This document shows positions 1 through 48,624 of a stretch of 48,624 bases of DNA, one piece after another. The notes below the pieces were generated by a model, which was given only the letters and a program-made list of their open reading frames with translations, searched no databases and was not told the DNA's origin. Each line of letters opens with the position of its first letter. The first letter of the stretch is position 1. Source of the DNA: Candidatus Sericytochromatia bacterium. Lineage in GTDB: Bacteria; Cyanobacteriota; Sericytochromatia; S15B-MN24; UBA4093. The stretch is taken from positions 1 to 48,624 of the forward strand of contig JAKFCT010000033.1 of the NCBI GenBank assembly GCA_036676495.1. The letters are read 5' to 3'. The position numbers and the translations under genes are program-made.

Positions 1-802
1 GGGCATGGCACTCGCCATCGCCCACGGCGTCTTTGCCTGGGGGCCGGCCCTCGCCGCCATGCTGGGGGCCTGCTTCATCCAGATCGGGACCAACTTCGCC
101 AACGATTACTTCGACTTCAAGTCCGGAGCCGACACCGCCGAGCGGATGGGCCCCCTGCGGGTCACCCAGGCGGGCCTGGTCACGCCCGCCCAGATCAAGG
201 CCGCCACGGCGATCGCCTTCGCTCTCGCCACCCTCTGCGGCCTCTACCTGACCTGGGTGGGAGGTTGGCCGATCGTTGCCATCGGCCTGCTATCCATCCT
301 TTCCGGCCTCGCCTATACCGGAGGCCCCTTCCCGCTGGGCTATAACGGCCTGGGGGACCTGTTCGTGTTCATCTTCTTCGGTCTGGTGGCGGTCGGGGGG
401 ACGTATTACGTCCAGGCGCTCAGCTTCAGCCCGATCGCGCTGGCCGTGGCGGTCCCGGTGGGCCTGCTTTCCACGGCCATCATCGTGGTGAACAACCTCC
501 GCGACGCCGACACCGACGTCGTGGCGGGCAAGCGAACCCTGGCCGTCAAGTTCGGCAAGGGCTTCGCGCGCCGGGAGTACCTCGCGCTCCTGACCCTGTC
601 TTACCTGGCGCCCCTGGCCCTGATCGCCGTGGGATCCCTGTCCTGGGGAGCCTTGCTGCCGCTCTTGAGCCTGCCCTTGGCCATCTCCCTCGTTCGCAAG
701 GTCTACACCCTCGAAGGACCCGCCCTCAATGCCGTCCTGGGCGGCACCGGGCAATTGCTGCTAGTGTTCAGCCTCTTGTTCTCCCTGGGGCTCGTGCTTT
801 GA
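1..802 (+). CDS. menA: 1,4-dihydroxy-2-naphthoate prenyltransferase (probably 5'-truncated by the window edge)
   Basis: UbiA-family membrane protein with Asp-rich motifs NDYFDFKSGAD and NNLRDADTD..GKRTLAV; directly upstream of menC and menE. Confidence 0.92.
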   Translation, partial: GMALAIAHGVFAWGPALAAMLGACFIQIGTNFANDYFDFKSGADTAERMGPLRVTQAGLVTPAQIKAATAIAFALATLCGLYLTWVGGWPIVAIGLLSILSGLAYTGGPFPLGYNGLGDLFVFIFFGLVAVGGTYYVQALSFSPIALAVAVPVGLLSTAIIVVNNLRDADTDVVAGKRTLAVKFGKGFARREYLALLTLSYLAPLALIAVGSLSWGALLPLLSLPLAISLVRKVYTLEGPALNAVLGGTGQLLLVFSLLFSLGLVL

Positions 803-1869
803 GACGATGGGCCGTCCCCTATGAGGTCCCCTTCCGGAGACCCATTCAGACGGCCCATGGCACCCTTCTCACCCGAAAGGGGGCCTGGGTCGCCGTCGAG
901 GACGATGCGGGCCGCTTGGGCTTCGGAGAGGTGGCTCCCCTTCCCGAATGGGGAACCGAGTCCTTCGCCGCCGCCGAGGCCGCGCTGGCGACCCTGGGAG
1001 CGCTGCCGGAGTGCGAAGACGTTCAGCAGCTCAGTGCCTGCCTGGAGGCGGCCGGTTTGAGCCGGGAGCGCCTTCCCGCCACCCTGGCCGGCGTCGAGCT
1101 GGCATGCCTCGATGTCTTCGCGCGCCGGCAGGGAGTCAGCCTGGCGTCCCTGCTTTCGGACGCTCCGCTCACCCATGTCTCCGTCAATGCGCTCTTGACC
1201 GCGCTCGACCCCGTCGAGCTCGCGGCCGAGGCGCGCGCGCGCGTGGAGCAGGGCTTCGGGACGCTCAAGTTGAAAGTCGGCTTGGGGGCGATCGCCGACG
1301 ACGTTCGCCGCGTGAAAGCCGTCCGGGAGGCCGTGGGACCTGCTGTCCGCCTGAGGGCCGATGCCAATAGCGCCTGGGACGTTCCTGCCGCCCTCACGGC
1401 CTTGAAGCAGCTTCAGCCGTTCGACCTGGAGTACCTCGAACAGCCCGTTCCGGAGGCCCGCGACCTCTCCCGCCTCCGCGATCGGGCCCTGCTGCCCATT
1501 GCCGCGGACGAATCCGCTCAGGACGCGGTCGCCGTGCGGGAGTTGCTGGATCAGCAAGCGGTCGATTGGCTGATTTTGAAGCCCTTGGCGCTCGGGGGTC
1601 TGCTTTACACGCAGAGCTTGGCGAAGGACGCCCTCCGCGCGGGCATCGGCGTCACGCTGACCTCGGTCCTGGACCGCGGCATCGGAACGGCAGGCGCCCT
1701 TCACCTGGCCGCCGCGCTTGGCATGGAGACGGCGTGCGGTCTCTCGAACACGCACATGGACGCCGCTCATTTCGTGGGCCCATTGCCCGAGTCGGGGACG
1801 CTCGCGATCCGCGCGCCGGGGCATGGCGTGAGCCGGATCTTGCCCTTCGAGGTCGCCCATGACGCGTAG
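799..1869 (+). CDS. menC: o-succinylbenzoate synthase (enolase superfamily)
   Basis: Motifs GFGEVAPLP, KLKVG, RADAN, EQP, IAADES, ILKP; overlaps the menA stop. Confidence 0.88.
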   Translation: MRRWAVPYEVPFRRPIQTAHGTLLTRKGAWVAVEDDAGRLGFGEVAPLPEWGTESFAAAEAALATLGALPECEDVQQLSACLEAAGLSRERLPATLAGVELACLDVFARRQGVSLASLLSDAPLTHVSVNALLTALDPVELAAEARARVEQGFGTLKLKVGLGAIADDVRRVKAVREAVGPAVRLRADANSAWDVPAALTALKQLQPFDLEYLEQPVPEARDLSRLRDRALLPIAADESAQDAVAVRELLDQQAVDWLILKPLALGGLLYTQSLAKDALRAGIGVTLTSVLDRGIGTAGALHLAAALGMETACGLSNTHMDAAHFVGPLPESGTLAIRAPGHGVSRILPFEVAHDA

Positions 1870-3346
1870 AACCGCTCCCACCCTGGAAGCCGCCCGGCGC
1901 CATCCCGATCATCCCGCCCTGATTTGTCGGGGCGAGATCTGGAGTTACGGCGAATTCGAGAAACGCATCCAGAATGCCGCCCGCCGTCTGCGCACGCTCG
2001 GGGTGAGCGCCGGCAAGCGCGTCGCCCTCTGGGCCGGAAACTCTCCGGACTGGGCCGTCCTCGCGCATGCGGTCGGTCGGGTGGGAGGGGTCTTGTTGCC
2101 GCTCAATACGCGTCTGAGCGATCATGAGCTCGCCTATCAAATCCGTCCCGCCGATCTCTTGCTCGCGGCTCCTGTGCTGGCCGCGCGGGCCCGCCAGGCC
2201 CTTCCCGCGGACCTGCCGTTGCGAACCTTCGACGGGACGACTCCCGGGCTCGAGGACTTCTGGGAGACCGCGCCCGATCCGGCGCCCCTCCCGGAGGAGC
2301 TGGACCTCGCGGCAGAGCAGGCCATCCTCTTCACCTCGGGCACCAGCGGCTTGCCCAAGGGGGCCGTCCTCACCTGGGGAAATCAGTTCTCGAGCGCCGA
2401 GGCGTCGGCCTCGGTGCTGCCCTTGTCGCCGGCCGATCGCTGGATCGACTGCATGCCGCTCTTCCACGTGGGAGGCCTGAACATCCTCTACCGCTGCGCC
2501 ATCGCGGGGGCGACCGTCATTCTGCATGAGCGCTTCGATGCCGAGGCCGTGAACCACGCCTTCGATCGGGAAGGCGGGACCGTCATCTCGCTGGTGGCCT
2601 CGACCCTCAACCGGACGCTCGATGCCCGCAAGGGGCCGTTGCCCGAAACCGTGCGCGCCGTGTTGATTGGCGGCGGCCCGGTGCCTCCCGACCTGATCGC
2701 GCGGTGCCCCATCGCGCTTCCGACCTACGGGATGACCGAGACCTGCTCGGGGGTGACCCTGGTGGCGCCGGGAGCGAGCGATGCGGACCGAGCGACGGCG
2801 GGCCGCCCCATGGCAGGCGTCGAGCTGGAGATCCGCGGGGACGACGGCGCGCGCCTGGCGCCCGGCATACCCGGCATGATCGTCGTGCGCGGGCCCATGG
2901 TCATCCGGGGCTACCTCGATCCGGAGGCCACGGCCAAGGCCCTCGCGGACGGCTGGCTTCAGACCGGGGACTTCGGCATGCTCGACGATTGTGGGCGCCT
3001 CACCGTGCTGACCCGCCGCAACGATCTCATCATCTCGGGGGGCGAGAACGTCTATCCGGCCGAGATCGAGGCGGCCTTGCGGGCGCATCCGGAGGTCAAG
3101 GACGCCGCGGTGGTCGGCATTCCGCATGCGCGTTGGGGCCAAGCTCCCATGGCCTTCGTGGTGGCGGCTTCGCCTTTGACCGTGGGAGCGCTGCGGAGCT
3201 TCCTGGCCGGCCGACTCGCGCGCTACAAGCTTCCGGCCGTCTATCGCGTCATCGAGGCGCTGCCGTTGCTTTCCAACGGAAAGCTCGACCGGCGAGCACT
3301 TGCAAGTCTGGCCGCCTCGGATTCGGAAGCCCTCGCACTCGCCTAG
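1859..3346 (+). CDS. menE: o-succinylbenzoate--CoA ligase
   Basis: AMP-binding motifs FTSGTSGLPKG, TYGMTET, TGD, ISGGENVYP, GKLDR; men operon context. Confidence 0.9.
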   Translation: MTRRTAPTLEAARRHPDHPALICRGEIWSYGEFEKRIQNAARRLRTLGVSAGKRVALWAGNSPDWAVLAHAVGRVGGVLLPLNTRLSDHELAYQIRPADLLLAAPVLAARARQALPADLPLRTFDGTTPGLEDFWETAPDPAPLPEELDLAAEQAILFTSGTSGLPKGAVLTWGNQFSSAEASASVLPLSPADRWIDCMPLFHVGGLNILYRCAIAGATVILHERFDAEAVNHAFDREGGTVISLVASTLNRTLDARKGPLPETVRAVLIGGGPVPPDLIARCPIALPTYGMTETCSGVTLVAPGASDADRATAGRPMAGVELEIRGDDGARLAPGIPGMIVVRGPMVIRGYLDPEATAKALADGWLQTGDFGMLDDCGRLTVLTRRNDLIISGGENVYPAEIEAALRAHPEVKDAAVVGIPHARWGQAPMAFVVAASPLTVGALRSFLAGRLARYKLPAVYRVIEALPLLSNGKLDRRALASLAASDSEALALA

Positions 3347-3554
3347 CGTCCGAGGCTGTCTGGCCGCAACCACGTCCGCTCGAACTGCCATCCGCGGGGC
3401 TTTCAGCCGATCTTCACGACTCGTAGCAAAGCGATGACGCTTCTTTGGGTACAGTGGCGGGGGCGCGTATAGTACAATAGTTCGGTAGCTCCGTGACGTT
3501 CGGGGCTGTCCGGTCGCTTCCGCGAACTCCGCACCCGTTTTGAGGCCAACATCC

Positions 3555-4409
3555 ATGCCCCCGCGCCAGCCCAAGTCCCCCTCCTATTCGGATATCGACC
3601 TCGCGAACTGGAAGGATTATCCTGACATCCTGACGGATAGCCTCTGGCAATTCCCGTCTCGAAAGAACACCGGGACCCATGTCGGGGATTATCACGGCAA
3701 CTTCATCCCCCAGGTCGCCGAGCAGATCATGCTTCGCTACTCCAAACAGGGCGACGTGGTGCTGGACATGTTCCTGGGGATGGGGACGAGCCTGATCGAG
3801 TGCCGCAGGCTCGGCCGCAACGGCATCGGCATCGAGCTGCTGCCGGCCATCGCGGAGCGCTCCCAGGCCCGGATCGAGGCCACCGAGAACCCCCATGACG
3901 TGCGCACGCTCGTGGTGAACGGCAGCTCGGCAAGCCCCGAGACGCATGCGAAGGTCCGCGAGGCCCTGGCCACGCTGGACCGCGAAGAGGCCGACCTGAT
4001 CTTCCTTCATCCCCCGTACTCGGACATCATCCGATTCTCCAACGGCGAGAACCCGGATGACCTCTCCACCGTCGAGAACGACGAAGAGTTCGTGTCGCGC
4101 TTCGGAGAGGTTGCGGCCGCCAGCTTCGACCTGCTCGCGCCGGGCCGCTTCATGGCGCTCGTCATCGGAGACAAGTACGCAAAGGGCGAATGGGTGCCCC
4201 TGGGCTTCCAGTGCATGCAGACCTGCACGGATGCGGGCTACACCCTCAAGAGCATCGTGGTCAAGGACATCAACGGCAACGAGCGGGGCAAGGGAAAGAA
4301 CGCCAACCTCTGGAAGTACCGCGCGCTCAAGGACGGGTACTACGTCTTCAAGCACGAGTACGTGATGCTCTTCCAGAAGCCCCAAGGTAAGACGAAGGCC
4401 CGCCGCTAG
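3555..4409 (+). CDS. Solitary amino (N6-adenine/N4-cytosine) DNA methyltransferase family protein
   Basis: SAM-binding DMFLGMGT followed by catalytic-type HPPY; HGNFIPQ and HEYV motifs; TACAAT at 3473-3478 upstream. Confidence 0.75.
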   Translation: MPPRQPKSPSYSDIDLANWKDYPDILTDSLWQFPSRKNTGTHVGDYHGNFIPQVAEQIMLRYSKQGDVVLDMFLGMGTSLIECRRLGRNGIGIELLPAIAERSQARIEATENPHDVRTLVVNGSSASPETHAKVREALATLDREEADLIFLHPPYSDIIRFSNGENPDDLSTVENDEEFVSRFGEVAAASFDLLAPGRFMALVIGDKYAKGEWVPLGFQCMQTCTDAGYTLKSIVVKDINGNERGKGKNANLWKYRALKDGYYVFKHEYVMLFQKPQGKTKARR

Positions 4410-4417
4410 GCGGGCCT
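4396..4417. terminator. Hairpin between convergent genes (probable terminator)
   Basis: AGGCCCGCC-GCTA-GGCGGGCCT, followed by GTTTCTT. Confidence 0.55.
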
Positions 4418-4426
4418 GTTTCTTGG

Positions 4427-4750
4427 CTAGGCGGGTTCCGGGGTGAAGGTGACCGAATAGCCGCCCTCGCGGGCGATCGCCTCGCTCAGGGCATAGCCCC
4501 AATCCTGCTCTCCGGGCTTCATGACGACCTCTCGAAGCTTGAGCTTCATGCCGGCGCCCTGTCCCTCCATGGTTTCCGAGCGAAGCGGCAGGGGCTTGGC
4601 GCGAAAGGCCTCCACGAGCTCCCGGATCGGCGGGGCTGTCGAGGGAGAGACCTCGATGCGATCGCCCGTGACGGTCACCTCTCCGGCGAGTTCCGGCATG
4701 AAATCCGTCGAAGCGTCGAGTTTCCAGAGGTAGAACGTCAGGCTTGTCAT
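4427..4750 (-). CDS. Hypothetical protein (107 aa)
   Basis: Compact ORF with protein-like composition, downstream of and co-oriented with the 4795-5946 gene. Confidence 0.7.
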   Translation of the reverse strand: MTSLTFYLWKLDASTDFMPELAGEVTVTGDRIEVSPSTAPPIRELVEAFRAKPLPLRSETMEGQGAGMKLKLREVVMKPGEQDWGYALSEAIAREGGYSVTFTPEPA

Positions 4751-4794
4751 GATCTCGGTTCACTCCCGATGGGCGACGACATGGGCGATCGCCC

Positions 4795-5946
4795 CTAGCT
4801 GAAGACGGCGGCCGCGACGCTGTCGCCGGTGGCGAACGCGTGGGCCTCGATGGGTTGCGTGCGATAGGCTTCATACCCGTTGTTGGGCTGGGAGTAATCG
4901 AAGAAGTTCTCATACCAGCTGATCGCCGTGGAATAGAGCGGATCGGCCGGATCCATGCGACCCGACTTGGCGTCGACTCCTTTTTCCCACTGGTAGGCAT
5001 GCGCCTGCTCGTGGGTCACGGTGTTCACGAACTCGCGCAGATCCGCCAAGGTGTCCGGAGAGAGGTGGACCTTGTCCTCGGTCGGATGGTAGTAGCCGTA
5101 GGCCGGCTTCTTCAGGAAGGCATCCACCTGGATGGGGGCGGCCTGGAACCCGTAGACCGCGCCTTCCATGGCGGCGATTCGGTTGCCCGCCGCGAGCTTG
5201 ACGTCCGTGGGCAGCTTCTCCCAGTCGCTGAAGGCGGCCTGAAGCGCGGCGTCGCTACGGATGGTCTTGATGAGGTTGGCGCGGTTGATCAGGTCGTTCT
5301 GGCGCCAGTTAGACGTCGCGGCCGGAGCGGGAAGGGAGCTCAGCGGGCTCGTCAGCTGGCTCTTGAGCTGGGCGAGCCGTTGCGCTTCGGGATCGAGCGG
5401 AGCGGCTTGACCCGAGCCACCGACCCAGGTCAAGCCGAGGGCGTTGCCTCCAGCTGCAGGCGCGGGAGTCCCGGCTGGCTTGCCGCCTGCCGGAGCGGAG
5501 GTCGTGCTGCCGCTGCGCCACTCGAGGCCGAGCCCCTGGTTGGTCGAGGGAGTTCCCCCGGAGGGTGTTCCGCCGGCCGGCGCGGAGCCACCGGGACTGG
5601 GGGCGGGCGCGCTTCCGCTGCGCCATTCGAGTCCCAGGCCTCCGCCGGAGGACTGGCCGGCAGGTGAGCCCGTCGGCGGGCTTCCTTGAGGGGCGGGGGG
5701 CTTGCCGGTCGTGGCCCATTCGAGGCCGAGGCCGCTCGCGGCTCCCGAGGATCCTGGGGTGGGTTTGCTGCCGGCCCATTCGAGCATCAGTCCCTGGCCG
5801 TTCGTCACCAGGGACTGATCGGCCGGTGGCGCGGCTGGCGGAGCTTGGGTCGTGGACTCGGGGGTGGCCGAAGGAGCCGTCTCGCCGCGAGGGCGAACGT
5901 TCGGGGTTTGGGCGACCCAGGTCAAACCGAGCGGACCTGTCGACAT
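4795..5946 (-). CDS. Protein with six LGL(E/T)W repeats in a Pro/Gly/Ser/Thr-rich N-terminus and a C-terminal HExxH metallopeptidase-like domain
   Basis: AAGGAGGT RBS before ATG 5946; THEQAHAYQ with a later QPIEAHAF. Confidence 0.75.
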   Translation of the reverse strand: MSTGPLGLTWVAQTPNVRPRGETAPSATPESTTQAPPAAPPADQSLVTNGQGLMLEWAGSKPTPGSSGAASGLGLEWATTGKPPAPQGSPPTGSPAGQSSGGGLGLEWRSGSAPAPSPGGSAPAGGTPSGGTPSTNQGLGLEWRSGSTTSAPAGGKPAGTPAPAAGGNALGLTWVGGSGQAAPLDPEAQRLAQLKSQLTSPLSSLPAPAATSNWRQNDLINRANLIKTIRSDAALQAAFSDWEKLPTDVKLAAGNRIAAMEGAVYGFQAAPIQVDAFLKKPAYGYYHPTEDKVHLSPDTLADLREFVNTVTHEQAHAYQWEKGVDAKSGRMDPADPLYSTAISWYENFFDYSQPNNGYEAYRTQPIEAHAFATGDSVAAAVFS

Positions 5947-6037
5947 GCCAACCTCCTTCTGCACGCAGAAGCTCCACGCCTCCCTTGATCCCTCCTTCCC
6001 GGGGCGAGACGAAACTTAACGCCCGGGGCGGGAGCCG

Positions 6038-6682
6038 CTAGAGGTCCTCCAGGCCGAGATCCGCGCCTTTCCGCCCCTTGATGCCATTCAACAAAGTGGA
6101 CATATCCACGATCTCGGCGTCGGCAGGGAGCTGGAAGCGGGAGGCGTCCACGCCGTGTCGCGAGACGTTCAGGTAGCGGACCACGGTCGTGCCGCCCGTC
6201 GGAGTGCGGACGATCGATTTGAACGGCATGCCTCCCGAGAGGTAGTTGGTGGAGACGGTGCCGTCGTCGGAGGTCGTCTGGTAGACGTCGCAGGGGCGGC
6301 CGTCGACGGACTGGTTTCCAAGCTTCTTCACGGCGTGACGGGCGCCCGGATTCAGGCCCATGGCTCCCAGGGCGGAGAGGCCGAGGCGTAGCCAGGTGCG
6401 ATCGCCTTGGTACATGTACGCCGAGCCCTCATCCAAGCGGATGATGGCGGTCATGCCTTCCGCGCCGGGGGACTCCAGGCGGACGCGCTGGGGCATGTAG
6501 GCGATCCGGAAGACGGTGGGGGTCGGCATGGCCGGGGAGGTGATCGAGACGTCCGCCGTGAAGGGCGGGGCCTGTTCGAGACCAGGCAGGACGGGCGGAA
6601 GGCCGCTTCCACCGAAGGCGAGGGCCGGGGAGGCGGCGCAAATCCCGAGCGCCGCCAGCATGGCGGCAAATCGCTTCAACAT
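6038..6682 (-). CDS. Exported protein, LolA-fold/DUF4412-like
   Basis: Signal peptide ending ALA; KKLGNQSVDGRPCDVY and DASRFQLPAD motifs are typical of this fold. Confidence 0.6.
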   Translation of the reverse strand: MLKRFAAMLAALGICAASPALAFGGSGLPPVLPGLEQAPPFTADVSITSPAMPTPTVFRIAYMPQRVRLESPGAEGMTAIIRLDEGSAYMYQGDRTWLRLGLSALGAMGLNPGARHAVKKLGNQSVDGRPCDVYQTTSDDGTVSTNYLSGGMPFKSIVRTPTGGTTVVRYLNVSRHGVDASRFQLPADAEIVDMSTLLNGIKGRKGADLGLEDL

Positions 6683-6803
6683 CGGGCACTTCTCCGTCGG
6701 AAAGGGAGCAGGGGTTGCTAGGCCTCGTATACCCCGCGAACGAGGATGGTCTTCACGGCATGCGAGCCGCTATAATAGGGGAAGAGACACCGGGAGGAAG
6801 ACC

Positions 6804-7493
6804 GTGACCTATAGCCTTGCCGACGCCGCGAAGCAACTCGGAGTATCCACCTCGCTGATCCGCAGGTACGAAAAGGAGTTCGAGCTGAACTTCGCTCGGA
6901 CCGAGCAAGGGCGCTGCATGCTCACGGAGCGGGATCTCTCCAACCTCCGGATCATCCGGGGGTTCCGGCAGCAGGGCATGCCGCTCGAGGAGATCAAGGC
7001 GCAACTGCGTCCTCACGAGAGCGTCGAGCTGGTTTCGGCGGAGACCACCGTCCAGGGTCCGGAGATTCGCGAGGTGCTCTCGGCGCTGGTGCGGAGGCAG
7101 GATGAGCTGGAGAGCGTCGTCGCCGCTCAGCAATCTCAACTCAACGCGCAGCAGGAGCGGATCGCGGCGCTGTTGAGCGAGAACCAGAAGCTCTTGGCGA
7201 GTCATGAGCAGCTTGGGGGCTTGCTCGCTCAGCCCACGGCGCCGAGCGAGGAGCTGGAGGCGCTGCGCGAGCGCGTCACCGGCCTGGAGACGCAGGCGGA
7301 GAGCGTCCTGCTCGAAGCGAGCAAGGACGAGGTGATCCGCAGGCTCCAGCGCCGCTTGCTGGAGCTGGAAGGCTCGATCGCCGCGCAGCTGGACCATCCG
7401 GATGCCGACGAGGGGATGCTCGACGAGTTGGCATCCGCCATTCAGGTTCTCGCCAGCCAGCAACGCAAGCGCTGGTGGGAGTTCTGGAAGTAG
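6804..7493 (+). CDS. MerR-type HTH plus coiled-coil protein (RacA-like architecture)
   Basis: GGAGG RBS before GTG 6804; YSLADAAKQLGVSTSLIRRYEKEF helix-turn-helix; long coiled coil; KRWWEFWK tail; TATAAT at 6771-6776. Confidence 0.75.
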   Translation: MTYSLADAAKQLGVSTSLIRRYEKEFELNFARTEQGRCMLTERDLSNLRIIRGFRQQGMPLEEIKAQLRPHESVELVSAETTVQGPEIREVLSALVRRQDELESVVAAQQSQLNAQQERIAALLSENQKLLASHEQLGGLLAQPTAPSEELEALRERVTGLETQAESVLLEASKDEVIRRLQRRLLELEGSIAAQLDHPDADEGMLDELASAIQVLASQQRKRWWEFWK

Positions 7494-7581
7494 CGGAACC
7501 TTTCCTACTTCTTAACGTAACTTCTGGCGATCATGCGGGGATAAGACTCCTAACACCCTTTTAACGGAGCCTGCCACCGCC

Positions 7582-8739
7582 ATGACCAGCATCAACGGAC
7601 AATCGCGAATCCACGACATGTTCGTCCGCTCCGGCCGCCCGGCCGAGGAGCCGCAGGAGGGCGATCAGACCGAGGATGCCATCAAGGCCAGCGTCGCCAA
7701 CAAGACGGACGTCTTCGTCGGCAAGATGCTGGGCGGCACGTCGATTTCCACCACCGTCGCGAACGGGGATGCCACGGGAGCCGCGCTCGAAGCCGCCAAG
7801 GTGGCCGCCAAGACCATGACCAACAGCCCGGTGGTGGCCGAGGGCCTCACCAAGGGCGCCACGGTGGTCTCGGGAGCCGTCGCGGCCGCCAAGGGCGATC
7901 ACTTCGCCGCGGCGGCGACCGCCAAGACGGTCCTCCAGAACTCCCCCAGCCTCTCGAAGCTTTCCGTCGTGGCCGATGCCGTCATGATCGCCACGGGCGA
8001 CAAGAAGCTCGAAGCCACGATTCAGGAAGTCAAGAAGGAAGCCAAGAAGGTGGTTTCCCCCACTGCCACGACGGGCGATCGCTGGAAGTCGGGCCTCAAG
8101 CTCGCCCAGCACACCCAGAGCGGCGTGATCCTCTCGCAGCAGCTGGTCGACGCCGGCGGCGACCTCCTGCGCTGGCTCGGCAAGGCCCCCGCCTTCCAGG
8201 GCCTCACGAAGGGCCTGGGCCGCGTGGGCAGCGCCATTGCCGCCAGCCCCCTCGGTACCGTCGTCCGCAAGCTGGGCAAGCTCATGCCCGTGCTCAACCT
8301 GGCCGCCCTCGCCAACTCGGTCCGGATCGCCATCGACATCTGGCGCGATCCCCGCAGCTCCAAGACCTCCAAGACCCTGGTCGCCGGATCCATCGCCAGC
8401 GGCGTGGTCCTCTTCGGAGCCTCCGTCGTGACCGGCGGAGCCGCCCTGGTTCCTGCGGCCGCCGCCTTCGGCGTCGCCAGCGAGCTCGGCTTGATGGCCA
8501 CCCGCAAGCGCGACCTGGAGCAAGGCAACACCGATCGGCAGATGGCGCACTACTTCACCAACCCCGTCGAGGGAGCCAAGGCTTTCGGCAACCTGGTCAC
8601 CGATACCGGCAAGGCGATCGCCACCGACCTCAAGAAGATCGTCACCAAGCTCGGCGACAAGCTCACGGGCCGTTCGGCCGCCCCCGAAGAGAAAGCCGCC
8701 CCGAGCGGCAGGCTCGGAGCGGCTCCCAAGTTCAACTAG
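7582..8739 (+). CDS. Hypothetical Ala/Lys-rich protein with C-terminal hydrophobic helices
   Basis: 385-aa ORF with GGAG RBS and strong GC3 codon bias; no family recognised. Confidence 0.75.
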   Translation: MTSINGQSRIHDMFVRSGRPAEEPQEGDQTEDAIKASVANKTDVFVGKMLGGTSISTTVANGDATGAALEAAKVAAKTMTNSPVVAEGLTKGATVVSGAVAAAKGDHFAAAATAKTVLQNSPSLSKLSVVADAVMIATGDKKLEATIQEVKKEAKKVVSPTATTGDRWKSGLKLAQHTQSGVILSQQLVDAGGDLLRWLGKAPAFQGLTKGLGRVGSAIAASPLGTVVRKLGKLMPVLNLAALANSVRIAIDIWRDPRSSKTSKTLVAGSIASGVVLFGASVVTGGAALVPAAAAFGVASELGLMATRKRDLEQGNTDRQMAHYFTNPVEGAKAFGNLVTDTGKAIATDLKKIVTKLGDKLTGRSAAPEEKAAPSGRLGAAPKFN

Positions 8740-8745
8740 CGCGAT

Positions 8746-9444
8746 TTAGACGGCGCAGGAATCGTCCTGGCAGCCCGGAGCTCCAGCCTCTGGGGCCTGA
8801 GCCGCGACCTCCTGGGAGACCTGCTCCAGGATCTTGAGGAAGGTCTCGGATTCCTGGGCGCCGGAGACTCCCCACTTCCCCTCGAAGACGAACGTGGGAA
8901 CTCCCGTGATGCCGATCGCGCGCGCTTCCTCGATCTCCGCGCTCACCTCCGCCGTGCCCGCGTTCGAGGCCAGGTACTCCTTGACCCGCTGGGCCTCGAG
9001 GCCCACCTGACCCGCGAGGGACACGAGCGTGTCCGGATCGGCGACGTTCGCGCCGTCGGTGAACTGCGCCTTGAAAAGCAATTCGACCAGGCGCTTCTTC
9101 ATGGCGGCTCCGCCCTCCTGCTCGGCCAGGTGGAGGAGGCGATGCCCGTTGAACGTGTTGACGATGAGGGCCTTCTCCGTGTGGAAGTCGAGCCCTTCCT
9201 TGGCGGCCACCGCCGTGACGTTCTGGCTCATCTGCTTGAATCCGGGGCCGTAGCGCTCGGTCAGATAATCGTCATGCGACACGGCCTGCGCGGGATCGGT
9301 CGGCAGCTCGCCATTGAGCTGGTAGGCCTTGTAGACGACCTCGACCTGATCCCGTTGCGGGAAGGCCGCCAGGGCCTTCTCGAAGCGGGCCTTCCCGATG
9401 TAGCACCAGGGGCACTGGATATCCGAATAGATTTCGACTTTCAC
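8746..9444 (-). CDS. DsbA family oxidoreductase (FrnE-like)
   Basis: SDIQCPWCYIG, GITGVPTF, VSGAQ and a C-terminal CxxxxC. Confidence 0.88.
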   Translation of the reverse strand: MKVEIYSDIQCPWCYIGKARFEKALAAFPQRDQVEVVYKAYQLNGELPTDPAQAVSHDDYLTERYGPGFKQMSQNVTAVAAKEGLDFHTEKALIVNTFNGHRLLHLAEQEGGAAMKKRLVELLFKAQFTDGANVADPDTLVSLAGQVGLEAQRVKEYLASNAGTAEVSAEIEEARAIGITGVPTFVFEGKWGVSGAQESETFLKILEQVSQEVAAQAPEAGAPGCQDDSCAV

Positions 9445-9594
9445 CGTTTCACCTCATTTGCGGATGGTGGGCGCCTGGCGCTGGAAGGCGCCGGCGTTCC
9501 CGTGACGACGCCTTCTCCGTGTCCGTCCTCAGTTTACCTGACGTCGCGCCCTCGTTTGGGGACGGGCGACCCGAGGACGGTACCCGGACGGCGG

Positions 9595-10017
9595 TTAGGC
9601 CTTGGGCGCGATGGGAGCCTTGACGAGGCGGCCCCAGGCGACGAAGGCCGCCAAGAGACCCAGGACGGCGTTCACGGCGATCGCCGAGTACTCGCCATTC
9701 ATCGCGTGGAAGCCGGCGGCGAGCACCATGATGGTCGCGAGGCCCGCGCCAGCCGCGGGAGTCAGAACGGGCAGGATCCGCGTCGCCGCGGGAAGGATCA
9801 GGCCGATGGCTCCCAGCAGCTCTGCGACGCCGATGAAGCGCACCAGGCCGGGAAGGTCCGCAACCCAGGGCATGTTGGCGGCCATCGCCTCGATGGGCTG
9901 GGTGGACTTCATGACGCCGGCCATGCCGAACATGAGGGCGAGCAGCACCTGAGGAGCCCAGAGGCCGAGGGTCCAGGCCTTGGAGGGAGCGGCGGGAGTG
10001 GCGATCGGGGTGGACAT
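9595..10017 (-). CDS. DoxX family membrane protein
   Basis: Four TM helices; FGMAGVMK and IGVAELLGAIGLILP; AAGGA RBS. Confidence 0.85.
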   Translation of the reverse strand: MSTPIATPAAPSKAWTLGLWAPQVLLALMFGMAGVMKSTQPIEAMAANMPWVADLPGLVRFIGVAELLGAIGLILPAATRILPVLTPAAGAGLATIMVLAAGFHAMNGEYSAIAVNAVLGLLAAFVAWGRLVKAPIAPKA

Positions 10018-10102
10018 GGTTCCTTCTTTCGCGAGGTTGATGCAGGGAAGCGAGGACGAGCCGACGGCACGGGAAGTGGCACCCGAGCCGTCACCGATAG
10101 TG

Positions 10103-10131
10103 ATGTTACTGACCGGTAACTAATCTGTCAA
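10103..10131 (-). promoter_or_regulatory. Sigma70-type promoter of doxX-dsbA with an overlapping GTTAC-N6-GTAAC operator
   Basis: Minus strand TTGACA-N17-TAACAT; palindrome at 10105-10120. Confidence 0.65.
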
Positions 10132-10221
10132 GGGACCGCCCTGCGGAAGCTGGCTTCTCACAACCCCCGCTTGCTATAATGCTCACCAGTGGTCGATTCG
10201 GCAGCAAATCAAGGGGGAGGC

Positions 10222-11316
10222 ATGCGCCAGGCGCGGTTCCGGTTTTCGTTCGTGATGGTGAGCGTGGCGTCCCTGCTGATTTTCGGCTGCTCGAGCCTGC
10301 CGCCGATTTTCGGGGGCGGAGCCATTCCTTTCCTGGGCAGCGAGACCCTCTCGGCGACGCCGGACGACAAGGTCATCTGGCGCTCGACCCAGGTCAACAA
10401 GGGTGAGATCGACGTCTTGCTCTTCGATATGAGCGACCTCGATACCGATCGCTGCCGCCTCGAGTTCAACGGCAAGGTTGTACCGGGCTACGAGAACTTC
10501 GACAATAACAACGGTCCCCAGCGCATCCGGTTGACCTTGGAGCCCGGTATCAATCGCCTGGTCCTGGTCGCCCTCACGGAAGGCAGCAATACCCCGAACA
10601 CCTCGATGCTCTCGATCGATTGGGGGCAGGTCATCCCGCCCGGCGCGCACACGATCGGAGGAAAGATGGGCGCGGGGATGGCCGTAGGCCTGTTCATCAC
10701 CTGGAACCCGCCGGCCACGCCGGTGCCAACTCCCTCCCCCGTCGCCACTCCGACGCCGACGCCCGAACCGACCCTGCCGCCGCCGATTCCCGGGATCCCC
10801 CCGGCAAGCCCTTCGGTGGTGATTCACGAGATTTCGCATCAGCAACTCGGGGCGATTTACTTCCAGGCTTCGGATTACAAGAAGAAGCTCGCCCTCGAGA
10901 CCGATGTCCCGAACGTTTTTTTCACGCTCGAGACCGTCAACCTCTCCGGCAAGTTCGGCATCCGCCTGGGACGTCGGGACACCCCCGTGCCACCCGCCGG
11001 CTACGAGCGCAGGGCCTCGGATGGCGGAATGTTCTCACCCCCGCTGAACCCCGCGTTCAGTTACGTGGGGGTGGACGGACGCTACGTCTTCGCCTCACGG
11101 ATGGTGGAGTCGTCGGTTCCGAAATGGATCGACCGCCCCTCCTGGGCCGTGGGTGATCGCTCGGCGGAAATCAAGCGGGCATATACCGACCCGACCTTCG
11201 ATTGGGGGGCCTGGGTCATGATCCCTGCGAACTACGTCTTGCAGCCCTTTTACATGAACGATCAGGACTACTGCGTGCTGGAGTTCAACGTCCCCTACAA
11301 CCGAGTCGTCCCGTAG
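10222..11316 (+). CDS. Putative lipoprotein, two domains joined by a Pro/Thr linker
   Basis: GGAGG RBS; lipobox LIFGC; PPATPVPTPSPVATPTPTPEPT linker; TATAAT at 10175-10180. Confidence 0.7.
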   Translation: MRQARFRFSFVMVSVASLLIFGCSSLPPIFGGGAIPFLGSETLSATPDDKVIWRSTQVNKGEIDVLLFDMSDLDTDRCRLEFNGKVVPGYENFDNNNGPQRIRLTLEPGINRLVLVALTEGSNTPNTSMLSIDWGQVIPPGAHTIGGKMGAGMAVGLFITWNPPATPVPTPSPVATPTPTPEPTLPPPIPGIPPASPSVVIHEISHQQLGAIYFQASDYKKKLALETDVPNVFFTLETVNLSGKFGIRLGRRDTPVPPAGYERRASDGGMFSPPLNPAFSYVGVDGRYVFASRMVESSVPKWIDRPSWAVGDRSAEIKRAYTDPTFDWGAWVMIPANYVLQPFYMNDQDYCVLEFNVPYNRVVP

Positions 11317-11321
11317 CCTCC

Positions 11322-12581
11322 TCAGAAGAACCAGCGGGCGTAGAGCCCCAGCCCGGTCGGGACCATGCCGAACTCCGAGCCGGGCGTCACGCTCGCTCCC
11401 TCCAGGCGAGGCGGCGCTCCCATCCCGAACCAGCCGTACGCCCCGAGGTCGGAGTTATCGCTGATGCTGAACGTCAGCCGCGGCTGCCAGAGGGTCGAGC
11501 CGTCCACCAGGTTGACCAGCCCCGCCAGCGAGCCGTTGACCAGGGGATGCAACTGCTTGGAGGCCGTGAGCACGCCGTAACCGGACGATCCGAGAAACGC
11601 CCAGGATTCCCGGTACGGAGCGTCGGCGTAGACCGCGGTCAGCTCCTGAGGGCTTCGCGCCCCGAAGTCCTGGTGCATCAGGGCCATTCCCCCGCGGGTC
11701 TCGAAGGGCAAGTTGAAGTCGGCGCCGACTACTCCCGAGAAGGCGCCCCCGCTCCAGCCGCCACGGTACTTTTCGGCCTCGGGGCGGCGCTCGAAGATCG
11801 CGAGCTCCCCCCAGATGCCGGCGGGGCCCAGCTCACCTTCCCAGCCGAGGCCGCCGAAGCCCCGGTTCCTGAAGCGGCCGCCCAGCACCTCGACGTCCAT
11901 GCCGGCGAGCGAGGTACGCAAGCGCGCGATCGAGCCGCCCTGGTTCCAGGGATCGCTCCCGGCCAGGATCAACTCGCCCTCACCCGTCTCGCTCAGGGCC
12001 GTGCGCACGCGCAGGGCGTCGATGCCGGGCTTGTACGAGGCGTCCAAGGCGCCGGGCGCGAAGGGGGCCAGCACGTCCAGGACTCCGACGAAGTGGCTGG
12101 TGCCGAGACTCACGGGCTGGCGCCCGAGGTCGACGTCGACGGCCCCCAAGCTCCAGGCCAGATCGAGCCGTTCGACCCGCGCGCGGGTCGGGGACGTCTC
12201 GCTGCGCTCCAGGGTGAGGTTCGCGACCTCGAACGGGCGCCGCTGGGCGGGGCTTCCTCCTCCGATGAGGCCGAGTCCCGCTCCGGTCGTCGAGCTGAGG
12301 CCCGTTTCGAGCTCCAGGGCGGCCTGCAGGCGGGTCTCGCCCCAGGGGAGGCCCTCCCAGGCCTGTCCCAGCCACGCCCGCATCCGGGTTTCGCTCATGC
12401 CCAGGAGGCCATCGGGAAGCGGCACGCCCTCGGGGCGCCGCAGCCAGCCGGCCGAGAGCGTGTTCTGGCGGAGGGAGATGCCCGTCTCGGTCTGCGCCTC
12501 GGCCGCGCCGGCGGCGAAGGCCAGCATGGCCAGCCCGACGCCGGCGGCCGGCAGGGCCCGCTTAAGGCGCCTTGCGTTCAT
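11322..12581 (-). CDS. Putative outer-membrane beta-barrel protein
   Basis: Signal peptide; LGRQPVSLG and PGIDALR segments; C-terminal YARWFF; last gene of the ABC operon. Confidence 0.7.
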   Translation of the reverse strand: MNARRLKRALPAAGVGLAMLAFAAGAAEAQTETGISLRQNTLSAGWLRRPEGVPLPDGLLGMSETRMRAWLGQAWEGLPWGETRLQAALELETGLSSTTGAGLGLIGGGSPAQRRPFEVANLTLERSETSPTRARVERLDLAWSLGAVDVDLGRQPVSLGTSHFVGVLDVLAPFAPGALDASYKPGIDALRVRTALSETGEGELILAGSDPWNQGGSIARLRTSLAGMDVEVLGGRFRNRGFGGLGWEGELGPAGIWGELAIFERRPEAEKYRGGWSGGAFSGVVGADFNLPFETRGGMALMHQDFGARSPQELTAVYADAPYRESWAFLGSSGYGVLTASKQLHPLVNGSLAGLVNLVDGSTLWQPRLTFSISDNSDLGAYGWFGMGAPPRLEGASVTPGSEFGMVPTGLGLYARWFF

Positions 12582-13251
12582 CGGCGATCACCTTTCCGTC
12601 CTTGAGCCGGATCACCCGCTCGGCGATCGCGATGACCGCCGGGTCATGCGAGCTGAAGAGAAAGGTGATGCCGCGCTCGAGGTTCAGCCGGCGCATCATG
12701 GCGAGGAGCGATTTGGCCGTCTCCGAGTCCAGGTTGGCGGTCGGCTCGTCGGCCAGGACGATGGCGGGCTCGCCCACGATGGCGCGCGCCACGGCCACCC
12801 GCTGCTGCTGGCCGCCCGAGAGTTGCGCAGGGAAGCGATCGGCCAGCTCCGCCAGCCCCAGCTCCTCGAGAAGCGGCATGATCCGGCGCTGGTGGTCGCG
12901 CTCGGGCACGCCCTGTGCCTGCAGGACGAACTGGATGTTCTCGTAGGCCGTCAGCACCGGGATCAGGTTATAGGCCTGGAAGACGAAGCCGATGCGGCGC
13001 AGGCGCAGGTCGGCCAGCGCATCGTCGGATTTGCTGCGGGTGTCGACGCCGTCGATCGTGAGGCTGCCCTCGTCGGGACGGTCGAGGCCGCCGATCAGGT
13101 TGAGCAAGGTGGTCTTGCCGCAGCCCGAGCTTCCCGCCAGGGAGGCGAACTCGCCGGGAGCGAGCGCGAGGTCGATCCCGTCCACCGCGCGGACGACGTT
13201 GTCGGCCTGTGGGTAGTACTTCTTCACACCGTGGAGTTCAATCGCGTTCAT
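12562..13251 (-). CDS. ABC transporter ATP-binding protein (LolD/MacB type)
   Basis: Walker A GSSGCGKT, signature LSGGQQQRVAVARA, DEPTANLD. Confidence 0.92.
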   Translation of the reverse strand: MNAIELHGVKKYYPQADNVVRAVDGIDLALAPGEFASLAGSSGCGKTTLLNLIGGLDRPDEGSLTIDGVDTRSKSDDALADLRLRRIGFVFQAYNLIPVLTAYENIQFVLQAQGVPERDHQRRIMPLLEELGLAELADRFPAQLSGGQQQRVAVARAIVGEPAIVLADEPTANLDSETAKSLLAMMRRLNLERGITFLFSSHDPAVIAIAERVIRLKDGKVIADERKAP

Positions 13252-13273
13252 TTTTCACTTCCTCGATAGCGGG

Positions 13274-14503
13274 TTACTTCCGCATGGCGTCGGCGGGGCG
13301 GATCTTCAGCGCCCGCTGCGCCGGGTAGAGCGAAGCCAGTACCGAGAGCCCGATCATGCCGATCGAGAGCCCGAAGACCATGGTCCAGTCCCAGCCGGTT
13401 CGGATCACGGGGTCCAGCGCGACGCCGCCGAGATCCATGTCCTGGTACATGGCCGAGAAATCCATCCCGACGGTGCCGGTGTAAAGGCCGACGAGGCCGG
13501 AGAGGGCCACTCCGATGACCGAGCCGACCAACCCCAGAACGAGGGCTTCGGCCATGACCATATGGCGGATGGAGCCCTTGGCGACGCCCAGGGCGCGGAT
13601 CACGCCGAACTCGCGGGTGCGCTCCATGACGCTCATCAGCATGGTGTTGAGGGTACCGATGCCGACCAGGACGAAGAGGATCGAGACGACCATCCGGGTC
13701 TCGGAGTTGCCCCACTCGATGATGGCGGCGAGGTTGGGCATGGCCTTCTGCCAGGCGTAGGCCTGAGTGTGCTCGCCGGATTCGGTGGCGATCGCTTGAA
13801 GCCCCGGCAGGGCCTTGGGAATGGCGTCCTTGCCATCCAGCATGACAGCAACCTCGTGGGCGTGCCCCTGCCGACCGATGACCTCGGCCAGGGCCTCGCG
13901 GGAGGCCAGGACCGTGCCCGCGTCGATGGCCTTCACCCGGGTATGCAGGATGCCCGAGACCTTGAACAGCTTCGAGGCCACCTCGCCGTTGGCGTCCTGC
14001 GCCATCCAGACGACCTTCTTGCCCACCTTCACATGAAGCTCTTCCGCGAGGCCCTTGCCGATCACGAGTTCGTTGGGCCGATCGGGAAGCGAGCCTTCGA
14101 TGAGGTTGCCGGGATCCAGGAGGGTGTTGTGGGCCTGTTCGCTTTCGAAGTCCAGGCCCAAGCCGGTGGCGGGCCGGGAGTTGCGGCTCGAGCGCAGCAG
14201 GCCGGGGACGTAGAGGCGCGCGTAGACGGCCTTCACGCCTTCAGCTCGGCTGAGCTGCGGAAGAAGGGCATCCGCGGGCAAGGTGTCGGAGACCTTGCGG
14301 TCGTCGAGGTAGCGATCGTGATAGAGGCCGACGTGGCCCGATCCCGAGCGCACGCCCCCGTCGATCATATCGGCGTACATGCCCACGGCGATGTGATGGT
14401 AGAAGAGCGCCAGGAAGAGGCTTCCCGCGATGGCGGCGAGCTGGATGGACGTGCGCCGCTTGTTACGCCAGAGGTTGCGCCAGGCGATTCGAAACCAGAG
14501 CAT
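13274..14503 (-). CDS. ABC permease, LolE/FtsX/MacB family
   Basis: WRNLWRNKRR at the N-terminus, SVMERTREFGVIRALG, YPAQRALKIRPADAMR. Confidence 0.88.
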   Translation of the reverse strand: MLWFRIAWRNLWRNKRRTSIQLAAIAGSLFLALFYHHIAVGMYADMIDGGVRSGSGHVGLYHDRYLDDRKVSDTLPADALLPQLSRAEGVKAVYARLYVPGLLRSSRNSRPATGLGLDFESEQAHNTLLDPGNLIEGSLPDRPNELVIGKGLAEELHVKVGKKVVWMAQDANGEVASKLFKVSGILHTRVKAIDAGTVLASREALAEVIGRQGHAHEVAVMLDGKDAIPKALPGLQAIATESGEHTQAYAWQKAMPNLAAIIEWGNSETRMVVSILFVLVGIGTLNTMLMSVMERTREFGVIRALGVAKGSIRHMVMAEALVLGLVGSVIGVALSGLVGLYTGTVGMDFSAMYQDMDLGGVALDPVIRTGWDWTMVFGLSIGMIGLSVLASLYPAQRALKIRPADAMRK

Positions 14504-14504
14504 C

Positions 14505-15740
14505 TTAGACCTCCCTCAAGGCGTCGACGGGGCGCAGGCGTCCCAGCTTCCAGGCCGGGAAGAGCGAGAGCACGCCACCGAGGCTCATCATGAGCAGGGT
14601 GGGGAAAAGCACCGAATCCCAGGTCGGCATGCTGCGCATGGAGGTGCTGAGCGTGGTGCCGGCCATGGAGAGGGTCTCGGCGCTCGACGACATGACGATG
14701 GGGTTTTCCATCAGGTAGAAGCTGAGGGCCGTTCCGGCAAGGCCGCCGATCACGGCAGCCATCGCGCTCATCATCAAGCCCTCGACGACCATCATGCTCA
14801 TCAGCCTGCGAGGCTTGAGGCCGATGGCTCCCATCACCGCGAACTCCTTCAGCCGCTCCAGCTGGGCCATGTACATCGTGTTGACGGTCACCAGGACCAC
14901 CGCGAAGTAGAAGATGACCGAGGTCATGAGCTTGCTGGTGCCGGATTGCCGGATCATGCCCGCGATCTGCGGCAACATGCGCTCCCAGCTGGTGACCTCG
15001 GCATCCGTGACCTTGGCCTGGGCGGCCGTGACCCATGCGGCGCTAGTCTTGGGGTTCGAGAGGTTCAGGACCCACTCGTGCACCTGGCCGTCGAGGGCGA
15101 ACATGCGCTGGAGGGTCCGGCGGTCGGCCAGGGCCAAGGCGCCGTTGAGGCTGGTGTCGCCGGAGTCCAAGAGGCCGCCGACCGTGAAGATCTCGGCGGC
15201 GATCGAGCCGTCTGCGGCTTGCCCCATCGCCACGATCTCCGAACCCAGCTTGGCGCCAAGCCGCTGGGCAAGGCTGGTTCCGAGCAGGATGCGGTTGGGA
15301 TGGGCCGAGCCGAGGTTCTCTCCCGCGACGATCCGGGTGCTCAGGGAGCTTACGGCCTCCTCTTGGGCGGGGTCGACTCCCAGCAACTCGGCGGGCTGGC
15401 TAAGGGCCTCGCTGGCGTCGCCGGTGCTGAGGAGGGCGAAGCCCCGGACGCGGCCCGCGACGCCGCGGACCTGCTTATCGGCCGAAAAGTCGACGGGCGG
15501 GGCATCATCGGGCAGGGTGAGGGCCATGTCTCGGCCGTCCAGGTACTGGGGCGCGGTGATCTTGGCGTGTCCGTAGTAGAGGCCGGTCGCATTGTCCACC
15601 GAGTCGACCATGACCGCCTCGGTGATGCCGAGCGTCACGATCAAGAGGGCGGTGGAGAGGGCCATGGCGGACATGGTGAGCAGGGTGCGGCGCTTGTTTC
15701 GCCAGAGGTTACGGAAACTGAGCCGCGTCATGAAGGCCAT
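14505..15740 (-). CDS. ABC permease, LolE/FtsX/MacB family
   Basis: RNLWRNKRRT, ERLKEFAVMGAIG, FPAWKLGRLRPVDALR. Confidence 0.88.
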   Translation of the reverse strand: MAFMTRLSFRNLWRNKRRTLLTMSAMALSTALLIVTLGITEAVMVDSVDNATGLYYGHAKITAPQYLDGRDMALTLPDDAPPVDFSADKQVRGVAGRVRGFALLSTGDASEALSQPAELLGVDPAQEEAVSSLSTRIVAGENLGSAHPNRILLGTSLAQRLGAKLGSEIVAMGQAADGSIAAEIFTVGGLLDSGDTSLNGALALADRRTLQRMFALDGQVHEWVLNLSNPKTSAAWVTAAQAKVTDAEVTSWERMLPQIAGMIRQSGTSKLMTSVIFYFAVVLVTVNTMYMAQLERLKEFAVMGAIGLKPRRLMSMMVVEGLMMSAMAAVIGGLAGTALSFYLMENPIVMSSSAETLSMAGTTLSTSMRSMPTWDSVLFPTLLMMSLGGVLSLFPAWKLGRLRPVDALREV

Positions 15741-15742
15741 GG

Positions 15743-16498
15743 CTACCTCCTCAGGGAGCGCACCGAGAAGAGGTCCTTCGGAAGCGAGCGATCGAACTCG
15801 ATCGTCTCGTAGACCATCTCGGTGTACTCGCCGGGCTCGTCGGCGGGGACGTAGCGCATGCGGGTGGGCAAGGTGCGGCCGGCAATCGTGCGGACCTGGT
15901 CGAAGGTGATGGTGCGGACCAGTTCGCCGTCCTCGTCGTAGTACTTCACGTCGAGGGGGATCTCGCGCTCGAGGTCGATCCGGTAGGTGATGCTGCCCCA
16001 GACCACGGCGGCGCTGGGCTTGGGCGTGGCGACGATGGTGGCCTCCCGGGCGGTTTCCTTGGCGATCGCGAAGCTGTAGAGTTCGTCGATCTTGTTTTCC
16101 TTGACGAGGTCGTCGTTGGTGAGGTGGCTACCCATCCAGCGATCGCCCATCAGGCTGGAGGGAATTTTCATCAGGCGGTCGATCTTGGGGAGGTAGTTCC
16201 ACATGTCGTCGCCGACCTTGAGGGTGGCAGTGCCCGCGTCCTTCTTGGGGCTGAGGATCTTGGAGAGCATCTTGTCGCGGCCCTCGCCCCAGGATTCCAT
16301 GCGCATTTCCCGGGTCCAGGCCTTGGTTACGACGGTCATGCGGAAGATGGCATGGGAGGTCTTGCTCATGTACTGGGTTTCGGTCTGTCGAATGAGGGCT
16401 TGTGCGTCGAGGCGCGCCTCGGCGGCCGGGGGGGTGCCGAGCAAGAGGCCGAGGGCGATGAAGCCGCTCAGGAGCCAGGGGGTACGACGGGGGGTCAT
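15743..16498 (-). CDS. Outer-membrane lipoprotein-sorting (LolA-like) periplasmic protein
   Basis: Signal peptide; GTATLKVGDDMWNYLPKIDR and WMGSHLTNDDL motifs. Confidence 0.8.
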   Translation of the reverse strand: MTPRRTPWLLSGFIALGLLLGTPPAAEARLDAQALIRQTETQYMSKTSHAIFRMTVVTKAWTREMRMESWGEGRDKMLSKILSPKKDAGTATLKVGDDMWNYLPKIDRLMKIPSSLMGDRWMGSHLTNDDLVKENKIDELYSFAIAKETAREATIVATPKPSAAVVWGSITYRIDLEREIPLDVKYYDEDGELVRTITFDQVRTIAGRTLPTRMRYVPADEPGEYTEMVYETIEFDRSLPKDLFSVRSLRR

Positions 16499-17151
16499 TG
16501 GGCCTTCCCTCCTTTCGGGGCGAGCATGCGGCGGAGCATATCGATCTGGGGTTCGGTGAAGCGCGTGATCGCTTCGGGGCCCCAGGAAGCGAGATCGTCG
16601 AGGTTTTCGAGGATGGGGCGGTTCATGATGTCGGAGACGCCGAAGGCGAGATCCGTCAGCATGTCCAGAGGCAAGTCATCGCGTACGGCGCCCTGGGCTT
16701 GTCCCATCAAGAGCAGCTTCTGGAGCGACTCTCGGGCCTCTGCGAGGTAGGCTTTGAAGCGGGAGGGGCCACCGGGCTTGGTGGCCTGGAAGTAGAACTC
16801 GGTGCTGAGGCGAGAGAGATCGGGATGCTGGATGGAGAAGGCGACCTTCTGGTAACTGGCGCTCTCGAAGTAGCCCCAGAAGTCCTTGGGGGGCTCTTTG
16901 AGGATGCGGTCGAGGTCGAGGTCGGCGACCGCGGCGACCATGGTTTTCTCGGCGTCCTCCATGAGCTTCACGAAGAGGTCGGCCTTGTCTTCGAAGTAGT
17001 AGTAGAGCGAGCCCTTGTTGATGCCGGCGGCCTGGATGATGCGGTTGATCGAGGCGCGCTCGTAGCCGTGGGCGAGGAACTCGGCGCGGGCGGCGTCGAG
17101 GATGCGGCGCTGAGTTTCGGGGTCCATCCGTTTGTAGCGGGTGCTGGCCAT
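16495..17151 (-). CDS. TetR/AcrR family transcriptional regulator
   Basis: ILDAARAEF..GYERASINRII..AGINKGSLYYYFEDK; AAGGAG RBS before ATG 17151. Confidence 0.92.
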   Translation of the reverse strand: MASTRYKRMDPETQRRILDAARAEFLAHGYERASINRIIQAAGINKGSLYYYFEDKADLFVKLMEDAEKTMVAAVADLDLDRILKEPPKDFWGYFESASYQKVAFSIQHPDLSRLSTEFYFQATKPGGPSRFKAYLAEARESLQKLLLMGQAQGAVRDDLPLDMLTDLAFGVSDIMNRPILENLDDLASWGPEAITRFTEPQIDMLRRMLAPKGGKAQ

Positions 17152-17167
17152 GCGGGTCTCCTTGCTA

Positions 17168-17250
17168 AGACCACCGGTTAGACAGCCGGTTTGACGGTTG
17201 GTTTGACCAGTGGTCAAGGCTAGTTTGCGTCATTTTGGCGAGGCTGTCAA
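17168..17250 (-). promoter_or_regulatory. tetR operon promoter followed by four tandem 12-bp operator-like units
   Basis: Minus strand TTGACA(17250-17245)-N17-CAAACT; + strand units AGACCACCGGTT, AGACAGCCGGTT, TGACGGTTGGTT, TGACCAGTGGTC; palindrome TTGACC-AGT-GGTCAA. Confidence 0.65.
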
Positions 17251-17260
17251 GCGGTGGGGC

Positions 17261-17359
17261 CCGTCATCCCCGCGGAAGCGGGGATCCAGCCCCCGGGCAT
17301 GCGCTGAGCTCTCCGGGAGTCCTGCCTGCCCTGGACTCCCGCCTGCGCGGGAGTGACGG
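17261..17359. repeat. Palindromic REP/CIR-like element
   Basis: CCGTCATCCCCGCGGAAGCGGGGATCCAG ... CTGGACTCCCGCCTGCGCGGGAGTGACGG; the two arms are mutual inverted repeats and each has an internal hairpin. Confidence 0.75.
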
Positions 17360-17389
17360 AGGCCCCGCACCCATCGGGTGCGGGGCCTC
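17359..17389 (-). terminator. Hairpin just downstream of gcvPB
   Basis: GAGGCCCCGCACCC-ATC-GGGTGCGGGGCCTC, a 14-bp stem with no clear U-tract. Confidence 0.5.
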
Positions 17390-17414
17390 GTGGCGATCGG
17401 GCTTCCGGAGCGGG

Positions 17415-18866
17415 CTACTCGGCCTTCTTCCAGCGCAGGATCGGCTTGCGCGCGGCGGTGGTCTCGTCGACCCGGGCCACCGGAGTGGCGTGGGGGGCCG
17501 AGGTCACCATGTCGGGGTTGGTCCTGACTTCCTCGGCGATCGCCCTCATGGCGGTCACGAAGCCGTCGAGCGTGTCCTTGCTCTCGGTCTCGGTGGGCTC
17601 GATCATCATGGCCTCGTGAACGATCAAGGGGAAGTAGATCGTCGGCGCGTGGTAACCGAAGTCCAGGAGGCGCTTGGCCATGGCCAGGGTGTTGGCGCCC
17701 TGTTCCTTCTGGCGATCGCCCGAGATCACGAACTCGTGCATGCAGAACTGCGGGTGCGGCACCTCGAAGAGGTCCTGCAGCCGCGCCTTGAGGTAGTTGG
17801 CGTTGAGCACGGCGTCCTTGCTCGCCTGGGTGAGCCCGTCGCGGCCCATCGAGGCGATGTAGGTGTAGGCCCGCACCAGCACCCCGAAGTTGCCGTAGTA
17901 CGCCCGGACCCGGCCGATCGACTGGGGCCGATCGAAGGAGAGGAAGTACTGTCCGTCGGCGTACTCCACGGTCGGAGTCGGGAGGAAGGGCTCGAGGGCC
18001 TTCGAGACGCCCACCGGGCCGGCGCCGGGGCCGCCGCCGCCGTGCGGAGTCGAGAAGGTCTTGTGGAGGTTCAGGTGAACCACGTCGAAGCCCATGTCGC
18101 CGGGGCGGACCGTGCCCATGATGGCGTTGGTGTTGGCTCCGTCGTAGTACAGCAAGCCGCCCGCGTCATGCACCAGCTGGGCGATCTCGAGGATGTCCTC
18201 CTCGAAGAGCCCCAGGGTGTTGGGGTTGGTGAGCATGATGCCCGCGACCTCGGGGCTGAGGTTGGCCTTGAGCGAGTCGAGGTCGACCATGCCGCGGTCG
18301 TTGCTGTCGACGGTGACCACCTCGTAGCCGGCCAGGGCGGCCGTGGCGGGGTTGGTGCCGTGCGCCGAGTTGGGGACCAGCATCTTCTTGCGGTGGCCTT
18401 CGCCGCGCGACTCGTGGTAGGCGCGGATCAGGTGGATGCCAGTGAACTCACCGTGGGCGCCCGCGGCGGGCTGCAGGGTGACCCGGTGCATGCCCGTGAC
18501 CGAGGCGAGCCACTTCTCCAGCGTGTGCAGGAGCTCGAGCGCGCCCTGGGTGGTGTCGTCGGGCTGGTAGGGGTGGAGGTTCGCGAAGCCGTCCAGGCGG
18601 GCGGCCATTTCGTTGACCTTGGGGTTGTACTTCATCGTGCACGAGCCCAGGGGGTAGAACTGGGTGTCGATGGAATAGTTGAGCTGGGAAAGGCGGTTGA
18701 AGTGCCGCATGGCTTCCAGCTCGGTGACTTGGGGCAGTTCGGCGAGCTCCTTGCGAAGCAGCTCCGAGGGGAGCAGCTCCGAGAGGGGCCGCTCGTCGAC
18801 GCCCGACGCGGGGAGGGTGACGCCGCGGCGGCCGTCCACGCTCTTTTCGAAGATCAAGGCTTCCAT
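17415..18866 (-). CDS. gcvPB: Glycine dehydrogenase (decarboxylating) subunit 2
   Basis: Starts MEALIFEKS; [47 protein letters not shown]. Confidence 0.96.
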
Positions 18867-18919
18867 GGTTGCATACCTTTCAGAGGCGCAGCCGCTACCT
18901 TCTTTCAGAGGGCAGCTGC

Positions 18920-20299
18920 TTAGGCGTGGGTGGCCGAGGGGCGCTCGGCGCTGGTTGCGCTCGCGAGGGCTTCCAGGGCCGCGGCGTAAGCCTCCAGCTC
19001 GGCGGGAGCGTTGACCTCGGTGACGGTGACCAGGAGGCAATCCGCCAGCTCGGGATACCAGCGGCCGAGGTCGACGCCGCCGAGGATGCCCTGCGCCTTG
19101 AGGCGATCGAGCAGGTCGGCGACCGGCATGGGGCTCTTCACGACGAACTCGTTGAAGAAGGGGCCGAAGGGGACCTGGAAGCCGGGAATCTTGGCGATCG
19201 CCCGGGCGAGCGAATGCGCCCGCTGGAGGCTGGTATGCGCCACTTCGTAGAGGCCGCGCTTGCCGACCACCGTCATGTACACCGTGGAGGCCAGGGCGTT
19301 GAGCGCCTGGTTTGTGCAGATGTTGCTGGTGGCCTTCTCGCGCCGGATGTGCTGCTCGCGCGTCTGAAGCGTGAGGGTGAAGACCCGCTGGCCGTTGGCG
19401 TCCTTGGTCTCGCCCGCGATCCGGCCCGGCAGCTGGCGGACGAACTTGTCCTTGCAGGCCATGAAGCCGACGAAGGGGCCGCCGAAGGAGACGGGGTTGC
19501 CCAGCTGGTGCGCCTCGCCGATCACGACGTCTGCTCCGTAGCGGCCCGGAGCCTCCAGGAGGCCCAGGGAAATCGGGTCGGCCACGACGACCAAGAGGCC
19601 GCCCGACGCGTGGATCAGCTCCCCGATGGCATGCGCTTCCTCGAGCGTGCCCAGGAAGTTGGGCATCTGGAGGATCACGCAGGCCGTCTGGGTGTCGATG
19701 AGGTCCTTCAGGGCGTCCATGTCGATCTTGCCGCCCGACTGAGGGGCGGTCACGACCTCGATCCCGGGGCCCTTGGCGTAGGCGTCGAGCACCTCGCGGT
19801 ACTCCGGGTGAACGGTGGAGGCCACGATCACCTTCTCGCGCCGGGTCACCCGGCAGGCCATGAAGGCGGCCTCGGGGGTGGCGGTGGAGCCGTCGTACAT
19901 GGAGGCGTTGGCCACGTCCATGCCGGTCAGCTCGCAGATCATGGTCTGGAACTCGAAGATGGCCTGCAGGGTGCCCTGGCTGACCTCGGGCTGATAGGGG
20001 GTGTAGGCGGTCAGGAACTCCGAGCGGTGGAGGATCCAGTCCACTGCCGCCGGCAGGTAGCGCCGGTAGCTGCCTGCCCCGAGGAACGACGCGAACTGCG
20101 AGGTCGAGCGGTTCTTGGCAGCCAGGGAGGAGACGTGCGCCTGGACGTCCCACTCGCTGCGGCCTTCGGGAATCTCCAGCTGGAAGTTCCGCAGGGAGGC
20201 CGGGACGGCGTGGTAGAGCGCGTCACTATCGGGAACCCCGATCGCCTGGAACATCTCCTGGCGATCGGCGTCGGTATGGGGCAGGTAGTTGAAGTTCAT
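18920..20299 (-). CDS. gcvPA: Glycine dehydrogenase (decarboxylating) subunit 1
   Basis: [49 protein letters not shown]. Confidence 0.96.
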
Positions 20300-20315
20300 G
20301 CTGATCTTCCTTTTG

Positions 20316-20476
20316 TTGTCCCCCCTCGACGGGGGGACGCCCGGCGAAGCCGGGTGGGGGGTGTTCGCCGGCGCAGCCATGGCGTTCCTCGTTTCCGAGG
20401 AACCTGGGAGCAGTGACACCCCCCTGGCTTCGCCAGTCCCCCATACCCACGGATAGCCGCAGGCGCTGGGGGACAA
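20316..20476. repeat. Palindromic intergenic element between gcvH and gcvPA
   Basis: Terminal inverted repeat TTGTCCCCC...GGGGGACAA; inner arms GGCGAAGCCGGGTGGGGGGTGT and ACACCCCCCTGGCTTCGCC. Confidence 0.6.
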
Positions 20477-20501
20477 GGCAAGGAATAGGCCTTCGGCCTA
20501 T

Positions 20502-20879
20502 CTACGCTCCGACCAGCTCCTCGTACTGCTTGGCGTCGAGGATCTCGGACGCCTCCGCGGGGTTGCTCGGAGCAATCTTGATGATCCAGCCGTCGCCGTA
20601 CGGATCGTCGTTGATCAAGGACGACTCGTCGTTGAGGCGCTCGTTGACCGCGATCACCTTGCCCGAGAGCGGGGCGTAGAGATCGGAGACGGCCTTGACC
20701 GACTCCACCACGCCGAAGGACTCGCCCTTCGAGAGCTCGCGGCCGACCTCGGGCAGTTCGACGAAGACCACGTCTCCCAGCTGCTCGGCAGCGTAGTCCG
20801 AGATGCCGATGGTGGCTTCTTCACCCGCGATCCGGGCGTACTCGTGCGACTTGGCGTACTTCAGGTCCTGGGGAATCAT
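20502..20879 (-). CDS. gcvH: Glycine cleavage system H protein
   Basis: GISDYAAEQLGDVVFVELP; lipoyl site VESVKAVSD; DPYGDGW. Confidence 0.97.
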   Translation of the reverse strand: MIPQDLKYAKSHEYARIAGEEATIGISDYAAEQLGDVVFVELPEVGRELSKGESFGVVESVKAVSDLYAPLSGKVIAVNERLNDESSLINDDPYGDGWIIKIAPSNPAEASEILDAKQYEELVGA

Positions 20880-20920
20880 GGCGAAGATTTTCCTCCAAAT
20901 AAGGGTGCGATGCGAGGGGA

Positions 20921-22027
<1,107 letters not shown>

Positions 22028-22204
22028 TGAATCACCGTATCCTTGAATAGCCGGGACTCGTCAGCGCGATCGGCGTTGCGCCGATCGCTCGCGGCTTCGG
22101 AAACTGCCGCGGGCGCCAGGGTCCCAGGGACAAATCGGTCTCATTATACCGTAATCCGCCCGTAGCGGGGGGCGTAGAAACCCGCGGCCACCCAGGAGGT
22201 CTGC

Positions 22205-23200
22205 TTAGCCCGAAGCCCGGAGGACCCGGTCTCTGACGGCATCCCATCTCCCCCCGGTCGGAGGGTCCAAGAGCAAGATCCGATCGAGCTCGCGGGCGTC
22301 CAGGTCCCGCATGGCCCGGTAGAACTCCGCCGCGTAGCCGTCCGGATCCGCCGGAATGTCCACGATCACCACGGCCTCCGGCAGAGCGAGCGGCGCATAC
22401 GTCAAGACGCCGACCTTCTCTCCCTGGGAATGCAAGCGCAGGGCCTCGGCGATGAGGGGGGCGGCTCCCGCGAGCCGCGTGACCGGGGCCTTGGGCGCGT
22501 AGTGGCGGTAACGGGTGCCGGGAGAGACCTTGCCATGATCGGCGCCGTAGCCGATCCGGGAGTCGATGGCGCGCAGCTGATCGAGGCTGACGCCCCCGGG
22601 CCTCAGCACCATCGGAGGATCGCTCATGAGCGAGAGGACGGTGGATTCGATGCCGACCGTCGCGGGGCCCCCATCCAGGATCATGTCGATGCGTCCCGCC
22701 ATGTCCGTCAGGACATGGGCGGCGTCGGTAGGAGAAGGCCGCGTGGAGCGGTTGGCGCTCGGAGCGGCGATCGGCGTCCCGGCCGTCCGGATCAGGGCGC
22801 GCGCCACCGGATGGGCCGGCATGCGCAGCGCGACCGCCGGCAAGCCCGCCGTGACGGCGTCCGGAACCCGCTCGGACTTCGGTAGCACCAGGGTCAAGGG
22901 GCCCGGCCAGAACGCCTGCGTCAGGCGTTCCGCCAGCTCCGGCCAGGCCTTTACCAGGGTTCGCGCCATCTCCAGGCCATCCACGTGGACGATCAACGGG
23001 TTGTCGGCAGGCCGATCCTTGGCCTGGAAGATCCGGGCCACCGCCTGAGGATCGAGCGCATTGGCCCCCAGCCCGTAGACGGTTTCCGTCGGCAAGGCGA
23101 CGAGTCCCCCGCGCCTCAGAACGGCGGCGGCGGCTTCCAGGGCGGAGGGATCGGGGTCGTGCGGGGATACGGTCAGGACCGCGGTCTGAAGCTGCGTCAT
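22205..23200 (-). CDS. tsaC: L-threonylcarbamoyladenylate synthase (Sua5 type)
   Basis: PTETVYGL, KDRPADNPLIVH, FWPGPLT, AAPSAN; SPGTRYRHYAP linker plus a SUA5 domain. Confidence 0.93.
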   Translation of the reverse strand: MTQLQTAVLTVSPHDPDPSALEAAAAVLRRGGLVALPTETVYGLGANALDPQAVARIFQAKDRPADNPLIVHVDGLEMARTLVKAWPELAERLTQAFWPGPLTLVLPKSERVPDAVTAGLPAVALRMPAHPVARALIRTAGTPIAAPSANRSTRPSPTDAAHVLTDMAGRIDMILDGGPATVGIESTVLSLMSDPPMVLRPGGVSLDQLRAIDSRIGYGADHGKVSPGTRYRHYAPKAPVTRLAGAAPLIAEALRLHSQGEKVGVLTYAPLALPEAVVIVDIPADPDGYAAEFYRAMRDLDARELDRILLLDPPTGGRWDAVRDRVLRASG

Positions 23201-23220
23201 GACTTCAGTTTACCAGACGT

Positions 23221-23616
23221 TCAGCCCCTGGAGACCCGGAGCTGCGGCTTGCGCTTGACTTGCCGCCGGGCCGCGTCCGCCACCTCCGGCCTCAGGAGCC
23301 CCAGGGAGACCGCCGCCTCCACGTGGGCCTTGTCCACGACCCGGGTGGTCAACGCCTCGAAGAGATCATCGCTCACCCGCTCCCTCAGCGCGTCGAGGTC
23401 GTACGTCACGACGTCGGAGGCGACCAGCATGGCGGTTCCGGAGGGCGTCTCCGCGCGCTTGCCAGGGCTCAGATCGAGGGCGATCCGCAGCTGCTCGTCG
23501 AGCTGGGACCTCTCGGCCTGAAGCTCGTCGAGCTGACGGCTCAGCTCGAGGTGACGGGCGATCAGATCGTCGACGAAGCGCAGGGAGACCCGCGGAGTCG
23601 GCTTGATCCTGGCCAT
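23221..23616 (-). CDS. Hypothetical coiled-coil protein
   Basis: 131-aa ORF, co-oriented between the 23626 ORF and tsaC. Confidence 0.7.
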   Translation of the reverse strand: MARIKPTPRVSLRFVDDLIARHLELSRQLDELQAERSQLDEQLRIALDLSPGKRAETPSGTAMLVASDVVTYDLDALRERVSDDLFEALTTRVVDKAHVEAAVSLGLLRPEVADAARRQVKRKPQLRVSRG

Positions 23617-23625
23617 GGGGGCCGC

Positions 23626-23874
23626 CTACCACTTGTTCGGGGTGTCGTAGTTGTAGTCCTCGGTCATGTGACCCGGCGCGATCACGCCGTCATGCTCGAG
23701 CAGGAAGACGGCCTTGATCCCCCGCTGGCTGCCTTTGACCCGGCTCTGCCACCGCCCATCCTCGAGGTGGAGGTCCTCGAGCTGGGCCTCGGGCTCTTTC
23801 AGCGTGTCATGAAGGAACCGGTTCAGCTGACTGACGGCGTCTTCCCGGGCGATTCCGTACATGTCGCGATCCAT
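23626..23874 (-). CDS. Hypothetical protein (82 aa)
   Basis: GAGGAGGT RBS upstream; 9 nt from the next gene. Confidence 0.7.
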   Translation of the reverse strand: MDRDMYGIAREDAVSQLNRFLHDTLKEPEAQLEDLHLEDGRWQSRVKGSQRGIKAVFLLEHDGVIAPGHMTEDYNYDTPNKW

Positions 23875-24079
23875 CTCGCACCTCCTCTACGCGCCCCCCG
23901 TCAGAGGGGCTCGCCTCCCTCTTCTCAGGCACTCCGGGCCATCCTGGCCCCCAGTATAGGCGCGAGGCCCGCGACTCCAAAGCTCCATGCGGCCCTTCCA
24001 GGGACGCGGCCCCCACTTGGGGCGGGGCTTTGGTACACTGATGCCGAGACCACGCTCGCCTGATGGAAAGGGAAAACCA

Positions 24080-24448
24080 ATGGATCGGATCTTCTTCGCG
24101 CTCGGCGCCGTGATGGGGGCCCTCGGGGTCGCCTTGGGAGCCTTCGGGGCGCATGGCCTCAAGGCCCGCGTCACCCCCGATTTGCTCACGATCTGGGAAA
24201 CCGGAGCCCATTACCACCTCATCCACGCCCTGGCCCTGATCGCCGCGGCTTGGGCCATTCAACGTTTCCCGGGGGGGCTGAGCGTCGCGGCCGGCTGGTG
24301 CTTCCTCTTCGGCATCCTCATCTTCTCCGGCAGCCTCTACACGCTGGCGTTCACCGGTCTGCGCTGGCTCGGAGCCATCACCCCGATTGGAGGCGTGCTC
24401 TTCATCGTGGGCTGGGTGCTCTTGGCGATCGCCGCTCTCAAGCGCTAG
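24080..24448 (+). CDS. DUF423 (YgdD/TMEM256-like) small membrane protein
   Basis: GAFGAHGL, WETGAHYHLIHAL, FSGSLY, GAITPIGG. Confidence 0.9.
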   Translation: MDRIFFALGAVMGALGVALGAFGAHGLKARVTPDLLTIWETGAHYHLIHALALIAAAWAIQRFPGGLSVAAGWCFLFGILIFSGSLYTLAFTGLRWLGAITPIGGVLFIVGWVLLAIAALKR

Positions 24449-24466
24449 GGCGCAGCAAGCTCAACG

Positions 24467-24505
24467 CCTCGGGGGCGCCGCAGTCGCGGCGCCCCCGAGG
24501 TCTTT
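24467..24505. terminator. Hairpin terminator between convergent genes
   Basis: CCTCGGGGGCGCCGC-AGTC-GCGGCGCCCCCGAGG followed by TCTTTT. Confidence 0.7.
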
Positions 24506-24512
24506 TGGCATG

Positions 24513-25025
24513 CTAAAAGGGGTTCTTGACGAGCCCGATGCTGGTGACGAACTTCTCGAACTCCGTCAGCGAGACCACGCCGTCGTCGTTTTTGTCGACC
24601 AGGGTGAAGAAGTACTTGGCGAAAGGCACCAGCTTGATGTCGTCGCGGGTGACCTGTCCGTCGAAGTTGGTGTCGCAGACGGTGTACAAGAGCTTCGCCG
24701 CGGTGTGGACGGTCGTGCCCATCATCTGGAGCAGCTCGTCGTAACTGAGGTAGCCGTCGTTGTCCTTGTCGAAGTACGGCCGCATGAAGAAGGGGCCGGG
24801 CGCATTCTTGGCCAGCTCCTTCTTGCTCACTCGGCCGTCGTTGTTGTCATCGAGATAGCGGAAGTAGACCTTTACCAGCTGCTTGATCTGACTCTTGACC
24901 AGATTCACGTCCTGGGCGCTCAGGGGCGTCGAGCCGGTCGTGCCGATCGACGCCTGGGGGAGGGGAGGTTGACCGCATCCTGCCAGCATGAGGGCCAGCA
25001 GCGAGAGGCTCAAGAACCGTTTCAT
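24513..25025 (-). CDS. EF-hand Ca2+-binding lipoprotein
   Basis: Lipobox LAGC; four EF-hand loops DDNNDGRVSKKE, DKDNDGYLSYDE, DTNFDGQVTRDD, DKNDDGVVSLTE. Confidence 0.85.
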   Translation of the reverse strand: MKRFLSLSLLALMLAGCGQPPLPQASIGTTGSTPLSAQDVNLVKSQIKQLVKVYFRYLDDNNDGRVSKKELAKNAPGPFFMRPYFDKDNDGYLSYDELLQMMGTTVHTAAKLLYTVCDTNFDGQVTRDDIKLVPFAKYFFTLVDKNDDGVVSLTEFEKFVTSIGLVKNPF

Positions 25026-25077
25026 CGGGTGATTTCGGACCTTTCTATGTCGAGACGGCGGGGCCGGGTGAGGCACC

Positions 25078-25692
25078 TCAGATGTCCTTCGGCGTGTAGA
25101 TGAAGATCAGCTTGCCGAGTTGGCGCTTGGAGATGCCGGGACCGAGGGCCCAGCGGGGCGGCCGGTGGGCGATGGAGACGTCGTAGAAGTGATTGGGGTC
25201 GATGCCGGTGGGGTCCTTGCCGCTCAGAGCCTCGCGCGCAATGCCGCAGAGCTCGTTCCAGTAGACGATCTTCTGGGTGGGAAGGAAGAACTGGCGGTAG
25301 TTCTCCGCGTTGCCGGCCTGGTTTTTGAGATGCCAGGACGAGAGGAAGTCGGACTGGCCCTTGATGAGCCCCTCGACGCTGGTCTTTCGGACGGCGGCGG
25401 TCCGGGCGATGACGTAGGCGACGCCGGAGACGGATTGCTTGACGGCATCGTCGCCGGTCTTCTTGTAGCGGGTCAGCTCGCCGCGGGCCTCGGCAGAGAC
25501 CGCGCGGGCCAGGAACTCGACGTCCGCCTGGGTGACGGGACGTCCCTGCCACCACTTCATGTACTGGGCATCCAGCAAGGCGTCATCCGCCGTGAACGTC
25601 TCGCTTCCGGTGAGCGGGAGGCCGTCCCAGGTCCCGGGGACCGAGCAGCCAGTCAGCAGCGCTGCCAGGAGGATCGGTAGGCTTTTCTTCAT
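25078..25692 (-). CDS. SleB/Hydrolase_2-like cell-wall hydrolase lipoprotein
   Basis: Lipobox LTGC; LARAVSAEARGE catalytic-type motif; VAYVIA, DPTG..HFY, IFIY. Confidence 0.7.
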   Translation of the reverse strand: MKKSLPILLAALLTGCSVPGTWDGLPLTGSETFTADDALLDAQYMKWWQGRPVTQADVEFLARAVSAEARGELTRYKKTGDDAVKQSVSGVAYVIARTAAVRKTSVEGLIKGQSDFLSSWHLKNQAGNAENYRQFFLPTQKIVYWNELCGIAREALSGKDPTGIDPNHFYDVSIAHRPPRWALGPGISKRQLGKLIFIYTPKDI

Positions 25693-25814
25693 GCTCCGCT
25701 TTCATCGCATTAAGGTGGGGTGATGGTTCTTAAGCCATCGTGATGAAAACGTTGTCGCTTGCTTAAGGAGGTCTGACCCCGCAACGGCTGATGGGGAGCG
25801 CCATGGAGGCGTTT

Positions 25815-25855
25815 TTTAAAGCAGACCTAAGTAAAGGTTAACCAATAATTAACCG
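25815..25855. promoter_or_regulatory. 11-bp-periodic TTAA repeat array (Pho-box/OmpR-type)
   Basis: TTTAAAGC-aga-CCTAAGTA-aag-GTTAACCA-ata-ATTAACCG, an AT-rich island in GC-rich DNA. Confidence 0.5.
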
Positions 25856-25875
25856 GTATACCTGACCCGGGATCC

Positions 25876-25952
25876 CGGGCCTTCACTCCCCTCGCGGGCG
25901 TGCTCGTCATTGGGGCTGCTTGCTGCTGGCGTTGGCCGCGCTGAAGTGGTGA
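25876..25952 (+). pseudogene. Frameshifted remnant of the 3' end of a DUF423 gene
   Basis: Translates as AFTPLAGVLVI/(1-nt deletion)/GCLLLALAALKW*, against AITPIGGVLFIVGWVLLAIAALKR* of the gene at 24080-24448. Confidence 0.7.
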
Positions 25953-26001
25953 GGAACGGACAGGAGCCTATCGGCTGCTGACTCGTGCGGATCTCGAGCG
26001 A

Positions 26002-26469
26002 TTACGAGTGGTTCCGCACCTTGACCGTGAAGGTGTAGGTGTCCGTCACGGGGATCTTGAAATTCTGCCATTTGCCGGTACCGGCAGGCAGCACGCTGGG
26101 CGCGGCAGGTTTGGCGCCGTGCCGCTTTCCCAGGTAGGTGATCTCCATGGCCGAATCGCTCTGGTTGTCGAAGGACATCATCATCGTATCCCTCAGGCCC
26201 AAACCGTCGAAAATCTTCTGGCCTTTCACGAAGGGAAAGTCGTGATCCCAGAGATTCACGACGTACTGCCCCTTCGAACCCTTGATCGTGAGCAAGAAGC
26301 CCCCGATATCGAGCGGTTGGGCCTCGAGCAAGTCGCTGAGGTCGGTGTGAGCCTCGGAATCGGCCTCCGCGACGACTGCCGGCGGCGGAGCCGCGCAGCC
26401 CGCCGTGAGCAACGCGACGGCCAGGGCTGGCGCGGCAAGAAACTTGGGTCTGGGTAGCACGTTCTTCAC
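26002..26469 (-). CDS. Putative lipoprotein
   Basis: Lipobox LTAGC after a basic/hydrophobic signal; GTG start is inferred. Confidence 0.6.
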   Translation of the reverse strand: MKNVLPRPKFLAAPALAVALLTAGCAAPPPAVVAEADSEAHTDLSDLLEAQPLDIGGFLLTIKGSKGQYVVNLWDHDFPFVKGQKIFDGLGLRDTMMMSFDNQSDSAMEITYLGKRHGAKPAAPSVLPAGTGKWQNFKIPVTDTYTFTVKVRNHS

Positions 26470-26521
26470 CTTCAGCGCTGCAGCGCGTCCTTCGCGGGCG
26501 ATCCCGGCATGGCTAGGCCCG

Positions 26522-27193
26522 CTAGATGCCATCCTTCATGCCCCGCCAGATGCCCTTCAGGCCGGCGCCGACCTCCTCGAGGCTCGGTGCCGTCCGCGAT
26601 TTCAGGAACTTGAGGCCGTCGGGCAGCGCCTGGTTGACGACCTTGGCCGCGGAGTAGCCGACGGTCAAGACGGCGAGGCTCGCCGCGTACGGCTCGCGCC
26701 CCAAGACCGCCAGGCTGCGATCCAGCTGGCTCGCGTCCTTGCCGGGCTTGGCCTTCTCGGCCGTCGAGGCGGCGGCGAACAAGAAGTGCTCGACGTCCCG
26801 CAGCTCGTCGGGCGTGAAGTTGCGATCCATGCCGAGCTTCCGGCTGTACGCCTCCAGCTTCTCCGCGTAACCCGGTTGCTTGGTGGTGTTGCGCAGATCC
26901 AGCGATTCGAAGTAGGCCTGCTCGAGGTCTCCGCCATGGCTCGCGATGAGCCGTTCGCTGGCATGGGCGACGTCGAATGCGATCCCTTGTGCGGCTTTGG
27001 CCCGCTGCACCACGTCCGAGAGTGCCATGCGGGGCTGCTGGCCGGTTTCCGAGAGCGCAAGCTGGTCCGAGCCGCGGGCCGACGTCGTGGGCTCGGACGG
27101 GCGAGCCTCCGCAGGCGGGCGCGTCGGCGGCGCGGCCACGGACGTGGCCACCGACGGAACCTGGGACTTGCCTTGCAGGGACGAGAGCGCCAT
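26522..27193 (-). CDS. Hypothetical protein with a Ser/Pro/Thr-rich N-terminus
   Basis: GGAGGT RBS; 223-aa ORF; no family recognised. Confidence 0.7.
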   Translation of the reverse strand: MALSSLQGKSQVPSVATSVAAPPTRPPAEARPSEPTTSARGSDQLALSETGQQPRMALSDVVQRAKAAQGIAFDVAHASERLIASHGGDLEQAYFESLDLRNTTKQPGYAEKLEAYSRKLGMDRNFTPDELRDVEHFLFAAASTAEKAKPGKDASQLDRSLAVLGREPYAASLAVLTVGYSAAKVVNQALPDGLKFLKSRTAPSLEEVGAGLKGIWRGMKDGI

Positions 27194-27310
27194 GCGGGAC
27201 CTCCGATACGGCGACGAAACTCACATGGGACTATCGGAGACTTACCCCGCCAAGCGGCATCCCGCGCCGACTTATCGCACGGCTGATGGAGATTTCATCG
27301 GGACTTAATG

Positions 27311-27350
27311 GAAGTGAGCCCCTGAACCGTCGGGTTCAGGGGCTCACTTC
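27311..27350 (-). terminator. Hairpin downstream of tRNA-Ser
   Basis: GAAGTGAGCCCCTGAACC-GTCG-GGTTCAGGGGCTCACTTC, a perfect stem. Confidence 0.7.
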
Positions 27351-27364
27351 AGGTCTGGTGGGAG

Positions 27365-27446
27365 CGGAGGGCAGGGGACTCGAACCCCCAACCCCTTACG
27401 GGGCAACGCATTTCGAGTGCGCCTCCTCACCATTCGGATACCCTCC
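27365..27446 (-). tRNA. tRNA-Ser(CGA), CCA not encoded
   Basis: Minus strand: acceptor GGAGGGT/GCCCTCC-G; anticodon arm GCGCA-CTCGAAA-TGCGT; long variable arm CCCCGTAAGGGG; T-arm GGGGGTTCGAGTCCCCT. Confidence 0.92.
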
Positions 27447-27510
27447 AAACGGGGTCGTTTCGACCGCGCAAGTGTTGACTTTATCATAAGCCAAACTTAA
27501 GCGCAACCCC

Positions 27511-28014
27511 TCAATCGGCCCATCCCGGGATTTCCCCGGCACGCCGACGCCCGAAAAAGCGCTTGAGAGCCGCTTGGCAGTCGGCCTCGCAGACTCCGGC
27601 GATCACCTCGGGGCGGTGGTTGAATTCCGGGCGGTCGACCAGGTTGAAGACGGTGCCCGCCGCGCCCAGCTTCGGATCCATGGCCCCGTAGACGAGGCGA
27701 TCCACCCGGGCCTGGACGAGCGCGGGGGCGCACATGGGGCACGGCTCCAGCGTGACGTAAAGGGTGCAGCCGGCGAGGCGCCAGCGCCCGAGCCGTCGCG
27801 CTCCTTCCCGCAGGACGGAGAGTTCGGCATGTCCCAGCGGATCGTGCTGGGTTTCGCGCGTGTTATGCGCGCGCGCCACCACTTCGCCCTGGCAAACCAG
27901 GACGGCGCCGACGGGAATCTCGCCGAGGGCCTCGGCGCGCGCCGCCTCTTCGAGGGCCAGGCGCATGAACGGCTCGTGCCGCCAGGGAACCGGCGGGGAG
28001 GGGAGGGTCGTCAT
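27511..28014 (-). CDS. tadA: tRNA-specific adenosine deaminase
   Basis: GEIPVGAV, HAE, LYVTLEPCPMC, YGAMDPK, FF near the C-terminus. Confidence 0.9.
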   Translation of the reverse strand: MTTLPSPPVPWRHEPFMRLALEEAARAEALGEIPVGAVLVCQGEVVARAHNTRETQHDPLGHAELSVLREGARRLGRWRLAGCTLYVTLEPCPMCAPALVQARVDRLVYGAMDPKLGAAGTVFNLVDRPEFNHRPEVIAGVCEADCQAALKRFFGRRRAGEIPGWAD

Positions 28015-28206
28015 GGGGAAGAATCCTTTAATCACGTCCTTCGGGACTGCTTGCGTAAGGATTATACTCCGGCGGGAATCGCTTCTCCCGATCGTCCGGT
28101 GTCTTTCGGACGTGCCGCAGGCATGACCCATGCGGATCAAGCTGCCGACCGCCGGGATTTCAGGTACCATAGAGGGGCCCCGCCCCCACCATGCAAGGAG
28201 CCAGGC

Positions 28207-28617
28207 ATGTTCCACAATTCCGTCGTCGCATCGATCGCGACCGTCGTCGTCGCCATGGGAGGTTGGATGAGCCCGCGCCAGGAATCGACGTTCACCACCT
28301 ACGGCTATATCGATCAAATCGAGGTCCCGGCGAAAGCCAAGGTTGGCCAGCGCCTCGTCATCACGGTTACGGGGAATATGCCCCAGGCCGGCCTGAACTT
28401 CCGAGGCGTCGAGTTCGTCGAGCATCCCGAGACCAAGACGATTCTGGTCAAGGCGATCGCCACCGGAGAGACGGACAAGGCTTACGCCGACATGCTCTCC
28501 CCCTTCACCGCGACGGGCTCGTTCACTCCCAAGACCCCCGGAGCCTATCAGTTCACGGCCATGCAGCCCAACGGCACCTCGGTCCCGCTGGATAAGCGCC
28601 TCGAGGTTCGGCCGTAG
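28207..28617 (+). CDS. Hypothetical exported beta-sandwich-like protein
   Basis: AAGGAG RBS before ATG 28207; N-terminal hydrophobic stretch; FTPKTPGAY. Confidence 0.65.
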   Translation: MFHNSVVASIATVVVAMGGWMSPRQESTFTTYGYIDQIEVPAKAKVGQRLVITVTGNMPQAGLNFRGVEFVEHPETKTILVKAIATGETDKAYADMLSPFTATGSFTPKTPGAYQFTAMQPNGTSVPLDKRLEVRP

Positions 28618-28726
28618 CCAACGGGATTTTGCCGGCGATTTCACTGACCGGAGAATTTTTCGTCATCTTGACGTAATATTTCTCGGGCATAGGAGGTGCA
28701 GGATCTGGTAGGGTTGTTCCGGGAGG

Positions 28727-28924
28727 GTGGATTCGATGATTCGCACCTATGCCTGCCCGCAATGCAAAGGGAAGCTCACGCGGGCGTCCAAATGGCTCGG
28801 CTATTGTTGTGAGGCGTGTCGCTTGGCAGTGACCATCGTCAGCGAGCGGGAGGTCCGCCTCTCGCCTTTGAGCGGCTCCGAGCCGACGCTGATTCCGCTG
28901 GACACCCTCTGCGAGATTGCCTGA
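28727..28924 (+). CDS. Small zinc-ribbon protein (Trm112-like CxxC...CxxC)
   Basis: YACPQCKGKL ... CEAC; GGAGG RBS. Confidence 0.55.
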   Translation: MDSMIRTYACPQCKGKLTRASKWLGYCCEACRLAVTIVSEREVRLSPLSGSEPTLIPLDTLCEIA

Positions 28925-28927
28925 GCC

Positions 28928-30757
28928 TCACGCCCCGGTTTCGGTCGGTCCGATTTCGGCCGGAAGGTCGATGGTGAAGCGGCTGCCTCGACCGGGCTGG
29001 CTTTCCACGCTGACGCGGCCGTGATGAAGCTCGGCCAGTTTCTTGACGATGGTGAGCCCGAGCCCCAGCCCGCTGGGCTTTAGGGTGCTTCCGGCTTCGA
29101 GCTGGTTGAACGCCTCCCAGATCCGTCCCAGATCCTCCTGCTTGATCCCCCGCCCCGTATCCGAGATGACGATCCGCACGTCCCCGTCATGGGGCATGAC
29201 CTCCACCCCGATCCGGCCTCCCGGCGGGGTGTTCTTGCGGGCGTTGTCCAGCAACTCCATGAAAATTTGCGTGATGCGCCGCGAGTCCCCGCAGATCGGG
29301 GGAGCGTCGGGCGCCAGCTTCGCGTCGACCTGAAGGTTCGCGAGCTTGAACTCGGTTTCCATGATGTCCAGGGCATTGCGGGCGACCTCGGGAATCGAGA
29401 CTTCGGTCTTGTAGAGCGGCAAGCTGCCGCCCAGGAGCGCGCTGTAATCGAGCATGTTGTTGATGTGGGTGGTCAGCCTGCGGCTTCCGTCCTGCAGGCC
29501 CTTGAGCAACTCCTCGTCGGGGTACTTTTCCTGAAGCAGCTCGGTATAGCCGATGATCAGCGACAAGGGGGTCTTCATCTCGTGCGAGATGGTCGAGAGG
29601 AAGGTGTCCTTGAGGCGGTCGAGGGTCTTGAGCTTCTGGAGGGCTTGCGACAGCTCGAGGGTGCGCGCGTCGACCTGCGCTTCGAGCGAGGAGTGGGAGT
29701 GCGCGATTTCTTCTGCCATCTGGTTGAAGGACTGTCCGAGGGCGTTGAGTTCCCGGGAGGGCAAGTGCGGGACGTGGACTCCCAGTTCCCCGTCGCCGAG
29801 CCGGCGGGCCTTGTCGACCAGGAGGGCGATGGGCCGGCTGGCCTGTCGGATGCCGAGCTGGAGCATCCAGAAGACCAGGCCGAAGCCGAGGATGCCGATT
29901 CCCAGGATGGCAAGCAGCATGCGGCGGATCATGCCGAGGGAGTCCGCGACGGGGATCCCTGCGACGACGGTCCAGCCGATGGCGGGATAGCGGTAGAAAG
30001 CGGTAATCCGCTCGATGCCGTCGCTCCAGACCAGGATCTTCTCGCCGTATTCATGCGCGAGGATGTAGGTCATGGCCGGGGAGACGAGCCGTTCGCCGAG
30101 GGGCCCCGCGATCTGCGGGCGGGCCAGCCGGCGGCCTTCGGCATCCACGATGCTCACCACGACCCGCCCCTGGAAGGGCGGGGCCGCGAAGAAATCTGCG
30201 ATGTAGCGGGGATCGTAGTGAATGGCCAGCAGACGTCGGGAACCCCCTTGATCGTAGGGGTAGACGAGGGTGAGCATCGCATTCGGGCTGAAGGGCAGGC
30301 TGGTGAAGCCCGACATGGCCGGCTTGCCGGTCTGTAAGGCTTGCTGCACGTAGTCCTGATTGCTCAGATCGACGGGAGGACTGCCGTAGGGCGCAAACGT
30401 GGTGAGCAAGAGGCGCCCGGAGCTATCCAGCATGGAGAGCCCGAGCCATCCCGCCGTCCCTTGATCGACGAGGCGCAAGAGCGCGTACGCGTCGCGGCCC
30501 GGCCCCGCCCGCACCTCCGGGGTATTCGCCATGACGCCCAGAAACGCGAGCTGCTGCGTATACCAGCGCTCCAGGCTGGCATACGCCAGCTGGGCATGGC
30601 GATCCACCTGCACGAAGTAGCTCTGCCGCGCGGTCAAGTAGAGCCAAACCATCAAGGCCCCGCCCAAGATCAGCACCGGGACGTACGTCAGCAGAAAGAG
30701 GACCCGAAACCGGTTCCCCAGGCTGAGCTCATCCCAGGTTCGGCGCCACCCCTCCAT
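28928..30757 (-). CDS. Membrane sensor histidine kinase (Cache-HAMP-HisKA-HATPase)
   Basis: Two TM segments; HAMP (ELNALGQSFNQM); SHEMKTPL; ELLDNARK, DTGRGI, GLGLGL. Confidence 0.92.
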   Translation of the reverse strand: MEGWRRTWDELSLGNRFRVLFLLTYVPVLILGGALMVWLYLTARQSYFVQVDRHAQLAYASLERWYTQQLAFLGVMANTPEVRAGPGRDAYALLRLVDQGTAGWLGLSMLDSSGRLLLTTFAPYGSPPVDLSNQDYVQQALQTGKPAMSGFTSLPFSPNAMLTLVYPYDQGGSRRLLAIHYDPRYIADFFAAPPFQGRVVVSIVDAEGRRLARPQIAGPLGERLVSPAMTYILAHEYGEKILVWSDGIERITAFYRYPAIGWTVVAGIPVADSLGMIRRMLLAILGIGILGFGLVFWMLQLGIRQASRPIALLVDKARRLGDGELGVHVPHLPSRELNALGQSFNQMAEEIAHSHSSLEAQVDARTLELSQALQKLKTLDRLKDTFLSTISHEMKTPLSLIIGYTELLQEKYPDEELLKGLQDGSRRLTTHINNMLDYSALLGGSLPLYKTEVSIPEVARNALDIMETEFKLANLQVDAKLAPDAPPICGDSRRITQIFMELLDNARKNTPPGGRIGVEVMPHDGDVRIVISDTGRGIKQEDLGRIWEAFNQLEAGSTLKPSGLGLGLTIVKKLAELHHGRVSVESQPGRGSRFTIDLPAEIGPTETGA

Positions 30758-30879
30758 GCGATCCTCCCTCGACGGGACTTTCGCATGATAGGCGGGACGC
30801 TACCAAGGGGACTCGGCAGGGAGGGCCAAGGATTTCTTGGGGAAACGCTACTCCGTCCCCCCCGCGACTGGCTTCTCGA

Positions 30880-31473
30880 TTACTCGGAAATCAACCGGCC
30901 GATCGCCGTCCAAAGCCGCTCCCGGTTGAGCCCGCTCTCGGCCGAAACCGGAATCAACTCGTCCTCCGGGAAATGCTCCATGCCCAGCCCTTCCCAGACC
31001 TGCGCCACGTGCGGATCGATCTCCGCGCGCTTGAGCTTGTCGGCCTTGGTGGCCGCCACCACCACCGGCACTCCCGCCTCCTTCGCCCAGCGGTACATCT
31101 GCTGGTCGTCGGGCGTCGGAGGATGCCGCAGATCCACGATCATCACCAGGCCCTTGAGATCCTCGTACGTGTTGAGGAAGCGCTCGATCATCTGCCCCCA
31201 GGCCTCCTTCTCGGCCTTGGAGACCTTCGCGTACCCGTAGCCCGGCAGGTCCACCAGGTACATCTGGGCGTTCACGACGAAGAAATTGAGCGTCGCCGTC
31301 TTGCCGGGCTTCGCCGAGATCTTGGCCAACGCCTTGCGGTTCACCAGCTTGTTGATCAGCGAGCTCTTCCCCACGTTCGAGCGGCCCGCGAAGGCCACTC
31401 CCGGCAGCCGCTGGCGCGGATGCTGATCCGGCCTCACCGCCGAGCAGACGAAGTCCGCCGTCAGGATCTTCAC
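30880..31473 (-). CDS. engB: Ribosome biogenesis GTP-binding protein YihA/YsxC
   Basis: GRSNVGKSS, PGKT, DLPGYGYA, TKADK. Confidence 0.95.
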   Translation of the reverse strand: MKILTADFVCSAVRPDQHPRQRLPGVAFAGRSNVGKSSLINKLVNRKALAKISAKPGKTATLNFFVVNAQMYLVDLPGYGYAKVSKAEKEAWGQMIERFLNTYEDLKGLVMIVDLRHPPTPDDQQMYRWAKEAGVPVVVAATKADKLKRAEIDPHVAQVWEGLGMEHFPEDELIPVSAESGLNRERLWTAIGRLISE

Positions 31474-31817
31474 AGGACCTCGCTGACCCGCTCGGGAGGA
31501 CGCGCCACGACGGCCTTGTCCCCCCGGACGACGATGGGGCGCTCCAACAGCGCCGGGTGCTCGGCCAGGAGGCGAAGGCCCTCCTCGCGCGTCAGGCTCT
31601 TGCCCACCAGGCCCAGCTCCTTGAAGAGATCGTCCTGCTTCCGCATGACCTCGACGGGCTCCATGCCCAGCTTCGTCAGCAAGGCATCCAGCTCGGCGGC
31701 CGACGGAGGAGTCTCCAGGTAGCGCACGACCTGGGCGTTCGCTCCCGCCGCTTCGAGCAGGGACAAGGCTTGCCGGCTCTTGCTGCAGCGGGGATTATGA
31801 TAAATGACGGTGTTCAC
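31470..31817 (-). CDS. arsC: ArsC family (glutaredoxin-type arsenate reductase-like) protein
   Basis: YHNPRCSKSR and LLERPIV..ARPPE. Confidence 0.8.
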   Translation of the reverse strand: MNTVIYHNPRCSKSRQALSLLEAAGANAQVVRYLETPPSAAELDALLTKLGMEPVEVMRKQDDLFKELGLVGKSLTREEGLRLLAEHPALLERPIVVRGDKAVVARPPERVSEVL

Positions 31818-31924
31818 GGTGGTGATTCTCCGAATTCACGTAACGGCGCCCTTCCGCCCCCTCGACGGGGACGGAAGACGGCTCGACTCCCATGATAGCA
31901 GAGCCCGGCGTTTCCTTCCGCCGA

Positions 31925-32389
31925 CTAGCTGCCTTTCGATACAGCCAGCGCCTCGTCCAGGGCCCGCCGCAGGCTCGGCCCCGACGTCGGGCCCACGAAC
32001 CGCTTCACGGGCTGTCCTTGGGCATCCAGGACCACGAACGTGGGCGTGGCGCGCACGCCCAGCCGCGAACCCAGCGCGCGAACGGCCTCGCCTTCCGGGT
32101 AATCCCCCAGGCGATCGATCTGGTAAATGGCCACGCTCGCACGCCCTTCGTAGTCCTTCCGGATGCCCTCGACCACCGGCTTCAACACGACGCAGGACGG
32201 ACAATGGGTCTGGCTGAACTCCACGAGAACCGGCTTGCCGTTCGTCAGGAAGTCGACCGACGCCCCCCCGACGCTCTCGCCCGACCGAGGCAGGAAGTAC
32301 TTGCCGAGCACGAAGGCGATCATCACGACCGCCGCGACGTTGAGCCCGCGCTCCAGCCAGATCTTCCAGCCCGTCTGCTTATCCGCCAT
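31925..32389 (-). CDS. Membrane-anchored thioredoxin family protein
   Basis: N-terminal TM; CPSC motif; ATPTF cis-Pro loop; overlaps the MMPL stop. Confidence 0.8.
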   Translation of the reverse strand: MADKQTGWKIWLERGLNVAAVVMIAFVLGKYFLPRSGESVGGASVDFLTNGKPVLVEFSQTHCPSCVVLKPVVEGIRKDYEGRASVAIYQIDRLGDYPEGEAVRALGSRLGVRATPTFVVLDAQGQPVKRFVGPTSGPSLRRALDEALAVSKGS

Positions 32390-34628
32390 GGCGTCCTCCC
32401 TTTTCGAAGCCGCGCCAGTTCCAGTCCCCGGCGAGCCGCATCAGCGCCGGCACCAGGAGAATCCGAATGATCGTGGCGTCCACCAGCACCGCCACCGCCA
32501 GCCCCAGGCCCAGCATCTGCACGATCACCATCTCGGCCCACGCGAACGACCCGAAGACCACGACCATGATGAGCGCCGCCGAGGTGATGATCCCCGCCGT
32601 CGAGGCCACCCCCTCCACCGTCGCATGGGTATTGTCCCCCGTCGCGTCGTAGACCTCCTTGATCCGATGCAGCAGGAAGACCTCGTAATCCATCGACAGC
32701 CCGAAGATGATGCAGAAGAGCATCAGCGGGATGCTCAGAGGAATCGCCCCCGACGGAGCGTCCAGCCCGAAGATCCCGGCCCCCCAGCCGTACTGGAAGA
32801 CGGCCACGACCGCCCCGTAACCGGCTCCCACCGAGAGCAGGTTCATCAGGACCGCCTTGATCGGCACCAGGACCGAGCGGAAAGCCAGGGCCATCACCCC
32901 CAGGGTCGCCAGCACGACGAAGCCGATCACCCACGGGTAGACCCCGAGCATCGCCGCGTCGAAGTCGTTGTAGAAGGACGCCTGCCCGCCGACCAGCACC
33001 GTGAAGCCCTTGGGAGCCTTGGTCTCCAGCTCCTTGGCGAGCCGCTTCGTCTCCTCGAAGTCCACCTCGTCCTTGAGGGTCAGGTACATGTAGGTCGTGC
33101 GGCGATCGCGGCTCAGGAAGAGATCCCCCAGCAAGGGGTACTGCGCCATGGCTGCGTCCAGGTTCCGGTACAGCATGAAATACTCGGTGGCCCCCAGGTC
33201 CTTTCGAAGATTGACGGGACCCGCCACCTCGGCCACCCGCGGGTCTGACGCGAGCTCCCGGGAGTACGCCATGAGCGCCGGCAAGGTCTTGAGACTCAGG
33301 GCGTCCTGGTCGGTCTTCAAGATCAAGTGAACGGGCGCGATCACGCCGCCCTTGTTCATGGCCATCAGCGCGTCGTACCCCTGCTGGTACTCCAGGCGCT
33401 CCGGCAGCCACCGTCCTGTCGGGAAACCGAGCTTGATGCTGGCCGCGGGCCACGCCAGCGCCACTAAAAGGACCAACGCCGTGAGCCCAAACCGTACCGG
33501 CCGCTGCATGATCCGCTGGGCCCACCCCCGCCAGCGGTCCTGCTGGCTCGCGAGGGTCGGCAGTTTCAGCCAGCGGGGCGAGTCCACCCGCGGCCCGAGC
33601 ATGCCGAGGATCGCCGGAAGCAGCGTCAGGGCCAGGGTCACCGAGCCGATCACCACCACGAAGCCCCCCCAGCCGATGGAGCGCGTGTCCAGGATGGGAG
33701 TGGCCACCAGGCCCGCGAAGCCAATCAGCACCGTCAATCCCGAGAACAAGACGGCGACGCCCGCCGTCGAGACCGTCTCTTCGACCGCCTGAGCGGTATC
33801 CAGCCCCCGCCCGAGCGCTTCACGGAAGCGGTTGACCATCAGAAGCGAGTAATCGATGCCCATGGCGAGCCCCAGCATGGTCGAGACGCTCTGGGCAAAC
33901 GCCGTGAGCTCGATGTTGCCCGCCACCAGATACAGCAGCCCCTGGGTCAGCACGATGGCGCATGCCCCCATGACCAACGGCACGCCCGCAGCCATCAGGG
34001 TGCCGAAGGCCAAGAGCAGCACCAGAATCGTCAGCGGCATGCTCCGGGCTTCCGAGCGGCTGGTGTCCTCGGTGCTGAACTGGTTGATGTCGTAAGTCAG
34101 CGCTCCGCGCCCGGTGACGTGCCAGGTGAAGCTCGGATCCCGCTCTCGGGCCGCCGTCCCCGCGGCCTGGACGGCCTCGCGGATCGCGGGAACGGCCTTC
34201 TCGGCGCCCCGCACGTCCCGGGCCGCGAGCCCCACGAAGGCGAAGGTCTCGCGGCGATCGTCCGACAGCAAGCGGACATCGTCCGCTTCCGGATAGGCCA
34301 GGACCTCGGAGACTTCTGCATCCGCCTTCAGCCGGGTCACGGCCTCGCCCAGAAACGCCTTGAACGCGGGATCGTCCACGGTCTCGCGCTCGCTCCGGGC
34401 CACCAGCACCAGCACCTGGGAGTACGGGTTCTTGAACTCGCTGGCGAGGATGGCTTCGACCTTTTCCGACTGGCTCCCCGCGATGCTGCCGGTCCCACCC
34501 GCCAGCACCTCGGTGATCCGCGAGGCGCCCAGGGCCGCGACGACCACGGCGACGAGCCAGAAGCCGATCACTACGAGCCGGTACCGATACAGCCAGGTGC
34601 CCAACTGGGCGAAACGACCTTTGAGCAT
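32379..34628 (-). CDS. MMPL/RND family transporter
   Basis: GIDYSLLMVNRFRE, FGLSMDYEVFLL.RIKE, DATIIR..LVPALM; two large extracytoplasmic loops. Confidence 0.92.
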   Translation of the reverse strand: MLKGRFAQLGTWLYRYRLVVIGFWLVAVVVAALGASRITEVLAGGTGSIAGSQSEKVEAILASEFKNPYSQVLVLVARSERETVDDPAFKAFLGEAVTRLKADAEVSEVLAYPEADDVRLLSDDRRETFAFVGLAARDVRGAEKAVPAIREAVQAAGTAARERDPSFTWHVTGRGALTYDINQFSTEDTSRSEARSMPLTILVLLLAFGTLMAAGVPLVMGACAIVLTQGLLYLVAGNIELTAFAQSVSTMLGLAMGIDYSLLMVNRFREALGRGLDTAQAVEETVSTAGVAVLFSGLTVLIGFAGLVATPILDTRSIGWGGFVVVIGSVTLALTLLPAILGMLGPRVDSPRWLKLPTLASQQDRWRGWAQRIMQRPVRFGLTALVLLVALAWPAASIKLGFPTGRWLPERLEYQQGYDALMAMNKGGVIAPVHLILKTDQDALSLKTLPALMAYSRELASDPRVAEVAGPVNLRKDLGATEYFMLYRNLDAAMAQYPLLGDLFLSRDRRTTYMYLTLKDEVDFEETKRLAKELETKAPKGFTVLVGGQASFYNDFDAAMLGVYPWVIGFVVLATLGVMALAFRSVLVPIKAVLMNLLSVGAGYGAVVAVFQYGWGAGIFGLDAPSGAIPLSIPLMLFCIIFGLSMDYEVFLLHRIKEVYDATGDNTHATVEGVASTAGIITSAALIMVVVFGSFAWAEMVIVQMLGLGLAVAVLVDATIIRILLVPALMRLAGDWNWRGFEKGGRHGG

Positions 34629-34639
34629 GGTTGCTTCTC

Positions 34640-36304
34640 CTATAGCCAGCGGCTCAAGTGCCGTTTGAGCTTTGCGTAGTCGATCTTGACGTTGTGGCGG
34701 GGGTCCACGGGCATCCTGCGCAGGAAGACGATGCGGTCCACCGGAATGCCGTTTAGGGCCATGTGCTCATGCAGCGCTTCTTCCCAGGTTCGCCGCTGCC
34801 GGCGATCGCCCCAGTCCTGCGGGGAAACGGCCAGAACGACCTGATCCCCGTGGTTCAGGAGCGCGGCCTTGCCCACGAAGCTGAGCTGGTGAACGATGGC
34901 CTCCGCCTGGATCGGGTAGAGCGTGCGATCGCCGTGCCGGATCAGGTTGTTGACCCGCCCGACCAGCCAGATCCGCCCCTGCGGGTCGAGGTAGCCCACG
35001 TCTCCCAGGCGGTGCCAGAGCGTGCCGTCGCGATCGCGGATCTTGTTCTCGCGCACGGCCTCGGGATTGCGGTAGTAGTCCTTGCCGACGTGATCACCGG
35101 TGACGACCAGCTCTCCGATGTCTCCGGCGGGCAGTTCCAGCGCGTCGAGCCCTTCCGGGCCCACCTCGACCGGGCCGTCCACGATCCGGATCACCTTGAG
35201 CCGGATGCCATGGGCCGGCAGGCCCACGCAGTTGCCATGGCCCGCACGCGTGAGCGCACCGGTCTCTTCGCAGACCTCCGTCGCCGAGATGAGCGCGACG
35301 GGCTCCGCCTCGGTGGAGCCGTAGCCGATGAAGGCCTCGCCATTCGGCATCACGGGGCGCAGCGTCTCCAGCAAGCCCGGAGGCACCGGGCCTCCCCCCG
35401 TGAAGAGGGTCCGTAAGGTCGACAGCGTCCGGCCTTGGGCTTGGCAGTAGTCGGCGATGGGCTTCCAGTAGGCGGGAGAGCCCACGGCCGTCGTGATTCC
35501 ATGGTCCTCGATCTGCTTCACGATCACCCGGGGATCGACCTCCGAGGGCTTGGAAGACGTCATCAGCGGCAGCACGCTGGTCACGCCCGCCGCCAGGTTG
35601 TTGAGCACGAAGATCGGCAAGGTCGTCAGGTCCACGTCCCCCTCCCGCAGCCCCATCTCCCGCGACAGGGCATGGTGCTGGGCCATCAGGAAGCCGTGGG
35701 TCCGGTTGGAGCCCTTGGGAATGCCCGTGCTTCCCGTGGTAAACGTGACGAGGGCCGTCGTCTCCGGGGAGACCTCCTGGGTGCTCACCTCCGGGTGCCG
35801 CGATTCCAGGAGGCGCTCGAGCTGGATCTCCCCGAAGCGCGCCGGCCCTCGAGCGGTCAGGCGCATGGGGATCGGCGACAGGACCCCGCTCAGGCGCCCC
35901 AGCAGCTGGATCATGGGGATCCCGGCAAAGGCCTTGGGCTCGGTGAGGGCGATACAGCGCTTGATCTGAGGCAAGCCCACCCAGGGGTCGATGAAGACGA
36001 TGATCACGGCCATCTTGAGGAGGGCCAGCAGCAGGGTGTACAGCTCGAGGCTCATGGGGATCATGACGACCACGCGATCGCCGGGCTGGAGGCCGCGCGC
36101 GGAGAGGGCGGCGGCCAGCCGGTTCACCCGCTCGTTCAGCTCTCCGAAGCGAACGGTTTCGTAGTCGAGGGCGATTTCGCGGCGATCCGCGCTGCGCCGG
36201 CGCCGGGGGAAGACCACGGCGTTTCGGTCGGGCGTCGTCGCGGCCCAGTGGTCGAGGTAGCCGATGACGTTCGAGTGCGTGAACATGCGCTCCATCGGGA
36301 TCAC
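34640..36304 (-). CDS. OleC-like adenylate-forming enzyme
   Basis: FTTGSTGIPKG, YGSTEAEPV, WHRLGD and the OleC-type C-terminal PVDPRHNVKID. Confidence 0.8.
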   Translation of the reverse strand: MIPMERMFTHSNVIGYLDHWAATTPDRNAVVFPRRRRSADRREIALDYETVRFGELNERVNRLAAALSARGLQPGDRVVVMIPMSLELYTLLLALLKMAVIIVFIDPWVGLPQIKRCIALTEPKAFAGIPMIQLLGRLSGVLSPIPMRLTARGPARFGEIQLERLLESRHPEVSTQEVSPETTALVTFTTGSTGIPKGSNRTHGFLMAQHHALSREMGLREGDVDLTTLPIFVLNNLAAGVTSVLPLMTSSKPSEVDPRVIVKQIEDHGITTAVGSPAYWKPIADYCQAQGRTLSTLRTLFTGGGPVPPGLLETLRPVMPNGEAFIGYGSTEAEPVALISATEVCEETGALTRAGHGNCVGLPAHGIRLKVIRIVDGPVEVGPEGLDALELPAGDIGELVVTGDHVGKDYYRNPEAVRENKIRDRDGTLWHRLGDVGYLDPQGRIWLVGRVNNLIRHGDRTLYPIQAEAIVHQLSFVGKAALLNHGDQVVLAVSPQDWGDRRQRRTWEEALHEHMALNGIPVDRIVFLRRMPVDPRHNVKIDYAKLKRHLSRWL

Positions 36305-37401
36305 GCCTCCCGCTCGTAGAGGGCGTAGCTTTTGAGGGTTTGGCCTCCGAAGCGCTGGGACATCCGCAAGCTGGTGTTGTCCTCCCGCATCAGGGCGTGG
36401 ACGGTCTTGGCGTATCCCTTCCGGGCGGCGGCGTCGTGCATGAGGTGGCAGAGCGCGAGCGCCAGCGAGCCGTTGCGGTGGCTGGGAAGCACGCCGAAGG
36501 TCTTGAGGAGGGCGGCGGGCGTCTCATGGCGCTTCATCAGGAAGCGGATCTTGGCCCAGAGGCTCTGGCTGCCGTTCATGGCTCGGATGGCCGGGGCGTA
36601 GTCCGGGAGCCCGAAGACGAAGCCCACGGGCGTATCCCCCTGGAAAAGGAAGTGGCAGAGGTCGGGATCCATGATGCCGCGCATCCCCGTGTAGAGGCTT
36701 TGGAACTCCGAAAACTCGACGGGGCGCCACATCCAGGAGCCCGCGAAGATGGCGCTCGAGAGGTCGTACATGAGCTTCAGCTCGGCGTCGAAGCGGGTGC
36801 GGTCGAAGGGGCGCGCGCGGTAGCCCGCGGCCATGGCGCGCGCATGATGCCGCTGTGTTTGGGCGGCGAAGTCCGCGGAGTCGACGATCGACGAGGTGTA
36901 GCTGCAGACCGGGCGGAAGCCGAAGCGCTCCCAGTGTTCGGGGTAGTGCCGGGGGTTGTAGGGCTCCAGGAAGAAGGCCCCGTGCTCGAAGCCCTCGGTC
37001 ATGAAGCGATAGGGGAAGTAGGTGCTGGTGTTGAGGGGACCTCGGATTGTCGTGACCGCGCGCTCGCGCAGCCAGTCGACGGCCGAGGCGAGGACGGCTT
37101 CGGAGGCGTCGTAGCGATCCGCGGCCTCGAAGTAGCCGATAAACCCGAGGCCGGGCTCGTAGCGGCGGTTGATCATGGCCGAGCAGCGCGCGAGCGGGAC
37201 CTTTCCCTCGTAGGCGAGGAAGTGGACCCAGTCTCCGTGGCGGGTGAACGGGGCCTCGGGGGCCAGCTGTGCGCGCATGGCGCTCCGAAACGGGGGGATC
37301 CAGGCGGGATCCCCTCGGTGGAGCCGGTAGGGCAGGGCGAGGAAGGCCTCGCGGAAGTCCTCGCCCTGCCCGTGGGCTTGCGCGCTGCTGACGACCTTCA
37401 T
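36301..37401 (-). CDS. GNAT-fold acyltransferase, YghO/bacterial ceramide synthase-like
   Basis: True start is MKVVSS at 37401 (TGATG coupling); GFIGYFE, IRGPLN, EPYNPRHY...FGF, GFVFGLPD. Confidence 0.65.
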   Translation of the reverse strand: MKVVSSAQAHGQGEDFREAFLALPYRLHRGDPAWIPPFRSAMRAQLAPEAPFTRHGDWVHFLAYEGKVPLARCSAMINRRYEPGLGFIGYFEAADRYDASEAVLASAVDWLRERAVTTIRGPLNTSTYFPYRFMTEGFEHGAFFLEPYNPRHYPEHWERFGFRPVCSYTSSIVDSADFAAQTQRHHARAMAAGYRARPFDRTRFDAELKLMYDLSSAIFAGSWMWRPVEFSEFQSLYTGMRGIMDPDLCHFLFQGDTPVGFVFGLPDYAPAIRAMNGSQSLWAKIRFLMKRHETPAALLKTFGVLPSHRNGSLALALCHLMHDAAARKGYAKTVHALMREDNTSLRMSQRFGGQTLKSYALYEREA

Positions 37402-40085
37402 CAGGGCTCGGGGTTGAGGCGGACGATGCCTTGGCGGGCGTCCATCTCGACGAGCTGACCGTCCTTGACGCGCTTGGTCAGGTTCTTGATGCCCACGATG
37501 GTGGGCAAGCCCAGCTCGCGGGCGACGATCGCCGAGTGGCTGAGGATGCTCCCGCGCTCGATCAGGAGGCCCGAGGCCGCCGGGTAAAGCGGGACCCAGC
37601 CGGGATCGGTGCGTTCGGCGACCAGGATCTGGCCGTTGAGGCTCATGTCGTCTTCCGGAGAGCGGATCACCCGGACGGTGTTCTTGACGGTTCCGGGGCA
37701 GCAGCTGATGCCCTTGAGGAGGTTCGGGTCGTCGGGCTCGTTCGAGTGATCGCCCTCGAAGTGGTTGGCGTGGTGGACGGTTCCGAACGTTTTGAAGCGG
37801 TCGTCGACGTCCTCCTGGCGGTAGCGGGCGAACTCGGCCTTGCGGAGGCTGGCAAGGCCCTTGAGGTCCGTGCAGGTCGCCGTGCCCTGGATGTAGCCCC
37901 AGATCTCCTCGAGGTTGAGGTAGAAGATGTCCTGCGAGTCGTCGAGGACGTCCCAACTCGCGAAGGTGGCGCCGATGGACTGGAACATGTCGCGGAGGAT
38001 GCCGAAGATCTTGGTGCGCGCGAAGCGCATGTTCTCGCGGTTCTTGACGTGGCGGCGCGCGTTGAAGACCACCCAGCGGAAGAGCGCGTGGCGCAGGGGG
38101 TTGCCGCCCAGCTTCTCCTTGACGAGTTTTTCGGCCAGCTCGCGGATCTTCCGCTCGTTGGCCTCCATCGCGGCGATGTCCAGCTTCTCCATCTTGAGGT
38201 AGTTCTTGACCATGGCGAAGACGAAGCTGGGGTCTTCCTTGAGGTTCTTCTCCTCGAGCTTCAGCTCGTTCATGCAGCGGTAGCCGTACTTGTCGAGGAA
38301 GTCCTGGACCTGCGCGCGCATCTCGGGGAAGCGCTCCTCGCCGCGCAGCCGATCCCAGATCTCGGAGTCGGGGGTCGTCTCGAAGAAGGCCTTGAGTTCG
38401 GGGTGGAGCTTGGCCGAGAGGGCCATGCGCATGATGGCCTTGGTGGGCTCGGTGGATTCGATCTCGCCCTCGCCGCAGAGGAGGTCGTTTTGCAGGGAGC
38501 CGGATTCGTCGCCGCACCAGGCGACGCAGAGCTTCTTGAGGACCCCGTAGAAGACCATGGCCGAGATGTCGGTGAGGATGGGGGCTTGCCACTTCCAGAG
38601 CAGGCGTTGCTCGAGGTCGTGGTAGCAGACCTTGATCTCGTCGGGGCGCATGGCCTTCCAGTCGAAGGTCTTGTACTCGGCGTAGGCCTGGTTGAAGTTG
38701 ACCTGGAAGCCGGCCACCGTGCGATCGATCTTGCGGTAGTGGTCGAGCATCCGGAAGGCGACCATCAGGAGCTTGGGCAGCTCGCGGTAGTCCTTGGCCT
38801 CCTTGACGTGCTCGCCCTTCTCCTTGACGCCCATCATCTGCTCCATGAAGCCCTTGTTGTAGTTGAAGCCGGGCAGCAGGGAGGTCATCTGGTACCAGTT
38901 GCCGAGGTTGTAGAAGACGCGGCCGCGGACGAGGCCGAGCAGGTTGCGGAAGGTCTGCTCGTTCTGGCGGATCACGTCGTCGGAGATGCCCAGGGCGCGG
39001 CAGACCTGGTTGTAGACGATGTTGTAGGCCTGGGAGGCGAACGAGAAGGTCAGGGGAGAGGTCACGCCCGAGTAGGATTCGGTGATGTTGGAGTTATCCC
39101 AGACGATCTCGCGGCCGATCGTGGTCTGGGGGACCTTCAGGTTGGTGATGGGGCGGGATTGCAGGATGAAGAGCCGGCCGTCGCTCAGGGCCCATTCGAT
39201 ATCCTGCGGGGCGCCGTAATGCGCCTCGATGGCCGCTCCGAGCCGTGCGAGCGCTTGGGCCTGCGCGGGAGAGAGGCATGCGACTTCCTGGAGTTCGGCG
39301 GGCACGGGGACGTCGCGGGTGCCCTGGCCGCGTTCGGCGTCGAAGGCGACCTGCATGGGCTTGGGTACCAGCTCGGCCTTGAGCTCCCACGTGCCCTTGG
39401 AGACCTTGAAGGAGTCGGTGTCGAGGGCGCCGGAGACGATGCCCTCTCCGGCGCCGTAGGTGCCGTTGATGACGATGACGTCGCGATCGCCCGTGAGGGG
39501 ATCGGCGGTGAACATGACGCCCGAGACGTCGGGGGAGACCATCTCCTGGATCACGACGGCAATCTCGATGGCCAGGGCATCCGCGCCCTTCATATGCCGG
39601 TAACTGAGGGCGCGCTCGGAATACGCCGAGGCCCAGCAGGCGCGGACGGAAGTGAGGAGGGCGTCGGGGCCCTTCACGAAGAGGAAGGAGTCCATCTGGC
39701 CGGCGAACGAGTCCTTGCTGCCGTCCTCACCGAGGGCGGAGGAGCGCACGGCGACGAACGCGTCGCCGAAGGCCGCGGCGTCGCGAAGGAGGGCGGCGCG
39801 CATCGCCTCGGAGATCGGGTGGGAGGTGATCAGGCCGTGGATGGTCTGGCTGGCGGTCCGGACCGCTTCCGGGCGGGTGAAGTCCAGCTGGGAGAGCAGC
39901 TTGCGGACTTTTTCCTGGAGGTCCGAGTCGCGCATGAAGGCGCGGAAGGTCGCGACGGGAACGGTGACGAAGCGGGGGACGGGGAAGCCCGCGTCAGAGA
40001 GGATCCGGAGGTTGGAGGCCTTGCCGCCGAGTTCGCGGTCAGTCTGGGCGTGAGCCGCTTTGGCGGCCTGTGGCGAGAGGGTCAT
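37401..40085 (-). CDS. PEP-utiliser-type phosphotransferase, RPH/PigC architecture
   Basis: N-terminal ATP-grasp (GGKA, VRSSALGED..SFAG, PQDIEW, LQSRPIT); central ~450-aa domain; C-terminal swivel domain TDPGW..GSILSHSAIVARELG; no PEP-binding barrel. Confidence 0.88.
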   Translation of the reverse strand: MTLSPQAAKAAHAQTDRELGGKASNLRILSDAGFPVPRFVTVPVATFRAFMRDSDLQEKVRKLLSQLDFTRPEAVRTASQTIHGLITSHPISEAMRAALLRDAAAFGDAFVAVRSSALGEDGSKDSFAGQMDSFLFVKGPDALLTSVRACWASAYSERALSYRHMKGADALAIEIAVVIQEMVSPDVSGVMFTADPLTGDRDVIVINGTYGAGEGIVSGALDTDSFKVSKGTWELKAELVPKPMQVAFDAERGQGTRDVPVPAELQEVACLSPAQAQALARLGAAIEAHYGAPQDIEWALSDGRLFILQSRPITNLKVPQTTIGREIVWDNSNITESYSGVTSPLTFSFASQAYNIVYNQVCRALGISDDVIRQNEQTFRNLLGLVRGRVFYNLGNWYQMTSLLPGFNYNKGFMEQMMGVKEKGEHVKEAKDYRELPKLLMVAFRMLDHYRKIDRTVAGFQVNFNQAYAEYKTFDWKAMRPDEIKVCYHDLEQRLLWKWQAPILTDISAMVFYGVLKKLCVAWCGDESGSLQNDLLCGEGEIESTEPTKAIMRMALSAKLHPELKAFFETTPDSEIWDRLRGEERFPEMRAQVQDFLDKYGYRCMNELKLEEKNLKEDPSFVFAMVKNYLKMEKLDIAAMEANERKIRELAEKLVKEKLGGNPLRHALFRWVVFNARRHVKNRENMRFARTKIFGILRDMFQSIGATFASWDVLDDSQDIFYLNLEEIWGYIQGTATCTDLKGLASLRKAEFARYRQEDVDDRFKTFGTVHHANHFEGDHSNEPDDPNLLKGISCCPGTVKNTVRVIRSPEDDMSLNGQILVAERTDPGWVPLYPAASGLLIERGSILSHSAIVARELGLPTIVGIKNLTKRVKDGQLVEMDARQGIVRLNPEP

Positions 40086-40114
40086 GCGGGTCTCCTATAT
40101 CCCAGCCGCAGGGG

Positions 40115-41062
40115 CTAGAAGGTCAGGCGGAAGCCTTGGCCGGCCAGCGAGCCGAGCGCGACGGTGAGGTAGCTGGTGAGCATCATGATGGCGGCCCAGT
40201 CGCCGAGCTTGCGGGCGCCCTTGGCGGTGGGCTTGCGCCAGAAGCGGACGAAGCCGATTTCCGTGAGGGTCAAGCCGAGGACGAAGAGCCCGAAGACGTA
40301 CGGGGGGAAGCGAAGCACGAACGCGAGGGCCAAGGCGCAAACGGCTCCCGCCATCAAGATCGTGAAGGCGAGGGCCGAGGCGGCCTCGTAGCCGAAATGC
40401 TTGGAGTAGGTATCGACCTGGTCATGCTCTTCTTCGGGAAAGCGAATCTTGCGGGACATCTCCCAGCCGAGACCCGTGCCGGCCCCCATGGCGAGTTGCA
40501 ACCAGAACAGGCCGCTCCAGCCGCCTGCAGTGGGGAAGGCGACCAGCGTGTAAACGTAAAGACAGATCAGCGGAGTGATGAGTTGATGTGTCAATGCGTA
40601 GATAACGAGGTGCTTGTTCAGCCACTCGCCGACGAAGAACTCCTTGAACATCAACAAGGCGAAGCCAATGACAACCAGACATGCTGCCAAGGCATGCAGG
40701 CCGACCAGGGCGTTCAGGGCCAGCATGACGGCTACGACCCCGATCCCGATGATCTTCAGCTCGGAGAGCGGCATGATGCCCTGGGAGACGATCCGGTCGG
40801 GGTGGCCGACGAGGTCCTTGTCGTAGTCCTTGAATTCGTCGAGCACGCGCAGGAAGAAGAGCGCGAAGAGGACGGTGACCATGCCGGCGATCGCCGGCAT
40901 CCCGAAGCTCGACGTCCCGGGCCGCAGCAGCTTCTCGGAGAGCAGGTAGCTGCTGAAGAAGAAGGCGATGACGACCACCAGGTGGGTGGCAAGCGGGAAA
41001 CGCTCGTCGAGGTAGAGCTTGAAGCGCTTCAAGAAGGGCAAGTTTACCGCGTGGGTGGCCAT
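40115..41062 (-). CDS. UbiA-like prenyltransferase family membrane protein
   Basis: About eight TM helices; DEFKDYDKDLVGHPDR Asp-rich motif; GAGGAG RBS before ATG 41062. Confidence 0.7.
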   Translation of the reverse strand: MATHAVNLPFLKRFKLYLDERFPLATHLVVVIAFFFSSYLLSEKLLRPGTSSFGMPAIAGMVTVLFALFFLRVLDEFKDYDKDLVGHPDRIVSQGIMPLSELKIIGIGVVAVMLALNALVGLHALAACLVVIGFALLMFKEFFVGEWLNKHLVIYALTHQLITPLICLYVYTLVAFPTAGGWSGLFWLQLAMGAGTGLGWEMSRKIRFPEEEHDQVDTYSKHFGYEAASALAFTILMAGAVCALALAFVLRFPPYVFGLFVLGLTLTEIGFVRFWRKPTAKGARKLGDWAAIMMLTSYLTVALGSLAGQGFRLTF

Positions 41063-41194
41063 GAATTCTCCTCTCTGGACGTCACCTCCTAGTTTTACCC
41101 GCATGACGGGCCGAATGAAAGCCCGAGTTCAACATGCTAAGGGAGGCTTCCGTCGTGGTACAAGGCTCCTGGACTGAGAAAGCGAGACGCCCGA

Positions 41195-42352
41195 GTGACT
41201 GATACCTTGCCCACGAACGCGCCCCGGCCCCCCCAGAGCGTCACCCGCACCCTCCGCTCGGAGGTTGCCGACCGCCCCTTCTTCCGCAGCATCGGCTATA
41301 GCAACTGCTGGGAGGATCCGGAAATCCTGCAAGAGGCCCTGCAAGTCGGCCCCGGGGACGTCTGCTTCTCGATCACCTCGGGCGGCTGCAACACCCTCGA
41401 TCTCTTGCGGCATGATCCGGCCCGGGTCGTCGCCCTCGACTTCAACCCCAGCCAGAACCATCTCTTGCGCCTCAAGATCGCCGCGTTCAAGGCCCTCGAC
41501 CACGGCGAGATGCTCGAACTCCTGGGCATCCGCCCCTCGAAACGCCGCGGGGCGCTCTTCCAGAAGCTCCGCCCCGCGCTTTCCGACGAGGCTCAGGAAT
41601 TTTGGGACGCGAATCAGCGGTTGATCGAGCGCGGCGTGGTGAGCTCAGGCCGCCTGGAGCGCTACTTGCTGGCCTTCGGCAAGCTCATGCGCCTCTTCTA
41701 CGGACGAAAGCGGATCATGCGCTTCTTCGCGTGCGAGTCGCTGGAGCAGCAGCGGGCCTACTACGACAAGGACATCGACGGGCCGCTCTGGCGGATGATG
41801 TTCGACGTCTTCTTCAGCCGGACCGTGATGACCCGCACCAAGGACAAGGAGCACTTCCGGCTGGTCGATTTCCGGGACTTCGGGAAGATCTTCCGCGCCC
41901 GCGCCGAGCACGCCTTCACCCGGATTCCCTCCCGGAGCAACTACTTCCTGGCGCTGATCCTGCTGGGGCGTTACCTCGACGAGGACGCGCTTCCGGCGTA
42001 CCTGGCGCGCGAGAACTTCGACACCATGCGGGCGCGGGTCGACCGCGTGGAGATCGTGACCGGCGAGATCGAGCAATACTTGCTCGGCGTGCCCGACGGC
42101 ATGTTCACCCGCTTCAACGTCTCCAACCTTTTCGACTGGATTCAGACGCCGATCTTCATCCGCCTGCACGAGGAAATCGTGCGCACGGGGCGCAACGGGG
42201 CGCGCATGGCCAACTGGAACACGCTACTGGCGCGGGCCATTCCCTCCGAGGTGCCTCAAATCGAGCGCTTATCGGAACGCGGCTCCGAGCTGCTCGCGCG
42301 CGACCGCGCCTTTCTTTATGCGAACTTCGAGGTAGGCGTCATCCGAAAGTAG
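41195..42352 (+). CDS. BtaA/DUF3419 family SAM-dependent 3-amino-3-carboxypropyltransferase-like protein
   Basis: YSNCWEDP, ITSGGCN, DFNPSQNHLLRLK, NYF, SNLFDW, DRAFLY. Confidence 0.82.
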   Translation: MTDTLPTNAPRPPQSVTRTLRSEVADRPFFRSIGYSNCWEDPEILQEALQVGPGDVCFSITSGGCNTLDLLRHDPARVVALDFNPSQNHLLRLKIAAFKALDHGEMLELLGIRPSKRRGALFQKLRPALSDEAQEFWDANQRLIERGVVSSGRLERYLLAFGKLMRLFYGRKRIMRFFACESLEQQRAYYDKDIDGPLWRMMFDVFFSRTVMTRTKDKEHFRLVDFRDFGKIFRARAEHAFTRIPSRSNYFLALILLGRYLDEDALPAYLARENFDTMRARVDRVEIVTGEIEQYLLGVPDGMFTRFNVSNLFDWIQTPIFIRLHEEIVRTGRNGARMANWNTLLARAIPSEVPQIERLSERGSELLARDRAFLYANFEVGVIRK

Positions 42353-43264
42353 CCGTCCCGTGATCACCCGCAAGGCCGAGGGGACGACGCTCAGTTCGAG
42401 CGAACGGGTCTCGGCCAGGACTTCTCCGTCGCCGATGAAGACGCGGGGCTCGGGAGAGGTAATGGTCAGCGCGCGGCCCTCGAGCATGAGCACGTCCTTG
42501 CGGCGGGTATGCTTGCCTTTGAGGCTCATCAGGATCACCGTGATGATCGATTGCAGGCGGTTGCGCTCGCGCATGAGGCACATGCCGAGCTTGCCGTCGG
42601 TCACGCGGGCGTCGGGGTAGGACGTGACGACCTTGCCGATGGACGGCTGGTTATGCACGAAGAGGGCCACTGTCCGCATGGTGCCGATTTCCCGCCCGTC
42701 CAGGGAGACGGTGAAGTCGCTGAGGATCTTGCGGGAGAAGAGCAGCAGCAGGAAGCTGTAGAGCACGTAAACCAGGCTTCCCAGCGTCTTGACGGCCTTG
42801 CGGACCCCGCCGTCGCGGGCCTTCAGGGTGTTGACGCCCACGGCGACGTCGCTGAGGACTCCCAGGCCGCCCGCGGTGGCGAAGTAGCGGTCGTTGAGGC
42901 GAATCAGGTCGATGCGGGCGGTGGCGCCGCGCCGGATCATGCGGCAGGCCTGGCGCGGGTTGCGGGGAATGCCGAGGTGGGTGGCAAGATCGTTGGCGGT
43001 GCCGGCGGGCACGACGCCCAGGGGCACGTCGGAATGCGCCAGCTGATTGAGGACGGCGTTGACGGTGCCGTCGCCGCCGACCACGATCACGAGGTCCGTG
43101 CCGTCATGCGTGGCGGCCTGGGCGGCGCGGCTCAGGGCGTCGTAGGATTCGGGGATGACGACGGAGAGCTCGCAGTCCGCGAACTCCCGGCGAATGGCGT
43201 CCAGCCTCCGGCGATCGCAGCCGTTGCGAGCCGCGCGATTGACGAGCACCGTGATCTTGCGCAA
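42269..43264 (-). CDS. Diacylglycerol/sphingosine kinase family lipid kinase
   Basis: VGGDGTVN, PAGTANDLA..LGIP, GDGE; its 3' end overlaps the DUF3419 gene. Confidence 0.85.
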   Translation of the reverse strand: MRKITVLVNRAARNGCDRRRLDAIRREFADCELSVVIPESYDALSRAAQAATHDGTDLVIVVGGDGTVNAVLNQLAHSDVPLGVVPAGTANDLATHLGIPRNPRQACRMIRRGATARIDLIRLNDRYFATAGGLGVLSDVAVGVNTLKARDGGVRKAVKTLGSLVYVLYSFLLLLFSRKILSDFTVSLDGREIGTMRTVALFVHNQPSIGKVVTSYPDARVTDGKLGMCLMRERNRLQSIITVILMSLKGKHTRRKDVLMLEGRALTITSPEPRVFIGDGEVLAETRSLELSVVPSALRVITGRLLSDDAYLEVRIKKGAVAREQLGAAFR

Positions 43265-43320
43265 ACGTTCCCCCTCCCCGTTGCCTGCTCATGCAATTGT
43301 CGCCGCTGGCGGCGCTGAAA

Positions 43321-43362
43321 CGGTTAGGCTCTGGTTAAGATCCGCTGAAGTTTCGGGTTAAT
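43321..43362 (-). promoter_or_regulatory. Pho-box-like 11-bp-periodic repeats upstream of the lipid kinase gene
   Basis: Minus strand ATTAACCC-gaaa-CTTCAGCG-gat-CTTAACCA-gag-CCTAACCG, followed by GACAAT. Confidence 0.5.
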
Positions 43363-43501
43363 CGTGCGGCGGCGGCCGGGGATGGTGCGTTCGAAGGTGA
43401 GCCGCCAAGCGCCAGCGGCGGTTGCGCAAGGCAGCGAAGCGACCGGCAGCCGCGTGTTTCGCCTGAGGTGGTTGTACCCAGCGGAAGGGGGAAAGCGTAG
43501 G

Positions 43502-44077
43502 CTAGGCCAGGGAGGGCTCGCTGATCAAGCGGCCGAAGGCTTCGTTGAGGGCGGCACTCAGGGCCGCGAGGAAACCCGCATGCTCGGCATGATAGGCGTT
43601 CGGGTCGGCGCGGGTCACGAAGAGCACGCCCAGCGGCCGATCGCCTCGGAAGAGGGGAATGGCCAGGCTGCTGCGCATGCCTTCTTCGATCAGCCGTTTG
43701 GTGCTCAGCGACGAGGGGCGCAGCGTCTGGTAGCCCTTGAGGTCGTGGATGATCCGGACGGCGCGCTCGCGAATCATCGGCTCCAGGCTGGAGCCGAGCA
43801 GGGGGCGGCTATCGCCTGCCTCCCACAAGAGGGCATGGGTGGACTGGACCCGCAAGGACATCAGGCGATGGCCGCCGTCAGTCAGGACGGCGAGGCCCAA
43901 CCGGTCGAAGGGCAGGTCCTTGCCCAGGTCGGCAGCCAGCAGGTCGAAGGCTTCGTCGAGGCTTTGGGCGGACTTCAGGCATGCGCCGAGGGCTTCCAGC
44001 CGGTCGATCTGTTCGGGAGTCGGAGGGGGGACCTCGCCTTGCAAGGGGTGCAAGAATTCGATGTCGACCATGCTCAT
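43502..44077 (-). CDS. Standalone GAF domain protein
   Basis: LPFDRLGL, EGMRSSLAIPL...LGVL, AY..EH..FL; AAGGAGG RBS. Confidence 0.8.
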   Translation of the reverse strand: MSMVDIEFLHPLQGEVPPPTPEQIDRLEALGACLKSAQSLDEAFDLLAADLGKDLPFDRLGLAVLTDGGHRLMSLRVQSTHALLWEAGDSRPLLGSSLEPMIRERAVRIIHDLKGYQTLRPSSLSTKRLIEEGMRSSLAIPLFRGDRPLGVLFVTRADPNAYHAEHAGFLAALSAALNEAFGRLISEPSLA

Positions 44078-44293
44078 CGCCTCCTTCCGTTGCTGCCTTC
44101 CACCATGGCTCCAGGACCCTGCGCCGTCAACGGAAGAAACTACCGAGAGCATGGGGGCGACCGTGAGCGTCCCTGGTCAAATCCCGTGAAACGGGGTATG
44201 CATGAGCATGGCGCAAGGAGCCACCGCCCGTTCGCGCCCTCGATCGCCACGGCGATTCGGTCGGAGAACGGGGGGCCGCTCGAGGAGGATGTG

Positions 44294-45052
44294 ATGGAAA
44301 CGGTGCCCACGGGGCTCTTCAGGCAGCTTACCCTGACGATCACGGGGAACCCCGTCTTGCCTTCCCAGCTCTCCACCCGCGTGGCGGCGGTTCCCGGATC
44401 CTCGGCCGTCCGCCCGGTCGCCGACGAGCGTCCGGTCCCCGTCACCCCCGAGATGCTGGCCCGCCGTCAAGGTTACCTCAAGGCCTTCGAACTCCTCAGC
44501 GTCGTCTACGAGGCGCTGCGCAGCGCCGCCACCAGCCGCGAAGCCCCTTCTGTCCGGCTCGCCATCTTCATCGACGGCGCCTCCCCGGCCATGAACGCTC
44601 TCCATGCCCTCTTGATGGGCTCGCTCGCCGGCACCCCCTTCTCCCGCTCCGTCCGCGCCAAGCTGGCCCGCGGGATTCACGCCCGAGAGCGCGACCACGC
44701 CAGCCTTTGGGACCTGGGCATCCGCATGGATGACAACCTGTCCCTGTCAGGGCCGGTCATGCCGCCCATGGACGCGAGCCGGCTCGCCGGCACCCTTCAC
44801 GAAGCTTGCCATGGCCCGCGCGCCCTGGCGTCGATCCTGATCGAACTTGCGGGGGAAGCATGGGGGAACGTCCTGAGCCCCGAGCATCCCGAAGTCGGCA
44901 CGGCCTGGGCCGCTTTCGCCCGCGCCCGCTGGACGGAGGCCGAACTGCGCAACCGGTCGCGCCTCTTCAGCACCCTGTCCCGCCGGCTGCTCAGCTCCCG
45001 CACCCGCCTCGATCGCCAAGAGCGCATGCTCCGTCTTCCTCTGGACTCATGA
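44294..45052 (+). CDS. Hypothetical protein, weakly FliD C-terminal-like
   Basis: GAGGAGG RBS; SLWDLGIRMD..LSL segment and a terminal coiled coil; overlaps the CDF start. Confidence 0.55.
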   Translation: METVPTGLFRQLTLTITGNPVLPSQLSTRVAAVPGSSAVRPVADERPVPVTPEMLARRQGYLKAFELLSVVYEALRSAATSREAPSVRLAIFIDGASPAMNALHALLMGSLAGTPFSRSVRAKLARGIHARERDHASLWDLGIRMDDNLSLSGPVMPPMDASRLAGTLHEACHGPRALASILIELAGEAWGNVLSPEHPEVGTAWAAFARARWTEAELRNRSRLFSTLSRRLLSSRTRLDRQERMLRLPLDS

Positions 45053-46014
45053 GCCCGGACGTCCCCGCAGAACCCCTCGATGGGCTCGCGTCGCGCCCCC
45101 TCGAAGTCCGCAAAGTCCTCTGGATCGTCCTCGGCCTCAACCTGGCCGTCGCCGCCGTCAAGGCCCTCGTCGGCTTCTGGACCGGCTCGCTGGGCGTGGT
45201 GGGCGACGCCCTTCACTCGACCACCGACGGCCTCTCCAATATCGTCGGGCTCGTCGGCATTCACTACGCCATCTCCCCGCCCGACCGGGAGCATCCTTAC
45301 GGCCATGCCAAGTTCGAGACCCTGGCGGGCTTCGGCATCGCGGGCTTCCTGCTGATCACCGGCTTCGAGCTGCTCCAGCAGGCCATTCAGCGCCTCCTTC
45401 ACCCGGGAACCCACGTCATCGACGCCAGTCTCCCCGCCATCCTCCTGCTGGCCAGCACCTTCCTGGTCAACATCGGGGTCACCATGTACGAGGCCCGGGA
45501 GGCCAAACGGCTCGACAGCGATCTCCTCGCCGCCGATGCCTCGCACACCCGTAGCGACCTGCTGGTCACGCTCAGCCTGATTGGCGGCATCATCCTGGCC
45601 AACCAGGGCCTGCCCTGGCTGGATCCCGTCCTCACGCTCGGCATCGCCGGAGTGATCCTCTTCAGCGGCCTGCGCATCATCCGGGTGAACATGCCGACCC
45701 TGGTCGACGAGGCCTACCTCGACCCCGACGAGATTTGCCGGGTCGCCCTGGCGTGCTCCGGCGTGCTGGCTTGCCGGACGGTCCGGACGCGCGGGAGGCC
45801 CGGGATGGCCTTCACCGAGCTCACCATCGACGTGCCCTCGGATCTTTCCGTCGCCGAGGCCCATCACATCACCGATCAACTCGAAAACGACCTGATCGCG
45901 CGCTTCGGCCCCATGGAGATCGTGATCCACGTCGAGCCCGCCGACCCGAAAGGGTCCCGTCCGGAGGACGGAACCCTTTGCGTGGAGCCGGATGCGCGCG
46001 ACACATCGTATTAA
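45049..46014 (+). CDS. Cation diffusion facilitator family transporter
   Basis: DALHSTTD, PPDREHPYGHAKFE, ADASHTRSD, EAHHI, IHVEP. Confidence 0.92.
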   Translation: MSPDVPAEPLDGLASRPLEVRKVLWIVLGLNLAVAAVKALVGFWTGSLGVVGDALHSTTDGLSNIVGLVGIHYAISPPDREHPYGHAKFETLAGFGIAGFLLITGFELLQQAIQRLLHPGTHVIDASLPAILLLASTFLVNIGVTMYEAREAKRLDSDLLAADASHTRSDLLVTLSLIGGIILANQGLPWLDPVLTLGIAGVILFSGLRIIRVNMPTLVDEAYLDPDEICRVALACSGVLACRTVRTRGRPGMAFTELTIDVPSDLSVAEAHHITDQLENDLIARFGPMEIVIHVEPADPKGSRPEDGTLCVEPDARDTSY

Positions 46015-46056
46015 CTCCAGGTTGCACTACCCTCGCCGCGGGCGCCGGAGTGGGCC

Positions 46057-46290
46057 TTACGCGCGCTGCCGCGGCATGACCCCGTGAAGCTCGCCTGCCG
46101 CGAGCAGGGGCTCCGGCCAGGTTCGGGTCTCGCGGCCGCGCCACGTGGCGATCGCCCCCTCGACGGTCAGGTCGTCAGGCAAGGACGCCTCGGGCATGCC
46201 GGGGTCGCTGCCCTGTGGGTCGCAAACGGCGCTCTGCGGGAGTTCCGGCCGGGACGGTCTCTCGAACGGATAAACGAACGGGGCATCCAT
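46057..46290 (-). CDS. Small hypothetical protein (77 aa)
   Basis: Strong AAAGGAGGT RBS before ATG 46290; otherwise unsupported. Confidence 0.4.
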   Translation of the reverse strand: MDAPFVYPFERPSRPELPQSAVCDPQGSDPGMPEASLPDDLTVEGAIATWRGRETRTWPEPLLAAGELHGVMPRQRA

Positions 46291-46456
46291 GGGGAACCTC
46301 CTTTCGCCAACGTCGGACCTGCTGTACCCTCCATGTAAGCCGGTTCTCCCCGTCCCCGCCACGGGGGGAAGTACCGATCCGGTATTGACTACGGACGTCG
46401 TCGTTATGCCCAAAAGCTACGCTACTAGGGATTCACGACCACGTCAGGAGAGTTAC

Positions 46457-46918
46457 ATGCGCCGCGTTCTGATTGCCATGGAAGGGGCTTCCTGCTCCGA
46501 TGATGCCATCCAGCAATTTGCCAGCCTGTTCACTCCCGGCGACCTGGCGGTTTTCATTCTGGCGGTCATCCCTCCGGTCAGTTACCCCGTTCAGGTCTCG
46601 CCCGGAGCGACGCTGTACCATTGGCAATCGGAAGAGGCGTTGGTTTCCCTCGATCGCGCCACCTCCTCCCTCGCGGCCGCCGGCTTCACCGCCTTCGGGC
46701 TCATCCGCATCGGAGAACCCGTCGAGAGCATCGTGCGGGCCGCCCAAGACCTCGACTCCGACCTGATCGTGCTGGGCACGCAAGGTCGAAAAGGCGTCAA
46801 GCGCTTGGTTCGCAGCAGCGTGGCCGAGTCGGTTGCCGCTAAAGCCTCTTGCGACGTGATGGTCTACCCCTTCGATGGGGAAGATGCCCATGGCAGCCCG
46901 GATCATCCGGCCGCCTGA
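46457..46918 (+). CDS. Universal stress protein (UspA family)
   Basis: MRRVLIAMEG, GEPVESIV, DLIVLGTQGR, SVAESVAAKASCDVMV; AGGAG RBS. Confidence 0.88.
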   Translation: MRRVLIAMEGASCSDDAIQQFASLFTPGDLAVFILAVIPPVSYPVQVSPGATLYHWQSEEALVSLDRATSSLAAAGFTAFGLIRIGEPVESIVRAAQDLDSDLIVLGTQGRKGVKRLVRSSVAESVAAKASCDVMVYPFDGEDAHGSPDHPAA

Positions 46919-48458
46919 AGGCAGCGACGCGACATTCCCCTTCCGACAAGGCTGGCGGCGAGGTCTTCGCCTACTGAGAAGCCAGGGCCGCGCCCTGAGA
47001 AAGCGGCCTCGCTGGACCCTCACCTTGATGGGCGTGCTGGCCCTGAGCCTGCTCATGCACCCGTGGCGCAACGCGGCCCGGGCCATGCTCCTGCTGATCG
47101 CGACCGGCAGATCCGGCCGCCGGGCCGCCCTTGGGGAAGTCCTGGCGCTGGCCCTCACCCTGCCGCTCGTGCTGCCCTTCCTGGCCCTGATTCGCCTGCG
47201 CCTCCAGATGTCGGACGACTCCTTCGAGACCGCTCGCGCCGCGCGCATCCAGCTCAAAGGAAGCGAAGCTCCGAGCGGACGTAGCCCGATCGGGACCGCG
47301 GTCAACCGCGCCATCTGGGGAACGGCCAAGGGCTCGGTCTCTCCCGCCATGGCCCTCACCTCGGGCACGCTGCTCGAGCTCTGGCAGAACCCCACCAACG
47401 GCGTGGACGTGGCCATTCATCACGCCTGCGAGCTCATCCGGCGCGAGGCCTGTCACGAGCTGCGCCTCCAGACCTACCTCTTCGACCCGGAGTCGGCCGC
47501 GGGTCGCGATCTGATCGCGACCCTGGCCATGAAGCAGCAGGCCGATCCCTCCTTCCGGATCATGGCCGTCGTCGACCGCGCCGGCTTGGACGTGGCCCTC
47601 GCCCAGGCCGGAGTGAAGGCCCAGGTGGCGATCGCCAGGCCCTGGTGGAGCCGCAGGGGGCATCACACCAAGTGTTTCATCATCGACGGCCGGATCGGCA
47701 TCGTGGGGGGAGACAACATCGACAGTCCCCGCGAGAAGGACCTGATGGCGGTGGTCGAGGGGCCGGTCGTCCACGCCATGCTGCGCGACTTCTCCGATGC
47801 CTGGGACCGCGCCGCGCGCCGGCTCAGCCGCGACCCCCTGCCGCCCCCGCCCGAGGTCGAGTGGGGCGAAGGAGCCGTGCCGATGGCCGTGCTCAGCAAG
47901 CGCGGCTTGATTCACTTCTGGGGGGAGGACTACCACGACAACGATGCGGACCAGGCGCTCGTGGCGGCCTTGCGCGCCGCGCGCACGGAGATCCTGATCG
48001 AGACTCCCGCCCTGAATGCCGACCTCGTGTTGCGGGCGCTCGTCGAGGCGGCGGCCCGTGGGGTCTCCGTCAGGGTTTGCCTCCCGCTGCTTCAGCATAA
48101 CCGGCTCGCCACCAAGCTGGACGCAGCCGACAACGGATCCTTCGTCGCTTTCTGGACCCAGCTGCCGCCGCCGTTGCGGGCGAAGATCCAGCTCCGCGAC
48201 TTCTCCAGCAACGGCCGGACGCGCGAGGAGAACCACACCAAGTTCCTCTGCATCGATCGGCAGTGGATCTACGTGGGCTCACAGAACCTCGACAACCAGT
48301 CCTTCGCCTTCTCGCGGGAGCTCGGCCTCGGCATCGACGATCCGGCCACCGCCGAGTTCTTCGCCGAAGCGGTCTTCGAGCGGGACTGGCAGACCAGCCT
48401 CCCCATCACTCCCCGCTGGTCGGAGCACTGGATTCCCTTCCCGCTCTGGTACCACTAA
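46875..48458 (+). CDS. Phospholipase D superfamily protein (cardiolipin synthase-like); start uncertain
   Basis: Two HKD motifs, HTKCFIID..GGDN and HTKFLCID..GSQN; true start may be downstream (e.g. 47028). Confidence 0.8.
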   Translation: MGKMPMAARIIRPPEGSDATFPFRQGWRRGLRLLRSQGRALRKRPRWTLTLMGVLALSLLMHPWRNAARAMLLLIATGRSGRRAALGEVLALALTLPLVLPFLALIRLRLQMSDDSFETARAARIQLKGSEAPSGRSPIGTAVNRAIWGTAKGSVSPAMALTSGTLLELWQNPTNGVDVAIHHACELIRREACHELRLQTYLFDPESAAGRDLIATLAMKQQADPSFRIMAVVDRAGLDVALAQAGVKAQVAIARPWWSRRGHHTKCFIIDGRIGIVGGDNIDSPREKDLMAVVEGPVVHAMLRDFSDAWDRAARRLSRDPLPPPPEVEWGEGAVPMAVLSKRGLIHFWGEDYHDNDADQALVAALRAARTEILIETPALNADLVLRALVEAAARGVSVRVCLPLLQHNRLATKLDAADNGSFVAFWTQLPPPLRAKIQLRDFSSNGRTREENHTKFLCIDRQWIYVGSQNLDNQSFAFSRELGLGIDDPATAEFFAEAVFERDWQTSLPITPRWSEHWIPFPLWYH

Positions 48459-48624
48459 CAGGCTGCTGGAAAAGCCCACGAATCGAGCGACCAACTTGGA
48501 GAAGGAGCGGCGGGTCCCGAGGTCTGGGGGCCCGCCGCGTCGTCCTAAAGGCCGTCCCCAGGCCAATGGTAAAGAAGATGAGAGCCGTGGCCCGGGGCAC
48601 GGGCCCTTCCGGTAGAGGCGTTGT

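Follow-up and report, generated by a model that had tools for sequence, protein, structure and literature searches.

The locus lies in a window of 48,624 nucleotides, the whole stretch of DNA analysed, and consists of eight genes that ORF, Pfam and NCBIfam scans place at the coordinates first given for them, together with a divergent hypothetical gene beside the kinase gene (Table 1). Six of the genes form a minus-strand operon, for which gaps of at most 29 nt had been reported; the measured junctions are -11 nt (thioredoxin-like/MMPL), +11 nt (MMPL/ligase), -4 nt (ligase/GNAT, overlapping in GTGA), -1 nt (GNAT/phosphotransferase, overlapping in TGATG) and +29 nt (phosphotransferase/UbiA-like), and they are translationally coupled. 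The preliminary description also gave a divergent gap of 132 nt, a length that holds if the UbiA-like protein starts at Met15, position 41062, whereas its longest ORF leaves 90 nt. The later start fits the AlphaFold model, in which residues 1-17 have a pLDDT below 50. No sigma-70-like site was detected in the divergent region, and its count of terminator-like sequences is not above that of shuffled controls. The reported overlap of the DUF3419 and kinase genes is an 84-nt convergent overlap of their 3' ends that falls in the tail of the kinase past the TIGR00147 match (residues 1-302 of 331), and overlaps of 69 and 78 nt, taken from tblastn match ends, are seen again in L006 and L009, the closest Sericytochromatia loci. 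The usual partners are missing, as had been stated, since the Pfam-scanned ORFs of the window include no PKS/NRPS, OleA/B/D-type or serine palmitoyltransferase families; no small-molecule methyltransferase family was found among them either.

Table 1. Features of the locus, with positions in the window and the matches that define them.
Feature	Position	Strand	Basis
Thioredoxin-like	31925-32389	-	PF13098, 44.3 bits (cut-off 27)
MMPL	32379-34628	-	PF03176, 261.5 bits
AMP-binding ligase	34640-36304	-	NF006754/PRK09274, 487.1 bits (cut-off 478)
GNAT-like, 366 aa	36301-37401	-	tandem GNAT by predicted structure
PPDK_N + PEP-utilizers phosphotransferase	37401-40085	-	NF004881, 935.8 (cut-off 883)
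UbiA-like	40115-41104 (start maybe 41062)	-	PF01040, 26.1 bits, below cut-off 34.2
Divergent intergenic region, UbiA-led operon/DUF3419	41105-41194		90 nt
DUF3419/BtaA-like	41195-42352	+	PF11899, 252.8 bits
DAGK_cat/YegS_C lipid kinase	42269-43264	-	TIGR00147, 137.8 (cut-off 118.65); PF00781, PF19279
Conserved hypothetical, 562 aa	43364-45052	+	divergent from kinase gene

The closest solved relative of the UbiA-like protein, by profile and by predicted fold, is archaeal DGGGP synthase. Profile A3 matches DGGGPS (6m31) in the PDB with an E value of 2.8e-8, and the AlphaFold model (pLDDT 91.4) gives 7bpu/6m31 as the best Foldseek matches with TM scores of 0.61-0.71; the L039 homologue reaches 59.3 bits with PF01040. 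The invariant residues are R86, D89, K92, D93, D97, E215, R218, K219, E226 and Y233, of which E215/R218/K219/E226 replace the second metal-binding, Asp-rich motif. Because this motif is replaced and the Pfam cut-off is missed, the protein may not be a prenyltransferase.

The phosphotransferase features an ATP-grasp domain (PF01326, 296.6 bits), a divergent central domain and a His swivel domain (PF00391, 81.3 bits), with no third Pfam domain and without the PEP/pyruvate TIM barrel. His850, located in the LSHSAIVARE motif, is conserved in at least 90% of 36 homologues. The protein scores below the NCBIfam cut-offs for RPH (380 vs 999 and 302 vs 1700), PigC (390 vs 1300) and RedH (419 vs 1350), and it misses that for true PEP synthase. 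Judged by analogy with RPH, PigC and RedH, it probably passes a phosphate from ATP through a phosphohistidine to a substrate oxygen. The best solved match is 5fbs/5hv1, which we take to be the Listeria rifampin phosphotransferase, and together with the fact that RPH is the best-characterized enzyme of such architecture and that resistance commonly involves GNATs and RND pumps, this match would suit a drug inactivation and efflux island in which the RPH-type enzyme and the GNAT modify an antibiotic that the MMPL protein pumps out. However, the RPH equivalog models are missed, the likeness to solved RPH covers only the two terminal domains (ATP-grasp and His) and leaves the central substrate domain unmatched, and the cassette's constant companions, a UbiA-like membrane enzyme and enzymes for lipid head groups, play no part in resistance, which makes this explanation highly improbable.

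The anchor of the cassette is a predicted tandem-GNAT acyl-CoA N-acyltransferase. Its AlphaFold2 model (pLDDT 94.4, pTM 0.90) has tandem GNATs as best Foldseek matches (5kf1, 7q3a, 2wpx and MshD, probability 1.0), a PDB profile search matches the C-terminal CoA-binding region to GNAT chains, and R309 in the RNGSLA motif is invariant in the 15-sequence alignment A2. The ligase had been described as OleC-like; it is OleC-related, but its NCBIfam scores (325.5 vs 900 and 276.7 vs 850 for the OleC models) place it in the PRK09274 family and not in OleC. In 22 homologues neither its P-loop (residue 187) nor its A10 lysine (K540) varies.

The DUF3419 protein is a putative AdoMet 3-amino-3-carboxypropyl transferase that would form the head-group module, and it is 33-36% identical to cassette-type copies from Brevibacillus and Roseinatronobacter and 27-29% identical to Sinorhizobium copies. 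The kinase is, by its family matches, assigned to the YegS/Rv2252/BmrU family of soluble lipid kinases. The MMPL protein misses the equivalog cut-offs for MmpL3 (278.9 vs 1400), HpnN and BstA; it is an RND transporter presumed to export or flip the product. The thioredoxin-like protein encoded by the last gene of the operon carries a CPSC motif and a transmembrane helix at its N terminus, and it scores under the TrxA/TrxC equivalog cut-offs. The 562-aa protein has no Pfam or NCBIfam match, and an Atlas search returned nothing useful; its homologue in L006, 57% identical over 93% of the length, is encoded immediately downstream of a cassette-type HMG-CoA reductase, and the protein is a possible accessory candidate.

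The cluster is one lineage's version of a modular gene set found in well over ten bacterial phyla. Through homologues of the GNAT, 44 loci were collected, so co-occurrence is conditional on the GNAT and related genomes among the loci are not independent. UbiA-like genes are found in 35 of these loci, the phosphotransferase in 32 and the ligase in 27; where at least 7 kb is available on each side (25 loci), the corresponding counts are 22, 21 and 17. Gene order varies between UbiA-phosphotransferase-GNAT-ligase and GNAT-ligase-UbiA-phosphotransferase, and adjacent pairs are kept: GNAT>ligase in 25 loci, with the ligase directly after the GNAT, UbiA>phosphotransferase in 19, DUF3419>PolK-like in 8, CDP-alcohol transferase>CarS in 7 and GNAT>PSD (phosphatidylserine decarboxylase) in 6. 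The core genes repeatedly have DUF3419, an MMPL-type exporter or the lipid kinase as neighbours. Of the 44 loci, 12 have MMPL/RND genes beside the cassette, and L024, L026 and L047 have MacB/FtsX ABC pairs there. Cultured carriers are Photorhabdus, Brevibacillus laterosporus, Fundicoccus and Roseinatronobacter, where the cassette lies on a 137-kb plasmid, and the GNAT homologue is kept in 8 of 9 other genomes of the source family and in 20 of 47 of the class. Since the same families stand together in 44 loci from many phyla, the grouping is more than chance. Tight gene packing is usual in high-GC genomes, and the thioredoxin-like, downstream ArsC-family and GTPase genes are syntenic within the family only, as chance neighbours would be; for the core genes, however, this explanation is refuted by the co-occurrence across many phyla, the rearranged orders, the kept pairs and the fusions, and it is scarcely credible for the locus. 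The genes very probably form one functional cassette for a lipid-like product. Points against the scheme set out below are that four of the 25 full loci are without the phosphotransferase and three are without the UbiA-like gene, and that in one related genome the GNAT orthologue is separated from the cluster.

The membership of the kinase and the thioredoxin-like gene had been doubted. The kinase is now supported by 9 of the 44 loci, with at least five taxon labels (Sericytochromatia, two unclassified MAGs, Zixibacteria, Bdellovibrionales, Trueperaceae and Ignavibacterium), in which it never occurs with PolK-like or CarS-like genes. For the thioredoxin-like gene the doubt was borne out; it adjoins the cassette solely in L006 and L009, 2 of the 44, and is a lineage-specific add-on. 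A BtaA-type enzyme needs a free hydroxyl, and its kinase companion is a point against the scheme set out below.

The other versions of the cassette are built from exchangeable parts. The head-group slot holds DUF3419 in 16 of the 44 loci and a CDP-alcohol transferase in 10, never both; the slot following the GNAT holds the ligase in 27 or PSD in 7, again never both; and a third slot holds the lipid kinase (9), a PolK-like family without a Pfam match (8) or a CarS-like protein (9), without overlap. All four combinations of ligase or PSD with BtaA or CDP-alcohol transferase are seen, and PSD types occupy at least two positions on the GNAT tree. A further point against the scheme is that the exclusivity of ligase and PSD may indicate a ligase that acts on a head-group carboxylate and not on a fatty acid. 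Fusions join the ligase to the UbiA-like protein (L026, a single 828-aa ORF), the GNAT to the PRK09274 ligase (P0107) and a serine-palmitoyltransferase-like enzyme to the GNAT (P0112), and the CDP-alcohol transferase and CarS are in frame in L036. Nearby lipid genes encode CarS-like, CDP-OH_P_transf, PS decarboxylase, FA hydroxylase, TMEM164 and LolA-like proteins. The accessory CarS-like, CDP-alcohol phosphatidyltransferase and PSD genes are all for lipid head-group enzymes, and this classic phospholipid set argues against a diffusible secondary metabolite or signal, such as an exported prenylated N-acyl amino acid, in place of a structural membrane lipid. Such a metabolite would fit the patchy spread within the class, the plasmid location, the metabolite-rich Photorhabdus and Brevibacillus hosts, the dedicated exporter and a phosphotransferase related to the PigC/RedH condensing enzymes, but the PigC and RedH cut-offs are missed widely and the loci examined contain no PKS, NRPS or terpene cyclase; we consider this reading unlikely.

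The most likely product is a membrane lipid whose head group derives from an amino acid and is N-acylated, and which the cassette both makes and exports. The locus is probably the form that a modular cassette, spread over many phyla and dedicated to the synthesis and export of a specialized membrane lipid, takes in the Sericytochromatia. The prenylated, N-acylated, possibly aminocarboxypropylated and exported lipid of the preliminary description gains support from the co-occurrence, the modules, the fusions and the DGGGPS relationship. Its structure and the most likely order of six steps are inferred from family chemistry and gene linkage. The DGGGPS-like UbiA enzyme would use a diphosphate-activated donor to attach a group, polyprenyl or other, to a membrane acceptor that carries a hydroxyl or a phosphate, and the RPH-type enzyme, via ATP and phospho-His850, would phosphorylate a hydroxyl on the acceptor, donor or lipid. 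In the third step the YegS-type kinase, or in other lineages a CarS-like or unnamed membrane protein in its slot, would act, the kinase phosphorylating a lipid hydroxyl. The BtaA-like DUF3419 protein would then create a homoserine-type head group by moving the 3-amino-3-carboxypropyl moiety from AdoMet onto a hydroxyl of the lipid; a CDP-alcohol transferase would serve instead in other lineages, probably adding serine. The tandem GNAT would N-acylate the head-group amine from acyl-CoA, with the PRK09274 ligase activating the carboxylic acid involved, and the MMPL pump would finally remove the product from the inner leaflet or from the membrane, with the membrane-anchored CPSC thioredoxin as a lineage-specific helper. 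The product sketched here, an isoprenoid-anchored lipid with an N-acylated amino-acid head group, is a tentative proposal.

In many versions the cassette brings its own, divergent HMG-CoA reductase, including some whose genomes lack the lower mevalonate pathway. This reductase is not accounted for by the lipid scheme and is a point against it. It would have a role if the 'prenyl' donor were made inside the cassette and not drawn from the isoprenoid pool: the ligase would form a CoA thioester, the cassette HMG-CoA reductase (or a FAR-type enzyme) would reduce it to a primary alcohol, possibly mevalonate, a kinase and the RPH-type enzyme would convert this to a mono- or diphosphate, and the UbiA-like enzyme would transfer the group. 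The cassette reductases form their own clade (support 1.0), apart from mevalonate-operon copies, and are only 23% identical to the mevalonate-pathway enzyme of the source genome; in the Photorhabdus, Marinobacteraceae and L015 genomes the cassette copy is the sole HMG-CoA reductase and no MVD-like gene lies above the cut-off. Six gammaproteobacterial loci encode, between the UbiA-like and phosphotransferase genes, a fusion of the reductase with an APH/EcKL-type kinase; the ligase is present in 12 of the 14 reductase loci, and FAR (3 loci) never occurs with the reductase; the natural ligase-UbiA fusion also fits. However, the source genome and its closest relative are without a cassette-type reductase and keep the remaining cassette, seven loci have PSD, which needs an alpha-amino acid, in the ligase's place, a non-allylic diphosphate would be an unusual donor for a UbiA enzyme, and the GNAT and head-group modules are left unexplained. 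This route is improbable.

The membrane-lipid cassette was compared with known systems. No characterized pathway was found to match it, the equivalog cut-offs for RPH, PigC, RedH, OleC, MmpL3 and HpnN being missed, and a literature search found no paper on it. As in the BtaA/BtaB DGTS pathway of Rhodobacter and rhizobia, DUF3419 presumably places an aminocarboxypropyl group on a lipid hydroxyl to give a phosphorus-free amino-acid head group; however, the window has no BtaB-type methyltransferase, and the partner acting on the amine is the tandem GNAT, so N-acylation would replace N-methylation. DGTS synthesis has no use for the UbiA-like, phosphotransferase and ligase genes to which DUF3419 is constantly linked here. 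The archaeal ether-phospholipid pathway (GGGPS, DGGGPS, CarS, archaetidylserine synthase and decarboxylase) shares the DGGGPS-related UbiA-like protein and, in other cassette versions, CarS-like, CDP-alcohol transferase and PSD genes. It differs in that the second Asp-rich motif is replaced here, the window has DUF3419 and a soluble lipid kinase in place of CarS and CDP-alcohol transferase, and no archaeal counterpart exists for the RPH-type enzyme, the tandem GNAT or the ligase. A simple copy of the archaeal pathway is excluded because GGGPS/PcrB has no match in four cassette-bearing genomes, the source genome included, and only a short partial match, barely above the cut-off, in a fifth (G055). 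RPH and PigC/RedH share the three-part architecture without a PEP-binding barrel and the conserved catalytic histidine, whereas the context of the cassette enzyme is lipid synthesis and its central domain is unmatched in solved RPH structures. After PRK09274, the named enzyme nearest to the ligase is OleC, the beta-lactone synthetase of the OleABCD olefin pathway, which likewise adenylates a lipidic carboxylate; the cassette ligase, however, has the tandem GNAT and UbiA-like proteins as neighbours or fusion partners, and the window has no oleA/B/D. Mycobacterial FadD-MmpL loci for lipid export and the hopanoid transporter HpnN also set an adenylating enzyme beside an MMPL/RND pump that exports the neighbours' lipid, but the cassette has no PKS, and its other versions fill the MMPL slot with different RND or MacB-type transporters.

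The cassette lies on contig C33 of a 4.1 Mb assembly in 106 contigs, which is 91.9% complete with 6.7% contamination, and the nearest relatives of the locus are from Candidatus Sericytochromatia. All of the genes named in the preliminary description were recovered in the ORF list and by Pfam and NCBIfam. The minus-strand operon features spacings of -11, +11, -4 (GTGA), -1 (TGATG) and +29 nt. The divergent gap between the UbiA-like and DUF3419 genes, previously put at 132 nt, holds if the UbiA-like protein starts at Met15, and is 90 nt with the longer ORF; residues 1-17 of the UbiA-like model have a pLDDT <50. The DUF3419 and lipid kinase genes are convergent and overlap by 84 nt, and overlaps of 69 and 78 nt are found again in the two closest Sericytochromatia loci, L006 and L009. 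A promoter/terminator scan was uninformative: nothing promoter-like was found, and terminator-like sites numbered 8, with 6.5 expected.

Genes of the cassette, with window coordinates, strand and family evidence (scores in bits, against cut-offs where given)
Gene	Position	Strand	Evidence
Thioredoxin-like	31925-32389	-	N-terminal transmembrane helix, CPSC motif; PF13098 44.3 vs 27; TIGR01068 34.4 vs 96.8
MMPL transporter	32379-34628	-	PF03176 261.5 vs 20.5
Adenylate-forming ligase	34640-36304	-	NF006754/PRK09274 487.1 vs 478
GNAT-like, 366 aa	36301-37401	-	
PPDK_N + PEP-utilizers protein (phosphotransferase), 894 aa	37401-40085	-	NF004881 935.8 vs 883
UbiA-like	40115-41104	-	PF01040 26.1, under gathering cut-off of 34.2
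DUF3419	41195-42352	+	PF11899 252.8 vs 28.2, residues 29-378
YegS/Rv2252/BmrU lipid kinase	42269-43264	-	TIGR00147 137.8 vs 118.65; PF00781 98.2; PF19279 58.9

The window also holds other genes. A row of menaquinone genes on the plus strand (5-3346) encodes a UbiA/MenA-type prenyltransferase, a MenC-type enolase-superfamily protein and a MenE-like AMP-binding ligase; this MenA-type UbiA (PF01040 121.5 bits) is truncated by the window start and is unrelated to the cassette. An operon of TetR, LolA-like, two FtsX/MacB and ABC ATPase genes (12562-17217, minus strand) lies ~15 kb from the cassette, and the same transporter families adjoin the cassette elsewhere (MacB/ABC in L024, L026 and L047; LolA-like in L040). 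The glycine cleavage genes gcvP, gcvH and gcvT, followed by Sua5, occupy 17415-22027 on the minus strand, and the Pfam match of the 912-aa gcvP ORF spans its C-terminal half only. An EF-hand calcium-binding protein (24513-25076, minus strand) and a 377-aa protein with a C-terminal MafB19-like/cytidine deaminase domain (27511-28644, minus strand) are both unrelated to the cluster. On the other side, a conserved hypothetical protein of 562 aa without a family (43364-45052, plus strand) has a counterpart in L006 at 1081-2682, 8 nt after a cassette-type HMG-CoA reductase; its best match in an Atlas search was 0.75, below the usable level. The last 247 nt of this gene are shared with a cation-efflux (CDF) ORF (44806-46014); one of the two starts was therefore probably miscalled. 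A PLD/cardiolipin-synthase-like gene (46875-48458, plus strand) lies 3.6 kb from the kinase, and it was left out as a shared accessory because its identity to the PLD protein next to the L015 cassette is just 22%.

The GNAT-like protein scores below the Pfam cut-off as a single sequence (18 vs 20.7), and profile matches cover the C-terminal CoA-binding region at residues about 295-355. Its structure model (pLDDT 94.4, pTM 0.90) matches 5kf1, the glucosamine N-acetyltransferase of C. acetobutylicum, with an E-value of 5.7e-14. Further structural matches are 7q3a, 2wpx and 2c27/1ozp, representing MAB_4324, the clavulanate tandem GNAT and mycothiol synthase, with FemX and MprF-type domains ranking lower. 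The model and the profile together place the protein among tandem GNATs, with two GNAT folds, the C-terminal of which holds the CoA site. For the UbiA-like protein, the Photorhabdus homologue passes the PF01040 cut-off with 59.3 bits. A profile of 27 UbiA-like sequences finds the DGGGP synthase 6m31 (E 2.8e-8) ahead of chlorophyll synthase (4e-3). The UbiA-like model (pLDDT 91.4) matches 7bpu/6m31, 4od4, 8j8j, 4tq4 and 8djk in Foldseek with a probability of 1.0, and DGGGPS ranks best (TM 0.61-0.71), followed by ApUbiA, a membrane phosphoribosyltransferase, AfUbiA and UBIAD1. The first Asp-rich motif, D89-x2-K92-D93-x3-D97, is invariant, and fold and motif together identify a UbiA-superfamily member; the second motif is replaced by E215/R218/K219/E226/Y233.

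The phosphotransferase features the RPH-type three-domain architecture (ATP-grasp, central and His swivel domains) and the catalytic histidine, His850, which is kept in at least 90% of 36 homologues. Its Pfam domains are PF01326 (18-317) and PF00391 (818-886) only, with no PEP/pyruvate barrel, and it matches the solved structures 5fbs/5hv1 over the ATP-grasp and His domains only; the NCBI name of the family that it passes is "phosphoenolpyruvate synthase". The ligase is barely over the PRK09274 cut-off, and its residues T189, G191, K197, Y328-G-S-T-E332, D435, R450 and K540 do not vary across 22 sequences. The DUF3419 protein, a putative BtaA-like AdoMet 3-amino-3-carboxypropyl transferase, conserves a glycine-rich stretch, SITSGGCN, at residue 59, which is the presumed AdoMet site. 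The transporter is assigned to the MMPL family on its PF03176 score, and the thioredoxin-like protein is membrane-anchored and falls short of the TrxA model TIGR01068.

The GNAT-like protein was chosen as the anchor for a survey of other genomes because it belongs to no named family and its close relatives are few. A homologue search gave 57 proteins, whose source names are "hypothetical", "GNAT superfamily" and, once, "dATP pyrophosphohydrolase". The family itself is large, since a profile search of 1.84 billion representatives gave 4161 clusters at E <= 1e-30. Within the class of the window, 20 of 47 genomes, the window genome included, carry a GNAT homologue (E <= 1e-20), and these are distributed by family: 8/9 other genomes in the family of the window, 8/8 in a second family, and 0/8 and 0/6 in two others. 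Taking one genome per species and up to 10 kb on either side of the GNAT gene gave 44 loci, in which genes were called by tblastn with the window and accessory proteins as queries (E <= 1e-6, coverage at least 40%) and by Pfam. The loci come from Sericytochromatia; Thermoanaerobaculia, Holophagales and Acidobacteriota; Planctomycetota; Verrucomicrobia; Lentisphaeria and Victivallis; Myxococcales; Bradymonadales and Persicimonas; Bdellovibrionales; Spirochaetes; Zixibacteria; Ignavibacterium; Hydrogenedens; Lentimicrobiaceae; Trueperaceae; Alpha-, Gamma- and "Delta"-proteobacteria, including five Photorhabdus species and a Marinobacteraceae isolate; and Fundicoccus. The genes therefore co-occur across other genomes, and one of the refuting conditions named in the preliminary description does not apply.

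Gene families in the 44 loci (here and in the combinations below, counts depend on GNAT as the anchor, and related genomes are not independent of one another)
Family	Loci
UbiA-like	35/44
Phosphotransferase	32/44
Ligase	27/44
DUF3419	16/44
HMG-CoA reductase	14/44
MMPL/RND	12/44
CDP-alcohol transferase	10/44
Lipid kinase	9/44
CarS-like	9/44
PolK-like membrane protein (alignment A4), without Pfam match	8/44
PS decarboxylase	7/44
FAR-type reductase	3/44
Thioredoxin	2/44

Many of the loci end at contig ends; of the 25 that extend 7 kb or more in both directions, the UbiA-like gene is found in 22, the phosphotransferase in 21 and the ligase in 17. Gene order varies by lineage, and the pairs that are kept are GNAT followed by ligase (25), UbiA by phosphotransferase (19), phosphotransferase by GNAT (18), ligase by UbiA (11), DUF3419 by the PolK-like protein (8), CDP-alcohol transferase by CarS (7) and GNAT by PS decarboxylase (PSD; 6). 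Some families replace each other. No locus carries both DUF3419 and a CDP-alcohol transferase, and none carries both the ligase and PSD, either of which lies directly 3' of GNAT; in L038 a PLP-dependent decarboxylase takes this place. All four combinations of ligase or PSD with DUF3419 or CDP-alcohol transferase are found, and the PSD-type loci occupy at least two separate positions on the GNAT tree. Likewise, no locus has two of the lipid kinase, PolK-like and CarS-like genes; the PolK-like gene occurs with DUF3419 in 8/8 loci, the CarS-like gene with the CDP-alcohol transferase in 9/9, and the kinase with DUF3419 in 6/9. The kinase, whose membership had been considered less certain, thus belongs to the cassette, and the thioredoxin, doubted in the same way, is a family-level addition. 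"PolK-like" is a label only: alignment A4 has no Pfam match with E < about 1e-3 and no PDB match, and its profile does not resemble that of the CarS-like proteins (hhalign probability 0.3).

The sericytochromatial genome G052 provides a counter-example to the linkage. Its orthologous DUF3419, UbiA, phosphotransferase and ligase genes are still clustered, with a TPR gene in the place of GNAT and no MMPL/thioredoxin pair after them, and the GNAT gene (64% identical) has been relocated and stands alone on another contig (L008). The same genome carries two paralogous cassettes ~30 kb apart (L013 on contig C23, and L056), one with PSD, CDP-alcohol transferase, CdsA, HMG-CoA reductase and MMPL (L013) and the other of the DUF3419/ligase type from which GNAT has moved away.

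Natural fusions join several of these families. In L026, from a low-GC Bdellovibrionales MAG, a single ORF of 828 aa (11077-13563) combines a PRK09274-type ligase (AMP-binding, 11-375) with a UbiA-like membrane protein (573-799; PF01040 score 32.5). In the high-GC loci L021, L023 and L027, what looks like a ligase-UbiA fusion is an open-frame artefact, as the two matches lie in different frames. Proteins from the GNAT profile search include P0107 (931 aa), a tandem GNAT joined to a PRK09274-type ligase, and P0112 (780 aa), in which a tandem GNAT is joined to an alpha-oxoamine synthase that resembles serine palmitoyltransferase (470 bits vs a cut-off of 640); the tandem GNAT is duplicated in P0060 and carries a PilZ domain in P0124. 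The CDP-alcohol transferase and CarS matches of L036 share a frame with no stop between them. Longer-length homologue searches gave no fused UbiA-like or GNAT forms, which is weak evidence; other routes gave fusions.

The cassette HMG-CoA reductases form their own clade, split from the mevalonate-operon copies with a support of 1.0 and a branch of 1.86. Six gammaproteobacterial copies (L039, L041-L045) are fusions of 861-933 aa with an APH/EcKL-type kinase, and in the Photorhabdus and Marinobacteraceae genomes tested this fusion is the only HMG-CoA reductase and is found without an MVD-like gene. Of the five carriers tested, three have the cassette copy as their sole reductase, with no MVD-like gene over the cut-off, and two have both kinds. 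The window genome has one reductase, in an operon on contig C28 that continues with an MVD-like decarboxylase gene between two GHMP-family kinase genes, and the L006 cassette reductase is 23% identical to this enzyme. In G054, the closest relative, a single full-length reductase was found, and it clusters with the mevalonate-operon copies. A simple role in isoprenoid supply was rejected, as the cassette copies are a separate clade and are present without MVD. The cassette reductase is frequent but dispensable, because 14 loci carry one, the window genome has no cassette copy and the only full-length copy of G054 is of the mevalonate type.

From the gene content we infer that the product is a membrane lipid. 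Its lipid anchor would be made with the DGGGPS-like enzyme and its phosphotransferase partner, and an amino-acid head group would be installed by DUF3419 here and by CDP chemistry elsewhere. The head-group amine may then be acylated by the tandem GNAT with the assistance of the ligase, whose substrate may be a fatty acid or the head-group carboxylate, and the product would be exported by the MMPL pump. A wider proposal, which we consider unlikely, is that well over ten phyla, including non-photosynthetic cyanobacterial relatives, Photorhabdus and Brevibacillus, make an unseen lipid class. There, the DGGGPS-like UbiA and the phosphohistidine phosphotransferase would build a non-glycerolipid anchor (ether- or isoprenoid-type) without GGGP synthase. 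The head group would be installed either by AdoMet aminocarboxypropylation or by CDP-activation plus serine, as interchangeable alternatives, and would then be N-acylated or decarboxylated; in many versions, a divergent dedicated HMG-CoA reductase would supply a mevalonate-derived block outside the classical mevalonate pathway.

If the gene content is a true guide to the product, the cassette would represent a widespread and so far unrecognised way of making membrane or envelope lipids, in which bacterial betaine-lipid chemistry is mixed with enzymes nearest to the archaeal ether-lipid makers. Such a route would bear on the sharpness of the bacterial/archaeal "lipid divide" and on the producers of unassigned lipids in environmental lipidomes. 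A role would likewise be given to several families that are large but misnamed (the NF004881 "phosphoenolpyruvate synthase", the PRK09274 ligases, the tandem-GNAT family, non-BtaA DUF3419 and the separate HMG-CoA reductase clade in bacteria without a mevalonate pathway). Direct testing is possible, since some carriers are in culture and genetically tractable; carriers in culture include Photorhabdus strains (as in L039-L044), Brevibacillus laterosporus (L063) and Roseinatronobacter sp. S2 (plasmid locus L062).

A full-text literature search, judged mainly from titles and the openings of abstracts, gave no paper on this gene combination among those listed, and the DUF3419 gene of PMC7923214 is simply a neighbour of the cly cluster. 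The Roseinatronobacter plasmid record (L062) carries generic product names only. The phosphotransferase falls short of true RPH (NF041857 380.1 vs 999; NF000283 302 vs 1700), of PigC (390.1 vs 1300) and RedH (419.1 vs 1350), and of true PEP synthase (TIGR01418 322.6 vs 739.75), whose third Pfam domain, the C-terminal TIM barrel, is absent. The ligase is not a true OleC (325.5 vs 900; 276.7 vs 850), and the transporter misses the equivalog cut-offs of MmpL3 (278.9 vs 1400) and HpnN (64.8 vs 751.85). The absence of the usual partners noted in the preliminary description was borne out: the window has no pig/red genes, and Pfam over the other ORFs scanned gave no PKS/NRPS, Ole partners (oleA/B/D), serine palmitoyltransferase or small-molecule methyltransferase. 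The classical archaeal lipid pathway was rejected because GGGPS/PcrB (PF01884) has no match in four carriers, namely the window genome (91.9% complete), G001, G002 and G003, and a weak partial match of 25 bits in a fifth, G055. The BtaA/BtaB pathway to DGTS requires the N-methyltransferase BtaB as a partner, whereas the sole methylase in the window is a DNA N6/N4 methylase (3540-4409). Additionally, the DUF3419 protein is 33-36% identical to copies from complete cassettes (Brevibacillus laterosporus and the Roseinatronobacter plasmid), compared with 27-29% to the Sinorhizobium copies.
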